Positions 1-64,000 of a stretch of 64,000 nt of DNA are shown piece after piece. The stretch lies in NCBI GenBank assembly GCA_029953675.1, contig JAMWBK010000012.1, positions 186,001-250,000 on the forward strand, given 5' to 3'. The first letter of the stretch is position 1. Every line of letters begins with the position of its first letter. Source of the DNA: Rhodosorus marinus CCMP1338 (lineage: Eukaryota; Plantae; Rhodophyta). A model generated the notes under the pieces. The model did not search any database and was not told where the DNA came from. It saw only the letters and a list, made by a program, of their open reading frames with translations. Made by a program: the position numbers and the translations under genes.

Positions 1-268
1 CAAGAGCGCCAAATATTCAGTAGGATGCTCAGCAAAACATTTCCGCAACCACTCTAAACCCGACTTATCGACGTGACCAAAGCTTTCCACAATGAATGGC
101 TGGAACCGGTGAGAGCGACCCTCAGCGCAAGGCAGACTGGCCATGCTCTCAGCATACCGTCGTTCCTTAACTCTTCGAAGGGCTGAAGCCGCGGCCCCCC
201 GGCGGCGGGCGGCTGCGGTGAGGTGGGCGCTGGCCACGGGGCAGGGACTTTACTAGCATAGCCTGACG
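1..268 (-). mobile_element. Family A1 3' fragment (RLE region), preceded on its own strand by an ultra-short A1 3' tip (TCAGGCTATGCTAGTAAAGTC)
   Basis: 1-245 matches A1 copies such as 17570-17820; 246-268 is the reverse complement of the stem-loop arm plus tail. Confidence 0.9.
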
Positions 269-1890
269 AGGTGAAAGAACTCACTATGTCTCCTGTCTGG
301 GGGTCTGCAAATGCATAGATGCCGTCATCATGGCAAAGCACTGTGCAACAGGGGTTTCGGGTCAAGACATTCCCAATGAATAGTGTAGACTATCAGCTTC
401 CCGCTGAGGGCAGAGAAAACTTGTAGAGGTACCCCTACCAACTCCATCGTCACCGGATGAACTCCGTCCGTATCAGGTTCTCTCGAACTCTCTGTCGAAA
501 TGTCCACCGGGAAGAGCTGGATCGGCGGCGGATCACCCGTTTTGTCTGGCAAACCCATGAGACCACTGACTTATTCTTTCCTTCACCAATGTAGCACAAA
601 ATACAACCGTCGTTTCACTCAACTAGAAGAATTCCAGACTCGGAACCAGGATCCAACTGGCAAGCTCTAGTGACGAACTTTGATGGCGAATTCTAATGGC
701 GAAATCTAGTGGCGTCCTCTAGTTTGTTTCTCGTTCCGAGGGCGGAAATCTTTTCGTCGGAGTGGAACGACGGCTTTATATTGTGATATGTTAGTAATAC
801 ATTGTGATACAGTGGTGAAGGAAAGACTAGTTCAGTAGTGCCTCCCACTGTGGAAGAACTGTATACGCACGCGACAACGAAGGAAAAACTCCGTGAAGTT
901 GCTGTCAACACACCGAGGGCATTGTGGTTAACACGACGGAGTCACGCGAGATGCAACAATGTCTAAAAGACCGAAACATTTGATGATCAGCGGTGCAAAC
1001 CGATGAGACAGTGTGCCAAGTCCCGAAAAGTTGGATGAGTCAGCGCGTCAGTGTACTGAGACTCGTTGAGTCGGCGCATTGAACCAGCGGCCGCACCAAG
1101 ATATTGTGCAAGCGCTGGAAAATTTGGGCAGCCTGAGGACAAGGAATAGAAAAATCAAGATATTCACTACTGCGAGATGCCAGGTCAGTGGCTACCAAAT
1201 CTGCCATAGGCTGGGTAACAGGTGTTTCATCATCGTCATCAAGCGCCCGAGCAACAGGCAAAGGAACCTCTTAGTCCACCTCGCATTCCGTACCAAACGC
1301 ATGTAACCGTAGATATTGAAATAAAAGCTGGTCGCATGCATAGGCGACGGGTACACGGCCGCCTTGCCCAGCGCACAGGACGCCAACAGGCGGGCACCAA
1401 AATCTCCGGATGCCACTATGCCACTGAAAACAAGATAAGGTGCATCCCGCTCGGCAGGTAAGGCGGGGGGAGACCCAGATATGGACGTATTCCCATTCGT
1501 AGCTCGAAGTCCGCTGGTCGAGGGTAGGCCGAAATCACGGGGAAGCACTTGGAGCTCAGATTACCGCTCAAGCTCCGGAAAAGGGCCAAGGTACAGGGCA
1601 AAGGCGAGCATCGACCCCGGAGGGTGGCATGTGAATTCCGATTTTTTCCCATACACAGCATTTTTTTGTATTAGATCAGCACCCGTGAAGATAAGGAGTT
1701 TCATTTCACGATAGTCCATTGGGTGGTCATATTCCAGCTAGCAGAAAGATCGCTTTACTAGCCACCATTAATCCACAAGCGTGCATCATCCAGAAAGTCG
1801 GTGGCATCTCAACGAAGCATTGCGTTATCCCCAGTACTGCCATTAAGCATGGCATCACGAGTATTGGCATAAATGTCATCACATAGCATA

Positions 1891-3264
1891 TTAGAATGAA
1901 ATAATGTCATCACCTTCGCCGCCAAGAATATAGTCCACCCCATCACCGCCCGTAATTGTGTCATCCCCAGCGCCGCCAAAAATTTCGTCATCCCCGTCGC
2001 CGCCAAAAATCGTGTCATTATCAGCTTCGCCGTAGATCGAGTCAAACCCATCTTCGCCTTCGATAAAGTCGTTGCCTTGGCCCCCAAAAATTCTGTCATC
2101 ACCTTCACCACCGAAGATCTCGTCATCTCCACCCAAACCATAAATAGTGTCGTTGCCCTCGTACGCATAGATTAGGTCAGGCCCGTCCGAACCAAATAGG
2201 ATGTCGTCTCCAGGACTTCCAGTGATAATGCATGCGCACGAGCCACTGCGCAGCACACCCTGGCGCAGTTCGAGCGAGGTAAGGGAGAATTCACCAGAGG
2301 TCAGTCACGGTTTACCCACTCCCAGTCCCAGTAATCAATACAGGCAACTACTCACCGCCGGACAGTCGTAGTTTCCGAAATCTGCAAGCTTAATGCATTC
2401 CCCGTTGAGGAGACAGTTTCCCTCGCCAGCCGCGCAACCACAGGTGCAAAATTGTGTATCTGGGTCCGCGATCTGTGAGGTAAAATCGTTAAGGCAGCAA
2501 TCGCTTTCAGAACGCGGTTCGAAGGAGTAGTGTAGCCGAATAAAGGCTACGGGTTAGGCAAGCGTCCTCACCACGACATCGCCGAGACAATTTCCCAATG
2601 GCAAATATTCTTCCTTGGAGATGCAAATCGGCCCGCTTGCAGTGTCTAGCAAGCAAAATCCGATAGGACCGCAGCCGCACATAACCGGAAGCTCACATAC
2701 CGGAACGTCGGGTCCATCGGCGACTCTGAGCTCACATGTATCGTCTGGAGCGATCTCTGCCCTGAACTCCTCACCATCTGCTCCCTTGAGAATGGCGTGG
2801 CCGACCATTAAAAGAGAAGAATTTTCGCAACATCCCATCTCATCCGCCACCATCTCGTCTTGACATATGACCAAGCTCAACCTGTTCAATAAAGTGCCCT
2901 CCGGCTCGCCCCTCTTGACCACGACCTTGGCAGTATTCCTCCGGTTGCGGTATTCCACTGGTTCCGGGATGAGCTCCTTCTTCGTGAAGATCCCCCCCCT
3001 AATGCTCACCAAGGAGAAAGAGTCAGCCGCATCGAATTCCATCCGCACGCATAGTGGTTCCTGCTTGGGTTGGACCAGAACCGTGAGAGTGCCGACCTTT
3101 TCTCCGTTGAAAACGAGGTCTTTAGCAAACCCCTCCACACTCTCAAGAAGCAAACCGTTGGTCACGGTGACATCCGCGCATGTCGCGGCGCCCTTGATAT
3201 CCGCAGAAACCGCGCAGATAAACAGTACCCCACAATACCAAACCACCGCCTTCATATCTTCCAC
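1891..3264 (-). CDS. Secreted protein: signal peptide, unnamed Cys-rich domain, Cys-rich linker, then 12 RTX-type Ca-binding nonapeptides. Exons 3264-2572, 2472-2356, 2259-1891
   Basis: Hydrophobic N-terminus [18 protein letters not shown]. Two phase-0 GT-AG introns (2571-2473 GTGAGG..CACAG; 2355-2260 GTGAGT..CTGAC..CCAG) join the ORFs in frame. GGxGxDx(I/L)xG repeats follow. Confidence 0.8.
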
Positions 3265-3916
3265 GAGCCGGGAAAGAAATACTTCCTACAGACGGATACA
3301 ACACTGATGATACCAAGCAAGAACAGAGAACAAACCCAAACCCCTCGCTCCCTGCTCGACAGATGGCCTCTCCACCTCTCCAACATACTCCCCACCACCA
3401 CCGACAGCGCCAACTCCAGGGTAATAGGCTTTCTACATCATCACTACAAAACTCCCTCGCTTGGATGTTTTGAGCAGAACGAGGCTCCGCAAGTACATTC
3501 TGAAGGAGCGGCAGCAGGTCCAAACGGTTTTTTCACAATATGTTTACCTTCCCTTTTTGCTCGAAAAACGTCAAAAAGCAATCTCCACTCTCACAACTTT
3601 CAATCTACACAGTGCTCCAACTCGTACATTCACCCCCTTTTGCCATTCTCTTTCATCCTCTAAACAAATTCATTCTCTAAACAAGTTCATTCTTTCTTTC
3701 ATCTTCATTTGGGAAAAAAATCTATTTGTAACCCTCACCACTACACACAGTAGAGTACGATCATCAATCTAAATTAAACAAATTCACTCATTTACTCAAC
3801 AGGGTCCTGACTAGAGTATTGTTATCTCAAGGATTGTTACCCACCCCCCTGCTGTTGAAGTTTTTGAAGGGTGGTGATGAGACTGAGCTAGTGCTTGATG
3901 AGGGGTGTAGTGATGA

Positions 3917-4046
3917 CACTAGGGTTGTGCCCAGAGGGTCAGGTTTTTCGCTGTTTACCCCTCTAAACCCGCCCTGTTTTCGCGGGTTTAACCACTTCTG
4001 GGTCGTAAACAGCGAAAAACCCGACCCACTTGGCACAACCCTAGTG
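3917..4046. mobile_element. 130-bp MITE-like foldback with 42-bp terminal inverted repeats
   Basis: 3917-3958 is the reverse complement of 4005-4046 with 3 mismatches; TA or CTAG at both ends is a possible TSD. Confidence 0.65.
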
Positions 4047-4457
4047 AAGAAAACTAAACAACAACCGCCTCTGACCTCTACACCCCCTTTTTTACTGAAT
4101 GAAGTTTTTTTGGGCTAGTCCGTCTGATAGATTTTCAAGAACAGAGGTCCGTTCCCGTTCCGATAAAGGTCTCCGATAAATCGTTCCATAATCAATCAAC
4201 ATTATTCCGATAATCAATCATCTCTGGACAAGCCATTGAATCATGATTACTTCTTGGCGTAAGCAGCTCCTCTCGTCCTGTGTCTTGCATTCACGATCAC
4301 CCCTGATATCACATGCGGGCGCACCCCAATCCATCCCATAGGATTGGGCAGATGTGGAATTGGCATGCTTCTACGTAAAGTAGAGCGAACCTCCATGGAG
4401 CTCGAGACAACCAGTCCGGGGTAACGACCAAATTTTTTGCTTGTTGAGAAGATACTA

Positions 4458-4515
4458 ATTCGATATTTGCTTTGTCAAAATAATATTCGATATTTGCTTT
4501 GTCAAAATAATATTC
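4458..4515. repeat. 27-bp tandem duplication ATTCGATATTTGCTTTGTCAAAATAAT x2
   Basis: Two exact adjacent copies. Confidence 0.9.
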
Positions 4516-5719
4516 TATTATTATTTTTCCATGAAGTGCTCCTACTAAGAATACAACTAGGATCAAGGGGTCGGTAATACCACGAAAAAAAATACGAACG
4601 CAAAAAAGTGCCAAAAAATGTAAAAACTTTGTAAAAACTTTGTAAAAAATATAGAACATTGTCAAAGTGTAAAACACTATGAACTGAGCAAAATACTTTA
4701 GGAAAGCTCAGAAACCACTGTCTATAGCGGGTTGAGATTTGGAGTCTGAGGACAATGATGACCTACACACCCCCACAAGCTAAAATATGTGAAGTTCCCG
4801 TGCTTTTGAGAACCTCTGTATGTCTTTTCTTTTTTTTTATTGTGACCAGGCTATTGGAGTGCTTTTGGGTGCCGTCTATACGTAAATGGATGATTCTAGA
4901 GTCAGTCTGTCAGTGATAAAAATGGTCAAAAGTGTAAAAAAATGCAAAAACTTGATAGAAATAAAAAACTGTAAAATTCTCAGGCGAGTACAACACGAAA
5001 TTGTCGTCCCCTCCCCACCCCCTCCCCCTCCCGATTTGGATATCGGATAGGGAGGGGTGGACGGGCTGGCTTAGTGGCTGCTTGCTCATGGATTCCGAAA
5101 GAACAGTAAAGCGACTTCTGTAGTAAAATCTTGAGCGATAATGTTTGTCCCAGCTCTTTTCCGAGTCCTTCGACAAGCTGATCTGGTTTCTCCCCCCTCC
5201 AAAAAACCATATCTCCGCGGAGACGTCGCTGGCTACCCCTTTTAGAGCGAGGAACTTTTCCTTCACGAATGAATTAATGTATTACCACTTATTGCGACTG
5301 CGAACCGTCTGAAAGTAATATTTGGACGATATATTTTATTAATTCGAAAATCAATATATCTATCCATGAATTCATATATTTTATAACTGACACGTGGGTT
5401 TCTCAGTTGGTTGAATTAATTTCTCTCAAGTTTTCCATGTATATTATACAATCTTGAGCCTTGGATCCATTCGTTCGTTTCGGATCTTATGCTTTTCGGA
5501 AGCGCGAACTCAGACCCTCCTCGCACCTACACGTTCTCTTTCTTTTGGAACGGCCTTTTTGCCCAACGGGTTTTTTTGGGGTTGAGCGGCCACCTTTTTC
5601 CCCAACGGCTTTTTTTTTTTTTGGAGAACGTTGTGTACGGACAACGGAACAACGGCGGATGGCAATCGCTTTTTATTGAAATGCGCATGACGATGGAATC
5701 ACCGGTATAAAGTTTGAAG

Positions 5720-6110
5720 GACTTCGTTTAATCGGAGACTGAAGAAAAGACCCCGAGGGAAAAAAAAAAAAAAAAGACTAAGCGCGTCGAAGATTCGCGC
5801 CCCTGCAACATCAAACAGCGTGTTCATACGCCACAGCAAGAAACCTAAACGGGTAAACAACGAGGACATACGGTCGGGGCGTCCGCGGAACACCTCCCGA
5901 AGCCAACGAGAACCAACGAAACCCAGAAACCCAAAACACTCAATGACCAGAGGTGCCAGGCAATGAGCTAGAGCCGAAACACGAATGCCTGGGGAAGACA
6001 AAGCCCCCGCATATTGTAAAGTTTGAGGCAGACTACTACGGAAGCGTCCCACCCGCTGCCTAGGTCTGCATACTTTTTGTACCTAGTAGGCTGCTGATTC
6101 GCAATCATCC
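5720..6110 (-). mobile_element. Diverged family B 3' remnant
   Basis: Translates to YAGALSSPGIRVSALAHCLAPLVIECFGF; has the B-type U-tract/CCCTCGGGG 3' UTR. Confidence 0.85.
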
Positions 6111-6149
6111 TGCGTAGCGCTTAAGTCTACGTTAGTGAATAATTTTGTT

Positions 6150-6940
6150 GCGCCACACTCGTCTCAAGTACATGTCTCAAGTACATCGTAAGCGAATGTT
6201 TAACTCGGGTAGGGCATACGGTTGCGGTGGAATCGGAACTACCCAGATCGGTCTCGGATACGGCGCCGCCCCGCTGTATCGCAGATCTTCTTGTCTCAGA
6301 CCCTGCCGCCCGACGCTCAGCATATGTTGACCTCGCGATTATATGCCCTGTGGCGAGCACCCACCTGACGACTGCCGTCCGCCGCCGAGGGGCAGCCGCT
6401 TCGGCTCTCCGACGAGTGAAGGAACGACGGTATGCTGAGAGCATGGTCAGTCTGCCCTACGCCGAGGGTCGCTCCCACCGGTTCCAGCTTTTCATTGTGG
6501 AAAGCTTTGGTCATATGGATAAGTCGGGTTTAGGGTGGTTGCGGAAATGTTTCGCTGAGCATCCTACTGAGTACTTGGCGCTTTTACGGCGTTTGAGTGC
6601 CGCCCTGTGGCGATATTCTAGCAGCATGCTTGCCGAGGTGCGCCATCGGCGCCTGGGTTTGCACGCTTCCCTCCCTAGTTCTTAGTTACTCTTCACGCCT
6701 TGCGTCCCGCTTCAGGCTATGCTAGTCAAGTTGCGGAAATGTTTGACTGAGCATCCTGTTGGATACTTGGAACTTTTGCAACGCTTAAGTGTCTCTCTGT
6801 GGCGATATTCGAGCAGCATGCTTGCCGAGGCGCGCCATCGGCGCCTGGGTTTGCACGTTTCCCTACCTAGTTCTTAGTTCCTTTTCACGGTTTGCGTAGC
6901 GCTGTAGGCTATGCTAATAAAGCCAGTCTAGTAAAGTCCA
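6150..6940 (+). mobile_element. Two head-to-tail family A2 3' fragments
   Basis: RLE motifs ADLL/YVDL/KERRY; stem-loop plus tail at about 6705-6728 and 6893-6940. Confidence 0.9.
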
Positions 6941-6945
6941 GCGTA

Positions 6946-7407
6946 GTTGTTGTCGAGGATTGGGGTTTTGTTTCTTTTTCGGTCGCGAGCGTGTTCGTTT
7001 ACGGGAAGCGCTTCCTCTGGTACGCCTTCCCCTCGATTTTCCGCGGGGCGTCGTTTGCATTTGCAACTTAAGGAACGACGGTATGCTGAGAGCATGGCCA
7101 GTCTGCCTTGCGCTGAGGGTCGCTCTCACCGGTTCCAGCCATTCATTGTGGAAAGCTTTGGTCACGTGGATAAGTCGGGTTTAGAGTGGTTGCGGAAATG
7201 TTTTGCTGAACATCCTACTGAATATTTGGCGCTCTTGAGGCGTTTAAGTGTCTCCCTTTGGCGATATTCCAGCGACATGCTTTCCGAGGCGCGCCATCGG
7301 CGCCTGGGGTTGCATGCTTTTCTCCCTAGTTATTAGTTCATCTTCACGCCTTGCGTAGCGCTTCAGGCTATGCTAGTAAAGTCCAGTAAAGTCCAATAAA
7401 GCCAGTC
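6946..7407 (+). mobile_element. Internally deleted A1 mini-element (5' end of about 122 nt fused to 3' end of about 340 nt)
   Basis: 6946-7068 matches the 5' end of the 49677 copy; 7069-7407 matches the A1 3' end with tail. Confidence 0.85.
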
Positions 7408-7670
7408 AAGTCGGGTTTAGAGTGGTTGCGGAAATATTTCGCTGAACATCCTACTGAGTACTTGGCGCTTTTACGGCGTTTGAGTGCCGCCTTCTAGCGA
7501 TATTCTGGGCTTTACTAGCATAGCCTGAAACGCTACGCAAACCGTGAAATATTCGAGCAGCATGCTTGCCGAGGCGCGTCATCGGCGCCTGGGTTTGCAC
7601 GCTTCACTACCTAGTTCTTAGTTCCTTTTTACACCTTGCGTAGCGCTTCAGGCTATGCTAGTAGCCCTTT
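7408..7670 (+). mobile_element. Short family A 3' fragments including a small inverted 3' tip (7508-7545)
   Basis: Identity to A 3' ends; GGCTTTACTAGCATAGCC inverted. Confidence 0.8.
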
Positions 7671-7794
7671 CTTTGCGCACGGGCAATGTCTCTCAAATGA
7701 GATTCTACCGATGAGCGACTATTGCTGGTTGAAAACTATTCCAACCGCGCCCGTTCACTACATGTGACCGTGGCAATTTTTGGCTACAACTCTC

Positions 7795-9030
7795 CCCACC
7801 TCTCGCACTTGTGGTTAACCACTCTACCGTCGTCATTGAGTCATCGTCTCGATGCTTTCCAGTTCCGTTCTGCCGCACGGATCTATCTCGGTTTGCCACA
7901 GGCTCCGTGGCACTCTAATCGGCCGTCTTTCTGTCAGGGATGTGAGAGTCGGATTGACGCTTGTGGCTACCACTTCCTGGGTTCCTGCGGACTGTTGAGA
8001 GGTCTTCGTACGAGGCGTCACACTCGCCTCAAGTACATCCTCAGCGAATTTTTGACTCGGATAGGGCATACGGTTGAGGTTGAGTCGGAACTGCCCAGAT
8101 CAATCTCGGACTCTGCACCGCCCCGTTGTATAGCCGATCTCCTCGTCTCCGACGCTGCTGCCAGACGCTCAACATATGTGGACCTTGCGATTACCTGCCC
8201 CGTGGCCAGCGCCCACCTCACCGCAGCCGCCCGCCGCCGGGGGGCCGCGGCTTCAGCCCTTCGAAGAGTTAAGGAACGACGGTATGCTGAGAGCATGGCC
8301 AGTCTGCCTTGCGCTGAGGGTCGCTCTCACCGGTTCCAGCCATTCATTGTGGAAAGCTTTGGTCACGTGGATAAGTCGGGTTTAGAGTGGTTGCGGAAAT
8401 GTTTTGCTGAACATCCTACTGAATATTTGGCGCTCTTGAGGCGTTTAAGTATCTCCCTTTGGCGATATTCCAGGGACATGCTTTCCGAGGCGCGCCATCG
8501 GCGCCTGGGGTTGCATGCTTTTCTCCCTAGTTATTAGTTCATCTTCACGCCTTGCGTAGCGCTTCAGGCTATGCTAGTAAAGTCCCTGCCTTGCGCTGAG
8601 GGTCGCTCTCACCGGTTCCAGCCATTCATTGTGGAAAGCTTTGGCCACGTCGATAAGTCGGGTTTAGAGTGGTTGCGGAAATGTTTTGCTGAGCATCCTA
8701 CTGAATATTTGGCGCTCTTGAGGCGTTTAAGTGTCTCCCTTTGGCGATATTCCAGCGACATGCTTTCCGAGGCGCGCCATCGGCGCCTGGGGTTGCATGC
8801 TTCCCTCCCTAGTTATTAGGTCATCTTCACGCCTTGCGTAGCGCTTCAGGCTATGCTAGCAAAGTCCAATAAAGCCAGTAAAGTCCAGTGTCTCTCTGTG
8901 GCGATATTCGACCAGCATGCTTGCCTTGGCGCGCCATCGGCGCCTGGGTTTGCACGCTTCCCTACCTAGTTCTTAGTTCCTTTTCACGGTTTACGTGGCG
9001 CTGTAGGCTATGCTAATAAAGCCAGTAAAG
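7795..9030 (+). mobile_element. Head-to-tail string A1 (7795-8585), A1 (8586-8888), A2 (8889-9030)
   Basis: CCHC finger and RLE ORF 7722-8537; each tail runs directly into the next truncated 5' end. Confidence 0.92.
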
Positions 9031-9162
9031 CCATCATCCACAGACGGGGAAGGAGGTTGGCAAATTGCTCTTAGAATCAAGGTCGACTGTTTTATTTCCG
9101 ATGGAATCAGCTACAGGACATGATACATTTTGCCCCAGGGGGAGGCGGATTCAAGGCTATGC

Positions 9163-11223
9163 CTAGCAAGCAACGGGAACCTCGCAAGAATTGGGGATTT
9201 TACAGGTTTTTTCGACGTTGCAAGTCTTAGGTACGTTGCAGGAGTTAGGAACGCTGCAAGTTCTGGGGACATCGCAGGTCTTGGCTCTCTTACAATCTCT
9301 GAAGAGGCTAATGACGCAGCCGATGATGGTCTCAACTCCGCATATGGATGCGCTTGTAATCGTGTCAAAACCACATTGAGCTCCGCTGGTGACGACTTCC
9401 GTACCACATTGTGCTGCGCTCGTCACAAATTCAGTTCCGCATTTAGCAGCAGATGTGACCAATTCAAACCCACATTCGAGGCCGTCAGTTACGATCTCTG
9501 TTCCGCACTGCAACGCATCCTCAACAATCTCTGTTCCACAAAGAACCACACCCGAGGTAACCCACGACTGGAGCTCCGAGGATAGTTTACCAAATACTGT
9601 TTCCAAAAAGGCAGCAGTGCTCTGTACAGTCTTGTTGCTGAATGCGATGGCACTCCCCGCTCCATCGACCAAGGAAGCTGCTACCACCTCACCCGCTGAC
9701 TCGAAGAAGTCGGACGTCTCCCGCATAATCCAAGTTGCTCTCCCTGCAATGATCTCCACTGCTGCCGAGAGGAAAGTTATGACAGATCCCGCATGGACCT
9801 TGCAGCTGAACTTGTCCCGGCTATAGTCGTAGACACACTCAATCTTCAAGTTTACGGCGGACGTCAGCGCAGCTGCAAACATGATCTGCACCTCCTCAGT
9901 GCTCAGCGCCAGGCCGAACTCGAGCGCGTCGGTGTCTAACTCATCGATATTATCAAGCAGCTCTGTTACCTCACCGTCAAGGTTTAGACCAGGAACAATG
10001 CTCATGAAGGAGAGCGGGGCCTCTAAAGCATCGAGGATGGCCGGCCCAAGTTCTTTGATGACCTGGAGTGCCGGATTACTCGCGTTTGCACCCAGATAGA
10101 ATCCTGGTAGCATCCGTGTCCCCAATGCGGTAGTCTGCTCAAAGCTCGTCGCAAACGCCGAGAACTCGCTCAGTTCTTGTGTAGGAATGTCAGGAAGCAC
10201 GTTCTTGGTGATCTGCTCTAGCTCCATCGCATACTCGATTTGTCCACGCATGAAAACCGAGAGGTTGAGGCCTTTGGCGCTGTTGAGGATATCCTGTCCA
10301 ATGTCGTCATTTCCAGGTTGGAAAACAGCGATTCTGTTGGTGAACGACTGTTCGGAGCCCTCTGCAGATACAACTCTTTCTAGGAGACCGCCGATTGAGA
10401 TGATCTCAGGAAGTCTGAAGATATCACGAGAAATCGCCATCTCAAGTCGATCATGATATATGCCCTTGAGGGCCAACGTCTCAACTCCGTTCCTTCCAGT
10501 GTAAACCTCTCTATCAGCAGTAAAGGCGTTGCTCAATGAGACTCCCGCCGACACGCTATCCAAAAAGGCCTGTGCGCCTACCGCAAGTACGCCACTCACA
10601 CCACCAGTAGCTGCTAGAGCAGCTTTGCTCCCCAACAGACATGAAATCAAGTTATTGTTGAGTGCAATCGAGACGCTGGGTAGGTCGTTGCAATCCAAGC
10701 TAAAAGCGAAGCACATCGACATCCTTTCTGTCTCGGGTAGATTGGGGCAGATAGAAGAGATCGCGGGTAGGTTGAACGCCACCATCGTCCAGTTCTCCTC
10801 TTCCCCAAGTGGGAGCACATCGCAGCCGCTGTCAACAAGATGCACCTCATCTGAAATCTCGCTTCCGTCAAAATCTCCGAGGCACAGGGGACTTCCCAAG
10901 AGGTCTTCCGATATGCCAGCACTGGTGTTCGCCGCATCAATCAAGTTGTTAACAGCTTCCTTCATCACAGCCTCCACCAGATCATCAACTACCTGAGTCC
11001 CGGTATTAAATTCGATCCTGTTCACAGTTTCGACCAGCTTGTTCTGAAGCTCATCCAACGTGGTACACCCTAGAGTTGTCCTCACACTGGCCGGAAAAAT
11101 TCCTTGTAGTGGGCAAGTCTGTCTCTCAGCAAATTTCAACGTTGGGTCTAGGACAGGTATGCCTGAGCACATCCCCATGAGTCCCAACATCCATACCGCC
11201 ACAAGTGCTCCTCGCCACATCAT
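9163..11223 (-). CDS. Intronless predicted secreted/surface protein of about 686 aa with C-terminal 11-aa CGTE(I/F/V)VT repeats and 6-aa (K/N)(T/S)CxVP repeats
   Basis: Long open frame; first ATG at 11223 with hydrophobic signal-like N-terminus; periodic Cys repeats. Confidence 0.8.
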   Translation of the reverse strand: MMWRGALVAVWMLGLMGMCSGIPVLDPTLKFAERQTCPLQGIFPASVRTTLGCTTLDELQNKLVETVNRIEFNTGTQVVDDLVEAVMKEAVNNLIDAANTSAGISEDLLGSPLCLGDFDGSEISDEVHLVDSGCDVLPLGEEENWTMVAFNLPAISSICPNLPETERMSMCFAFSLDCNDLPSVSIALNNNLISCLLGSKAALAATGGVSGVLAVGAQAFLDSVSAGVSLSNAFTADREVYTGRNGVETLALKGIYHDRLEMAISRDIFRLPEIISIGGLLERVVSAEGSEQSFTNRIAVFQPGNDDIGQDILNSAKGLNLSVFMRGQIEYAMELEQITKNVLPDIPTQELSEFSAFATSFEQTTALGTRMLPGFYLGANASNPALQVIKELGPAILDALEAPLSFMSIVPGLNLDGEVTELLDNIDELDTDALEFGLALSTEEVQIMFAAALTSAVNLKIECVYDYSRDKFSCKVHAGSVITFLSAAVEIIAGRATWIMRETSDFFESAGEVVAASLVDGAGSAIAFSNKTVQSTAAFLETVFGKLSSELQSWVTSGVVLCGTEIVEDALQCGTEIVTDGLECGFELVTSAAKCGTEFVTSAAQCGTEVVTSGAQCGFDTITSASICGVETIIGCVISLFRDCKRAKTCDVPRTCSVPNSCNVPKTCNVEKTCKIPNSCEVPVAC

Positions 11224-11367
11224 TGTCTTCCTCAAACTCAAAACCCCTCAAAAAGCAGATCCGTCACAACGTGTTTAAGAACTCGATCTCAGACTCCTTA
11301 CTCTTTCTCACTCTGTTTATAATAACCTACGAACAAACTACCACATCAGTTCAGCTCTAGTTTGGCC

Positions 11368-11374
11368 TTATATA
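11368..11374 (-). promoter_or_regulatory. Candidate TATA box (TATATAA)
   Basis: About 145 nt upstream of the 11223 ATG; position only. Confidence 0.35.
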
Positions 11375-11786
11375 GCCTTACAAGAGGTCTCCCGGAACGG
11401 TTCCCAAAACCTATTCCTCGCAAAACTCACGGGGAGTTGCTTGTCAGACTGATCACGTACTCATTCAGATTCCCCACCCTATCCCTTACCATTCCTGCTT
11501 CTTTCACTTTTACCCGCGTGCATCACCGCTAACCTCAACTAAACTAGACATAGTTTAGCCCCGCCTATTAAATCTAGCCCTGGCTACCCATGCAGATCCA
11601 CTAGTCCCTCACCGCTTGTCTCTTACTGTTAGTTGCACGATCTCCACAGGGTCATTTGGCTCTCGTTCAACCTTGGCCCACCACCTTTGGAGGCGCATGA
11701 TCGGCTTCAGTAGTCATTTTCTGCCACCCTCGAGGGTTTGATAGTTTTCGTATAGAGTCAGTCCACTGTAACAGACACCTAGCCCC

Positions 11787-11818
11787 TTTCAGCCTCCGAT
11801 TAAACCATTCGTTCGTTC
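11787..11818 (+). mobile_element. Solo family B 3' tip (TTTCAGCCTCCGATTAAACCATTCGTTCGTTC)
   Basis: Exact match to the B terminus at about 55967-55998. Confidence 0.85.
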
Positions 11819-12789
11819 TTTCTGGTTTCCTCATCCGGTGTTCAGTTTTTCTTGACAGTGCTGAGTTGCAAAAAAAAACAACTTACTCTACTATTTTCAT
11901 TAAACAAACGACGGTTGTTTTCCTCTGAACAATAATTTCCCGCCTTCGGCCAAGTCGGTTTTCCACAATGTGCTTTAGCCTCTTCTTGTTCGTTCAACTT
12001 TCAACCTATGCGGGGTGAGCTAAAGCATCAGTGTTAGCTCCCACAGGTTCAGGAAAAAGCGGGTCACACGTGCTCCAATAGAAAGACAGCATTCACGCAC
12101 CAACAACGGACAATTCAACGAAGTAATAGGAGAAGGGAGCCGGTGATCCGGGCGCCCTTCCGACAAAGAGAGTCGAGAGAGTCTATGAATCTCCGTACTC
12201 AATAACCACGGGGTGCAAGGCGAGGGCCAGTGCATAAAGCATCCCCTTCCACCCGAGGCGTCGCCATTGTGACCTGTCACGGAAAAAATCCATCAGCTTG
12301 CTACCAAAAAATCAATCATCTCATTGAAAAATCGATCACCATGATCCGAGTCAATCAACCTGAGTTTGATTCAATGAATTTATTGCAGCGCCTTCAGCGC
12401 CCCAATGATAGCCAATGATAGGACAAGGCCACCCTTATGCCCAAAACTCTCGCACTACTTAGTGAGTCTTTTTTTCCCTTGTAAGGGGGGGTGGATGGGT
12501 GCGCAAAGTGCTTGCCCCGAATAAAACACACATATGCAGCTCATTTTTCCAAAGGTTTTAGATCACTTATTTGGTTGGGGGGTGAGTTTTTCATTTCAAC
12601 ATAAAGGTATCCGTACTACATTTAGAAACTTTTCTTTGATATAGAATCAATCCCGGTTGTTTATTTTTGGAATAGTCGGTTGCACCAGAATTTATGGAAA
12701 CAAACGGAGTTTATTTAGGTTAGTTCTTGATATGGGTATCTCCTAGGAGCAGTCAGTGTAAGGCAGTCCTTGTGAATAGGCTTCCTTAG

Positions 12790-13640
12790 AATTTTGGGTG
12801 TGGAAGTGGAGACGCGGTGAGGGTTCCCCTGATTGGTTGTGAAAAGGAAGGGGGACCCCTGAAGAAAGCTTCTGATATGCTAAATGAGAAGAGCCAAGGT
12901 TGGAAGTGATACCGGAAGCAGTATGCGAAGGATATGCCCAGGTGTGAGCACCGATGGTTGGGTCTTGCTGAGCGCGAAGAGCGTCAGGGCGTTTCTGGCT
13001 GGGATGATGCATTCATTGTGAAGCAGTATTCAAGAGAAAGTAAAACCACTGGTATCTCCTGAAAAAAACACAAGCGTTCATGTCTCCTCGTTCATCTTCA
13101 TTGATTTATGGACGTGTTAAATCAGGCAGGGGAGGGAAGGAAGCCCAGTTTTTACATTCTTCGAGCTTAGATTAGGACGCTTTGCACTAAGTTTTTTAAG
13201 GAAATACAAAGCATTAAGGATCTGGAGTATTCGATAACTAAAGTAATTTCCAGTTTGCTACGTTTCGAGTTTCGAGCTTTCCACAAATCCGCAATCTGCT
13301 TCGTGCTCGGGCTGAGCAAACAAGGGCAAGCAAAGAAAAGTCGGGACAGAACTACTCTTCCAGTCAAATCATAACGATTTGATGTACGAATATTGTAACA
13401 TTGTTAATTTTAATAGGGTCATCTATAGTCGGGCTGAGCCAAACATGGGACAAGTCTGCGCTTCAACTACAGGCAGAGCACCATGGCGCTCTTCGCGCTC
13501 AGCAAACCCCAACCATCCGTGCTCACATCTGGGTACATCCTCGGCATACTGCTTCCTGTAGCACGTCCAAGCCTTCCTCTTCTCATTTAGCATACCAGGG
13601 GCTTTCTTCGGGGTTCCATCAATATTTGCCCGTGGATTGA
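12790..13640. repeat. Diverged inverted duplication (about 12790-13010 vs 13455-13640), plus four TCGGGCTGAGC(A/C)AA motifs between 13310 and 13800
   Basis: CGCTCTTCGCGCTCAGCAA..CCAACCATC.GTGCTCACA is present in opposite orientations. Confidence 0.7.
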
Positions 13641-14150
13641 CACGGTCGGGCTGAGCAAACACGGGACAAGGTCTGAATAAATCTGATGATGGACAAGGCC
13701 ACTCTTCATTTACAACTTTTCGTACGTACGAGGTATCAATATTTGCTAGTGGAGTAACCTTCATCTTAAACCGGATTGTACGCGGTCGGGCTGAGCAAAT
13801 TAGGGCAACCGGCCAGGAGGGGACGTCGTTGTTGATTGTTTATTAACGTTAAGCAAGAACCAGAGAGCTACTTCGAGCTTAGCGACTGCAACTAACCCTT
13901 TTACGAAAGCCAGCACTATCATGAAGTAGCATATCCAGCCGGATCATATTTCCGGAGTTCGTCGACCGCTCGTTCGAACGGATCCACATATTCTCGGATC
14001 GTTCGTCCCTCTCGATTTTCCCTCTGGATGATCTAAAAGGCAAGGACCCAACGACAATTAGCGGCAGCATGTTATCCCTGACGGCTGTTTGTAGGGAATC
14101 TCAGTTGTTCTTCTTTTCATTTTCCAAACGCGAGTACCAGGCACCCGTCC

Positions 14151-14595
14151 ATGGGTTCCAATAGTATGGTCTCATCGCTGTTAAGCGATTAGTATGCTTA
14201 CCGCTGGAGGACAGAAATGGAGCAGAACCGTACTGGTAATCTAAGTCCATGAGTGCCTCCTCATCCCCTTGTATTTCCCTTGTATTTCCCTTGTATTTCC
14301 CTTGTCTCGGGTACGTCATATACTGTTATCAGGTGATTGAAATCTGCTGATCGTCCTCTACGCTACCCGTTTCCTTCACCAATGAACACGGGGTAACGCT
14401 TGGGCTGGTGGCTAGGCCGGTCTTCTTAAGATAGAAGAGCCTGGCTCATCAGTTGCCTTGCCTGTTCCTGTCTGTAAAGGGCGTGTGCAATGGCCAGCAG
14501 AACCTGAGCTAGTACGGGACTCTGCCGCATCTTTCTCTTCCTGCGGTACACTGCTAATCGCTTAACAGCGATGAGACCATACTATTGGAACCCAT
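14151..14595. mobile_element. 445-bp MITE-like element with perfect 42-bp terminal inverted repeats and an internal 11-bp TTTCCCTTGTA tandem
   Basis: 14151-14192 is the exact reverse complement of 14554-14595. Confidence 0.7.
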
Positions 14596-14603
14596 CTCCA
14601 ATA

Positions 14604-15290
14604 TCTGGGTTTATTGGCTGGGTTTATTGGCTGGCTTTATTAGCATAGCCTACAGCGCTACGCAAACCGATAACAAGAACTAAGAACTAGGTAGGGAAGC
14701 GTGCAAACCCAGGCGCCGATGGCGCGCCTCAGCAAGCATGCTGGTCGAATATCGCAACAGAGGGACACTTAAGCGCCGCAAAAGTTCCAAGTATTCAACA
14801 CGATGCTCAGTGAAACATTTCCGCAACCACTCCAAACCCGACTTCTCCACGTGACCAAAGCTTTCCACAATGAAAGGCTGGAACCGGTGGGAGCGACCCT
14901 CAGCGCGAGGCAGGCTGGCCATACTCTCAGCATACCGTCGTTCCTTCACGCGGCGAAAGGCCGAAGCAGCTGCTCCCCGGCGACGGGCGGCAGCCGTGAG
15001 ATAGGCGCTTGCCACAGGGCATGTAATCGCGAGGTCAACATATGCTGAGCGTCTGGCGGCAGCATCGGAGACGAGGAGATCTGCGATACGGCGGGGCGGT
15101 GCCCTATCCGAGACCGATCTGGGTAGTTCCGATTCCACCTCAACCGTATGCCCTACCCGAGTCAGATATTCGCTGAGAATATACTTGAAGCGAGTGTGAC
15201 GCCTCGTACGAAGACCTGTCAACAGTCCACATGAACCTAAGAAATGGTAGCCACAAGCATCGATCCGACTCTCACATCCCTGACTTTGTA
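14604..15290 (-). mobile_element. 5'-truncated family A2 copy with AATAAA(G/C)CC-type tail
   Basis: ORF 14680-15222 with RLE motifs; tail reads TTTATTGGCTGG on + strand. Confidence 0.92.
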
Positions 15291-15314
15291 TAGGTACTTG
15301 ATAAAGTAGTGCGT

Positions 15315-15830
15315 GTGGGCTTTACTGGCATAGCCTGAAGCGCTATGCAAGGCGCGAAAAGGAACTAAGAACTAGGGAGGGAAGCGTGCAAACCCAGTCG
15401 CCGATGGCGCGCCTCGGCAAGCATGCTAGTTGATATTCTAGCACAGGGATGTCGAGGTTAATCACCCTTGGAGTGTCCAACCGTGGTGCGTATAGAACAC
15501 ATTTCGAACGTTGCAGCTTTGCTCCGATGCCCCTCAAGGCCTCCTGGCTCCATAACAGCTCGGTCTTACGGGTTTGTAGCTCACCTACTAACAAAATATC
15601 GTCGTGCACTGCCGCGAGCGTCGACTCAGGGAACTTTCTTCTCAGAGCCCGCAAAAAAGGTGCTAGGGCGAGTGCATGTAGCACCGGTCCCAAGGGGGTC
15701 CCCTTGTTGCACTTCCGTCTTGGCCTCCAGGAACAGGCGGTCGGTGATTAGTTTCGTTGCAGCTCGCCCAGGCCAAATGCAGGGGGGCACTTTCCTCTGA
15801 TTCCTCATACCAAAGGCCAACGTAACCCCA
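15315..15830 (-). mobile_element. RT fragment of a non-A lineage (about 15440-15830, frameshifted) fused to a short A 3' end (15315-15440)
   Basis: EVQQGDPLG / GPVLHALAL / AAVHDDILLVG / LQRSKC are RT motifs clearly different from the A protein. Confidence 0.75.
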
Positions 15831-15834
15831 GACT

Positions 15835-16685
15835 AACGCAATCTTGCTCAACTCTCCCCTCACACCGCCTACCACCGCCGCTCGCCTCAGGCAACCTGTC
15901 GCACTTGTGGTTAACCACGCTGCCTTCGTCACTGAGTCACCGTCTCGATGCCTTTCAGTTTCGCTCTGCGGCACGGATCTATCTGGGTTTGCCACAAACT
16001 CCGTGGCGCTCTAATCGGCCGTCTTTCTGTCAGGGATGTGAGAGTCGGATCGATGCTTGTGGTTACCACTTCTTAGGTTCATGTGGACTGTTGACAGGTC
16101 TTCGTACGAGGCGTCACACTCGCTTCAAGTACATTCTCAGCGGATATTTGACTCGGGTAGGGCATACGGTTGAGGTGGAATCGGAACCACCCAGATCGGT
16201 CTCGGATAGTGCACCGCCCCGCTGTATCGCAGATCTCCTCGTCTCCGATGCTGCCGCCAGACGCTCAGCATATGTTGACCTCGCGATTACATGCCCTGTG
16301 GCAAGCGCTCATCTCACGGCTGCCGCCCGTCGCCGGGGAGCAGCTGCTTCGGCCCTTCGCAGTGTGAAAGAACGACGGTATGCTGAGAGTATGGCCAGTC
16401 TGACTCGCGTGTTGAGGGTCGTTCCCACCGGTCCCAGCCTTTCATTGTGGAAAGATTTGGTCATGTCGAGAAGGCGGGTTTGGAGTGGTTGCGAAAATGT
16501 TTCACTGAGCATCGTGTTGAATACTTGGAACTTTTGCGGCGTTTTAGTGTCTCTCTGTGGCGATATTCGAGCAGCATGCTTGCCGAGGCGCGCCATCGGC
16601 GCCTGGGTTTTCACGCTTCCCTACCTAGTTCTTAGTTCATTTTCACGCTTTGCGTATACACTCTAGGCTATACCAATAAAACCAC
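15835..16685 (+). mobile_element. 5'-truncated A2 copy
   Basis: ORF 15905-16666 with CCHC and RLE motifs; late frameshift. Confidence 0.9.
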
Positions 16686-16689
16686 GCTG

Positions 16690-17175
16690 TCGCAGGGTGC
16701 AGGGGGGTGCGTCTGCCCCTTTGGACCATCTGCGACCGGCACAGCTTTGCTTGCTAACGAAACCCGACCACGAGCCGGCACACCCACGTCTCCGGCCGAT
16801 CGGCATGGTCGAGAGTCTACGGAAGCTCGCCGGGAGGTGGCTATGCCAGCGCCTACGCCAGCGAGTCACCGCTTTTATGGCGCCCTGGCAGGTAGGGGTG
16901 GGATTTTCCAGGGGGTGGCGAACTGATCACTCATGCGATCGAGCTCGAGCGAGCCAGTAGGCCGGATTGGGGCGTTTCGGTGGTTGACTTCCGCAACGCG
17001 TTCAACAGCGTCTCGCGGACGCATGCTTTGGAGGTGATTCGAAGGGTAGTCCCGGAGGCGTGGCCGTTCCTATCCGGTATTTACGGAAGGGGGAGCCTTC
17101 CTTACTTGACAACGCAGGGTTCTGTTTTTGCAGCATGTACTGGCGTTCAACAGGGTGATCCTTGTGGGCCTCTCT
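16690..17175 (+). mobile_element. Frameshifted family A RT fragment following an A2 tail
   Basis: RLRPIGMVE, VDFRNAFNSVSR, GVQQGDPCGP. Confidence 0.88.
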
Positions 17176-17428
17176 GGAGAAGTTTCGTCAATGTCAGATA
17201 CGAATAAATAAGCCCCATATTTATATTATCACCACACACCATGCTCGCAAGCCCCCAAACGTGGCTTTGATGGTTCAGGGGTCCAATTTTCCTCTGCAGT
17301 GGTCCAAACTTTTTCGGCTCCTCGGCCATTGTTGTTTCAGTCTTAGCGAAACACCAAAAACTCACAGACCGTAAAGCATCGTCAGCACGAGATGCGTTTA
17401 CGGCAGTAACTATGCAACTGATATCACT

Positions 17429-19395
17429 GGACTTTACTAGCATAGCCTGAAGCGCTACGCAAGGCGTGAAGATGAACTAATAACTAGGGAGGGAAGTATG
17501 CAACCCCAGGCGCCGATGGCGCGCCTCGGAAAGCATGTCGCTGGAATATCGCCAAAGGGAGACACTTAAACGCCTCAAGAGCGCCAAATATTCAGTAGCA
17601 TGCTCAGCAAAACATTTCCGCAACCACTCTAAACCCGACTTATCGACGTGACCAAAGCTTTCCACAATGAATGGCTGGAACCGGTGAGAGCGACCCTCAG
17701 CGCAAGGCAGACTGGCCATGCTCTCAGCATACCGTCGTTCCTTAACTCTTCGAAGGGCTGAAGCCGCGGCCCCCCGGCGGCGGGCGGCTGCGGTGAGGTG
17801 GGCGCTGGCCACGGGGCAGGTAATCGCAAGGTCCACATATGTTGAGCGTCTGGCAGCAGCGTCAGAGACGAGGAGATCGGCTATACAACGGGGCGGTGCA
17901 GAGTCCGAGATTGATCTGGGCAGTTCCGACTCAACCTCAACCGTATGCCCTATCCGAGTCAAAAATTCGCTGAGGATGTACTTGAGGCGAGTGTGACGCC
18001 TCGTACGGAGACCTCGCAACAGTCCGCAGGAACCCAGGAAGTGGTAGCCACAAGCGTCAATCCGGCTCTCACATCCCTGACAAAAAGACGGCCGATTAGA
18101 GTGCCACGGAGCCTGTGGCAAACCGAGATAGATCCGTGCGGCAGAACGGAACTGGAAAGCATCGAGACGATGACTCAATGACGACGGTAGAGTGGTTAAC
18201 CACAAGTGCGAGAGGTGGCCTCCCATGCCGCGGAGACGAGCGGCAGTGGTAGGCGGCGTGAGAGGAGAATTGAGCATGACTGTGTGAGCGGCACTGTGTT
18301 GGCCCCAGGTGAGGCTATGTTGAATCACATCAGTGCGGGAGCTCCACAATCGGCTCAAACCCGGGTAGTCTGCAACAGGGGACCCGGGGCTAGCCTCTCC
18401 GTCATCGGCAAGAACTCGGTCGAGGGGACAATCCTCAATCGCTTCAGCTCGTCCCCATAACAGCTCCCTCCAGGAACGAAAGCGGGACCGATTTGCGTCC
18501 GGCACGGCGTTGCACCTCCTGAACGCGTGTTGAAGACCATCATAAATTGTCAAAAGCGGGGGCGGCAGGGTCACTGGATCCTCGTTGGTCAAAGCTCGAG
18601 CCAAGAGACAGGCACTTCGCATCTGGAAGGTCACCAACGTTCGCAGCGCGGTAGCCCAGGAGGCAACCGCCGCTGGCGAGCATACCAGCCCACGGTCTGC
18701 GACGCCGAATCCCCCTAATCGCAACGGGAGAGCGATCTGTGCACGAATTAAGTCCCTGTCGGGAGCAGCTTCAAGATCGAGGGGCTCATCCAAGAGCGTT
18801 CCCCAGTGTTGCAGGGTCATTTCGTCGGCTTTAGCCGCGATCCACGAGCCCCAAGCTGGAGGCAGGCTGCGCAACCAGTAGTTGAGTCTGGGACCGGCAC
18901 AAAAGCGGGAAAGCAAGCAGGCCGATTGCAGCATGCTGTCGGGTAGGTGCTGAATGGCGTCGGTGAGTTGCTTGTGCCGTGCCAAAACTCGCTCGCAGGA
19001 TGCTTGGACAAAGTTGTCAGTCCCCAATCCGACGCCGTGGTGTTCGAACCCTTCACGTTCGCTGATTAGTCGCAGAGTGGGTGGCAGAGAGTTCAGCGAC
19101 ACGTCCCTCGGGGGGAGAAAGCGACATTTTTCTGTTTCCACAGTCAAACCGAGGCGACGTGCAATCGCTTCGATCGCGGTCAGTCCCCTAGCCAGGGTGT
19201 CAGGGGTGCCCAGCAATGTTACGTCATCGTGGTACGCGCAGATTCGAAGATCCGAGACCTCAGTCGAAAGACGTAAAAGTACGAGCTGTAGGGCACAGGC
19301 ATGAAGAAGAGGTCCGCAAGGGTCGCCTTGTTGGACGCCAGTATGTGCTTGAAAAACAGTGCCCTCCGTTGTCAAGTAGGGGAGGCTCTCCCCTC
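17429..19395 (-). mobile_element. 5'-truncated A1 copy (RT C-half, CCHC, RLE) with 11-bp TSD CTGATATCACT
   Basis: 642-aa ORF 17477-19405; CTGATATCACT at 17418-17428 and 19396-19406. Confidence 0.95.
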
Positions 19396-19454
19396 CTGAT
19401 ATCACTAGTACCCGGAATTCGTTGCTTTGCTCTTCTCCTACCTTCCCAAGGTCG

Positions 19455-20055
19455 GCCTGAATACTTGGAACTTTTGCGGCGTTTAAGTGTCTCTCTCTGG
19501 CGATATTCGAGTAGCATGCTTGCCGAGGCGGGCCATAGGCGCCTGGGTTTGCACGCTTCCCTACTAGGACTTAGTTCCTTTCACGCCTTGCGTAGCGCTT
19601 CAGACTATGCTAGGTTCCTGAAGAATTGTGGTCCGGCTGAGAATTGGGGTTTTGTTTCTTTTTCGGTCGCGAGCGTGTTCGTTTACGGGAAGCACTTCCT
19701 CTGGTACGCCTTCCCCTCGATTTTCCGCGGTGCGTCGTTTGCTTTTGCAACTACTTCTGTCTTCCGGGTGGGTGTGTTGCGGGGCCTTTCCTATTTGGGT
19801 TGGGTTTGGTCGCTTATTCTCTCGGTGCGGTTTCATATTGGTGGTGCAACGTTTCCTTTGCGCATTCCCTCAGGATGGTAGGGATATCTCCGCGCTCGAC
19901 GGAGCCTCCTCCCAAGGAGGCACTGCCAGGTGGGGGACTCCGTGTTCGCAACAGCTGCGGCACGTTTTCTTCCGAGGTTGACTTGGAAGGCGCTTCTGGC
20001 ACCCAGGCGCGTGCACTACCCTTATCTCCGCTGTCACCGGCCTGATCACGGCTGC
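19455..20055 (+). mobile_element. A2 3' tip followed by the first approx. 420 nt of a family A 5' end
   Basis: Identity to A2 3' end, then to about 49707-50120. Confidence 0.88.
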
Positions 20056-20057
20056 GA

Positions 20058-20890
20058 GTGAAGCGTACGAAGCGCCCCCCTTGCGGCCACCACGTGCCCC
20101 CGCAGTAGCCGGGAGCTGGTGACCACCTGAGGGCTGGTCCAAGAGAGGGAAGTCCACAGCTGCAGTTTTCTCCACACCGGTTGCCGCACAGTCACCACCA
20201 CCATTGCCTCGAGTCCCCGAGCGCTGAAGCGCGTTTTGGCCCGGCCTGCCGCTCCCCAACGTCGTACTGTCCCGCGCAGAAGCAACCGCCCTCGCCTGTC
20301 CCGGGACAGGTTCATGTTGATTGACCTGATGTTGACTGCCTTCAGCCAACGCTGCCACTCTTGGGCAATTCAAATTCTCGTCCGAATTTGAATTTGACCT
20401 GGCCAGCAATCCCGATTCCAGCCCACCTAGCTTCTGGGTGAGCTGAGGGAGCACTCCACGATCACTCGCAGCCGTGATCAGGCTGGTGACAGCGGAGATA
20501 AGTGCACGCGCCTGGGTGCCAGAAGCGCCTTCCAAGTCAACCTCGGAAGAAAAGGTGCCGCAGCTGAGGCGAACACGGAGTCCCCCACCTGGCAGTGCCT
20601 CCTTGGGAGGAGGCTCCGTCGAGCGCGGAGATATCCCTACCATCCTGAGGGAATGCGCAAAGGAAACGTTGCACCACCAATATGAAACCGCACCGAGAGA
20701 ATAATCGACCAAACCCAACCCAAATAGGAAAGGCCCCGCAACACACCCACCCGGAAGACAGAAGTAGTTGCAAATGCAAACGACGCCCCGCGGAAAACCG
20801 AGGGGAAGGCGTACCAGAGGAAGCGCTTCCCGTAAACGAACACGCTCGCGACCGAAAAAGAAACAAAACCCCAATCCTCGACGACAAGTC
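20058..20890 (-). mobile_element. Family A 5' end (about 830 nt, 5' UTR plus ORF1 start), convergent with the previous 5' end
   Basis: Reverse complement of about 49684-50524. Confidence 0.9.
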
Positions 20891-20904
20891 CTACAACATT
20901 TTGG

Positions 20905-21630
20905 TCTAAGAACTCGGTGGGGAAGCGTGCAAACCCAGGCGCCGATGGCGCGCCTCGGCAAGCATGCTGCTCTAATATCGCCACAGAGAGACACTTAAGC
21001 GCCGCAAAAGTTCCAAGTATTCAACACGATGCTCAGTGGAACATTTCCGCAACCACTCCAAACCCGACTTCTCCACGTGACCAAAGCTTTCCACAATGAA
21101 AGGCTGGAACCGGTGGGAGCGACCCTCAGCGCGAGGCAGGCTGGCCATACTCTCGGCATACCGTCGTTCCTTCACGCGGCGAAGGGCCGAAGCAGCTGCT
21201 CCCCGGCGACGGGCGGCAGCTGTGAGATGGGCGCTTGCCACAGGGCATGTAATCGCGAGGTCAACATATGCTGAGCGCCTGGCGGCAGCATCGGAGACGA
21301 GGAGATCTGCGATACGGCGGGGCGGTGCCCTATCTGAGACCGATCTGGGTAGTTCCGATTCCACCTCAACCGTATGCCCTACCCGAGTCATACATTCGCT
21401 GAGAATGTACTTGAAGCGAGTGTGACGCCTCGTACGAAGACCTCTCAACAGTCCGCATGAACCTAAGAAATGGTAACCACAAGCATCGATCTGACTCTCA
21501 CATCCCTGACAGAAAGACGGCCGATTAGAGTGCCACGGAGCTTGTGGCAAACCCAGGTAAATCCGTGCGGCAGAGCGAAACTGGAAGGCATCCAGACGGT
21601 GACCCAGTGATGACGGCAGGGTCGTTAACC
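20905..21630 (-). mobile_element. 5'-truncated A2 copy lying upstream of the 20890 5' end on the same strand
   Basis: CCHC and RLE motifs in ORF 20972-21856. Confidence 0.9.
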
Positions 21631-21633
21631 GTT

Positions 21634-22300
21634 GATTTAGATTCCCTTGCGTCCGTTCTTGCGATAATGAATATATAGCGGAATAGTTTTGACTTTTTAG
21701 TGGATATCTATGAACCTTACTCAATTCATTCATTGAATTTCCAACTTGCGATTGACGCAATGAATGCCACCTTCCCCCAACCCCTTTCCCTTCGGTGTTC
21801 CGAAACCATCGCTCTGTTTGAATGTCGTAATTGTGGTGGATTTGGCTTGTGGTCACAACGGTTTTTCTCGTTAGTTGTTTTGGCCCGTAGCCACAACGGT
21901 TTTTGTCGTTAGTTTGGATTCCCTTATGTCCGTCACTGCGACAAATGAATAGGTTTCAGTGGATATCTATGAAACTTATTGAATTTCCAGCGTGCATTGA
22001 GCAACCGCCAGTGTCCGTATACCCCGTGCGTTGAGCAACCGCCAATGTCCGTATACCCCGTGCGTTGAGCAACCGCCAATCTCCGTATACCCCGTGCGTT
22101 GAACAACCGCCAATCTCCGCATACCCCGTGCGTTGGGCAACCGCCAATGTCCGTATACCCCCACTCCTTTCGGTCTTCCGAACCCGTTGCCAACGCACCT
22201 TTTGACTGTCGTAGGGTGGTGGTGGTGTTATGGAGAACTGAAAATAACCAAAAGCGCCTCCTTCACCAAACAACTTTTACACAATTCAGTTCCCTACTTC
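21634..22300. repeat. Unclassified dispersed repeat X, copy 1, containing a 34-bp minisatellite (about 4.8 units, 21999-22160)
   Basis: Colinear with about 24255-25190; unit GAGCAACCGCCAATGTCCGTATACCCCGTGCGTT. Confidence 0.8.
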
Positions 22301-22304
22301 TTAA

Positions 22305-23660
22305 TGCATGGGTACGAACTGAGGCGCTCGAGGACTCTCCCATCGACGGAGTACTCGCCGACGAGGGGGAAGCTAGCCTCGGGTCACCGGTTGCCGATTA
22401 CCCGGGTCTGAGCCGATTGTGGAGCTCGCGCATTTATGTGATTCAACATACCTTCACCTGGGGCCAACACAGTGCCGCTCACGCAATCTTGTTCAACTCT
22501 CCCTTCACACCGCCTACCCTCGCCGCTCGCCTCCACGGCATGGGAGGCCATCTATCACATTTGTGGTTAACGACGCTGCCGTCATCACTGGCTCACCGTC
22601 ATCACTGGCTCACCGTCTGGATGCCTTTCAGTTTCGCTCTGCCGCACGGATTTGCCTGGGTTTACCACAGGCTCCGTGGCACTCTACTCAGCCGTCTTTC
22701 TGTCAGGGATGTGAGAGTCGGATTGATGCTTGTTCTTAGGTTCATGCGGACTGTGGAGAGGTCTTCGTACGAGGCGTCACACTCGCTTCAAGTACATTCT
22801 CAACGAATGTTTGACTCGGGTAGGGCATACGGTTGAGGTGGAATCGGAGCTACCCAGATCGGTCTCGGATAGGACACCGCTCCGCTGTATCGCAGATCTC
22901 TTTGTCTCCGATGCTGCCGCTAGACGCTCAGCATATGCTGACCTCGCGATTACATGCCCTGTAGCAAGTCCCCATCTCACGGCTGCCGCCCGCCGCAGGG
23001 GAGCAGCTGCTTGGGCCCTTCGCCGCGTGAAGGATCGACGGTATGCTGAGAGTATGGGCTGTCTGACTCGCGCTGAGGGTCGCTCCCACCGGTTCCAGCC
23101 TTTCATTGTGGAAAGCGTTGGTCACGTGGAGGAGTCGGGTTTGGAGTGGTTGCGGAAATGTTTCACTGAGCATCCTGTTGAATGCTTGGAACTTTTGCGG
23201 CGTTTACGTGTCTCTCTGTGGCGATATTCGAGCAGCATGCTTGCCGAGGCGCGCCATCGGCGCCTGGGTTTGCACGCTTCCCTACCTAGTTCCTAGTTCC
23301 TTTTCACGGGTTGCGTAGCGCTTTAAGCTATGCTAATAAAGCCAATAAAACGGTATACTGAGAGTATGGCCAGTCTGCCTCGCGCAGAGGGTCGCTCCCA
23401 CCGGTTCCAGCCTTTCATTGTGGAAGGCTTTGGTCACATGGAGAAGGCGGGTTTGGAGTTTATGGGTTGTGGAAATGTTTCACTGAGCATCCTGTTGAAT
23501 ACTTGGAACTTTTTCGTCGTTTAAGTGTCTCTCTGTGGCGATATTCGAGCAGCATGCTTGCCGAGGCGCGCCATCGGCGCCTGGGTTTGCACGCTGCTAG
23601 AATATCGCCACAGGGCAGCACTCAAAGCCGCAAAGGCGCCAAGTACTCAGTAGGATGCTC
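22305..23660 (+). mobile_element. A2 copy (22305-23350) followed head-to-tail by a shorter A2 copy and a small inverted piece
   Basis: RLE ORF 22730-23296; tail AATAAAGCCAATAAAA joins the next copy. Confidence 0.9.
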
Positions 23661-24254
23661 AGCGAAACATTTCCGCATGATTTTACTAGAATGATTGCGT
23701 TGATTTGAAGGTTGCAAAAAAAACAAACCGGTGGGGGACGAAGCAGGTGTTATTGCTCAGAGTGGAAATTTACCAAGCGGGGATCCGATCCTGGACAGGG
23801 GGTCTAAGTGAGTTTAGAGCGAACGTATAGTAGCGGTATTTCGCTGCGGGAGTAGTGGTATTTCGCTGCGGTAGGTAGCGAATAAAGGCTGCGGAGGCTC
23901 AACGACCACGTTGGGAGAAAAAGGGGGAAACGCACTTGCACCCGGGCAGCACGGCCTTCATCTTGGAACAGGACGTGTGCAAGCACACTATGTGCTTCGC
24001 GTTGACTTCAGATATTACACTCGGAAAGTGGATTCTAAATTTCTGTAAGACTCGGGAAAGGTCTTGTCCATTAAGACACTTCCGTAATAGCGGCTCAATT
24101 CCGACGTTGGGAAAAGGGTGAAACGTAATAAAAGTTTAAAAAGTTCTGAAGTAGTAGGGGAAAGCTCTGTGTATACATGTTTCCCTCGAAACCGGAAGAA
24201 AAACGCACTTTTGGCCAACGGTTTTTTTTGGCCGATCGATCCAAACGATATTTG

Positions 24255-25190
24255 CCGTTTATTTAGATTCCTTTTTGTCCGTTGTTGCGAAATTGAATAT
24301 ATAGCGGAATAGCTTTAACCTTTTAGTGGATATTTATGAACCTTACTCAATTCATTCATTGAATTTCCAACTTGCGATCGAATGGTTTAATCGGAGGCTG
24401 AATAAAAAACCCCGAGGGGAAAAAAAGACTAAGCGCGGCGAAGTACTCGCGCCTCCAACATCAAAGCGGCATTCATGCGCCACAGCAGGAAACTTAAGCG
24501 GGTAAACAACGATTGAAGACGGTCAGGGCGTTCGCGGAACAACTCCCGAAGCCAGCGAGAACCAACAGAGTCCATGAACCCAAAGCACTCAATGATCAGG
24601 GGTACCAAGCGATGTGCTAGTGCCGAAGCACGAACACCAGGGGAAGACAAAGCCCCCGCGTATTTGATCTCTTTGCGGCGTCTCATGCTGGCGGCGGCAG
24701 ATCCACGGCGCTCCCCCGCAGCCGGGAGATAACGACTAGCTTGAGGGTTAGGAACAGCAAGATCAACGTATGTGGTACGGCGGCTGTCGTCACAGGTGAT
24801 CACCAGGTCGATCGACGCAATGAATACCACCTTCCCCCTCCCCAACCCCTTTCCCTTCGGTGTTCCGAAACCATCGCTCCGTTTGAATGTCGTAGTGGTG
24901 GTGGTTTTGGCATGTGGGCACAACGGTTTTTTGTCTTTAGTTGGCCTGTAGCCACAACGGTTTTTGTGGTTAGTTTGGATTCCCTTATGTCCGGCTTTTT
25001 TTTTTCATCATTCATATGTCCGGCACTGCGACAAATGAATAGGTTTCAGTGGATATCTATGAATCTTGAAATTGAATCTCCAGCGTGCGTTGAGCAACCG
25101 CCAATGTCCGTATACCCTCTTCTCCTTTTGGTCTTCCGAACTCGTTGCCAACGCACCTTTTGACTGTCGTAGGGTGGTGGTGGTGTTTTG
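24255..25190. repeat. Repeat X copy 2 (single 34-bp unit), split by a family B insertion
   Basis: 24255-24381 plus 24809-25190 reconstruct copy 1. Confidence 0.8.
24382..24808 (-). mobile_element. 5'-truncated family B copy with 7-bp TSD CGATCGA
   Basis: YVDLAVPNP/KEIKY RLE region; CGATCGA at 24375-24381 and 24809-24815. Confidence 0.93.
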
Positions 25191-25421
25191 GTTTGCTTTG
25201 GATTGGTTGGTTTCTCCTGTGTCTGTCGCCACTGATGGATTTAATTCGTTGACCAAGATAAATTTGCTTCTGCTCACAGTATCGCGCTTCCGGTTGTATG
25301 TCGATGGGTATTTGAAAAGAGATACAACAGAATGAGCTGCGGGAATGATCTGAGGCAGAGCGAGAAGTCGCATTGACTATTTTCAAGCGTGTTCGTGGAC
25401 TTCCGGGAAATTGTCTGCGAT

Positions 25422-26874
25422 ATGGGCTCAATACGATTATCAGCGTTGTTTGTTTTGGTGCTGTTTGGATCGGCACTTGGTGGTGTGAGAAGGCCACATG
25501 TGTTTGGTGACGAGAGGCTAGCAATTGGGACGTGCTCCCAGGAAACCGAAAATTTTCTTAAAGTGAATGTTGCATCCCTGGAAGACAAGAACTGTATAGT
25601 GCTCCACCTTTCCCGACGTACGCCCGTAGCCCGCGCGTGCGCTACCAAGGAACCGGACGGTAATTGTATCAAGATAACCATCAGTAGCTCACGTCGGTTC
25701 GCCAAGCTGAAAAGTGTATCGATTGGCTTGTATGGAGCCGGTTTGACCCCACCTGAGGACTCCAGCGCTTACCAGTTTGGTGTGGACAGCGGGAATAATC
25801 CCATGACGACGTCTGAGGTTGAGATCTGCTTAGATCAAATCCCGCGGGGGGACGAGTCGTGCTGCACAGAGGACCTACAGTTTCTTCTGAGTGCTAATGT
25901 GGTGTTGTTGAGAAGAAGGTGGGGAGGGTGGATATATGGAAGAGAGAGGCGAGCGATCCCCCTAGGAGCTGGGAAAAATAACTGCACTCGTAGGCAGGGG
26001 AACAGACACCAATCTGTCTGTTCATTGGAATTGACATGTAGCGAACAGAAGTTCTGCTCCCTGGAAATCCCTTGTGACTTTGGAGACGACGGAGCGCAAC
26101 GAACTAATAACTGCTCAGATATAGGCTTCCCCTCGATTTGTAATGCTGCTTTGTTGGGAGTGGTTGGAGATGAATGCACCTCGACATACTCTTCCAATGA
26201 CGTTGGGGTAAGGAAGAAAATGGAAGCGACAAAATTTCACAGACTCTCAAGAAGATTATTGGAGCTCACCCAGTTGTTCCCATACTATTAGGTTGTTAGA
26301 CGCATTGGGAAGGGCAATGACTGCGGTTGTCAGCTGAAGACTTGCGGATATATGTCAAGGCTGGTCGATGATGAAGGAAAACTCTCATCGGAGTTCCGAA
26401 CTGGAAACGTGGGAGAAGCTTGTGAGTCATTCGACGCGATTGGGGTACGCGCGCAACCCAACAAGAAGATTGTGCCTGGGTACGGAGAATTCGTGAGCAA
26501 ATGTATTTACCAACAACGAGTTTCTCTTTATTTCTTGCTCTTCGCCAGGTCATTTCACAAGACGCAGATCTGAGGAAAGGTTGCCTTTGCGAAGTAGTTA
26601 ATCCCTACTGCTACACCAGACTCGAATCGCAAGAGGACGACTTGTGCTTTTTCAGGTACATGCAGGAAGACTATCCGTGCGAGGTGGGCAATTTAAACGG
26701 GGTGAGTTGAGCTTGAAACTATGCCCACCTCGTGGAGAAAGGAACATGTTTCCTCTCTTGCTTTTGTACAAAAATATATGCTGACTCGACTGGGCTACTG
26801 CTCTGGGTGAACAGATGGTTAAAAAGATCGACCCCGAATCCCCCTCTTCCCAATGCACGTGTCGACCGCTGTGA
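25422..26874 (+). CDS. Secreted Cys-rich protein with the unnamed domain plus repeated Cys modules. Exons 25422-26207, 26292-26444, 26549-26701, 26815-26874
   Basis: Signal peptide MGSIRLSALFVLVLFGSALG; three phase-0 GT-AG introns give one continuous frame ending CTCRPL*. Confidence 0.75.
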
Positions 26875-29800
26875 GGAGGCCCGGTACTTTCTGAGAAAGA
26901 TTTCTAGTCCCTCTTCCCAGCGCTTGAGAACCGGTCGTTCAACGCAGAGACGATAAGTTGTCCTCTCCCGAGCTGCCCGTTCGCATGCCCTAAACGCTTT
27001 GTTCTACTCAGTTACGGAAAGGCAACACTAGCTCGAAACCGTCCGAGTGTAATGCCATGTCCAGAAGCATAGACCGAAGTGGAAACGTACTCGTTTGATG
27101 AACAACTACTGGTTACGTAGTTGATTCTGGATCCTATAGCACTTGCGATTATAAACGAAAGAATAAGCAAACATGCTAAGATTGCAACCTAAACACTCCT
27201 CCTCACTCCCACCCCTTGGAGAGTCTCAGAACCTCTGAACACACGATTTCTTGAGGACTGCCACAGTTCCACTTCAGCCCGACCTATTCGCATGGATATT
27301 CTGAAGAGCACTTACGGAGCTATCCGTACCTATCCCGACACACTTTGAAACTCTCGCGTCTTGGGGGATGGAAGCCAACCTTTTAACGCATTGCTGCAAA
27401 TGGATTCGTGCTTGGCAGGTGCCTACAGTGACCACGAGCTTAAAACTTTACGGTGAGGGGCTTTTCATATACACCAGTATGTGCTGCGAGTCCGCAAAGT
27501 GGGAAACTACCTTCCGGCCGGGATGAGGCAAGAGAAGGACGCTCAAGGGGACTCCTAGGTCAGAAACATAGTACAGCGACTCTTGAAGGGACAAAAGAAG
27601 TTGTGAACAGTCCGAAAGGAGCAAAGAGAGTTGTGAACGATCGTGGAAGTCAAGAAAAGATCCTGGACGGCTAAACATGCCAATCAAGCGGCCAAAATAA
27701 TGGCAATTGGTCGTATTTTCCACATTACTACCTCTCGAGCGTGTCTATCACAAGTAGCAGCAAACAGCCATAGAATCCCGGCTAGTTTGGCTGTTTGGGT
27801 AAGTTGTTTTTTTTAGACTAAGATATCTTAGAACAGAAGGTTGCGGTGTCACCAATGTGGCCGGAGGGGTGATATTAAACGGCAGTACTGTTACAGCACC
27901 GGTGGTGTTAGACGGGGAGAGAAATCATCAAGCAGAGTCATCTGCTGCACAGGCCACAGTGAAGAGTTGTAGCAGATTGCCGCTGATCTGCACCTATCGA
28001 ATGCTACTCTGAAGCTCCACATAAATGTTGCGGTTGCGCTGCGGTAGGTAGCTGCTGAATAAAGGCTACGGGGTCTGCAGGGGTCTGGTATAACTCCAGG
28101 TCTGGGACACCCAGGGTCAGGCGAAGGTAACCAATCAAGGTTCTTATATTGACTGAACTTAGATGCGGCGGTTCTGTGGTAGTCGGACTTGGTTTCGGAC
28201 AGGGTTACTAGAACAGAGCCACTGTAGCAGGCAGTATTTTGCAGCTACCAGAGTATTTGGGAACAAACCTGAATGGGATTAGGGTTTTTGCATGCTTCCC
28301 CATCTGCATGGACGTCTTCCCTAAGTCCAAGGATCTCAGAGACTAGAATTGTACATATAGCGATCCTAGAAGCTATCAACTGTGGTCGGTTCCGAACCAA
28401 AGGATAGGAAGAGGATCTACACCACTTCTCTCTGGTTTGTTAACAAAGAGAACCCCGCAAAATAAGAGAGGAAGATCCGGAGGCTACAAGCCCGGTAAAA
28501 GAACCCTCAGAGATTGAGGGGGGTCTCGGGATCAACGTCCTGGAGATAAGACCCCACAACTGTTCTAAAAAGACGGACCGAATTTCCGAGTGGAAATCGC
28601 CCCCCGCAAGACACGGTGAGCGGGCAATGTACGCATTTGTTGAGGAATCATCCTCAGTGGGAAAGGAAGGCAACAGGTTGAGCAGCTGGTGCCAAACTCG
28701 GGTATCGAACGGTCCTCCACCAGGAGGGGAGCACACTGGAATTGAAAACTGCACACCATCTAGAGTTTTGGGACTTGATGTAGGATCATCAAAGGTAGCA
28801 AGTGTTCTTGATGGACTTAGAATGCGTAGATTAGTTTGGAACCGTATCCGATACCATCGGTGCTATTTTTAGATACGACTCGAGATGAGACAACGAACAG
28901 CGACTTGTGCGGAATCAGTGTTAGGATTTGGCTTAGGAATCGAGGACTAGATCCAGCATTTAGATTGGAGTTTCACCTCGTAGTAGTAGTAGAAGAGTAG
29001 CCGGAAGGAAAAGTAGGGAAGGCCTCCCCCTCTCGGGTTAAAGCAAATTCATTGATTCGTTAAGGCGGGAAAAGAACTTGCGGGCAAACACATTCAGTCA
29101 TTCAAGAAACCATTTATCAAGAAAAACCGAGGATAAAGAAACCCCAGATTATGCAATCCCAACAAACCCTGGCTTTTGTTAGGAAATGGACACCTTCTGT
29201 TCCAAGAGTTTTGTCCTCACTTAATCGCCAGGGGGATCTCTCCTTAGAATGTTACTACAACATTCACTGTCGTGGGTGCCGTTTACCCTGCTTTCTGTTG
29301 AATTTTATCCGAGCTTTCCCCATAGGGTAGAGGCCTTACCGTATTAGTAGATTATAATATTGGTACCATAGTGGATATACACATACACTATGCCAGATAT
29401 AGAGTGAATCAAGACCACCCATCGTAGTCGGAGGCTATGAACGTTAGAGTACTTACTGAATGCATTTGTTGCGTGGGGTCATGTACGGATAGAGGAACGA
29501 ACCGATGTTTGGAAAGACTACAACAGAGGTCAATTTTCCGTATTTTCCAACATGTTAATCTGGAGGTACGCTGGTCTAAAATCTCTCGTACTCAATTTGT
29601 ATCTCGCAGTAGTAAATGTTTGTGGGGCTAGATAATCTATACTTGGACCAAATCTTATCCAAAACTGTTCCATATTGGAAAAACTCAACATCTAATGATG
29701 GCACTGACAGCTCCAAACGACATGTAAAAAAATCTAACTGTAAAATATACATTCGACGGGTTGCGACAATAAAAACCGTACAAATGCCGATTACAAAAAA

Positions 29801-29949
29801 AACTAAATCACCTATATACACAATTTTACCATATAAGTTGTCATAACTAGGTTTAGTAAATGACATGTTGTTCAACGTCGTCATTAGAAATTGGAACCTT
29901 TTTTTTTTTTTTTCGAGGGCCGAGGTAGTAATACTAGCTCTGGGAAATA

Positions 29950-30365
29950 GTTGAGTCTAATATAGAATAGTTGGTCATAAATATGGAATAAAGGTTTAAT
30001 AATATATAAACATATTCATATTGACATCGTTGTTTTAGTTACAGTATTCCTCAGTTTAGGGAAAAAGCCGTTGCACAGTGTTGTCCCAATATGAAAATAA
30101 TATTTATTATTCAGGGCAGATGATTGAGTATTAACGAAACAAATCTCGTCCATTTAGAAAGTTTGAGCGGATGTTATTTGGGATGTAGTCGATTCTAATA
30201 TAGATTATTCAATCATAAATATGGAGGAGGGTTGTAATAATATACAAAGCTATTCATATAATCGTCGCTGTTTTAGATACAATATTCCCCAGCTTAGGAA
30301 AAACACGTTAGAAGGTGCGGCGCAGCATGAAAATAATATTTATTATTCAGAATAGACTATGCAGT
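29950..30365. repeat. AT-rich diverged tandem duplication (period about 237 bp)
   Basis: Shared blocks TCTAATATAGA, CATAAATATGGA, ATGAAAATAATATTTATTATTCAG. Confidence 0.8.
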
Positions 30366-30559
30366 ATTTTTCTGGACGATTAGAAAGTTTGCGGATAATT
30401 TTTGTTTGCGATTAAAGCAATAAAGTTTCACCTATGCGGACAAAACCGGCTTGCGAGGACACCGGGACCTGATCAGATGCCGTTCAATTGGATGTTGGGA
30501 ACATTTCGTATGCCTGTGATGAATGAATTGGTTTTAATCGGAGACCGCAAAAGAAGGAA

Positions 30560-31114
30560 ACCCTGGGGAGAAAAGGAAACTACTCGAGGCGAAGATCGGC
30601 GTCCCCAACATCAAAGCAAAGCGTTCATCCGCGACAGCAGGAAACTTAGACGGGTAAGCAACGGAGGAGAGACTGGTCAGGGCCGTCGCGGAACAACTCC
30701 TGAAGCCAACGAGAACCAACGGAATCCATAAACCCAAAACACCACTTAATGGCCAGGGCTGCCAGTCGATGAGCTAAAGCCAAAGCGCGAATACCTGGGG
30801 ATGATGACAAAAGCCCCCGCATATTCCACTCGTTCCTAACGTCTCATAGTGGCAGCCGCATATCACCGACGCTCTCCCGCGGCCAGCAACCCCAAAATGT
30901 CGGCTAAACAAATTGCACACAGTGAATGATGAATGAATGGTTTAATCGGAGGCTGAAAAAAAAAAAAACCCCGAGGGGAAAAAAAGACTAAGCGCGGCGA
31001 AGTACTCGCGCCTCCAACATCAAAGCGGCATTCATGCGCCACAGCAGGAAACTTAAGCGGGTAAACAACGATTGAAGACGGTCAGGGCGTTCGCGGAACA
31101 ACTCCCGAAGCCAG
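30560..31114 (-). mobile_element. Diverged B remnant (30560-30890) and a short young B copy (about 30932-31114, possible GAATGA TSD)
   Basis: B C-terminus and 3' UTR; (ATTC)n tail. Confidence 0.85.
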
Positions 31115-32515
31115 AATGAGGCGAGCATATGAGATTGTAGAGCTATCACGTGAATGGGTGTGCTCAACGGGTGTGCTAGGGTTTTGGATTTCTTGTGGGC
31201 CACGTCATACGGGGTTTCGACGAATGAAATTCACAGGAATTTCAGATAGAAGTCTAGCTGTTAGGGATCTGGAGGAATGTGTAAATGGGGAGAGAGGTTG
31301 TTGTGCGGGTTGCAGTGGTGAGAAACGGGTAGCGAATGTGTTTGTCCGGAGACAATTGCTGGTTCATCATTGGAGAGCGCTTAGATCTCGAGTATGAGCG
31401 TTCATTGGGGATGGGTAGGAATTTGTAGGTATGAAGTGGTATATATTGGGTTCCGAGGGGGGGACAGTTGCTGTGTGTGGGGATGAGGGAGAAAGGAGGA
31501 GAGTAAAAGAGGGTTCTCTGGATCTGAACATTGCTGAGCAACGAGAAAGGTTTCTTTGTTGAGTTTTGAGAACGAAGATGAATCTCGCGTCGCTGGGTTC
31601 GATGAGGTCTTTCCGCCTGCGCGGATCGAGCCTGACTTTGACCAACAATGACAAAAAGATCAAGGAGACGAAGAAGGGCAACAGCATGAATTCAGTTCTA
31701 GGAGAGACGGATAACTGGTTGAGTGGGACGGACGTACTTGGGCATTCCGAGGTGCTCGATAGCGTCACCGGCAGCAGGATCGAACTTTTCGATGATCTGT
31801 GAAGGGACCGCGTCGTACACATACTTTTTACCTCAGCTTAAAATTTGTAGGCTGGGTGGGTGCCTCTTCGCGTGAACAGATTAAATATCAACTTACAATT
31901 TTAGAAAATCGAGAGCCTCTCAATCAAAACGATTTGACATGGCCCAGGACGAGGGAGCATCACCTAGGAAACTCAAGAAAGCGAAACTTATGAGAGGGTA
32001 CCCTTGGATATTGGGCCCTCTGCTTAAAAAAGGCAAGGCACAGGCTTCTAGCCTCTTCAATGAAAAAGAGACGAACGACAAGTAAGAGTGTGGGACGAAA
32101 GGCATGAGCAATGGTTCGGTTGAAAGCCGAGCGTTCAGAATTGGCGTCCGTGGTCCGCTGAAAGCTTCAATCACGGGGGACGATATCCAGCAGATTAGCA
32201 CACTCTCAATGTCATCAAGACCCCAATCCCAAACCTTATTCAATGTCCTCATCAAAAAGTCAAACTAGAACTCCTCAAGCTTGCCCGGCATCCCCTGGCC
32301 TCACATGAGGTGGGTGGGGGGTTGGTGGGCGTTTCTAGTTTTTCTCTGTTAAAAAACCTAGGTGTCTGAGTATCGTAGATTCCGTTGTCCTTACTTTATT
32401 CCGAACCAAGCACACTTGACCGTTTGTAGGATCACTATAGAGACGACTCCAGTCTCTGAGATCTTTCGACTAAGGAAAAACGGTCAGATGCACGCGAACA
32501 AAAACCCTAATCCTA

Positions 32516-32813
32516 GATAAAATACGCGGGGGCTTTGTCTTCCCCTGGTGTTCGTGCTTCGGCACTAGCACATCGCTTGGTACCCCTGATCATTGAGTGC
32601 TTTGGGTTCATGGACTCTGTTGGTTCTCGCTGGCTTCGGGAGTTGTTCCGCGAACGCCCTGACCGTCTTCAATCGTTGTTTACCCGCTTAAGTTTCCTGC
32701 TGTGGCGCATGAATGCCGCTTTGATGTTGGAGGCGCGAGTACTTCGCCGCGCTTAGTCTTTTTTTCCCCTCGGGGTTTTTTTTTTTTTCAGCCTCCGATT
32801 AAACCATTCATTC
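32516..32813 (+). mobile_element. 5'-truncated family B copy with 7-bp TSD AATCCTA
   Basis: AATCCTA at 32509-32515 and 32814-32820. Confidence 0.92.
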
Positions 32814-33309
32814 AATCCTACCCGGACTTGGTGCTAAATGAAAGTTCAGTCAGCTGTCAGCTGCATCACCAAAGAGACTATGAGCAACCAAAACACCGGC
32901 CAGCAAACCCACCCGTGATCCGAAAGAACCCGAAAGGACACGGGTCTAGAATACGCCGGAGAACACCGTCGCGCCAGACCCAAATAGTCGAGAGAACCCA
33001 GGAAACCGGCTACCGAAACGTCAGGCTGCCACTAGGAAACATATGGAGATCTGAAAATAACCGAAAGCGTCCCCTTCACCAAAAAACTTTTAGACAATTC
33101 GTTTCCCTGCCTCTTAATGAATCGCAGACTACGCAATCGAAAGCAAACGGAAGAGACGAGTATGCTGCCCTGCGAAAACGTACATCCGGAATAGATCGAC
33201 AGGATGCCAGCAGAGAGGATTCATTTCCCCACCTCTTAATGCATCCCCAGCTACCTCACTCAAAAGCAAACGAAGAGACGAGTATGCTGCTGTGTGAAAG
33301 TATACAGAG

Positions 33310-36300
33310 CACCCTGTTGAATACTTGGAACTCTTGCGGCGTCCAAGTGTCTCTCTGGGGCGATTTTCGAGTAGCATGCTTGTCGAAGCGCGCCATAGGC
33401 GCCTGGGTTTGCACGCTTCCCTACCTAGTTCTTAGTTCCTTTTCACCTCTTGCGTAGCGCTTCAGGGCCCTCGTCACCTGCGCATGGCGGTATCTGCGCA
33501 TGGCGGTATCCAGCTTCTTCGATCTGGAGAGGCGACTTGTGCTAACTTCGCGCTACAAGACAGAGCTGCAGCGGTTGGGGATTTTGGAGGGCTCTGCTTC
33601 CAGCACCACTTCCAGCGAGAGTGGTGAGGCAGGGGAGCAGACTGAGGGCATGGCGGTGGAGGACGCCCAGGTTACTTTGCTGAAGCCCGCGGGATCCGTT
33701 CCGCGAGCCTCGCGGAGTGGGCGGCTCACGACTTTGGTGCGGATAGGAGGAAAGAGAGCGAGGACCGACTCCCCCGGGTCTAAGGGGGAGAAGCACGATT
33801 AGCGCTCCAGGCACGGCTGCGAGGTCGCAGCCTATGGATCTACAGTCTTATGTCCTGAAGGAGGGCGGAGACTGGGGCATTTGGCGTACGCGTTTGCGGA
33901 GTTGGCTCCGGCGGTGGATTTCTTTGGAAGGAGGCTCGCTTCCTCTCCGTGGGGGCATTCCCCCAGTCGTCCTCCCTCGTGGAGACCTTCTAGTAGCTGG
34001 AACCATTCTCGATTTCATCTTCACGAGCCTGGCTCGTAACATTCGGGACACAGTCATTTGGGTTTTTCTGGGGGTCATGCCGCGCCTGATTCTGGCCCCC
34101 ATTCACACATCGGAGTCAGATGGCGAGTACGAGACCGACTGGCCCTGTTCTTGAAGGGAGACTTCGAAGTACTACAGCGCAGCTATTTGGCGTCGTCAGC
34201 ACCATCCGCCCGTCGGACTCGTCATGGCACAGTGTCGCCCGTGCCGGCTCGAGTACAGAAATTGGTAGCAGTGGGCGATTTAAGTCGAGCGGCGCGGGTT
34301 TTGGAGGGCCAGGCGCCTGTCCTCCGCTACGATGATAGTCTCGCCCAGACTGTGTCGTCTTTGTTCCCTGAGTCCGACGTGGACTTGTCCCCTGAATTCG
34401 AGGTATTCTTGGACCGTCCGGAGTTGGCCAGGTTTCGCATCGATCTGACGCTCAGTGAGTCTGACCTGGAGGATTTGCTTCGTACCTCACGTCGGGGACG
34501 CTGTCCCGGACCCTCCGGACTAAGAACAGAGGTATTGCAGGCCCTGAGCCAGCCTGTCAGAGCGCGCTTCTGAGGATCCTTAACAAGTTGTTCCAGGGCG
34601 TATCGGGTGCGTCTGCGCCATGGGAACATCTCCGGCAGGCACAGCTTTGCTTGCTCACGAAACCTGACCACCAGCCGGCCCACCCGCGTCTCCGGCCGAT
34701 CGGGATGGTGGAGACCCTACTTAAGTTAGCCGGGAGGTGGCTATGCCAGCGCCTTCGCCAGCGCGTCACAGCTTTTATGGCGCTCTTGCAAGTAGGGGTG
34801 GGATTTTCTGGGGGTTGCGAACTGATCACCCATGGCATCGAGCTAGAACGCGCCAGTAGGCCGGAGTGGGGAGTCTTGATGGTTGATTTCCGGAGGCGTG
34901 GCCGTTTCTATCGGGTATTTACGGAGGGGAGAGCCTCCCCTACTTGACAACGGAGGGCACTGTTTTTCAAGCACATACTGGCGTCCAACGAGGCGACCCT
35001 TGCGGACCTCTTCTTCATGCCTGTGCCCTACAGCTCGTACTTTTACGTCTTTCGACTGAGGTCTCGGATCTTCGAATCTGCGCGTACCACGATGACGTAA
35101 CATTGCTGGGCACCCCTGAGACCCTGGCTAGGGGGCTGACCGAGATCGAAGCGATTGCACGTCGCGTCGGTTTGACTGTGGAAACAGAAAAAGGCCCCTT
35201 AAAAATGTCGCTTTCTCCCCCCGAGGGACGTGTCGCTGGCCTCTTTGCCACCCACTCTGCGACTAATCAGCGAACGTGAAGGGTTCGAACACCACGGCGT
35301 CGGATTGGGGACTGACAAATTTGTCCAAGCTTCCTGCGAGCGAGTTTTGGCACGGCACAAGCAACTCACCGACGCCATTGAGCACCTACCCGACAGCATG
35401 CTGCAATCGGCCTGCTTGCTTTCCCGCTTTTGTGCCGGTCCCAGACTCAACTACTGGTTGCGCAGCCTGCCTCCAGCTTGGGGCTCGTGGATCGCGGCTA
35501 AAGCCGACGAGATGACCCTGCAACACTGGGGAACGCTCTTGGATGAGCCCCTCGATCTTGAAGCTGCTCCCGACAGGGACTTAATTCGTGCACAGATCGC
35601 TCTCCCGTTGCGATTAGGGGGATTCGGCGTCGCAGACCGTGGGCTGGTATGCTCGCCAGCGGCGGTTGCCTCCTGGGCTACCGCGCTGCGAACGTTGGTG
35701 ACCTTCCAGAGGCGAAGTGCCTGTCTCTTGGCTCGAGCTTTGACCAACGAGGATCCAGTGACCCTGCCGCCCCCGTTTTTGACAATTTATGATGGTCTTC
35801 AACACGCGTTCAGGAGGTGCAACGCCGTGCCGGACGCAAATCGGTCCCGCTTTCGTTCCTGGAGGGAGCTGTTATGGGGACGAGCTGAAGCGATTGAGGA
35901 TTGTCCCCTCGACCGAGTTCTTGCCGATGACGGAGAGGCTAGCCCCGGGTCCCCTGTTGCAGACTACCCGGGTTTGAGCCGATTGTGGAGCTCCCGCACT
36001 GATGTGATTCAACATAGCCTCACCTGGGGCCAACACAGTGCCGCTCACAGTCATGCTCAATTCTCCTCTCACGTCGCCTACCACTGCCGCTCGTCTCCGC
36101 GGCATGGGAGGCCACCTCTCGCACTTGTGGTTAACCACTCTACCGTCGTCATTGAGTCATCGTCTCGATGCTTTCCAGTTCCGTACTGCCGCACGGATCT
36201 ATCTCGGTTTGCCACAGGCTCCGTGGCACTCTAATCGGCCGTCTTTCTGTCAGGGATGTGAGAGCCGGATTGACGCTTGTGGCTACCACTTCCTGGGTTC

Positions 36301-38570
36301 CTGCGGACTGTTGAGAGGTCTCCGTACGAGGCGTCACACTCGCCTCAAGTACATCCTCAGCGAATTTTTGACTCGGATAGGGCATACGGTTGAGGTTGAG
36401 TCGGAAGTGCCCAGATCAATCTCGGGCTCTGCACCGCCCCGTTGTATAGCCGATCTCCTCGTCTTCGACGCTGCTGCCAGACGCTCAACATATGTGGACC
36501 TTGCGATTACCTGCCCCGTGGCCAGCGCCCACCTCACCGCAGCCGCCCGCCGCCGGGGGGCCGCGGCTTCAGCCCTTCGAAGAGTTAAGGAACGACGGTG
36601 TGCTGAGAGCATGGCCAGTCTGCCTTGCGCTGAGGGTCGCTCTCACCGGTTCCAGCCATTCATTGTGGAAAGCTTTGGTCACGTGGATAAGTCGGGTTTA
36701 GAGTGGTTGCGGAAATGTTTTGCTGAGCATCCTACTGAATATTTGGCGCTCTTGAGGCGTTTAAGTGTCTCCCTTTGGCGATATTCCAGCGACATGCTTT
36801 CCGAGGCGCGCCATTGGCGCCTGGGGTTGCATGCTTCCCTCCCTAGTTATTAGTTCCTCTTCACGTCTTGCGTAGCGCTTCAGGCTATGCTAGTAACGTC
36901 CAGTGTCTCTGTCTGGCGATATTCGAGCAGCATGCTTGCCGAGGCACGCCATCGGCGCCTGGGTTTGCACGCTTCCCTACCTAGTTCTTAGTTCCTTTTA
37001 ACGGTTTGCGTAGCGCTGTAGGCTATGCTAATCGGTCGTCTTTCTGTCAGGGATGTGAGAGTCGGATCGATGCTTGTGGTTACCATTTCTTAGGTTCATG
37101 CGGACTGTTGAGAGGTCTTCGTTCGAGGCGCTACACTCGCTTCAAGTACATCCTCAGCGAATGCTTGACTCGGGTAGGGCATACGGTTGAGGTGGAATCG
37201 GAACTACCCAGATCGTTCTCGGATAGGGCACCGCCGCGCTGTATCGCAGATCCCCTTTTCTCCGATGCTGCCGCCAGACGCTCAGTTTATGTTGACCTCG
37301 CGATTACATGCCCTATGGCAAGCGCCCATCTCACGGCCGCCGTTCGCCGCCGGGGAGCAGCTGCTTCGGCCCTTCGCCGAGTGAAAGAACGACGGTATGC
37401 TGAGAGTATGGCCAGTCTGCCTCGCGCTGAGGGTCGCTCCCACCGGTTCCAGCCTTTCATTGTGGAAAGCTTTGGTCACGTGGAGAAGTCGGGTTTAGAG
37501 TGGTTGCGGAAATGTTTCACTGAGCATCCTGTTGAATACCTGGAACTTTTGCGGGGTTTAAGTGTCTCTCTGTGGCGATATTCGAGCAGCATGCTTGCCG
37601 AGGCGCGCCATCGGCGCCTGGGTTTGCACGCTTCCCTACCTAATTCTTAGTTTGGGGTTCCTTTTCACAGTTTGCGTAGCGTTCAGGCTCGTCTCCGCGG
37701 CATGGGAGGCCACCTCTCGCACTTGTGGTTAACCACTCTACCGTCGTCATTGAGTCATCGTCTCCATGCTTTCCAGTTACGTTCTGCCGCACGGATCTAT
37801 CTCGGTTTGCCACAGGCTCCGTGGCACTCTAATCGGCCGTCTTTCTGTCAGGGATGTGAGAGCCGGATTGACGCTTGTGGCTACCACTTCCTGGGTTCCT
37901 GCGGACTGTTGCGAGGTCTCCGTAGGAGGCGTCACACTCGCCTCAAGTACATCCTCAGCGAATTTTTGACTCGGATAGGGCATACGGTTGAGGTTGAGTC
38001 GGAAGTGCCCAGATCCATCTCGGACTCTGCACCGCCCGGTTGTATAGCCGATCTCCTCGTCTCCGACGCTGCTGCCAGACGCTCAACATATGTGGACCTT
38101 GCGATTACCTGCCCCGTGGCCAGCGCCCACCTCACCGCAGCCGCCCGCCGCCGGGGGGCCGCGGCTTCAGCCCTTCGAAGAGTTAAGGAACGACGGTATG
38201 CTGAGAGCATGGCCAGTCTGCCTTGCGCTGAGGGTCGCTCTCACCGGTTCCAGCCATTCATTGTGGAAAGCTTTGGTCACGTGGATAAGTCGGGTTTAGA
38301 GTGGTTGCGGAAATGTTTTGCTGAGCATCCTACTGAATATTTGGCGCTCTTGAGGCGTTTAAGTGTCTCCCTTTGGCGATATTCCAGCGACATGCTTTCC
38401 GAGGCGCGCCATCGGCGCCTGGGGTTGCATGCTTCCCTCCCTAGTTATTAGTTCATCTTCACGCCTTGCGTAGTGCGCTTCAGGCTATGCTAGTAAAGTC
38501 CAGTCCAGTAAAGTCCATGTAGTAGAGCCCAATAAAGCCAGTAAGGCCCAGAATATCAACAGAGAGCGAC
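33310..38570 (+). mobile_element. Head-to-tail string: A2 tip, A1 (about 33468-36900; ORF1 end and frameshifted ORF2), A2 tip, A2, A1, with a long mosaic tail
   Basis: MDLQSY ORF2 start at 33834; RT, CCHC and RLE motifs; tails abut the next copies. Confidence 0.93.
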
Positions 38571-39249
38571 AGGCTTAGGAGTCCCAGATATATCAGCAGA
38601 TATTGCAGTCGTGAAAGGTTTCCACAACGGCTTTGATGTTGGCTTGGTACCAAACATTGTATGGTGAAATGCACTGCCTATTAGGTAGTATGTGAAAGGG
38701 CAAAAATCTGCCGTGAGCTCCTCCGAGGGGGGTCGAGCGGGTGGTAGTGGGAGGGCGCAAGTACGGGAGGAATATCTTCGCAGCTAGGCGAATCGGAGAA
38801 ATTTTCTTAAGTCATGAAGAGCTGCACGGTGTTTGGAAACCCCTTGTTGCGGGGTTTTTTTCTACTTGCCAGGAGGGTGTGACCTGGTGCCGTGCATTCG
38901 CAAGTTTTCCGAGCACATCTGAATTTCACCAATGATGTCAAAAAAAAAAAGCCGTTGGGAAATGGAATTTTATAAATAATTCCTTGGTTCCAACGTCGCT
39001 GGTAGAATCTTTTTGTAGCTAAGCAAGTCTTCTGTGGTCACTAAGAAAGAAGTGGATGGCGTTTTGGTCCAAGTCGTAAAGGTTTTTCGGCTTGTCTTGT
39101 GGGTGTTGAAGATTGGCTCGGTGTGGAGGATTCGCGAGTTTTCGGACGCAACTGGATTTTACCAATGATGCCAGAAAAGAAACAAAAACTCGTTGGGATA
39201 TTGATAGTTTTGAATAAGTTTTAGGAATAATATCTGGTGGACAGTGCCC

Positions 39250-39560
39250 ATGGAATGAATGAATTTGTTTAACGGAGACTGAGAGCAGAAACCGCGGGGC
39301 AGAAAAAGCTGGACGGGGAGAAGATCGCGCGCCTCCAACATCAAAGAAGCGTTCGTATGCCATGGCGCGAGACTTAGACCCGCAAACGACCAGGAGAGAC
39401 GGGTCAGGCGGACGCGCACATCTCCCGAAGCCAACGAGCACCGCTGTAATCCATAAACCCAAAGCAATCAATGTCCAGAGGTACGACGTGATGAGCTAGA
39501 ACCGAAGCACGTATGTCTGGTGGGAGACAAAGCCCCCGCATATTTGCACCTCTTTAAGCC
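39250..39560 (-). mobile_element. Diverged family B 3' remnant
   Basis: Similarity to B C-terminus; TAAACAAATTCATTCATTC end. Confidence 0.8.
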
Positions 39561-40050
39561 AAGAATGCGAAAGCTCGAGCTCAGAAAAATATATCGCACT
39601 ACGACAGTCTTCTGTAGTCAATGAAGAGCTGGATGGTATTATTGGGTCCAAGTTGCGCGGGCGGGTTTTTTCGGCTTATCTGGTGGCTTTAGGGGATTGG
39701 ACCGGGTGCGGTAGAATCGCAATCGCAAGTTTCCTTGCGCAACTAGAACGTTACCAAAGACTCCAAAGAAAAAAAAGCCGTTGGGAGATTGAAAATTATA
39801 AACAAGTTTTGGGTTTCACATCGGTTAGGAGTTTTTATTGGTTTCCATTGGCTTTCGGGTTAGCCGATGGAAACAATACGAACGAATGGAAACAATAGGG
39901 CAGTATGACGGAGTTGCTGTGGAGTGAATGTGTGGAAGACTATAAGAATGCCTTGAGCTGCTACGGTAAGGTGCAGCAGAAGGAGGGTGTTAGAAATTTG
40001 GTATTGTACAGGAGCGGTATCGTTCAGTTGAAAGCTAAGTTTCTGAAGTC

Positions 40051-41595
40051 ATGAAGAACTGGGTGGTGTTGATCTTGCTTTTGGGCGTTTTCGGCTTGTC
40101 TTGTGGCGAAGTGGCTACTTCGTGCGCCACTTTTTTTAATCCTCAACTCTCGGTTTATACGCCTGAGGAAGAGTGCTTTGATCTCGAAATTAGGGGTGAA
40201 ATCGTTGGATCGGTGCAGAGCAGCGGGCACGTTAAAAGGCAGGGACCCAACGACGAAGAATTGTGTATCAGGTTCGAGTTTTGGGTTCGGGATGGACTTG
40301 GGATTAAACGAGCGAGGGTTGGCCTGTGGAACAAGGAGGTTCCTTTAGGGAAAAACCGGTTTACGCGGAAGAGAGTATTTGCAAATGACCCGAGTATGGT
40401 GAGAGTAGACGTCTGCTTGGATGACATTCCGAGCGAAACTGATTGCTGTATGAATACGATGTTCAAGCCGATATTAGTACTAGAAGCACGCGTGCGAATG
40501 GAGGACGGCATAGTGCGAACTGCTGGCTTGGTCCCTGTGCGCCCAACAGAAGCGAGACTGCAGGTCCCGAACGTCGCGAGACAAGGCGGAAATGGCGTTT
40601 GTTCTCACGAATCCATAAGTTTCCGCGCATGCGAATTGTTTCTGTCTGAAGGTGGTAAGGATTTTTGGGCTTGCCGTTTTAACGTCATGTGTGATTTCAT
40701 CGGAGGCTTCCCTGGGTTTTCCGGAATTAATCGCGTCGACATAGATGAAGGAAAGATTCAAGCGGTGGGTGTACCTTTCGAAGAAGGGATCGACCTGAAT
40801 CAGCTCGAACTATCGATTTACGAAATTCCCCTATCACAAGGACGGCCAACCGCTCCACCCCCGGGAGGAAGCTTCAGTGCGGAAGCGCTTACGGTGATCT
40901 CTCGGAATCCTGTACGCGTCCTGAGTACCACGGAGTTAATGATAGCGGAATTTGATGTACCAGAGCTAAAAAATGTTAATGGCGGTTTCCCGATGATCGA
41001 TACAACATTCGGATTCGCTATTGCTCTCCAGCTCAGACAACAGCTTCTACTCAATGACAGGCTTGCCGTCAGGGATCTTCAGCCAGTAACCCCACTACTG
41101 TTGGACTTTATCAGCTTCAGTAGCTACACAATGAAAGCTGATGGAGGCGGGCCAGTCCCGGATGGGTCGGTGGCAGCAGATTCCTTGTTTGGTCCCCCTC
41201 TGACCAATGGCATTTTCGGACGGATCGGTAGTGTTGTGTGTGGTTTCTGTAACGATCCAGAAACCCCGCCAGCATCCATAACAACCGAATGGTCGTCGCT
41301 AACATCGACACCGTTTGGCAGCCTCAACGAGGGCCAATTCCCATCTGTGGCAGCGCGTGCTCCAGGAATATGTCTCTATTCATTCAACAACGAACCTCCC
41401 GAATTGGTCACCATTGACTCGCCGTGTCCTAGAGAACAAGTACGATCGCCCTTGTTCCTCGTTCTCAAACTAATGCTTCCTTTGCTAATCAAACCGCTAA
41501 CAAACGCGCGCTTTCTGTATATTTAGCCTCGGTTTTTCACTGACAAGCCTCCGATCAAGGGACAGGTTGTCTGCGATTGTCAGTTCAGACTGTGA
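40051..41595 (+). CDS. Secreted protein: unnamed Cys-rich domain plus a module resembling bacterial lamin-tail-like domains. Exons 40051-41439 and 41527-41595
   Basis: Signal peptide MKNWVVLILLLGVFGLSCG; intron GTACGA..GCTAAC..TTTAG; final exon ends VVCDCQFRL*. Confidence 0.78.
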
Positions 41596-41984
41596 TCCAG
41601 TTTTGCCTCAGGAAAATCCTCGCACCATCGCGCAGTCGCAGCAAACGTAGTACCAGAGCGGAGAGGAGAACTCAGTTCCCACCATATACTGAAGTGCTAT
41701 GCTCTTAGGTTTTTAATTTCTGTTGGTATATGTAATACAATGTGTGTCAGCCCATTGTGTTGTCACTGGCGCGTTCAAGTGCAGCCTTAGATAAACGCGT
41801 ACACGTTACCACCGCAAGTTGCAAGTGAGTGCAATCAGCGCACTAGGCGCGGATTTACAGCGGCTTTATCGCTGGGGGATGTCCAATCTGCGCTGCTGTG
41901 AAGGCAAAAGCTTCCAACATTGCGTTCAGAGTTCCAAGCATATGTGGGCACCTATGCAGTTCAGCTAGTCTTCTGTGGTGGTTT

Positions 41985-44900
41985 TATTCGCTTTATTGGC
42001 TTTATTGGACTTTACTAGCATAGATTGGCTTTATTAGCATAGCCTACAGCCTACGCAAACCGTGAAAAGGAACTAAGAACTAGGTAGGGAAGCGTGCAAA
42101 CCCAGGCGCCGATGGCGCGCCTCGGCAAGCATGCTGCTCGAATATCGCCACAGAGAGACACTTAAGCGCCGCAAAAGTTCCAAGTAGTCAACAGGATGTT
42201 CACTGAAACATTTCCGCAACCACTCCAAACCCGACTTCTCCACGTGACCGAACGAACGAATGGTTTAATCGGAGGCTGAAAAAAAAAAAACCCCGAGGGG
42301 AAAAAAAGACTAAGCGCGGCGAAGTACTCGCGCCTCCAACATCAAAGCGGCATTCATGCGCCCCAGCAGGAAACTTAAGCGGGTAAACAACGATTGAAGA
42401 CGGTCAGGGCGTTCGCGGAACAACTCCCGAAGCCAGCGAGAACCAACAGAGTCCATGAACCCAAAGCACTCAATGATCAGGGGTACCAAGCGATGTGCTA
42501 GTGCCGAAGCACGAACACCAGGGGAAGACAAAGCCCCCGCGTATTTGATCTCTTTGCGGCGTCTCATGCTGGCGGCGGCAGATCCACGGCGCTCCCCCGC
42601 AGCCGGGAGATAACGACTAGCTTGAGGGTTAGGAACAGCAAGATCAACGTATGTGGTACGGCGGCTGTCGTCACAGGTGATCACCAGGTCGGCTACACGG
42701 CGTTCATCATTTTGAAAGTCCGCGACGGGTAAAGGTTTCTCACGTTCGATTTCCAGACCGGCTTGCCGGACTATAGGCCGAAGTTCCCGGTATAACAGGT
42801 TCAAGATCCGTGTGTGGCGGCGGGTTCGAGCACCTTTCACCGCCGGGCAACTAGCGAGCAGGTGGGCGCCAAAATCTGCGTTGTCTTCAGTCTGAGAGCA
42901 GAGAGGGCACGACGAACCCATCTCGTACGGCCAAGGGGGCTGATGTAAGCCGAGGTATAAGCGCAGTGAAGTACGCACTTCGAAATCCGACAGTGTGAGT
43001 GGCGGAAAGGCTGGTACGGTCATGAGCCACTGAGAGCTAATAACCACAGCTTTCCACAATGAAAGGCTGGAACCGGTGGGAGCGACCCTCAACGCGAGGC
43101 AGGCTGGCCATACTCTCAGCATACCGTCGTTCCTTCACTCGGCGAAGGGCCGAAGCAGCTGCTCCCCGGCGACGGGCCGTAGCCGTGAGATGGGCGCTTG
43201 CCACAGGGTATGTAATCGCGAGGTCAACATATACTGAGCGTCTGGCGGCAGCATTGGAGCCGAGGAGATCTGCGATACAGCGGGGCGGTGCCCTATCCGA
43301 GACCGATCGAGCGATCTGGGTAGTTCCGATTCCACCTCAACCGTATGCCCTACCGGAGTCAAACATTCGCTGAGAATGTACTTGAAGCGAGTGTGACCTC
43401 TCTTACGAAGACCTCTCAACAGTCCGCATGAACCTAAGAAATGGTATCCACAAGCATCGATCCGACCCCCACATCCCTGACAGAAAGACGGCCGATTAGA
43501 GTGCCACGGAGCTTGTGGCAAACCCAGGTAAATCCGTGCGGCAGAGCGAAACTGGAAGGCATCCAGACGGTGACCCAGTGATGACGGCAGGGTCGTTAGC
43601 CAAAAATGTGAAAGATGGCCTCCCATGCCGCGGAGGCGAGCGGCGGTGGTAGGCGGTGTGAGGGGAGAGTTGAGCAAGATTGCCTGAGCGGCGCTGTGTT
43701 GGCCCCAGGTGAGGCTATGTTGTATCACATCAGTGCGCGAGCTCCACAATCGGCTCAGACCCGGGTAATCGGCAACCGGTGACCCGGGGCTAGCTTCCCC
43801 CTCGTCGGCGAGTACTCTGTCGATGGGAGAGTCCTCGATCGCCTCAGTTCGTCCCCATAACAGCTCCTTCCAGGAGCGAAATCTGGATCGGCTCTCGTCC
43901 GGCACGGCGTTGCACTCGCTGAACGCCTGTTGCAGAGCATCATAAATACTTAAAAGCGACGGCGGAAGGGTCACAGGGTCTTCGCTAGTCAGTGCTCTAG
44001 CCAAAAGGCAACCACTCATCCGAAAACTCACCAAGGTGCAAAGCGCGGAAGCCCATGAGGCGACCACCGCTGCCGAGCATACGAGTCCACGGTCGGCCCC
44101 TCCAAATCCACCTAATCGTAAAGGTAGGGCAATCTGGCCACGAATTAGGTCCCTGTCAGGAGCCGCTTCTACATCCAGGGGTTCATCCAGGAGCGTTCCC
44201 CAGTGCTTCAGCGTCGCCTCGTCCGACTTGGCTGCCATCCACGAGCCCCAGTGCGGTGGAAGGCTTCGCAGCCAGTAATTCAGTCGGGGCCCTCACAAAA
44301 GCGCGAGAGCAGGCAGGCCGATTGGAGCATGCTATCCGGTAAGCGCTCAATAGCGTCGGTGCTTATGGCGCGCTAAAACTCACTCGCAAGAGTCTTGGAC
44401 AAACTTGTCACTCCCCAAACCGACGCCATGGTGCTCGAGCCCCGCATGTTCACCAAGGGCCCGGAGACTAGGTGGCAGGGAGCCCCTCGAAACTTCACAC
44501 GGGCCGAGAAAGCGGCATTTTTCGGGTTCCACGGTTAGACCTACTCCACGTGCGATTGTTTCGATCCGGGTCAATGTCCGAGTCAAGTGCTCAGGAGTGC
44601 CCAGCAACGTCACGTCGTCATGGTAGGCACAGATGCGAAGCTCCGGCACCTCAGCCGCCAGTCCCGGAGCACGAGCTGCAAGGCACAGGCGTGAATTACC
44701 CGTCCACAAGGATCACCCTGTTGAACGCCAGTACGTGCTGCAAAAACAGAGCCCTGCGTTGTCAAATAAGGGAGGCTCCCCCCTCCGTAAATACCGGCTA
44801 GGAATGGCCACACCTCCGGGAATACCCTACGAATCACCTCCAAAGCATGCGTCCGGGAGACGCTGTTGAACGCACGACGGAGGTCAACTACCAAAACGCC

Positions 44901-45845
44901 CCAATCAGGCCTAATGGCTCGCTCGAGCTCGATCGTATGGGTGATTGGCTTTAACTGGACTTTACTGGACTTTACTGGACTTTACTGGACTTTACAGGAC
45001 TTTACTAGCATAGCCTGAAGCACTACGCAAGGCGTGAAGATGAACTAATAACTGGACTTTACTAGCATAGCCTGAAGCGCTACGCAAGGCGTGAAGATGA
45101 ACTAATAACTAGGGAGGGAAGTATGCAACCCCACCCCCGGGCCGATGGCGCGCCTCGGAAAGCATGTCGCTGGAATATCGCCAAAGGGAGACACTTAAAC
45201 GCCTCAAGAGCGCCAAATATTCAGTAGGATGCTCAGCAAAACATTTCCGCAACCAATAACTAGGGAGGGAAGCATGCAACCCCAGACGCCGATGGCGCGC
45301 CTCGGAAAGCATGTCGCTGGAATATCGCCAAAGGGAGACACTTAAACGCCTCAAGAGCGCCAAATATTCAGTAGGATGCTCAGCAAAACATTTCCGCAAC
45401 CACTCTAAACCCGACTTATCCACGTGACCAAAGCTTTCCACAATGAATGGCTGGAACCGGTGAGAGCGACCCTCAGCGCAAGGCAGACTGGCCATGCTCT
45501 CAGCATACCGTCGTTCCTTAACTCTTCGAAGGGCTGAAGCCGCGGCCCCCCGGCGGCGGGCGGCTGCGGTGAGGTGGGCGCTGGCCACGGGGCAGGTAAT
45601 CGCAAGGTCCACATAGTTGAGCGTCTGCCAGCAGCGTCGGAGACGAGGAGATCGGCTATACAACGGGGCGGTGCAGAGTCCGAGATTGATCTGGGCACTT
45701 CCGACTCAACCTCAACCGTATGCCCTATCCGAGTCAAAACTTCGCTGAGGATGTACTTGAGGCGAGTGTGACGCCTCCTACGGAGACCTCTCAACAGTCC
45801 GCAGGAACCCAGGAAGTGGTAGCCACAAGCGTCAATCCGGCTCTC
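41985..45845 (-). mobile_element. Minus-strand string: A1 (45845-45052), short A1 with 6-unit tail (45050-44950), A2 (44945-41985) interrupted by B
   Basis: RT, CCHC and RLE motifs; (ACTGGACTTT)n at about 44954-45005. Confidence 0.92.
42250..43045 (-). mobile_element. Family B copy inserted inside the A2 RLE region
   Basis: A2 sequence GTGACC|AAAGCTTTCC is split by B; (GTTC)n tail; only ACC microhomology, no TSD seen. Confidence 0.92.
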
Positions 45846-46679
45846 GAAGTGATGCAGAAATATAGATGTTATGGGGTCTTCTTTTTTTTTAATTCATTGA
45901 ATGTGGAAGAATCGAATTGTGTCGTATTCAAGCCGGAGATCGTTCGTCGTCATTGTATATGATCGTTGACTTTAGAAATTGTACGAACTCCATAAGTGAC
46001 CTGGGCTCCTCAAACTAGTCTAGGGTTAATAACGTAGATTAGAACCAAGAACATCTACACCTAGAACCAACGTAAACCCAGACTAACCTGACCCCGTATA
46101 TTGTCTATATAATATGCTAAGCTACTCTTTGATGAGAGGGGTTGCTTGATTTTTGGGGACAGTGTATACGCCTTAACGTCTCAACAGGCCCTGAGAAAGA
46201 GCTTCCCGCTCCATTTGGGATTAAAAATAGGGGGGGTACTGGTCCTGGTGACAATTTTTTGTTCCGAGAGGGGGGGGTGAGTGAGGGAGGAGGGATAAGT
46301 CCTATTTTTGTGAACAGAACTAAAACAAGAGAGTACTGGGGCCTGACGGTGATGGTCAGTTTTCCATTAATAGTCTTGACAGTTGATTTTTTTTTGCTGA
46401 CGAAAAGTATAGTGAAAGAGCTCTTACCATCACCGTCAGGAGCAATGGGGCAGTTTTGTCTTGTTTCAGTTTGGTTTTTTTTCCACTATCGTAGGTGCGT
46501 ACCCCAACGCAACTGCTTTTTTCGTCTGTGCACGTTGCGCATCAATCTGCCTGCGAATTACCTCACCACAGGAAGTTCCGAATACTCAGGCTAGTTGTTA
46601 ATTGTCCGCTGTTTGGGAGCGCCGTGCATTTGCCGCTGCCAGTAAAGTCCAGTAGAGAGGTCGCGAAAGAGTTGAAATA

Positions 46680-46930
46680 TCGCGGGGGCTCTGTCTCCTC
46701 CAGGCGTTCGTGCTTTGGCTCTGAAGTTGATAGCTCGGGTCATTCAGTCCTTTTGGGTTATGGATTCCGTCGGTTTTCCTTGGCTTCGGAAGTTATTCCG
46801 CGAACGCCCTGACCGTCCCTCTCGATGTTTACCCGTACAAGTGTCTTGCTGTGGCGAAAGAACGCTGCATTGATGTTGGAGCGCGCGACCTTCGCCGCCG
46901 ATAGTCGTTTTTTTCTTTCAGCTCTGACGA
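46680..46930 (+). mobile_element. Diverged family B 3' remnant
   Basis: Similar to B C-terminal coding sequence. Confidence 0.75.
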
Positions 46931-47613
46931 AGAAAATTCATGAGTTTTAAATAAAAACCTCCTCATATCAGGTGTTGTCCAATGAAGGTGAGGTTAGTTG
47001 CGCCCAGTCATGGATTCTGGTGGATTTACTGGTGGTGCTGGTTTTGCGCACGTCTGCGTCTGCTTACACTCTGCAGGGCGTTGTGGGGGGCAAGAGACCG
47101 TTTTCTTCAAACTACCGAAGCTTTGTGCGATGCTAACTCGCGCAGGAAGAGCAAATTTATAGAGTTGGGGAGCACAACTGTACAAGCCAGGACAGTGATA
47201 GCGGGACTCGCTAGGATACTGATCGTGGTTTTCCCAACCTGGTCTCCTACGCAGTGCAGCCAGTATATAGAAAACCGTTCTGACCGAGCGGTAACTATTG
47301 AAAACCTTATCGATTGAGGTTGATAAGTGCTTCATAGATCCACCACAGCAAGGGGTACGATGGGTTTTTTTGAGACCCGTCAACTACGGCAGCTGCTGAT
47401 GCTTTGCCGAATGTCATATCTTGGAGGCAAGTCTAGCTGCTTGGAGCGGCCCAACGTTAACTGTTTGCCACCGTGGCGTCCCTATAAGAGCGGGACTTGA
47501 GATGAGGTTGCTTCAAATGACTCTGGGGTTGGTCAGATCACTCAATTAGATATTGCCTTTAAGCAAGAGGAGGACATTGAGATAGGAGAGACAACAACTG
47601 AAAAGTAACAAGG

Positions 47614-48446
47614 ATGAAGATACACGCATTGGCTTTTGTGGTGCTTGGATTGGTGGGAGCGACCGTAGCTGTCACATTGCGAACGCAAGATTCTCCACGA
47701 GAGCAACGTGCACCCCGACTCCTACAGTGACACCGACCCCGGTCCCTACCCCGATTCCTTGCGATTCCGATGAATGCTCATCATGCTGCGACAGCAAGTG
47801 CCAGGTGGTGACATGCAAGGCTAGCGAAAGAAACAAGTGTGGAGGTTCGTGTCCTCCCAACCCCAACTTGATCCAGAATAAGATCAACCTTAGAAAGGCT
47901 ACATGCAACGTGGACTCGGACCATAATTTGGAATGCGAGCTGTGCCAGTGTCCGCAGATGTGGTATGACGAAGGTATACCAACTGTCATGGACAACGCTT
48001 TGAAGAGCAAGTTGAAGGAGATTGCTACTAGCGGCGGTTGTAAGCTGGCAGATTTTGTGAACAAAGTCAACGTGATTTGCGCTATGCCAAACAATCAGCC
48101 ACAGAAGCTGTACCAGTGTAAAACCAAGAGCGGCGCATGCATTGTTAACGAGCGGGATTACACCGGTCTGAAGATGACGGTGACGAGTGTGTGTGGAAAT
48201 ACCGGGGCTGCGACGTGCGGTACCAACCCAATAACGGGTGTAACAAGCTGCTACTGGGGCACGACAATCTGCTATGCATATCCAGAACAAGCAGTTGTAA
48301 CGTTCGGAAACAAGTGCGGAGACGCGTGCCAACCAGTGAGCAGCGGTACAACTTGCGACCAGTGCTATGTCAGCGAATCCAAAACAAGGCGTAGGTCGCC
48401 ACCGAACTGTGTTGCTCCTTTTTCATCGACAAGACGCACGTGCTGA
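47614..48446 (+). pseudogene. Cys-rich secreted protein gene with PT/TP linker; the signal peptide is out of frame with the body (frameshift or assembly indel)
   Basis: MKIHALAFVVLGLVGATVA begins at 47614, but the TPTPVPTPIPC.. Cys-rich ORF (47727-48446) is in another frame and no intron repairs it. Confidence 0.6.
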
Positions 48447-48608
48447 AAGTTGCAGAACTAACACTGGGGACGCCTATCTGTAGACTTTACATACATGTAC
48501 AGGATCATTATGTGTTTATCAGGAAACCTAACTCAGGGGCAAAAGAAAACCAGTGAAGGCGCAAATCAGGCGTGCCCCAACATCAGAACAGCCCTTCACA
48601 CACCACGG

Positions 48609-48890
48609 CAGTGAGCGCAAATGGGTCAACCAAACAACAGCCGGTCGGGGCCCTCACAGAAGGCTTATATTCTAGCAATGCAAGCCACAGGTGACAACAG
48701 CTCACCTAGTATTCGTAGATAACTGTAAAATAATAAAATTGCCAATGCAGCAGTGAGCTCAAACGGGTCAACAAAAAGAACAGCCGGTCGGGGCCCTCAC
48801 AGAAGGCTTATTCTCGCAATGCAAGTCAGACGTGAGACTAGCTCATCCAGTATTCGTAGGTAACTGAAAAATAATAAAATCGCCAATTTA
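48609..48890. repeat. Diverged tandem duplication of about 143 bp, probably degraded retroelement sequence
   Basis: Both units carry AACAGCCGGTCGGGGCCCTCACAGAAGGCTTAT, resembling the GGGGCCCTCACAAAAG stretch of A2 at about 44286. Confidence 0.7.
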
Positions 48891-48954
48891 CCCCATGGAA
48901 CCGGAATGCCTTTATCGACAACGTTTACAAGCCGGCAGCCTTCGCCGGAACCCG

Positions 48955-49650
48955 CCGACATACGCGGATCTTGAACCTTTGGCCTATCGTACGGCAAGCC
49001 GGTCTTGAAATTGAACGTGAAAAGCCCATGCCTGTTGCAGACTACCAAAGTGATGAACGCCGCGTACCTGACCTCGTGGTCATTTGTGACGATCGCCGCC
49101 GTGACACGTACGTTGATCTTACCGTTCCTAATCCTCAGGCTAGTCGTTATCTGCCGGCTGCGGGAGAGCGCCGTAGATTTGTTGCTGCCAGTATGAGACG
49201 TCGCAAAAAGTTGAAATATGCGGGTATTTTGTCTTCCCCAGGCATTCGTGCTTCGGCTCTAACTTCTCGCGTGGTACCTCTGGTCATTGAGTGCTTTGAG
49301 TTTCTGGCGTTGGTTCTCGTTGGCCTCGGGAAGTGTTCCGCAAACGCCCTGACCGTCTTTCCTGGATTAGACAAATTCATGCATTCATTCATTCATGCGT
49401 TTTCGTGTCAAATACCCATCTCCCCTCAGCCGCTCTGCGCCGGGGGCCAACAGCTTCTGTACTTCGCCGACTGAAGGAACGAGGATATGTTGAGCGCATG
49501 GCCAGTCTCCCCTGTGCAGAGGGCCTTTCTCACAGGTTCCAGGCTTTCATTGTGGAGAGTTTTGAGCATCTGGAAAAGTTCAGCTTGGAATGGCTGCGGA
49601 AATGTTTTCCTGACCTTCCGGTTGAATATCTAGGACTCCTACGCGGATAT
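48955..49650 (+). mobile_element. Diverged B copy (48955-49395) followed by a diverged A-like 3' fragment (49420-49650)
   Basis: RRVPDLVV/YVDLTVPNP, then LKERGY/HRFQAFIVESF. Confidence 0.85.
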
Positions 49651-49676
49651 GAGTCCCAAAAGGTTTGTTTTGGTGA

Positions 49677-52600
49677 GTTGTTGTCGAGGATTGATGAATG
49701 AATGGTGAGGATTGGGGTTTTGTTTCTTTTTCGGTCGCGAGCGTGTTCGTTTACGGGAAGCGCTTCCTCTGGTACGCCTTCCCCTCGATTTTCCGCGGTG
49801 CGTCGTTTGCATTTGCAACTACTTCTGTCTTCCGGGTGGGTGTGTTGCGGGGCCTTTCCTATTTGGGTTGGGTTTGGTCGATTATTCTCTCGGTGCGGTT
49901 TCATATTGGTGGTGCAACGTTTCCTTTGCGCATTCCCTCAGGATGGTAGGGATATCTCCGCGCTCGACGGAGCCTCCTCCCAAGGAGGCACTGCCAGGTG
50001 GGGGACTCCGTGTTCGCCTCAGCTGCGGCACGTTTTCTTCCGAGGTTGACTTGGAAGGCGCTTCTGGCACCCAGGCGCGTGCACTTATCTCCACTGTCAC
50101 CAGCCTGATCACTGCTGCGAGTGATCGTGGAGTGCTCCCTCAGCTCACCCAGAAGCTAGGTGGGCTGGAATCGGGATTGCTGGCCAGGTCAAATTCAAAT
50201 TCGGACGAGAATTTGAATTGCCCCAGAGTGGCAGCGTTGGCTGAACGCAGTCAACATCAGGTCAATCAACATGAACCTGTCCCGGGACAGGCGAGGGTGG
50301 TCGCTTCTGTTCGGGACAGTACGACGTTGGGGAGCGGCAGGCTGGGCCAAAACGCGCTTCAGCGCTCGGGGACTCGAGGCAATGGTGGCGGTGACTGTGC
50401 GGCAACCGGTGTGGAGGAGACTGCAGCTGTGGACTTCCCTCTCTTGGACCAGCCCTCAGGTGGGCACCAGCTCCCGGCTACTGCGGGGGCACGTGGTGGC
50501 CGCAAGGGGGGCGCTTCGTACGCATCAGTCTTGCGGAAGGGCACCACACGTACGGCGGCTATGCTCCGTTTCCTACGATCTCGCGAGCCTCAGGATGGAC
50601 CTGTGGAGACCACTCTCCAATTTCTGTGGGTGCGAAATGTCCGGCCCCAGACTACACGAGGACAGGTTCCGTCTATGCGAGACTTTCGGGACACTTTTGC
50701 GGAATCGTTAGGGTGCAGCCGGGGTGATTTCTTCTTCGCAAACTATGAGGGCCGCGATGTGCTGTTTTTGGTCTCCGCAACCGCCGCCAAGTACCTGGAG
50801 GCCTTGCTGGCGAAGCCTACCGAGCAGTGGCCTGAGAGCGCCCGGTGGCTGCGCTGCAACCCGCAGGTGGTTTTGCACTTCGATTTTGACCGTTTCTCGG
50901 GCAATTTCCTGTCTCCGGGAGAAACGGCAGGGCTCTCTGAGCATGAGAGCAGCGTGAAGGCGGCAGCGATCCATTGGCTACGGATTCAGCGCCTTGAGAG
51001 GATCTTGTTGGAGCGGTTCCGGTCGAGCCCTCGTCACCTGCGCATGGCGGTGTCCAGCTTCTTCGATCTGGAGAGGCGACTTTTGCTGACTTCGCGCTAC
51101 AAGACAGAGCTGCAGCGGTTGGGGCTTTTGGAGGGCTCTGCTTCCAGCACCGCTTCCAGCGAGAATGGTGAGGCAGGGGAGCAGACTGAGGGCATGGCGG
51201 TGGAGGACGCCAAGGCTACTTTGCTGAAGCCCGCGGGATCCGTTCCGCGAGCCTCGCGGAGTGGGCGGCTCACGACTTTGGTGCGGATAGGAGGTAAGAG
51301 AACGAGGACCGACTCCCCCGGGTCTAAGGGGGAGAAGCACTATTAGCGCTCCAGGCACGGCTGCGAGGTCGCAGCCTATGGATCTACAGTCTTATGTCCT
51401 GAAGGAGGGCGGAGACTGGGGCATTTGGCGTACGCGTTTTCGGAGTTGGCTCCGGCGGTGGATTTCTTTGGAAGGAAGGCTCCCTTCCCCTCCGTGGGGG
51501 CATTCCCCCAGTAGTCCTCCCTCGTGGAGACCTCCTAGTAGCTGGAACCATTCTCGATTTCATCTTCACGAGCTTGGCTCGTAACATTCGGGACACAGTC
51601 ATTTGGGTTTTTCTGGGGGTCATGCCGCGCCTGATTCTGGCCCCCATTCACACATCGGAGCGCAGATGGCGAGTACGAGACCGACTGGCCCTGTTCTTGA
51701 AGGGAGACTTCGAAATACTACAGCGCAGCTATTTGGCGTCGTCAGCACCATCCGCCCGTCGGACTCGGCACGGCACAGTGTCGCCCGTGCCGGCTCGAGT
51801 ACAGAAATTGGTAGCAGTGGGCGATTTAAGTCGAGCGGCGTGGGTTTTGGAGGGCCAGGCGCCTGTCCTCCGCTACGATGATAGTCTCGCCCAGACGGTG
51901 TCGTCTTTGTTGCCTGAGTCCGACCTGGACTTGTCCCCTGAATTCGAGGTATTCTTGGACCGTCCGGAGTTGGCCAGGTTTCGCATCGATCTGACGCTCA
52001 GTGAGTCTGACCTGGAGGATTTGCTTCGTACCTCGCGTCGGGGACGCTGTCCCGGACCCTCCGGACTAAGAACAGAGGTATTGCAGGCCCTGAGCCAGCC
52101 TGGCCAGAGCGCGCTTCTGAGGATCCTTAATAAGTTGTTCCAGGGCGTATCGGGTGCGTCTGCGCCATGGGAACATCTCCGGCAGGCACAGCTTTGCTTG
52201 TTCACGAAACCTGACCACCAGCCGGCCCACCCGCGTCTCCGCCCGATCGGGATGGTGGAGAGCCTACGGAAGTTAGCCGGGAGGTGGCTATGCCAGCGCC
52301 TTCGCCAGCGCGTCACAGCTTTTATGGCGCCCTTGCAAGTAGGGGTGGGATTTTCTGGGGGTTGTGAGCTGATCACCCATGGGATCGAGCTAGAACGTGC
52401 CAGTAGGCCGGAGTGGGGAGTCTTGGTGGTTGATTTCCGGAACGCATTCAACAGCGTGTCGCGGACGCATGCGCTAGAGGTGCTCCGACGTGTGTTTCCG
52501 GAGGCGTGGCCGTTTCTATCGGGTATTTACGCAGGGGAGAGCTTCCCCTACTTGACAACGGAGGGCACTGTTTTTCAAGCACATACTGGCGTCCAACAAG

Positions 52601-54358
52601 GCGACCCTTGCGGACCTCTTCTTCATGCCTGTGCCCTACAGCTCGTACTTTTACGTCTTTCGACTGAGGTCTCGGATCTTCGAATCTGCGCGTACCACGA
52701 TGACGAAACACTGCTGGGCACCCCTGAGACCCTGGCTAGGGGACTGACCGAGATTGAAGCGATTGCACGTCGCGTCGGTTTGACTGGGGAAACAGAAAAA
52801 TGTCGCTTTCTCCCCCCGAGGGACGTGTCGCTGACCTCTCTGCCACCCACTCTGCGACTAATCAGCGCACGTGAAGGGTTCGAACACCACGGCGTCGGAT
52901 TAGGGACTGACAACTTTGTCCAAGCATCCTCCGAGCGAGTTTTGGCGCGGCACAAGCAACTCACCGACGCCATTGAGCACCTACCCGACAGCATGCTGCA
53001 ATCGGCCTGCTTGCTTTCCCGCTTTTGTGCCGGTCCCAGACTCAACTACTGGTCGCGCAGCCTGCCTCCAGCTTGGGGCTCGTGGATCGCGGCTAAAGCC
53101 GACGAGATGACCCTGCAACACTGGGGAACGCTCTTGGATGAGCCCCTCGATCTTGAAGCTGCTCCCGGCAGGGACTTGATTCGTGCACAGATCGCTCTAC
53201 CGTTGCGATTAGGGGGATTCGGCGTCGCAGACCGTGGGCTGGTATGCTCGCCAGCGGCGGTTGCCTCCTGGGCTACCGCGCTGCGAACGTTGGTGACCTT
53301 CCAGATGCGAAGTGCCTGCCTCTTGGCTCGAGCTTTGACCAACGAGGATCCAGTGACCCTGCCGCCCCCGTTTTTGACAATTTATGATGGTCTTCAACAC
53401 GCGTTCAGGAGGTGCAACGCCGTGCCGGACGCAAGTCGGTCCCGCTTTCGTTCCTGGAGGGAGCTGTTATGGGGACGAGCTGAAGCGATTGAGGATTGTC
53501 CCCTCGACCGAGTTCTTGCCGATGACGGAGAGGCTAGCCCCGAGTCACCTGTTGCAGACTACCCGGGTTTGAGCCGATTGTGGAGCTCCCGCACTGATGT
53601 GATTCAACATAGCCTCACCTGGGGCCAACACAGTGCCGCTCACACAGTCATGCTCAATTCTCCTCTCACGCCGCCTACCACTGCCGCTCGTCTCCGCGGC
53701 ATGGGAGGCCACCTCTCGCACTTGTGGTTAACCACTCTACCGTCGTCATTGAGTCATCGTCTCGATGCTTTCCAGTTCCGTTCTGCCGCACGGATCTATC
53801 TCGGTTTGCCACAGGCTCCGTGGCACTCTAATCGGCCGTCTTTCTGTCAGGGATGTGAGAGCCGGATTGACGCTTGTGGCTACCACTTCCTGGGTTCCTG
53901 CGGACTGTTGAGAGGTCTCCGTAGGAGGCGTCACACTCGCCTCAAGTACATCGTCAGCGAATTTTTGACTCGGATAGGGCATACGGTTGAGGTTGAGTCG
54001 GAAGTGCCCAGATCAATCTCGGACTCTGCACCGCCCCGTTGTATAGCCGATCTCCTCGTCTCCGACGCTGCTGCCAGACGCTCAACATATGTGGACCTTG
54101 CGATCACCTGCCCCGTGGCCAGCGCCCACCTCACCGCAGCCGCCCGCCGCCGGGGGGCCGCGGCTTCAGCCTTTCGAAGAGTTAAGGAACGACGGTATGC
54201 TGAGAGCATGGCCAGTCTGCCTTGCGCTGAGGGTCGCTCTCACCGGTTCCAGCCATTCATTGTGGAAAGCTTTGGTCACGTGGATAAGTCGGGTTTAGAG
54301 TGGTTGCGGAAATGTTTTGCTGAGCATCCTACTGAATATTTGGCGCTCTTGAGGCGTT
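49677..54358 (+). mobile_element. Near full-length family A1 CRE-type non-LTR retrotransposon (5' UTR, ORF1, ORF2; last about 150 nt missing)
   Basis: 5' terminus shared with 6946, 19637 and 20890; RT domain then CCHC then RLE; no APE domain seen. Confidence 0.93.
49943..51346 (+). CDS. Family A ORF1 (about 467 aa from the first ATG), low-complexity N-half and a possible RRM-like region
   Basis: Open frame 49712-51346; LWVRNVRP..FRDTF..VLFLV looks RRM-like by eye only. Confidence 0.7.
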   Translation: MVGISPRSTEPPPKEALPGGGLRVRLSCGTFSSEVDLEGASGTQARALISTVTSLITAASDRGVLPQLTQKLGGLESGLLARSNSNSDENLNCPRVAALAERSQHQVNQHEPVPGQARVVASVRDSTTLGSGRLGQNALQRSGTRGNGGGDCAATGVEETAAVDFPLLDQPSGGHQLPATAGARGGRKGGASYASVLRKGTTRTAAMLRFLRSREPQDGPVETTLQFLWVRNVRPQTTRGQVPSMRDFRDTFAESLGCSRGDFFFANYEGRDVLFLVSATAAKYLEALLAKPTEQWPESARWLRCNPQVVLHFDFDRFSGNFLSPGETAGLSEHESSVKAAAIHWLRIQRLERILLERFRSSPRHLRMAVSSFFDLERRLLLTSRYKTELQRLGLLEGSASSTASSENGEAGEQTEGMAVEDAKATLLKPAGSVPRASRSGRLTTLVRIGGKRTRTDSPGSKGEKHY

Positions 54359-54360
54359 AG
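51378..54360 (+). CDS. Family A ORF2: reverse transcriptase, CCHC zinc finger and PD-(D/E)xK restriction-like endonuclease; +1 frameshift near 51475 in this copy, C-terminus clipped
   Basis: RLRPIG, VDFRNAFNSVSR, GVQQGDPCGP, YHDD, LPLRLGGFG, CxxC..H..C..RRH, ADLL..YVDL..KERRY. The 33834 copy reads through the frameshift site. Confidence 0.92.
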
Positions 54361-55998
54361 GCATCCCCTACGGGTCGCCGTCCTTCGTTGAAGGCGAGTT
54401 GCTGCAGCTCCTCGGTAAGCACAGACAGCTGGTTGCAGAGCTTCGACGGCTACCTCCGGGCTTTCTCCAGTGCTCGTTGTTGCTGTTTCGGTATTGTTGC
54501 AGTCAGCGGTTAACCTATTGGCTCCGCTCACTTCCAACTCATTGGGGCCGGTGGTTGGCCACTCGTGCGGATGCTGAAAGTTTCCGTGACCTTGGGTATT
54601 TTCTCGATGAAGAGCTGAGCGCTCTGTCGCGACCCACCTGTGATGTTGTGCGCGCCCAGGTAGGCCTCCCATTGCGATTGGGGGGACTGGGCCTCTGCAA
54701 TCGTGTTGTGGTCCAACCCGCAGTCGCAGTAGGGGCCTGGGGAACCGCACTTCCCACTTTGAGCAGCTTGGGTATCTCGAAGTTCCGCAATTTGATGGCG
54801 AGCCTCTCGCGGGGTGTCTTGCTTCCCAGCGTACCGGAAAGCGCCCAAGACTTGTTTCTGGAGCTCCAAAACGCCCTGAATTCCTGTACTAGTCTCCCCG
54901 AAACCGTTCAACCCCGTCTTCCTGACTGGCGAGCTGTATTTGACCGCTCTCGAGGCTCCGCCCCGGGGATTCGTCCTGCGCCTGAACCTGTTCTAGGGGA
55001 GATTGACCCAGTGGTTGCCGCAGAAGAAGAAGTTCCAGTTGATCCTCCTGATGATTCCCAGCGCGCTGGGAGCCGAGCTCAACCACGCACGGATGCGCTG
55101 CAAAATATCCTTTCTTGGGACTTGCACCGTGCTGCATATGGCCGACTCCTCGCGCAGATGGTCTCATCTTCTCGCGCTCGCGCCCGCCTACGTAGTCTTG
55201 GAGGGGTTATTAGCTCTCAGTGGCTCATGAACGTACCAGCCTTTCCGCCACTCACTCCGTCGGATTTCGAAGTGCGTACTTCACTGCGCTTATACCTCGG
55301 CTTACATCAGCCCCCTTGGCCGTACGAGATGGGTTCGTCGTGCCCTCTCTGCTCTCAGACTGAAGACAACGCAGATTTTGGCGCCCACCTGCTGGCTAGT
55401 TGCCCGGCGGTGAAAGATGCTCGAACCCGCCGCCATACACGGATCTTGAACCTGTTATACCGGGAACTTCGGCCTATAGTCCGGCAAGCCGGTCTGGAAA
55501 TCGAACGTGAGAAACCTTTACCCGTCGCGGACTTTCAAAATGATGAACGCCGTGTAGCCGACCTGGTGATCACCTGTGACGACAGCCGCCGTACCACATA
55601 CATTGATCTTGCTGTTCCTAACCCTCAAGTTAGTCGTTATCTCCCGGCTGCGGGGGAGCGCCGTGGATCTGCCGCCGCCAGCATGAGACGCCGCAAAGAG
55701 ATCAAATACGCGGGGGCTTTGTCTTCCCCTGGTGTTCGTGCTTCGGCACTAGCACATCGCTTGGTACCCCTGATCATTGAGTGCTTTGGGTTCATGGACT
55801 CTGTTGGTTCTCGCTGGCTTCGGGAGTTGTTCCGCGAACGCCCTGACCGTCTTCAATCGTTGTTTACCCGCTTAAGTTTCCTGCTGTGGCGCATGAATGC
55901 CGCTTTGATGTTGGAGGCGCGAGTACTTCGCCGCGCTTAGTCTTTTTTTCCCCTCGGGGTTTTTTTTTTTCAGCCTCCGATTAAACCATTCGTTCGTT
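54361..55998 (+). mobile_element. Longest family B copy (5'-truncated; ORF 54399-55940 with RT thumb region, CCHC, RLE)
   Basis: LPLRLGGLG, CPLC..H..C..RTRRH, RRVADL, IDLAVPNP, KEIKY; (GTTC)n tail. Confidence 0.93.
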
Positions 55999-57395
55999 CG
56001 ATGTGATTCAACATAGCCTCACCTGGGGCCAACACAGCGCCGCTCACGCAATCTTGCTCAACTCTCCCCTCACACCGCCTACCACCGCCATCTATCACGT
56101 TTATGGTTAACGACCCTGCCGTCATCACTGGGTCACCGTCTGGATGCCTTGGTGAGTTTTCGGATGCGAAGTGTTTGCCTTTTGGCTAGAGCACTGACTA
56201 GTGAAGACCCCGAGACCCTTCCGCCGCCGCTCTTGAGTATCTATGATGCGCTGCAACAGGCGTTCAGTAAGTGCAACGCCGTGCCGGACGAGAGCCGATC
56301 TAGATTTCGGTCCTGGAAGGAGCTGTTATGGGGACGTACTGAGGCGATCGAGGACTCTCCCATCGACAGAGTACTCGCCGACGAGGGGGAAGCTAGCCCC
56401 GGGTCACCGGTTGCCGATTACCCGGGTCTGAGCCGATTGTGGAGCTCGCGCACTGATGTGATTCAACATAGCCTCACCTGGGGCCAACACAGCGCCGCTC
56501 ATGCAATCTTGCTCAACTCCCCCCTCACACCGCCTACTACTGCCGCTCGCCTCCGCGGCATGGGAGGCCATCTATCACATTTGTGGTTAACGACCCTGCC
56601 GTCATCACTGGGTCACCGTCTGGATGCCTCCCAGTTTCACTCTGCCGCACGGATTTACATGGGTTTGCCACAAGCTCCGTGGCACTCTAATCGGCCGCCT
56701 TTCTGTCAGGGATGTGAGAGTCGGATCGATGCTTTTGGATACCATTTCTTGGGTTCATGCGGATTCTTGAGAGGTCTTCGTAAGAGGTCGACACATTCGC
56801 TTCAAGTACATTTTCAGTGAATGTTTGACTCGGGTAGGGCATACGGTTGAGGTGGAATCGGAACTACCCAGATCGGTCTCGGACAGGACACCGCCCCGCT
56901 GTATCGCAGATCTTGTCGTCTCCGATGCTGCCGCCAGACGCTCAGCATATGTTGACCTCGCGATTACATGCCCTGTGGCAAGCGCCCATCTCACGCGTGC
57001 CGCCCGCCGCGGGGAGCAGCTGCTTCGGCCCTTCGCCGCGTGAAAGAACGACGGTATGCTGAGAGTATGGCCAGCCTGCCTCGCGCTGAGGGTCGCTCCC
57101 ACCGGTTCCAGCCTTTCATTGTGGAAAGCTTTGGTCACGTGGAGAAGGCGGGTTTGGAGTGGTTACGGAAATGTTTCACTGAGCATCCTATTGAATACTT
57201 GGAACTTTTGCGGCGTTTAAGTGTCTCTCCGTGGCGATATTCGAGCAGCATGCTTGCCGAGGCGGGCCATCGGCGCCTGGGTTTGCACGCTTCCCTACCT
57301 AGTTCTTAGTTCCTTTTCACGGTTTGCGTAGCGCTTTAGGCTATGCTAATAAGCCCGCAATAAAGCCAAGCCAATAAAACCTAACAAAGCCAGTA
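55999..57395 (+). mobile_element. Rearranged 5'-truncated A2 copies with a long degenerate tail
   Basis: Identity to A2; tail AATAAGCCCGCAATAAAGCCAAGCCAATAAAACC.. Confidence 0.9.
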
Positions 57396-57460
57396 AACGC
57401 CCACCAACCACCAATGGATGATTTATTCGGAGAGTAATTCCGAAAAAAATTACAGAACAT

Positions 57461-57763
57461 GAATGAATGAATGAATGGTTTAATCGGAGGCTGAAAAAAA
57501 AAAACCCCGAGGGGAAAAAAAGACTAAGCGCGGCGAAGTACTCGCGCCTCCAACATCAAAGCGGCATTCATGCGCCACAGCAGGAAACTTAAGCGGGTAA
57601 ACAACGATTGGAGACGGTCAGGGCGTTCGCGGAACAACTCCCGAAGCCAGCGAGAACCAACAGAGTCCATGAACCCAAAGCACTCAATGATCAGGGGTAC
57701 CAAGCGATGTGCTAGTGGGACCCAAAGCACTCAATGATCAGGGGTACCAAGCGATGTGCTAGT
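57461..57763 (-). mobile_element. Short family B copy with 6-bp TSD GAACAT and a duplication of about 45 bp at its 5' junction
   Basis: GAACAT at 57455-57460 and 57764-57769; 57673-57717 repeated at 57720-57764. Confidence 0.9.
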
Positions 57764-57837
57764 GAACATAGTGTTGCAAGAAGTCCCTTTTTTTTTTGTT
57801 CCAGAGCTCCTAGAGGTATGGCTTAGAATGCGAGTGC

Positions 57838-59751
57838 TCAAAATTTGGGAGCGGCGAAGATCTGACAAGCCCTGCTTCCTCTCTGTCCTGAGACAGTGAC
57901 CTTTCCGCCCTGGTCCACAGCCAGGCAGGCCATACCCAACGCTTGGATAGGGGAGAGGAGGTTTACGTAGCCACGGTCCCCAATCTCCATGAAGAATTCT
58001 GTCTCATCAGAGCGCCGATCGATAGATCCCGTGGCTGCCACCCTGCCAGTGACAACGTCCACTTGCAGGAGCTTTCCGGTGAGCTTTGACTGAAGGGCGA
58101 CCCTTCCACTGCCCACGTGCAGAACTTTGAAGAGGAATGCCTTGATTTTCGAGGGCAAAACCACCTTATTCGCTCTTAAAAAGTAGGATTCTTCAGTTAT
58201 CTCCATGAGCCTATTTGACGCGCTCGCTCGTAGAATGATGTCGGTTCCGGACAGGGGAATTGGGCCAGAAGCCAGGTAGACTTTCATCTTTCTATCTTTT
58301 TCCATTGATGTGGACGCGATTATCTTTCCCTGCTCAGATATTTTTTTCGGTCTTAGGTAACCAAAGCCGAATCTCGCCGATTGGACAGCAACCTCTCCAG
58401 CGCGCAGGTTCCTCAGCCTAAATTTGAGCCTGGTATTCCTCGAGGCGGGTTTGTACCACGTAGATGCATTAAGAACAACTTCAGCGCCATCTTTGATAAG
58501 AGTAGCCATTTTTCCGTTCACCATTGACCTCAGTGAGAAAAGAGAACCCGACATTGATTCCCCAACCATCATCCACTGCGCAGCGAAGCGTGCTACTTCG
58601 GAATCGGCGTGCACTTGTTTGCTTGAATAGTCCGTTGACAGAAACAGACCAGCTGCACTTGATTTGAGCGCCACGATGGAGCCGGAAGGTGTGTATGTAT
58701 CGAGCGGCTTGATGCCTGGTACGATCTCTTGAAATCCGTCTCCTGTCCGGACACTATATCCGTAGGGAGTTCTTTCCATCCTTCCACGGTGTAATTGGCT
58801 ACTCAGTTCCCATTCAATGTTTCCATCCGCATCCAGCTTTATAATACTGGAAGCGCCTAGCACCACCCCGCCGTCCTCGCCTGCGAGCATCGAGTACAGG
58901 CTAGTGCTCGAGGTCCCCATGACTGTGTTCTTCCACAGGATTTGCCCACCCTTGCTTAGCTTGTAAATGGTATGATGCGTAGATCTAGAACAACCAACAA
59001 AGTAATTTCCATCAGCGCCGTATACTGGTGCCGTGGTTGGGCTCTGGTAGCACTGACTCTCAGCAGTGGTCAGCTTCTTTCTCCACAGTAACATCCCGGA
59101 TTTCGATATTTTGTGAACAAAGACATCTCCAGCGCTGTTCACGGAAGATATGATATTAAAGTCCTCCACCTCGGCAATGCCACCTCCCCGTTCTCTATAG
59201 TACTGTGCTGGAGCGAGAAAATTTCTCCAGAGACGGTTCCCGTCCGCATCCAACTTGAGAATCCTTCCTTCAGCAACAACAATTGACCCATCACTGAGCT
59301 CGATTACACCGGTGGGAAAGTCATCCTCTTGAAAGTCAAAAGGGTGATCCCATATCAAGTCACGGTGCGAGTCGAATCTCTGCACAACCGCATCATCCCC
59401 ACTATACGATCTGGTACCGGCTATGACTATGTCTCCGTTCATCGTGCGAGTAGCAACCTGGCATTGAGACTCGTTAGGGGACAGAACTTTTCTCCTAGAT
59501 ACATCGTATGATCCTCTGGTGATCTCAAAGTATTCACAGCCCACTCCTACGTTACCATTGGTACCAACGACCCCAAAGCTACCGGTTTCCAAAGGAAATA
59601 TGTTGGACAAGAACAGCGGCGTCCGAGGATCATCTCTCGCGTTGCCATAGTTGAAAGTTATCGTGGAGGATATCTTCTCCCCCGCAGTACATAAAGTAAA
59701 GAAAACAGCCCCTAAAACCAGGGCACAGAATAGAATACTCAGTCGAATCAT
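57838..59751 (-). CDS. Intronless secreted protein: propeller-like repeats (G..xW motifs) and C-terminal fascin-like beta-trefoil-type repeats
   Basis: Signal peptide; repeated KLDADG..W / K.SKxG..LW motifs; IVALKS..GLFL and VALQS..GKLL trefoil-like motifs. Confidence 0.75.
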   Translation of the reverse strand: MIRLSILFCALVLGAVFFTLCTAGEKISSTITFNYGNARDDPRTPLFLSNIFPLETGSFGVVGTNGNVGVGCEYFEITRGSYDVSRRKVLSPNESQCQVATRTMNGDIVIAGTRSYSGDDAVVQRFDSHRDLIWDHPFDFQEDDFPTGVIELSDGSIVVAEGRILKLDADGNRLWRNFLAPAQYYRERGGGIAEVEDFNIISSVNSAGDVFVHKISKSGMLLWRKKLTTAESQCYQSPTTAPVYGADGNYFVGCSRSTHHTIYKLSKGGQILWKNTVMGTSSTSLYSMLAGEDGGVVLGASSIIKLDADGNIEWELSSQLHRGRMERTPYGYSVRTGDGFQEIVPGIKPLDTYTPSGSIVALKSSAAGLFLSTDYSSKQVHADSEVARFAAQWMMVGESMSGSLFSLRSMVNGKMATLIKDGAEVVLNASTWYKPASRNTRLKFRLRNLRAGEVAVQSARFGFGYLRPKKISEQGKIIASTSMEKDRKMKVYLASGPIPLSGTDIILRASASNRLMEITEESYFLRANKVVLPSKIKAFLFKVLHVGSGRVALQSKLTGKLLQVDVVTGRVAATGSIDRRSDETEFFMEIGDRGYVNLLSPIQALGMACLAVDQGGKVTVSGQRGSRACQIFAAPKF

Positions 59752-60145
59752 GTTCGATGGCGGTCGCCAATCCGGGACTCCTCCGTTCCTTAACGAGCAC
59801 CCAACCCAGTTTTACACACCCCTCTTCCTTCAGCTCTCCTTTGCCTTTGTTCAACCTTGAGGGTATGCCTCCTTGGAAGATCTATCGTCGTCAGCGTTTC
59901 TCCTCATGTTCGCCAGCCACCCAACCCGCTGCTCTAATATCTACTGGTTTATAATGCCCACTGGCCTCCTCTCAAACCCTTTTTTTTTTTTTAGCTTGCA
60001 CATTTCCTACCCTACTACGGATAATCTCGACTGAGTAGCAGCAACCCAAGTACACTTACAACACTTCTCCGAGTAGCTCATCCAACAACGCACACTGTAG
60101 CTGTAGCCATGGCCTTAGCGTTGTCACCTACGCCAGATATAAAAA

Positions 60146-60860
60146 CGTCCGAATGCGTCCGATAAATATTTCGATAAGCGTTTCCTTGACCAGAATTCGA
60201 AAATAACGGATGGCATTTGCTTAGGACCCCGGTCTGATATAAGTTTATCAGACCTGAATAGAAAATAAATGAAATGAATCATCCGATAAATGGTCCGATA
60301 ACGACCCGATTTTGCAAATTCTCTTCGGATTCCGCCTTTTTTATGACAGCCTGTCTAGTTATAAATAAGCGTTATTCATTGTTTAGCAGCGACAGGTTCT
60401 CGAGTCGAGAAGTAATTATAATTCATGATATGTTGAAGGAACTTCGTTATGATTCGACAACTGCCTTGAAGATGATTGATCGCCGAACTAACGTTGATTG
60501 CATATTGGACATGTTTAACGGTGGGATAAAACAACTAATGTGTTTAAATAATTTAAATCGAATACGCCAGAATTGCGTACTGTTTTTTAATATTAATTAA
60601 TTTATAGGACGCGTCTGATAAACGTTATCGGACGGCTAATGACAAACCTACACTAAAACCCAATCAGGTGGTTAACTATGATTGACATTTCAACCAGTTT
60701 TGAATGCTCACGGCCCTTCTGCATTGGCTCAAAAAAATATATCTAATTTGCGCGAAAAAGAGTTGTAGAATAGTTTTACAGATCAATTCACAGATAGCCC
60801 TATTTCGGATAAATCTATTCGTGCTCTTTTCGAAATAATCTGGTACTTATCGAAACTCAA
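60146..60860. repeat. AT-rich segment with clustered (T/C)CGATAA motifs in both orientations
   Basis: Many TCCGATAA / TTATCGGA / TCTGATA words, including the palindrome GTCTGATA..TATCAGAC; same word cluster at 4120-4220. Confidence 0.5.
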
Positions 60861-61199
60861 AAATCCTATATTATGCATAAAGTGTCAGTATCCGTATGCA
60901 CCCCCGCAGCCCGCGCAGGGGGGAAAACTGTTTTTATAATGTACAATTGTGATTATGTTACTTCTATTTTATGGGTTAGTTGGTTTTTGTATGGCGGACA
61001 TAAGATAATTAGAACCAAAGATTGATTTGGCAGTAGTTGTCATAAAGTGGGGCATGTTATGGTTCGTATTTTATGAAGAATCTATCTTCGCTATTTCTTG
61101 ATTTAAAATAAATTACGCGCTGATCAGGTTGTGTGTAGCGAAACTTTCCTCCCAGAAAAAGGACAAACTGCTCGACATTTTTATGAGTGATTAAGAGGA

Positions 61200-63420
61200 A
61201 ACTATCGACGTCACAAGGAAGTGAAATACGATGGATGCCGCAGGAGAGGGGGGCGGCGGGCGTCGCCTTCTCTTGGAATGCGAAGCTTCGGCTTTTAGCT
61301 CATCATGTGGTACACTTGGCAATGGAGTGTTGTGACTTTATGGATTCCCTTGGTTACCGCTGGCAGGGCAAATTGTTCCTTGAGCACCCCGAGCGGCTTT
61401 CCTTGCTGTTAGCCCGTTTGAGGTTTCCTGTGATTGGGCGCATGAATGTGCGTGCGTCCTCAGGGTAGTTAGGCTCTGAATAAACCTGAAGAACATGCAT
61501 TGATGTGGAACAAATTCATTCACATGTTGGAAAGAGGTGAGAACATGCGGGGACTTTGTTTTCCCCGGGCATTCGTGTTTCGGCTCTAGCTCATCGCCTG
61601 GTACCTCTGCTCATTGAACGCTTTGCGTTTATGGATTCTATTGGTTTTCTCTGGCTCCGGGATTAGATCCGGTTTGAACGCCGAACAGCAGCATATCAAT
61701 ACCCTTCCACCTCAGCATATCCATGAGTTGCGACATCGTTGACACTAGCCGAGTGTCGCCGTGGTAAAACGACAAATCCACAAGAGAATTTCATCTTCCT
61801 CACTCATCCCATCTTCCCGTCTTTTTCGCTCGCCTCCGCGTCCGCAAAATTTCTGCTTACCCTTGAACATTCATAATTTTGACCAATCTGATCCCCAAGT
61901 ATTCCCAAATATTTCAGATTATGCTATGGATATGTATGAAGAGGAATTGACACATGGAGGGTAAAAATCAGATTGCAAATGACATAGTTCTGAATTTTAA
62001 CCTAATATAAATAAAGAATTCAAGAAATGGTTTGCTCTACGGGTTCAGTTATTTTCAACGAAATTCTAATCTCCGAGTTTTAAAATGGTTTTCTGGAGGG
62101 CATTTGTCTAAATGAATGTCAAGGCTCCTTTAACCAGAGTGTGACGTTGTGTTTCGATTTTCTCCGATGAATGAAATTGACTATCGGGAACTGAAAACGG
62201 AAACCCAGGGGGGAAAAAAACAAACTAGCTTCTTGGAGGCATTGCTCCGTATTGAATTTGTTTAGTGGGAGGCTGGAAGAAAAATACCCGCGAGTGGAAA
62301 AAGAAATCTATGGGCGTCGAAGATAGCCGCGCACGCGCCTGCAACTCAAAGCAGCGTTCATACGCCATAGCATGCAACTTAATCGGACTCCAAATTAATG
62401 GTAAGCGCTTCTTTTAGAGAAAACGTATTCCGAGAGTGACGCGCAACAACTCTAAAAGCCAACGACAACCATACGGAAGTGAGAACCCCGAGAACAAGCA
62501 ATGACCAGAGGTACCAGGCGATGAGCTATAGCCGAAGAAGCGCGCATGCCTTGGGGGGAGACAAAGCCCCCGCAGATTTCACCTCTTTTCGACGTCTCAC
62601 ACTGGCAGTGGCAAATCCACTGCGCTCTCCCGCAGCCGGTAAAAAACCACCGCTCGGGGGTTTAGAAACAGCAAGATCAACGTACGCCTTCTCGTGGCAG
62701 TCACGGTGTTGCGACTCCAATTCTAGGAGCAGCTCAGCCCCCGCAAGAGGTGCTTGAGGATTTTGAACCTTGTCATACTTTTTCACTCCTTTTTAACACT
62801 TTTTTCCACTTTTTCCCCGCTTTTTCTTACTTTTGGTTACTACACTTTTGCTTTTACACGTTTGCTCACTTTTCACGCCTTTTTGCTAAAGCTTACTTTT
62901 CCCCACACGTTTTCACTCGTGTTGGTTGCACTGAAAGTTCTTACAGAGCTATAGAGAGCCGTGGAGGCGTACACACCGGCCTTTTACTCAGGCAACCCCT
63001 CTCTGATCATAGAGTGGCTAGCATATCATTAGTGTTGTGACAAGGGCCCCAACCCCGCATATTTTAACTCTTTGCGACGTCTCATACTGGCAGCGGCATA
63101 TCACATATCCATCAACGGCGCCCTCGCGCAGTCGGCAAAGTCGGCCTGAGGATTAGGAACAGCAAGATTAACGTACGTCACTGGTGACCACGAGGTCGTC
63201 AGCCACTCGGCGTTCATCATTTTCGTAGTCTGCGCCAGTTAGGGGGCTTCTCAAGTTCAATTTAGAGCCTTTCTCAGTTTCTTACTGTGGCGTATGCTTT
63301 GAGTTGTAAGTAAAGTCCAGTTGTTGGAGGCGCGCCATCTTCAGCGTCAGCCATAGCCTTTTTTTTTTTCCCCCTCGGGGGGTGTTTTTCTTCCAGTCCC
63401 CGACTAAACAAATTCAATTT
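61200..63420. mobile_element. Cluster of old, diverged family B 3' remnants in both orientations
   Basis: YVDLAVSKP, KEVKSAGALS; B-like 3' UTRs near 62170-62230, 62260-62310 and 63360-63420. Confidence 0.75.
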
Positions 63421-63454
63421 AGAGCAATGCCTCTAACTTTGTTTTTTTCTTCCC

Positions 63455-64000
63455 CTGTTGCCCCCTTGGCCGTACGAGATGGGTTCGTCGTGCCCTCTCT
63501 GCTCTCAGACTGAAGACAACGCAGATTTTGGCGCCCACCTGCTCGCTAGTTGCCCGGCGGTGAAAGGTGCTCGAACCCGCCGCCACACACGGATCTTGAA
63601 CCTGTTATACGGGGAACTTCGGCCTATAGTCCGGCAAGCCGGTCTGGAAATCGAACGTGAGAAACCTTTACCCGTCGCGGACTTTCAAAATGATGAACGC
63701 CGTGTAGCCGACCTGGTGATCACCTGTGACGACAGCCGCCGTACCACATACGTTGATCTTGCTGTTCCTAACCCTCAAGCTAGTCGTTATCTCCCGGCTG
63801 CGGGGGAGCGCCGTGGATCTGCCGCCGCCAGCATGAGACGCCGCAAAGAGATCAAATACGCGGGGGCTTTGTCTTCCCCTGGTGTTCGTGCTTCGGCACT
63901 AGCACATCGCTTGGTACCCCTGATCATTGAGTGCTTTGGGTTCATGGACTCTGTTGGTTCTCGCTGGCTTCGGGAGTTGTTCCGCGAACGCCCTGACCGT
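63455..64000 (+). mobile_element. Young family B copy (5'-truncated, runs off the window)
   Basis: Nearly identical to about 55310-55850. Confidence 0.93.

Follow-up and report, generated by a model that had tools for sequence, protein, structure and literature searches.

Target choice and 5'-end completion of LINEs are poorly understood outside L1 and R2. Head-to-tail non-LTR arrays, in which one 3' end adjoins the next 5' end, are formed by HeT-A, TART and TAHRE of Drosophila, and the reverse transcriptase (RT) of R2, the classic template-jumping RT, jumps templates in vitro. Zepp and ZeppL of Coccomyxa and Chlamydomonas are described as building tandem arrays by nested insertion into existing copies, arrays that consist mostly of 3' ends owing to 5' truncation (PMC8226300, citing Higashiyama 1997; PMC3446292). 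In the CRE clade, MoTeR and Cnl1 occur in arrays that combine full with truncated copies (PMC8381367; bioRxiv 10.1101/2021.08.11.455996; PMC12857005). Here we describe family A, a previously undescribed R2-like element from the barely studied Stylonematophyceae red algae, which is unrelated to the L1-clade Zepp and yet appears to home into its own 3' end and to build arrays.

Zepp is the closest functional analogue of family A, and both show self-nesting, i.e. new copies enter existing ones and give rise to same-orientation 3'-end arrays. The lineages differ: Zepp is an L1-clade element whose endonuclease is of the APE type and whose tail is poly(A), whereas family A is R2-like, with a REL-type protein and a tail of 9-10-nt repeats. 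Zepp forms one cluster per chromosome at putative centromeres, whereas family A forms several small intergenic strings in the window, the 64-kb stretch of DNA analysed here (contig JAMWBK010000012.1, positions 186001-250000), where at least nine separate strings lie between host genes. The idea of a centromere was rejected, as host genes for secreted proteins between the strings show that the window is not a gene-free TE island. MoTeR and Cnl1 arrays are subtelomeric or embedded in telomere repeats, and telomere tracts separate their copies, whereas no telomeric DNA is present here and family A appears to target its own 3' end. HeT-A, TART and TAHRE are added to chromosome ends without target-site duplications, whereas the family A strings are internal and have such duplications. 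The window lies internally in a contig of 1,155,867 bp, the strings have annotated genes to either side, and neither a chromosome-end nor a telomere-repeat location was found for them. No telomere-type repeats occur between family A copies, and the insertions are flanked by 3' ends of A or B elements or by unique intergenic sequence, with none in spliced-leader genes or telomere repeats.

Family A is a ~4.8-kb non-LTR retrotransposon with two ORFs in the nuclear DNA of Rhodosorus marinus CCMP1338; the MMETSP strain of this species shows ~78% identity at one locus. A full-length A1 copy (49656-54358, +; 5' end CCAAAAGGTTTG...) serves as the reference (ref) and encodes ORF1 (49712-51346, +) and ORF2 (51574-54360, +; RT, CCHC and REL endonuclease). 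A piece of the sister family B cuts it off at ref 4679, and upstream lies a diverged A copy (49415-~49655) ending at ref ~4685-4689. The family's own 5' end is CCAAAAGG, and its 3' end reads GCGCT..AGGCTATGCTA, followed by 9-10-nt repeats and not by poly(A); the terminal repeat is GTAAAGTCCAGT in A1 and ATAAAGCCAG/A in A2. Family A 3' ends were located with the landmark GCGCTTCAGGCTATGCTA, which is common to 36 BLAST fragments with varied 5' ends in the window. An RT ORF, 5'-truncated copies with a common 3' end, a tail and target-site duplications of 6-11 nt identify the family as a LINE. The 3' UTR region is partly coding and too conserved for covariation to be informative about its structure. 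Annotation calls no genes over the element, no exact match to the window's ORF2 protein is on record, and the 3' landmark had 0 matches in JGI metagenome contigs. The contigs that carry the nearest homologues are either too short or of animal origin and therefore bear no information on strings. The Rfam scan of the window yielded U4 only, with no 5' ribozyme in family A, and no tRNA-derived pieces were found.

ORF2 has a Pfam RVT_1 match (E = 2e-13), with the RT beginning at ~residue 220, and no Pfam APE domain. Its C-terminal motif is CX2CX9HX4C-X9-RHT...E...IAD-X14-D; the nearest database relatives have 30-37% identity, and the database relatives keep C..C..H..C, RHN, AD and D. R2 proteins are the best PDB sequence matches as well as the top Foldseek matches of the AlphaFold model (pLDDT 78; ~1000 aligned columns across the whole of ORF2, E 1e-21 to 1e-22). 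Judged by this predicted structure and by its motifs, family A is a member of the REL-endonuclease (R2-like) group of LINEs. It has the RT-CCHC-PD-(D/E)XK architecture of R2 (TPRT complexes 8gh6, 9dou and 9nl2/3) at ~16% identity but, unlike R2, has two ORFs, lacks an N-terminal zinc-finger or Myb DNA-binding region and a 28S rDNA target, and had no HDV-like 5' ribozyme detectable with Rfam. A REL endonuclease is also found in the CRE clade (CRE1/2, SLACS, CZAR, MoTeR, Cnl1, FoTeR), for which the pattern C[X1-3]C[X7-8]H[X3-4]C[X9-10]RHD/N..E..R/KPD.X12-14.D/E was published (PMC12857005). The family A motif fits this pattern in order but has X9 instead of X7-8, RHT for RHD/N and IAD for R/KPD, and the core REL motifs of the pattern occur in other REL clades, too.

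The string at 6016-9033 contains at least eight A pieces on one strand, together with two mini-pieces and a retrocopy of U4 snRNA. Its most upstream and most diverged piece, c0 (6016-6134, +), is a strongly diverged A-like 3' end that loosely matches GCGCTTCAGGCTATGCTA, has no BLAST relatives within the window and is followed by ~6 nt of tail-like sequence up to 6140. The old A2-like copy c1 (6141-6724, +; ref 4262-4819; 80-88% identity to other 3' ends) begins with a 13-nt tandem duplication (6161-6173 and 6174-6186). An 8-nt target-site duplication, AGTCAAGT (+; left 6724-6731, right 7404-7411), brackets the next three pieces and has, at both places, a C that is non-canonical when compared with the tail unit AGTAAAGT; the sequence AAGTC at 7408, previously noted as a junction microhomology, is part of it. 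The bracketed pieces are c2 (6732-6927, +), an A2 piece (ref 4624-4819) with tail ATAAAGCCAGT and 91-98% identity to other A2 copies, the mini-piece CTAGTAAAGTCCAGC (6928-6942, +), comprising the last 4 nt of the A1 UTR and the terminal repeat, and c3 (6943-7403, +), an internally deleted A1 with 99% identity to other A1 copies, in which the 5' end (to ref 141) is joined at 7068/7069 to ref 4503-4819 and a tail. The old A piece c4 (7404-7668 including the right AGTCAAGT copy, +; ref ~4607-4819) starts with AAGTCGGG at 7408, ends with the tail GTAGCCC(T) (7661-7668) and is interrupted by an inverted 43-nt A mini-insertion (7506-7548) flanked by ATATTC (7500-7505 and 7549-7554). The supposed 129-nt gap that follows (7667-7795) turned out to be the U4 snRNA copy, which leads into the A1 piece c5 (7794-8588, +; ref ~4029-4819) with its constant terminal GTAAAGTCC(AGT). 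Within this terminal 12-mer is nested c6 (8586-8876, +), an A1 piece (ref 4538-4819) with tail and flanked by AGTAAAGTCC at 8576-8585 and 8877-8886; this repeat is tail-like and therefore weaker evidence of a target-site duplication. The last piece, c7 (8887-9033, +), is A2 (ref 4682-4819) with tail ATAAAGCCAGTAAAGCCA, and the c6|c7 junction CCAGT|GTCTCT (8885-8894) is found again at 36898-36910.

Head-to-tail adjacency is a general feature of family A in the window. All 14 junctions listed in the earlier note (246, 6728, 6940, 7407, 8585, 8888, 16685, 23350, 33468, 36900, 37030, 37686, 44945 and 45050) are real; in each, either the 3' end of family A or an A copy with a slight 3' truncation leads into the 5' end of a further A piece on the same strand. 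Twenty-two of the 37 family A pieces in the window have a same-strand A 3' end between -10 and +60 nt upstream; in 5000 random placements, such adjacencies numbered 0.70 on average and never more than 5. All family A loci in the window (9/9) are multi-piece. Head-to-tail strings were also found in three further loci of the same genome (L006, L007, L008), where solo family A copies are present, too (L006 17107-17412, L007 9546-9875, L008 3807-3877). Apart from the inverted mini-insertion in c4, all A-into-A events are sense-oriented and located in the 3' end or tail, a region that makes up ~20% of the A sequence in the window. The first, most upstream piece of a string is usually the most diverged (c0, 33300-33466, 15427-15317, 49415-49655), where the data comprise ~140 kb from one genome and divergence, measured against few copies, is a poor clock. 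The four full-length 5' ends of the window do follow A sequence, as had been claimed, but two of them (~49656; 20893 on the - strand) come after tail-less A copies that lack the last 48 to ~135 nt of the element.

Individual insertions are bracketed at several places. An A1 piece with a 24-nt tail (37690-38516, +; ref 4007-4819) is nested in an A2-type copy (37033-37689) that stops at ref ~4806, and the host remainder, ATGTAGTAGAGCCC...CCCAG (38517-38550), resumes exactly at ref 4807. On the - strand, an A1 piece with a 9-12-nt tail (45054-45254; ref 4622-4819) is nested in the 3' UTR of another A1 copy (45845-45255 / 45053-44997), whose halves end at ref 4773 and start at ref 4763 with the target-site duplication AGTTATT (45261-45255 and 45053-45047). 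In the tail of this same host (45845-44997) is nested an A2 copy (42034-44942, -; ref 2693-4819) flanked by TAAAGCCAATC (44953-44943 and 42033-42023), which itself carries a family B insertion (43045-42249). A 94-nt flank plus tail end is duplicated with 100% identity around an A1 piece in L006 (3627-3720, 3900-3993), which points to a priming site inside the resident tail, and family B likewise has ATTCC flanks (L006 7143-7442). All adjacencies of a young A1 followed by an older piece (c3|c4, c6|c7, p5|p6 and A1|A2 at 44945) have a duplication or a host remainder. The proposed check of whether duplications bracket single copies or whole strings came out for several single inserts, and no clear duplication was found around a whole string; paralogous empty sites were not found, the flanks being unique in the window. 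A supposed insertion at L006 4087-4420 into a diverged "A4" copy was discarded because that copy is family B and the remainder is absent.

The target range covers the element's last ~140 nt and the tail, with recurrent host break sites at ref ~4682-4689, ~4766-4775, ~4802-4806 and the UTR end. Three nicks are explained by SCTAGT (CT|AGT), and 36 of the 75 SCTAGT sites in the window are in A in sense orientation. A single target motif was rejected, since ~15 target sites have no one consensus and some non-A flanks read G|AATATC. Microhomology of at least 3 nt, mostly AGT, was found at the 3' junction in five of seven resolvable events. Short sequences shared at junctions had been noted before, and some of these are instead target-site duplications or one inherited composite junction. 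A pre-existing tail satellite as target was likewise rejected, as 27 of the 37 tail-unit matches in the window, including every tandem run, come after an A 3' end.

Read from the DNA, three kinds of trace demonstrate that the family A RT switches templates, namely the U4-A1 chimera, 5' tandem duplications (13, 15-16 and ~44-47 nt) and snap-back hairpins (L008 1454-1540 and larger fold-backs). The U4 retrocopy (7669-7793, +; Rfam RF00015, 84.1 bits, E = 3e-17) aligns to model positions 1-138, well up to ~126, and spans the 5' end through the Sm site AATTTTTGG. Its 3' side is fused with CC microhomology to the 5'-truncated A1 piece c5, with A1 homology from 7794-7796. The fusion has the features of a chimeric retrocopy, i.e. 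an own 5' end, the same orientation and a 5'-truncated LINE 3' part (ref ~4029-4819). It is flanked by the c4 tail on the left and tail-like sequence (9016-9033) on the right, and a possible GT/AAAGCCA duplication is indistinguishable from tail repeats. Human U6-L1 chimeras and the bi- and tripartite MINE retrogenes of Magnaporthe similarly join an snRNA with intact 5' end to a 5'-truncated LINE 3' part, and multi-part chimeras can likewise be read either as a double switch or as a second insertion that entered the first at its 3' end (PMC4476161, PMC2104539). U4-L1 chimeras were reported to be extremely rare, and L1, L2 and RTE are listed as makers of snRNA chimeras (PMC4476161, PMC2104539); in contrast to U6-L1, the single case described here involves U4 and a REL-type LINE. 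A composite of A1 (ref ~1345-4819), GTAACGTCCAGT and A2 (ref 4682-4819) at 33467-37030 (+) begins with a 15-16-nt tandem duplication (33480-33510) and has the A1|A2 junction seen at 8885 with a different 5' truncation. The occurrence of this A1|A2[4682] junction twice with different 5' truncations shows that a composite was re-mobilised in this one case, and the AGT junctions at 8888 and 36903, previously counted as two events, are a single inherited junction.

We lean towards the view that the strings are built mainly by serial self-insertion into the 3' ends of resident copies, given that every young-to-old adjacency is marked and host break sites recur. Target-primed insertions would successively place new, mostly 5'-truncated copies in the tail or the final ~140 nt of a resident copy and, with the exception of the inverted mini-insertion at 7506-7548, in its orientation. 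At least 4-6 junctions support nesting by 7-11-nt target-site duplications or a host remainder directly after the insert. The resident 3' end may offer preferred nick sites (CT|AGT; ref ~4682-4689 and ~4766-4775), the break positions being consistent with a stagger of ~7 nt, and an ...AGT primer end on the resident DNA could pair with the RNA at its AGU-3' terminus. As the landing pad would be recreated by every insertion, strings would grow. Two further processes contribute, namely re-mobilisation of read-through RNAs of existing composites and template switching by the RT during a single event, which is probably the source of some mini-pieces, fillers and remainder-less junctions with a shortened upstream copy. 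Against serial insertion, some duplications sit in tail-like sequence, which is prone to repeats, and at no fewer than five junctions (33466, 20906, ~49655, 54358, L006 4091) the upstream copy is cut internally with no remainder downstream; nested insertion needs target deletions there, whereas template switching explains these junctions directly. Cross-family junctions (B tail then A at 56000; A1 tail then B-short 5' end in L006) imply that recognition is not strictly of the element's own sequence.

These remainder-less junctions also fit the possible but unlikely alternative that template jumping is the main builder and that a single TPRT event yields a whole string or the greater part of it, with the RT leaving one A RNA and resuming, at the 3' end or internally, on another that it binds via the conserved 3' UTR. 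The U4-A1 chimera (7669-8588) records switching in vivo, and the 5' tandem duplications, a 32-nt A-derived filler (15285-15316), the snap-back hairpins, zig-zag 5' regions, the constant orientation of the pieces and the unit 6732-7403, with four segments within one 8-nt duplication, are all as expected from jumping; LINE chimeras from single and double switches are documented (PMC4476161, PMC2104539). One-pass switching does not, however, predict that the host halves around 45054-45254 and 37690-38516 join exactly (7-nt overlap or none), and it is at odds with the mixture of very diverged and 99%-identical pieces within strings, the later insertion that the old piece c4 carries, the solo copies in L006, L007 and L008, and the identical A1|A2[4682] junction, whose two occurrences speak for inheritance and not for fresh jumps. 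The earlier note had offered targeting of the own tail or template jumping; both have left traces, but the target is wider than the tail repeat.

We consider it very unlikely that the strings reflect a HeT-A-like dependence on neighbours, in which the next element obtains its promoter, or a read-through transcript, from the upstream 3' end, so that functional full-length copies bear upstream 3'-end tags and strings are selected. Five A1-type full-length 5' ends (6943, 19625, 49656, 20893 (-) and L006 18550 (-)) come immediately after A 3' sequence or after a GCTAGTAAA tag, the re-mobilised composite is evidence of read-through transcripts, and the missing 5' ribozyme (Rfam) would agree, but the upstream pieces begin at scattered positions (ref 4446, 4624, 4653, 4047 or earlier) without a common start, and strings of short 5'-truncated pieces are left unexplained; such a dependence is compatible with the other models. 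Repeats make up 15% of the compact, gene-dense genome (PMC10250338), and TE insertions should consequently survive mainly between genes, while fold-backs in an ONT-based assembly could in principle be artefacts. That passive pile-up in gene-free havens, DNA duplication, unequal crossing-over or Nanopore assembly error suffices without a special mechanism is nevertheless hardly credible and already largely refuted by the 22 adjacencies against 0.7 under random placement, the near-absolute bias in orientation and in position towards the last ~140 nt and tail, the repetition of the pattern on three contigs and the small target-site duplications around inserts; neighbours also differ in 5' end, subfamily and sequence and are thus not duplicates. 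Clustering could be exaggerated by selection, the genome being a compact 31 Mb, but orientation and position would not be explained in this way.

Beyond serial insertion as such, it is distinctly unlikely, although of consequence, that family A, and perhaps sister family B, is a LINE that specifically targets itself, its RNP finding the DNA of its own 3' UTR and tail. Recognition would then be by protein or by the 3' end of the RNA pairing with the target, with a nick nearby and a ~7-nt stagger. The 3' end would be a portable, self-renewing landing pad, the islands might have a chromosomal role, as proposed for Zepp, and, if guidance were by RNA-DNA pairing, target choice could be reprogrammed by altering the 3' end. 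The 3' end and tail are in any case a candidate landing pad that is directly testable, and of wider relevance because R2-type proteins are now used in targeted transgene insertion. The strings are also a compact natural record of a REL-type RT in vivo, comprising switching, snap-back and re-mobilised composites, and they add a REL-type LINE, U4 and red algae to the range of snRNA-LINE chimeras. Mini insertions similar to that at 6928-6942 occur in non-A DNA at ~46645-46654 (10 nt) and 63305-63321 (15 nt, target-site duplication GTTG), and two of the ten orphan single tail units in the window are exact A1 terminal repeats, i.e. mini-insertions.

Family A was delimited by searching the window with a full-length copy (BLAST). 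The reference A1 copy (~49656-54358), to which "ref" positions refer, is cut at 54358 by the second LINE, family B, and its missing 3' end was supplied from 8446-8585 to obtain the A1 length of ~4.8 kb. ORF1 (49712-51346) has no recognisable domain, and ORF2 (51574-54360 and beyond) encodes an RVT_1 domain and the C-terminal motif CX2CX9HX4C-X9-RHT...E...IAD-X14-D. The nearest database proteins to ORF2 are unnamed and 30-37% identical, one being from the red alga Pyropia. R2 proteins were the top sequence matches among solved structures, and an AlphaFold model of ORF2 (pLDDT 78, built on 18 sequences) matched R2 TPRT complexes in Foldseek over ~1000 columns (E ~1e-22), with L1 ORF2p ranking behind. 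Based on this domain, the motif and the R2 sequence and structure matches, family A is an R2-like LINE with a REL endonuclease. The REL motif departs from the published CRE/SLACS pattern (PMC12857005), and no family A copy was found in spliced-leader or telomeric DNA at the loci examined. All A copies share the 3' end GCGCT..AGGCTATGCTA followed by short repeats; A1 copies (95-99% alike) end in GTAAAGTCCAGT, sometimes with extra GTAAAGTCCA units, A2 copies (86-98% alike) in ATAAAGCCAG/A units, and older variants in GTAAAGCCCAG. An inverted 14-nt piece of family B tail (GATGAATGAATGGT) inside the 5' end of the full-length reference A1 (49686-49713), flanked by the 7-nt duplication GAGGATT, is an extremely short B insertion.

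We mapped 36 A fragments and 22 matches to the 3' landmark in the window. Each A-to-A junction listed in the earlier note was checked in the window sequence and is real. A same-strand A 3' end lies within -10 to +60 nt upstream of 22 of the 37 A pieces (mini-pieces included), which is above chance (random mean 0.7, maximum 5, 5000 trials), and the window contains no single-piece A locus. Four more stretches obtained via host proteins, namely a rightward extension of the window (L005), L006 and L008 on contig 4, and L007 on contig 1, contained more strings plus a few solo A copies, bringing the sample to ~140 kb of one assembly. Adjacent pieces of strings differ in 5' end, subfamily and sequence, which rules out tandem duplicates and collapsed repeats as their origin.

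The string at 6016-9033 comprises at least eight A pieces (c0-c7). It opens with a very diverged A-like 3' end (c0, 6016-6134) and an old piece (c1, ref 4262-4819) whose 5' end carries a tandem duplication of 13 nt (6161-6186). The left copy of AGTCAAGT (6724-6731) is directly followed by c2 (A2, ref 4624-4819 with its tail), a mini-piece of 15 nt (6928-6942) and c3 (6943-7403), in which an A1 5' end is fused at 7068/7069 to ref 4503-4819 and a tail; after c3, AGTCAAGT is repeated (7404-7411). An inverted A mini-insertion of 43 nt (7506-7548), with ATATTC on both flanks, interrupts the old piece c4, which has an 8-nt tail. A U4 snRNA copy (7669-7793) separates the c4 tail from c5, an A1 piece starting at ref ~4029; c6 (A1, ref 4538-4819) is flanked by AGTAAAGTCC, and c7 (A2, ref 4682-4819 plus tail) ends at 9033.

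Several A pieces are classical nested insertions. At 45054-45254 (-), an A1 piece (ref 4622-4819 plus tail) splits another A1 copy in two: the first half of this host runs to ref 4773, the second resumes at ref 4763, and AGTTATT is duplicated. Inside the tail of the same host, the A2 copy 44942-42034 has TAAAGCCAATC on both sides. The A1 piece 37690-38516 is nested in an A2-type copy stopping at ref ~4806, and the rest of the host's 3' end and tail (ATGTAGTAGAGCCC...CCCAG) follows at 38517-38550. The unit of c2, mini-piece and c3 is bracketed by AGTCAAGT, a tail-like 8-mer whose two copies share one unusual C. In L006, the A1 piece 3721-3899 has a 94-nt repeat on both sides (100% identity) that includes the preceding tail end, and the priming nick must therefore have lain inside a resident tail. 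Family B is nested likewise at L006 7143-7442, with ATTCC flanks. Wherever an older piece comes after a young A1, a duplication or remainder is present, and strings usually have their most diverged piece farthest upstream, with divergence as a rough clock; both fit serial self-insertion.

Host copies are broken repeatedly at four places. Ref ~4682-4689 is affected in the A1/A2 composite and where 49415-49655 stops, as would fit a 7-nt stagger; ref ~4766-4775 in the AGTTATT event and where 21630-20906 stops; and ref ~4802-4806 at 33466 and 37689. The fourth place is the UTR end, with the nick between CT and AGT (CT/AGT). At five of seven resolvable 3' junctions at least 3 nt, mostly AGT, are shared with the RNA terminus, from which we infer, for a target preference drawn from ~15 sites, that the element favours its own 3' end. 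This end would be the best landing site through nick-site preference together with pairing of the ...AGT target with the RNA AGU-3', and every insertion would regenerate it. Two lone A1 terminal repeats lie within B-like copies, at 46641-46653 (a single 10-nt unit) and 63305-63321 (a 15-nt mini-piece with the duplication GTTG); these are abortive insertions, consisting of tail only, that landed in DNA other than A.

The sole Rfam family in the 64-kb window is U4 snRNA (RF00015, 7669-7817, 84 bits, E = 3e-17). The alignment is good from the 5' end of U4 up to and including the Sm site, and A1 sequence begins straight after the copy at 7794. A processed U4 fused head-on to a 5'-truncated LINE, as here, is the signature of template switching by the RT, known from U6-L1 chimeras and from Magnaporthe retrogenes of two or three parts (PMC4476161, PMC2104539). 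U4-L1 chimeras were extremely rare in a published mammalian survey. Further marks of a switch-prone RT are tandem duplications exactly at piece 5' ends (6161-6186 and 33480-33510 in A; 57674-57764 in B), an A-derived 32-nt filler (15285-15316), two snap-back hairpins at L008 1454-1540, fold-backs, and the internally deleted derivatives c3 and B-short, from A1 and family B, respectively. The B duplication (-) spans ~44-47 nt; its A counterparts are shorter. Fold-back or zig-zag A arrangements, as assembled, range from 21-28-nt junction hairpins to inverted 5' regions of up to ~800 nt (19638-20061 versus 20056-20879 and 23350-23595 versus 23551-23677 in the window; L006 816-2534 and 17716-18550), and their sequence suggests snap-back synthesis or recombination between inverted copies.

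The earlier note had proposed that family A either targets its own tail repeat or chains RNAs by template jumping. Traces of both are present, nested inserts with duplications and the U4-A1 chimera, and it is the either/or that falls: both self-insertion and template switching operate. Serial insertion into resident 3' ends was probably the main builder of strings, to which template switching adds chimeric, mini and filler pieces, and perhaps whole segments. That template jumping itself built most of the strings is rather unlikely: the chimera speaks for it, as do at least five junctions (33466, 20906, ~49655, 54358 and L006 4091) where the upstream copy is cut internally and its remainder is absent downstream, which switching explains more simply than nesting, but the exactly joining host halves around 45054-45254 and 37690-38516 argue against it. 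A HeT-A-like dependence on the upstream neighbour, which could coexist with the other models, would agree with the A 3' sequence preceding five of five A1-type full-length 5' ends, yet we consider it improbable. Least probable is passive accumulation or artefact, given 22 adjacencies where random placement yielded at most 5.

The junction ...GTCCAGT/GTCTCT..., from the A1 terminus to A2 ref 4682, is present twice (8885 and 36903), in composites that are 93-95% identical and differ in 5' truncation (ref ~4029 versus ~1345). A composite was therefore read through in transcription and mobilised again by way of the A2 3' end, so that counting junctions gives more events than were independent.

Among known elements, Zepp/ZeppL of green algae comes closest in function: its nested insertion is described as aimed at existing copies, with arrays of 3' ends as the outcome (PMC8226300). 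Unlike Zepp, which is an L1-clade, APE-type element with poly(A), family A is REL-type, has a 9-10-nt repeat tail and resides in a red alga. MoTeR and Cnl1 form arrays in telomeric DNA, unlike family A strings, and the growth of HeT-A/TART arrays at chromosome ends is not applicable here. Family A is a new element family with its own form of an already known self-stacking behaviour. We regard its strings as moderately interesting because a few kilobases keep target-site duplications, hot spots, an snRNA chimera and snap-backs all legible, and because they suggest the 3' end as a testable candidate "landing pad".

Family B (window 54359-56000; L006 4697-7137) is a REL-type LINE related to A, with a readable RT (L006 ~4800-5400), a C-terminus homologous to A ORF2, a (CATT/CGTT)n tail and a 5' end, CAAAAGGGTCTGTTTCG, similar to that of A1, CCAAAAGGTTTGTTTTGG. 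It forms head-to-tail pairs (L006 7137/7143; window 31114-30521 (-)) and cross-family junctions with A (54358, 56000). B-short, ~340 nt with 38 nt of the B 5' end fused to the final ~302 nt of B, occurs in many copies (including L006 3627-3720 plus 3900-4091 and window 32515-32813 and 57465-57717) and is apparently a non-autonomous derivative of SINE-like kind; c3 is the A1 counterpart of this deletion, seen in a single instance. An A-like 5' end (GGATTAGGGTTTTTGTTC) at 32513 (-) stands head-to-head with a B-short 5' end at 32515 (+).

The CCMP1338 assembly (Nanopore, 31.2 Mb, 8392 genes) has 15% repeats (PMC10250338). The window does not consist of TEs alone, as host ORFs lie between element clusters. 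ORFs with a single exon, a signal peptide and Cys-rich regions occur between these clusters at 2554-3264 (-), 9163-11241 (-), 25389-26291 (+), 40051-41526 (+, annotated gene NDN08_004870) and 47727-48446 (+), and three of these five share the motif C.D..(I/M)....CC. Paralogues of NDN08_004870 adjoin A strings on contigs 1 and 4, and these secreted-protein ORFs look like a lineage-specific family living amid TE strings. The host ORF 57838-59751 (-) has the R. marinus paralogues NDN08_004872 and NDN08_002131; with its neighbour it forms a PQQ-repeat gene pair that is also paralogous on contig 4, beside an NDN08_004870 paralogue, which points to anciently duplicated neighbourhoods. A 34-bp tandem repeat (GTGCGTTGAGCAACCGCCAATGTCCGTATACCCC, ~5 copies) lies at 21991-22161, with a lone related unit 3 kb off (25084-25117), and its flank (22229-22306) is repeated at 33042-33119, upstream of another A string.
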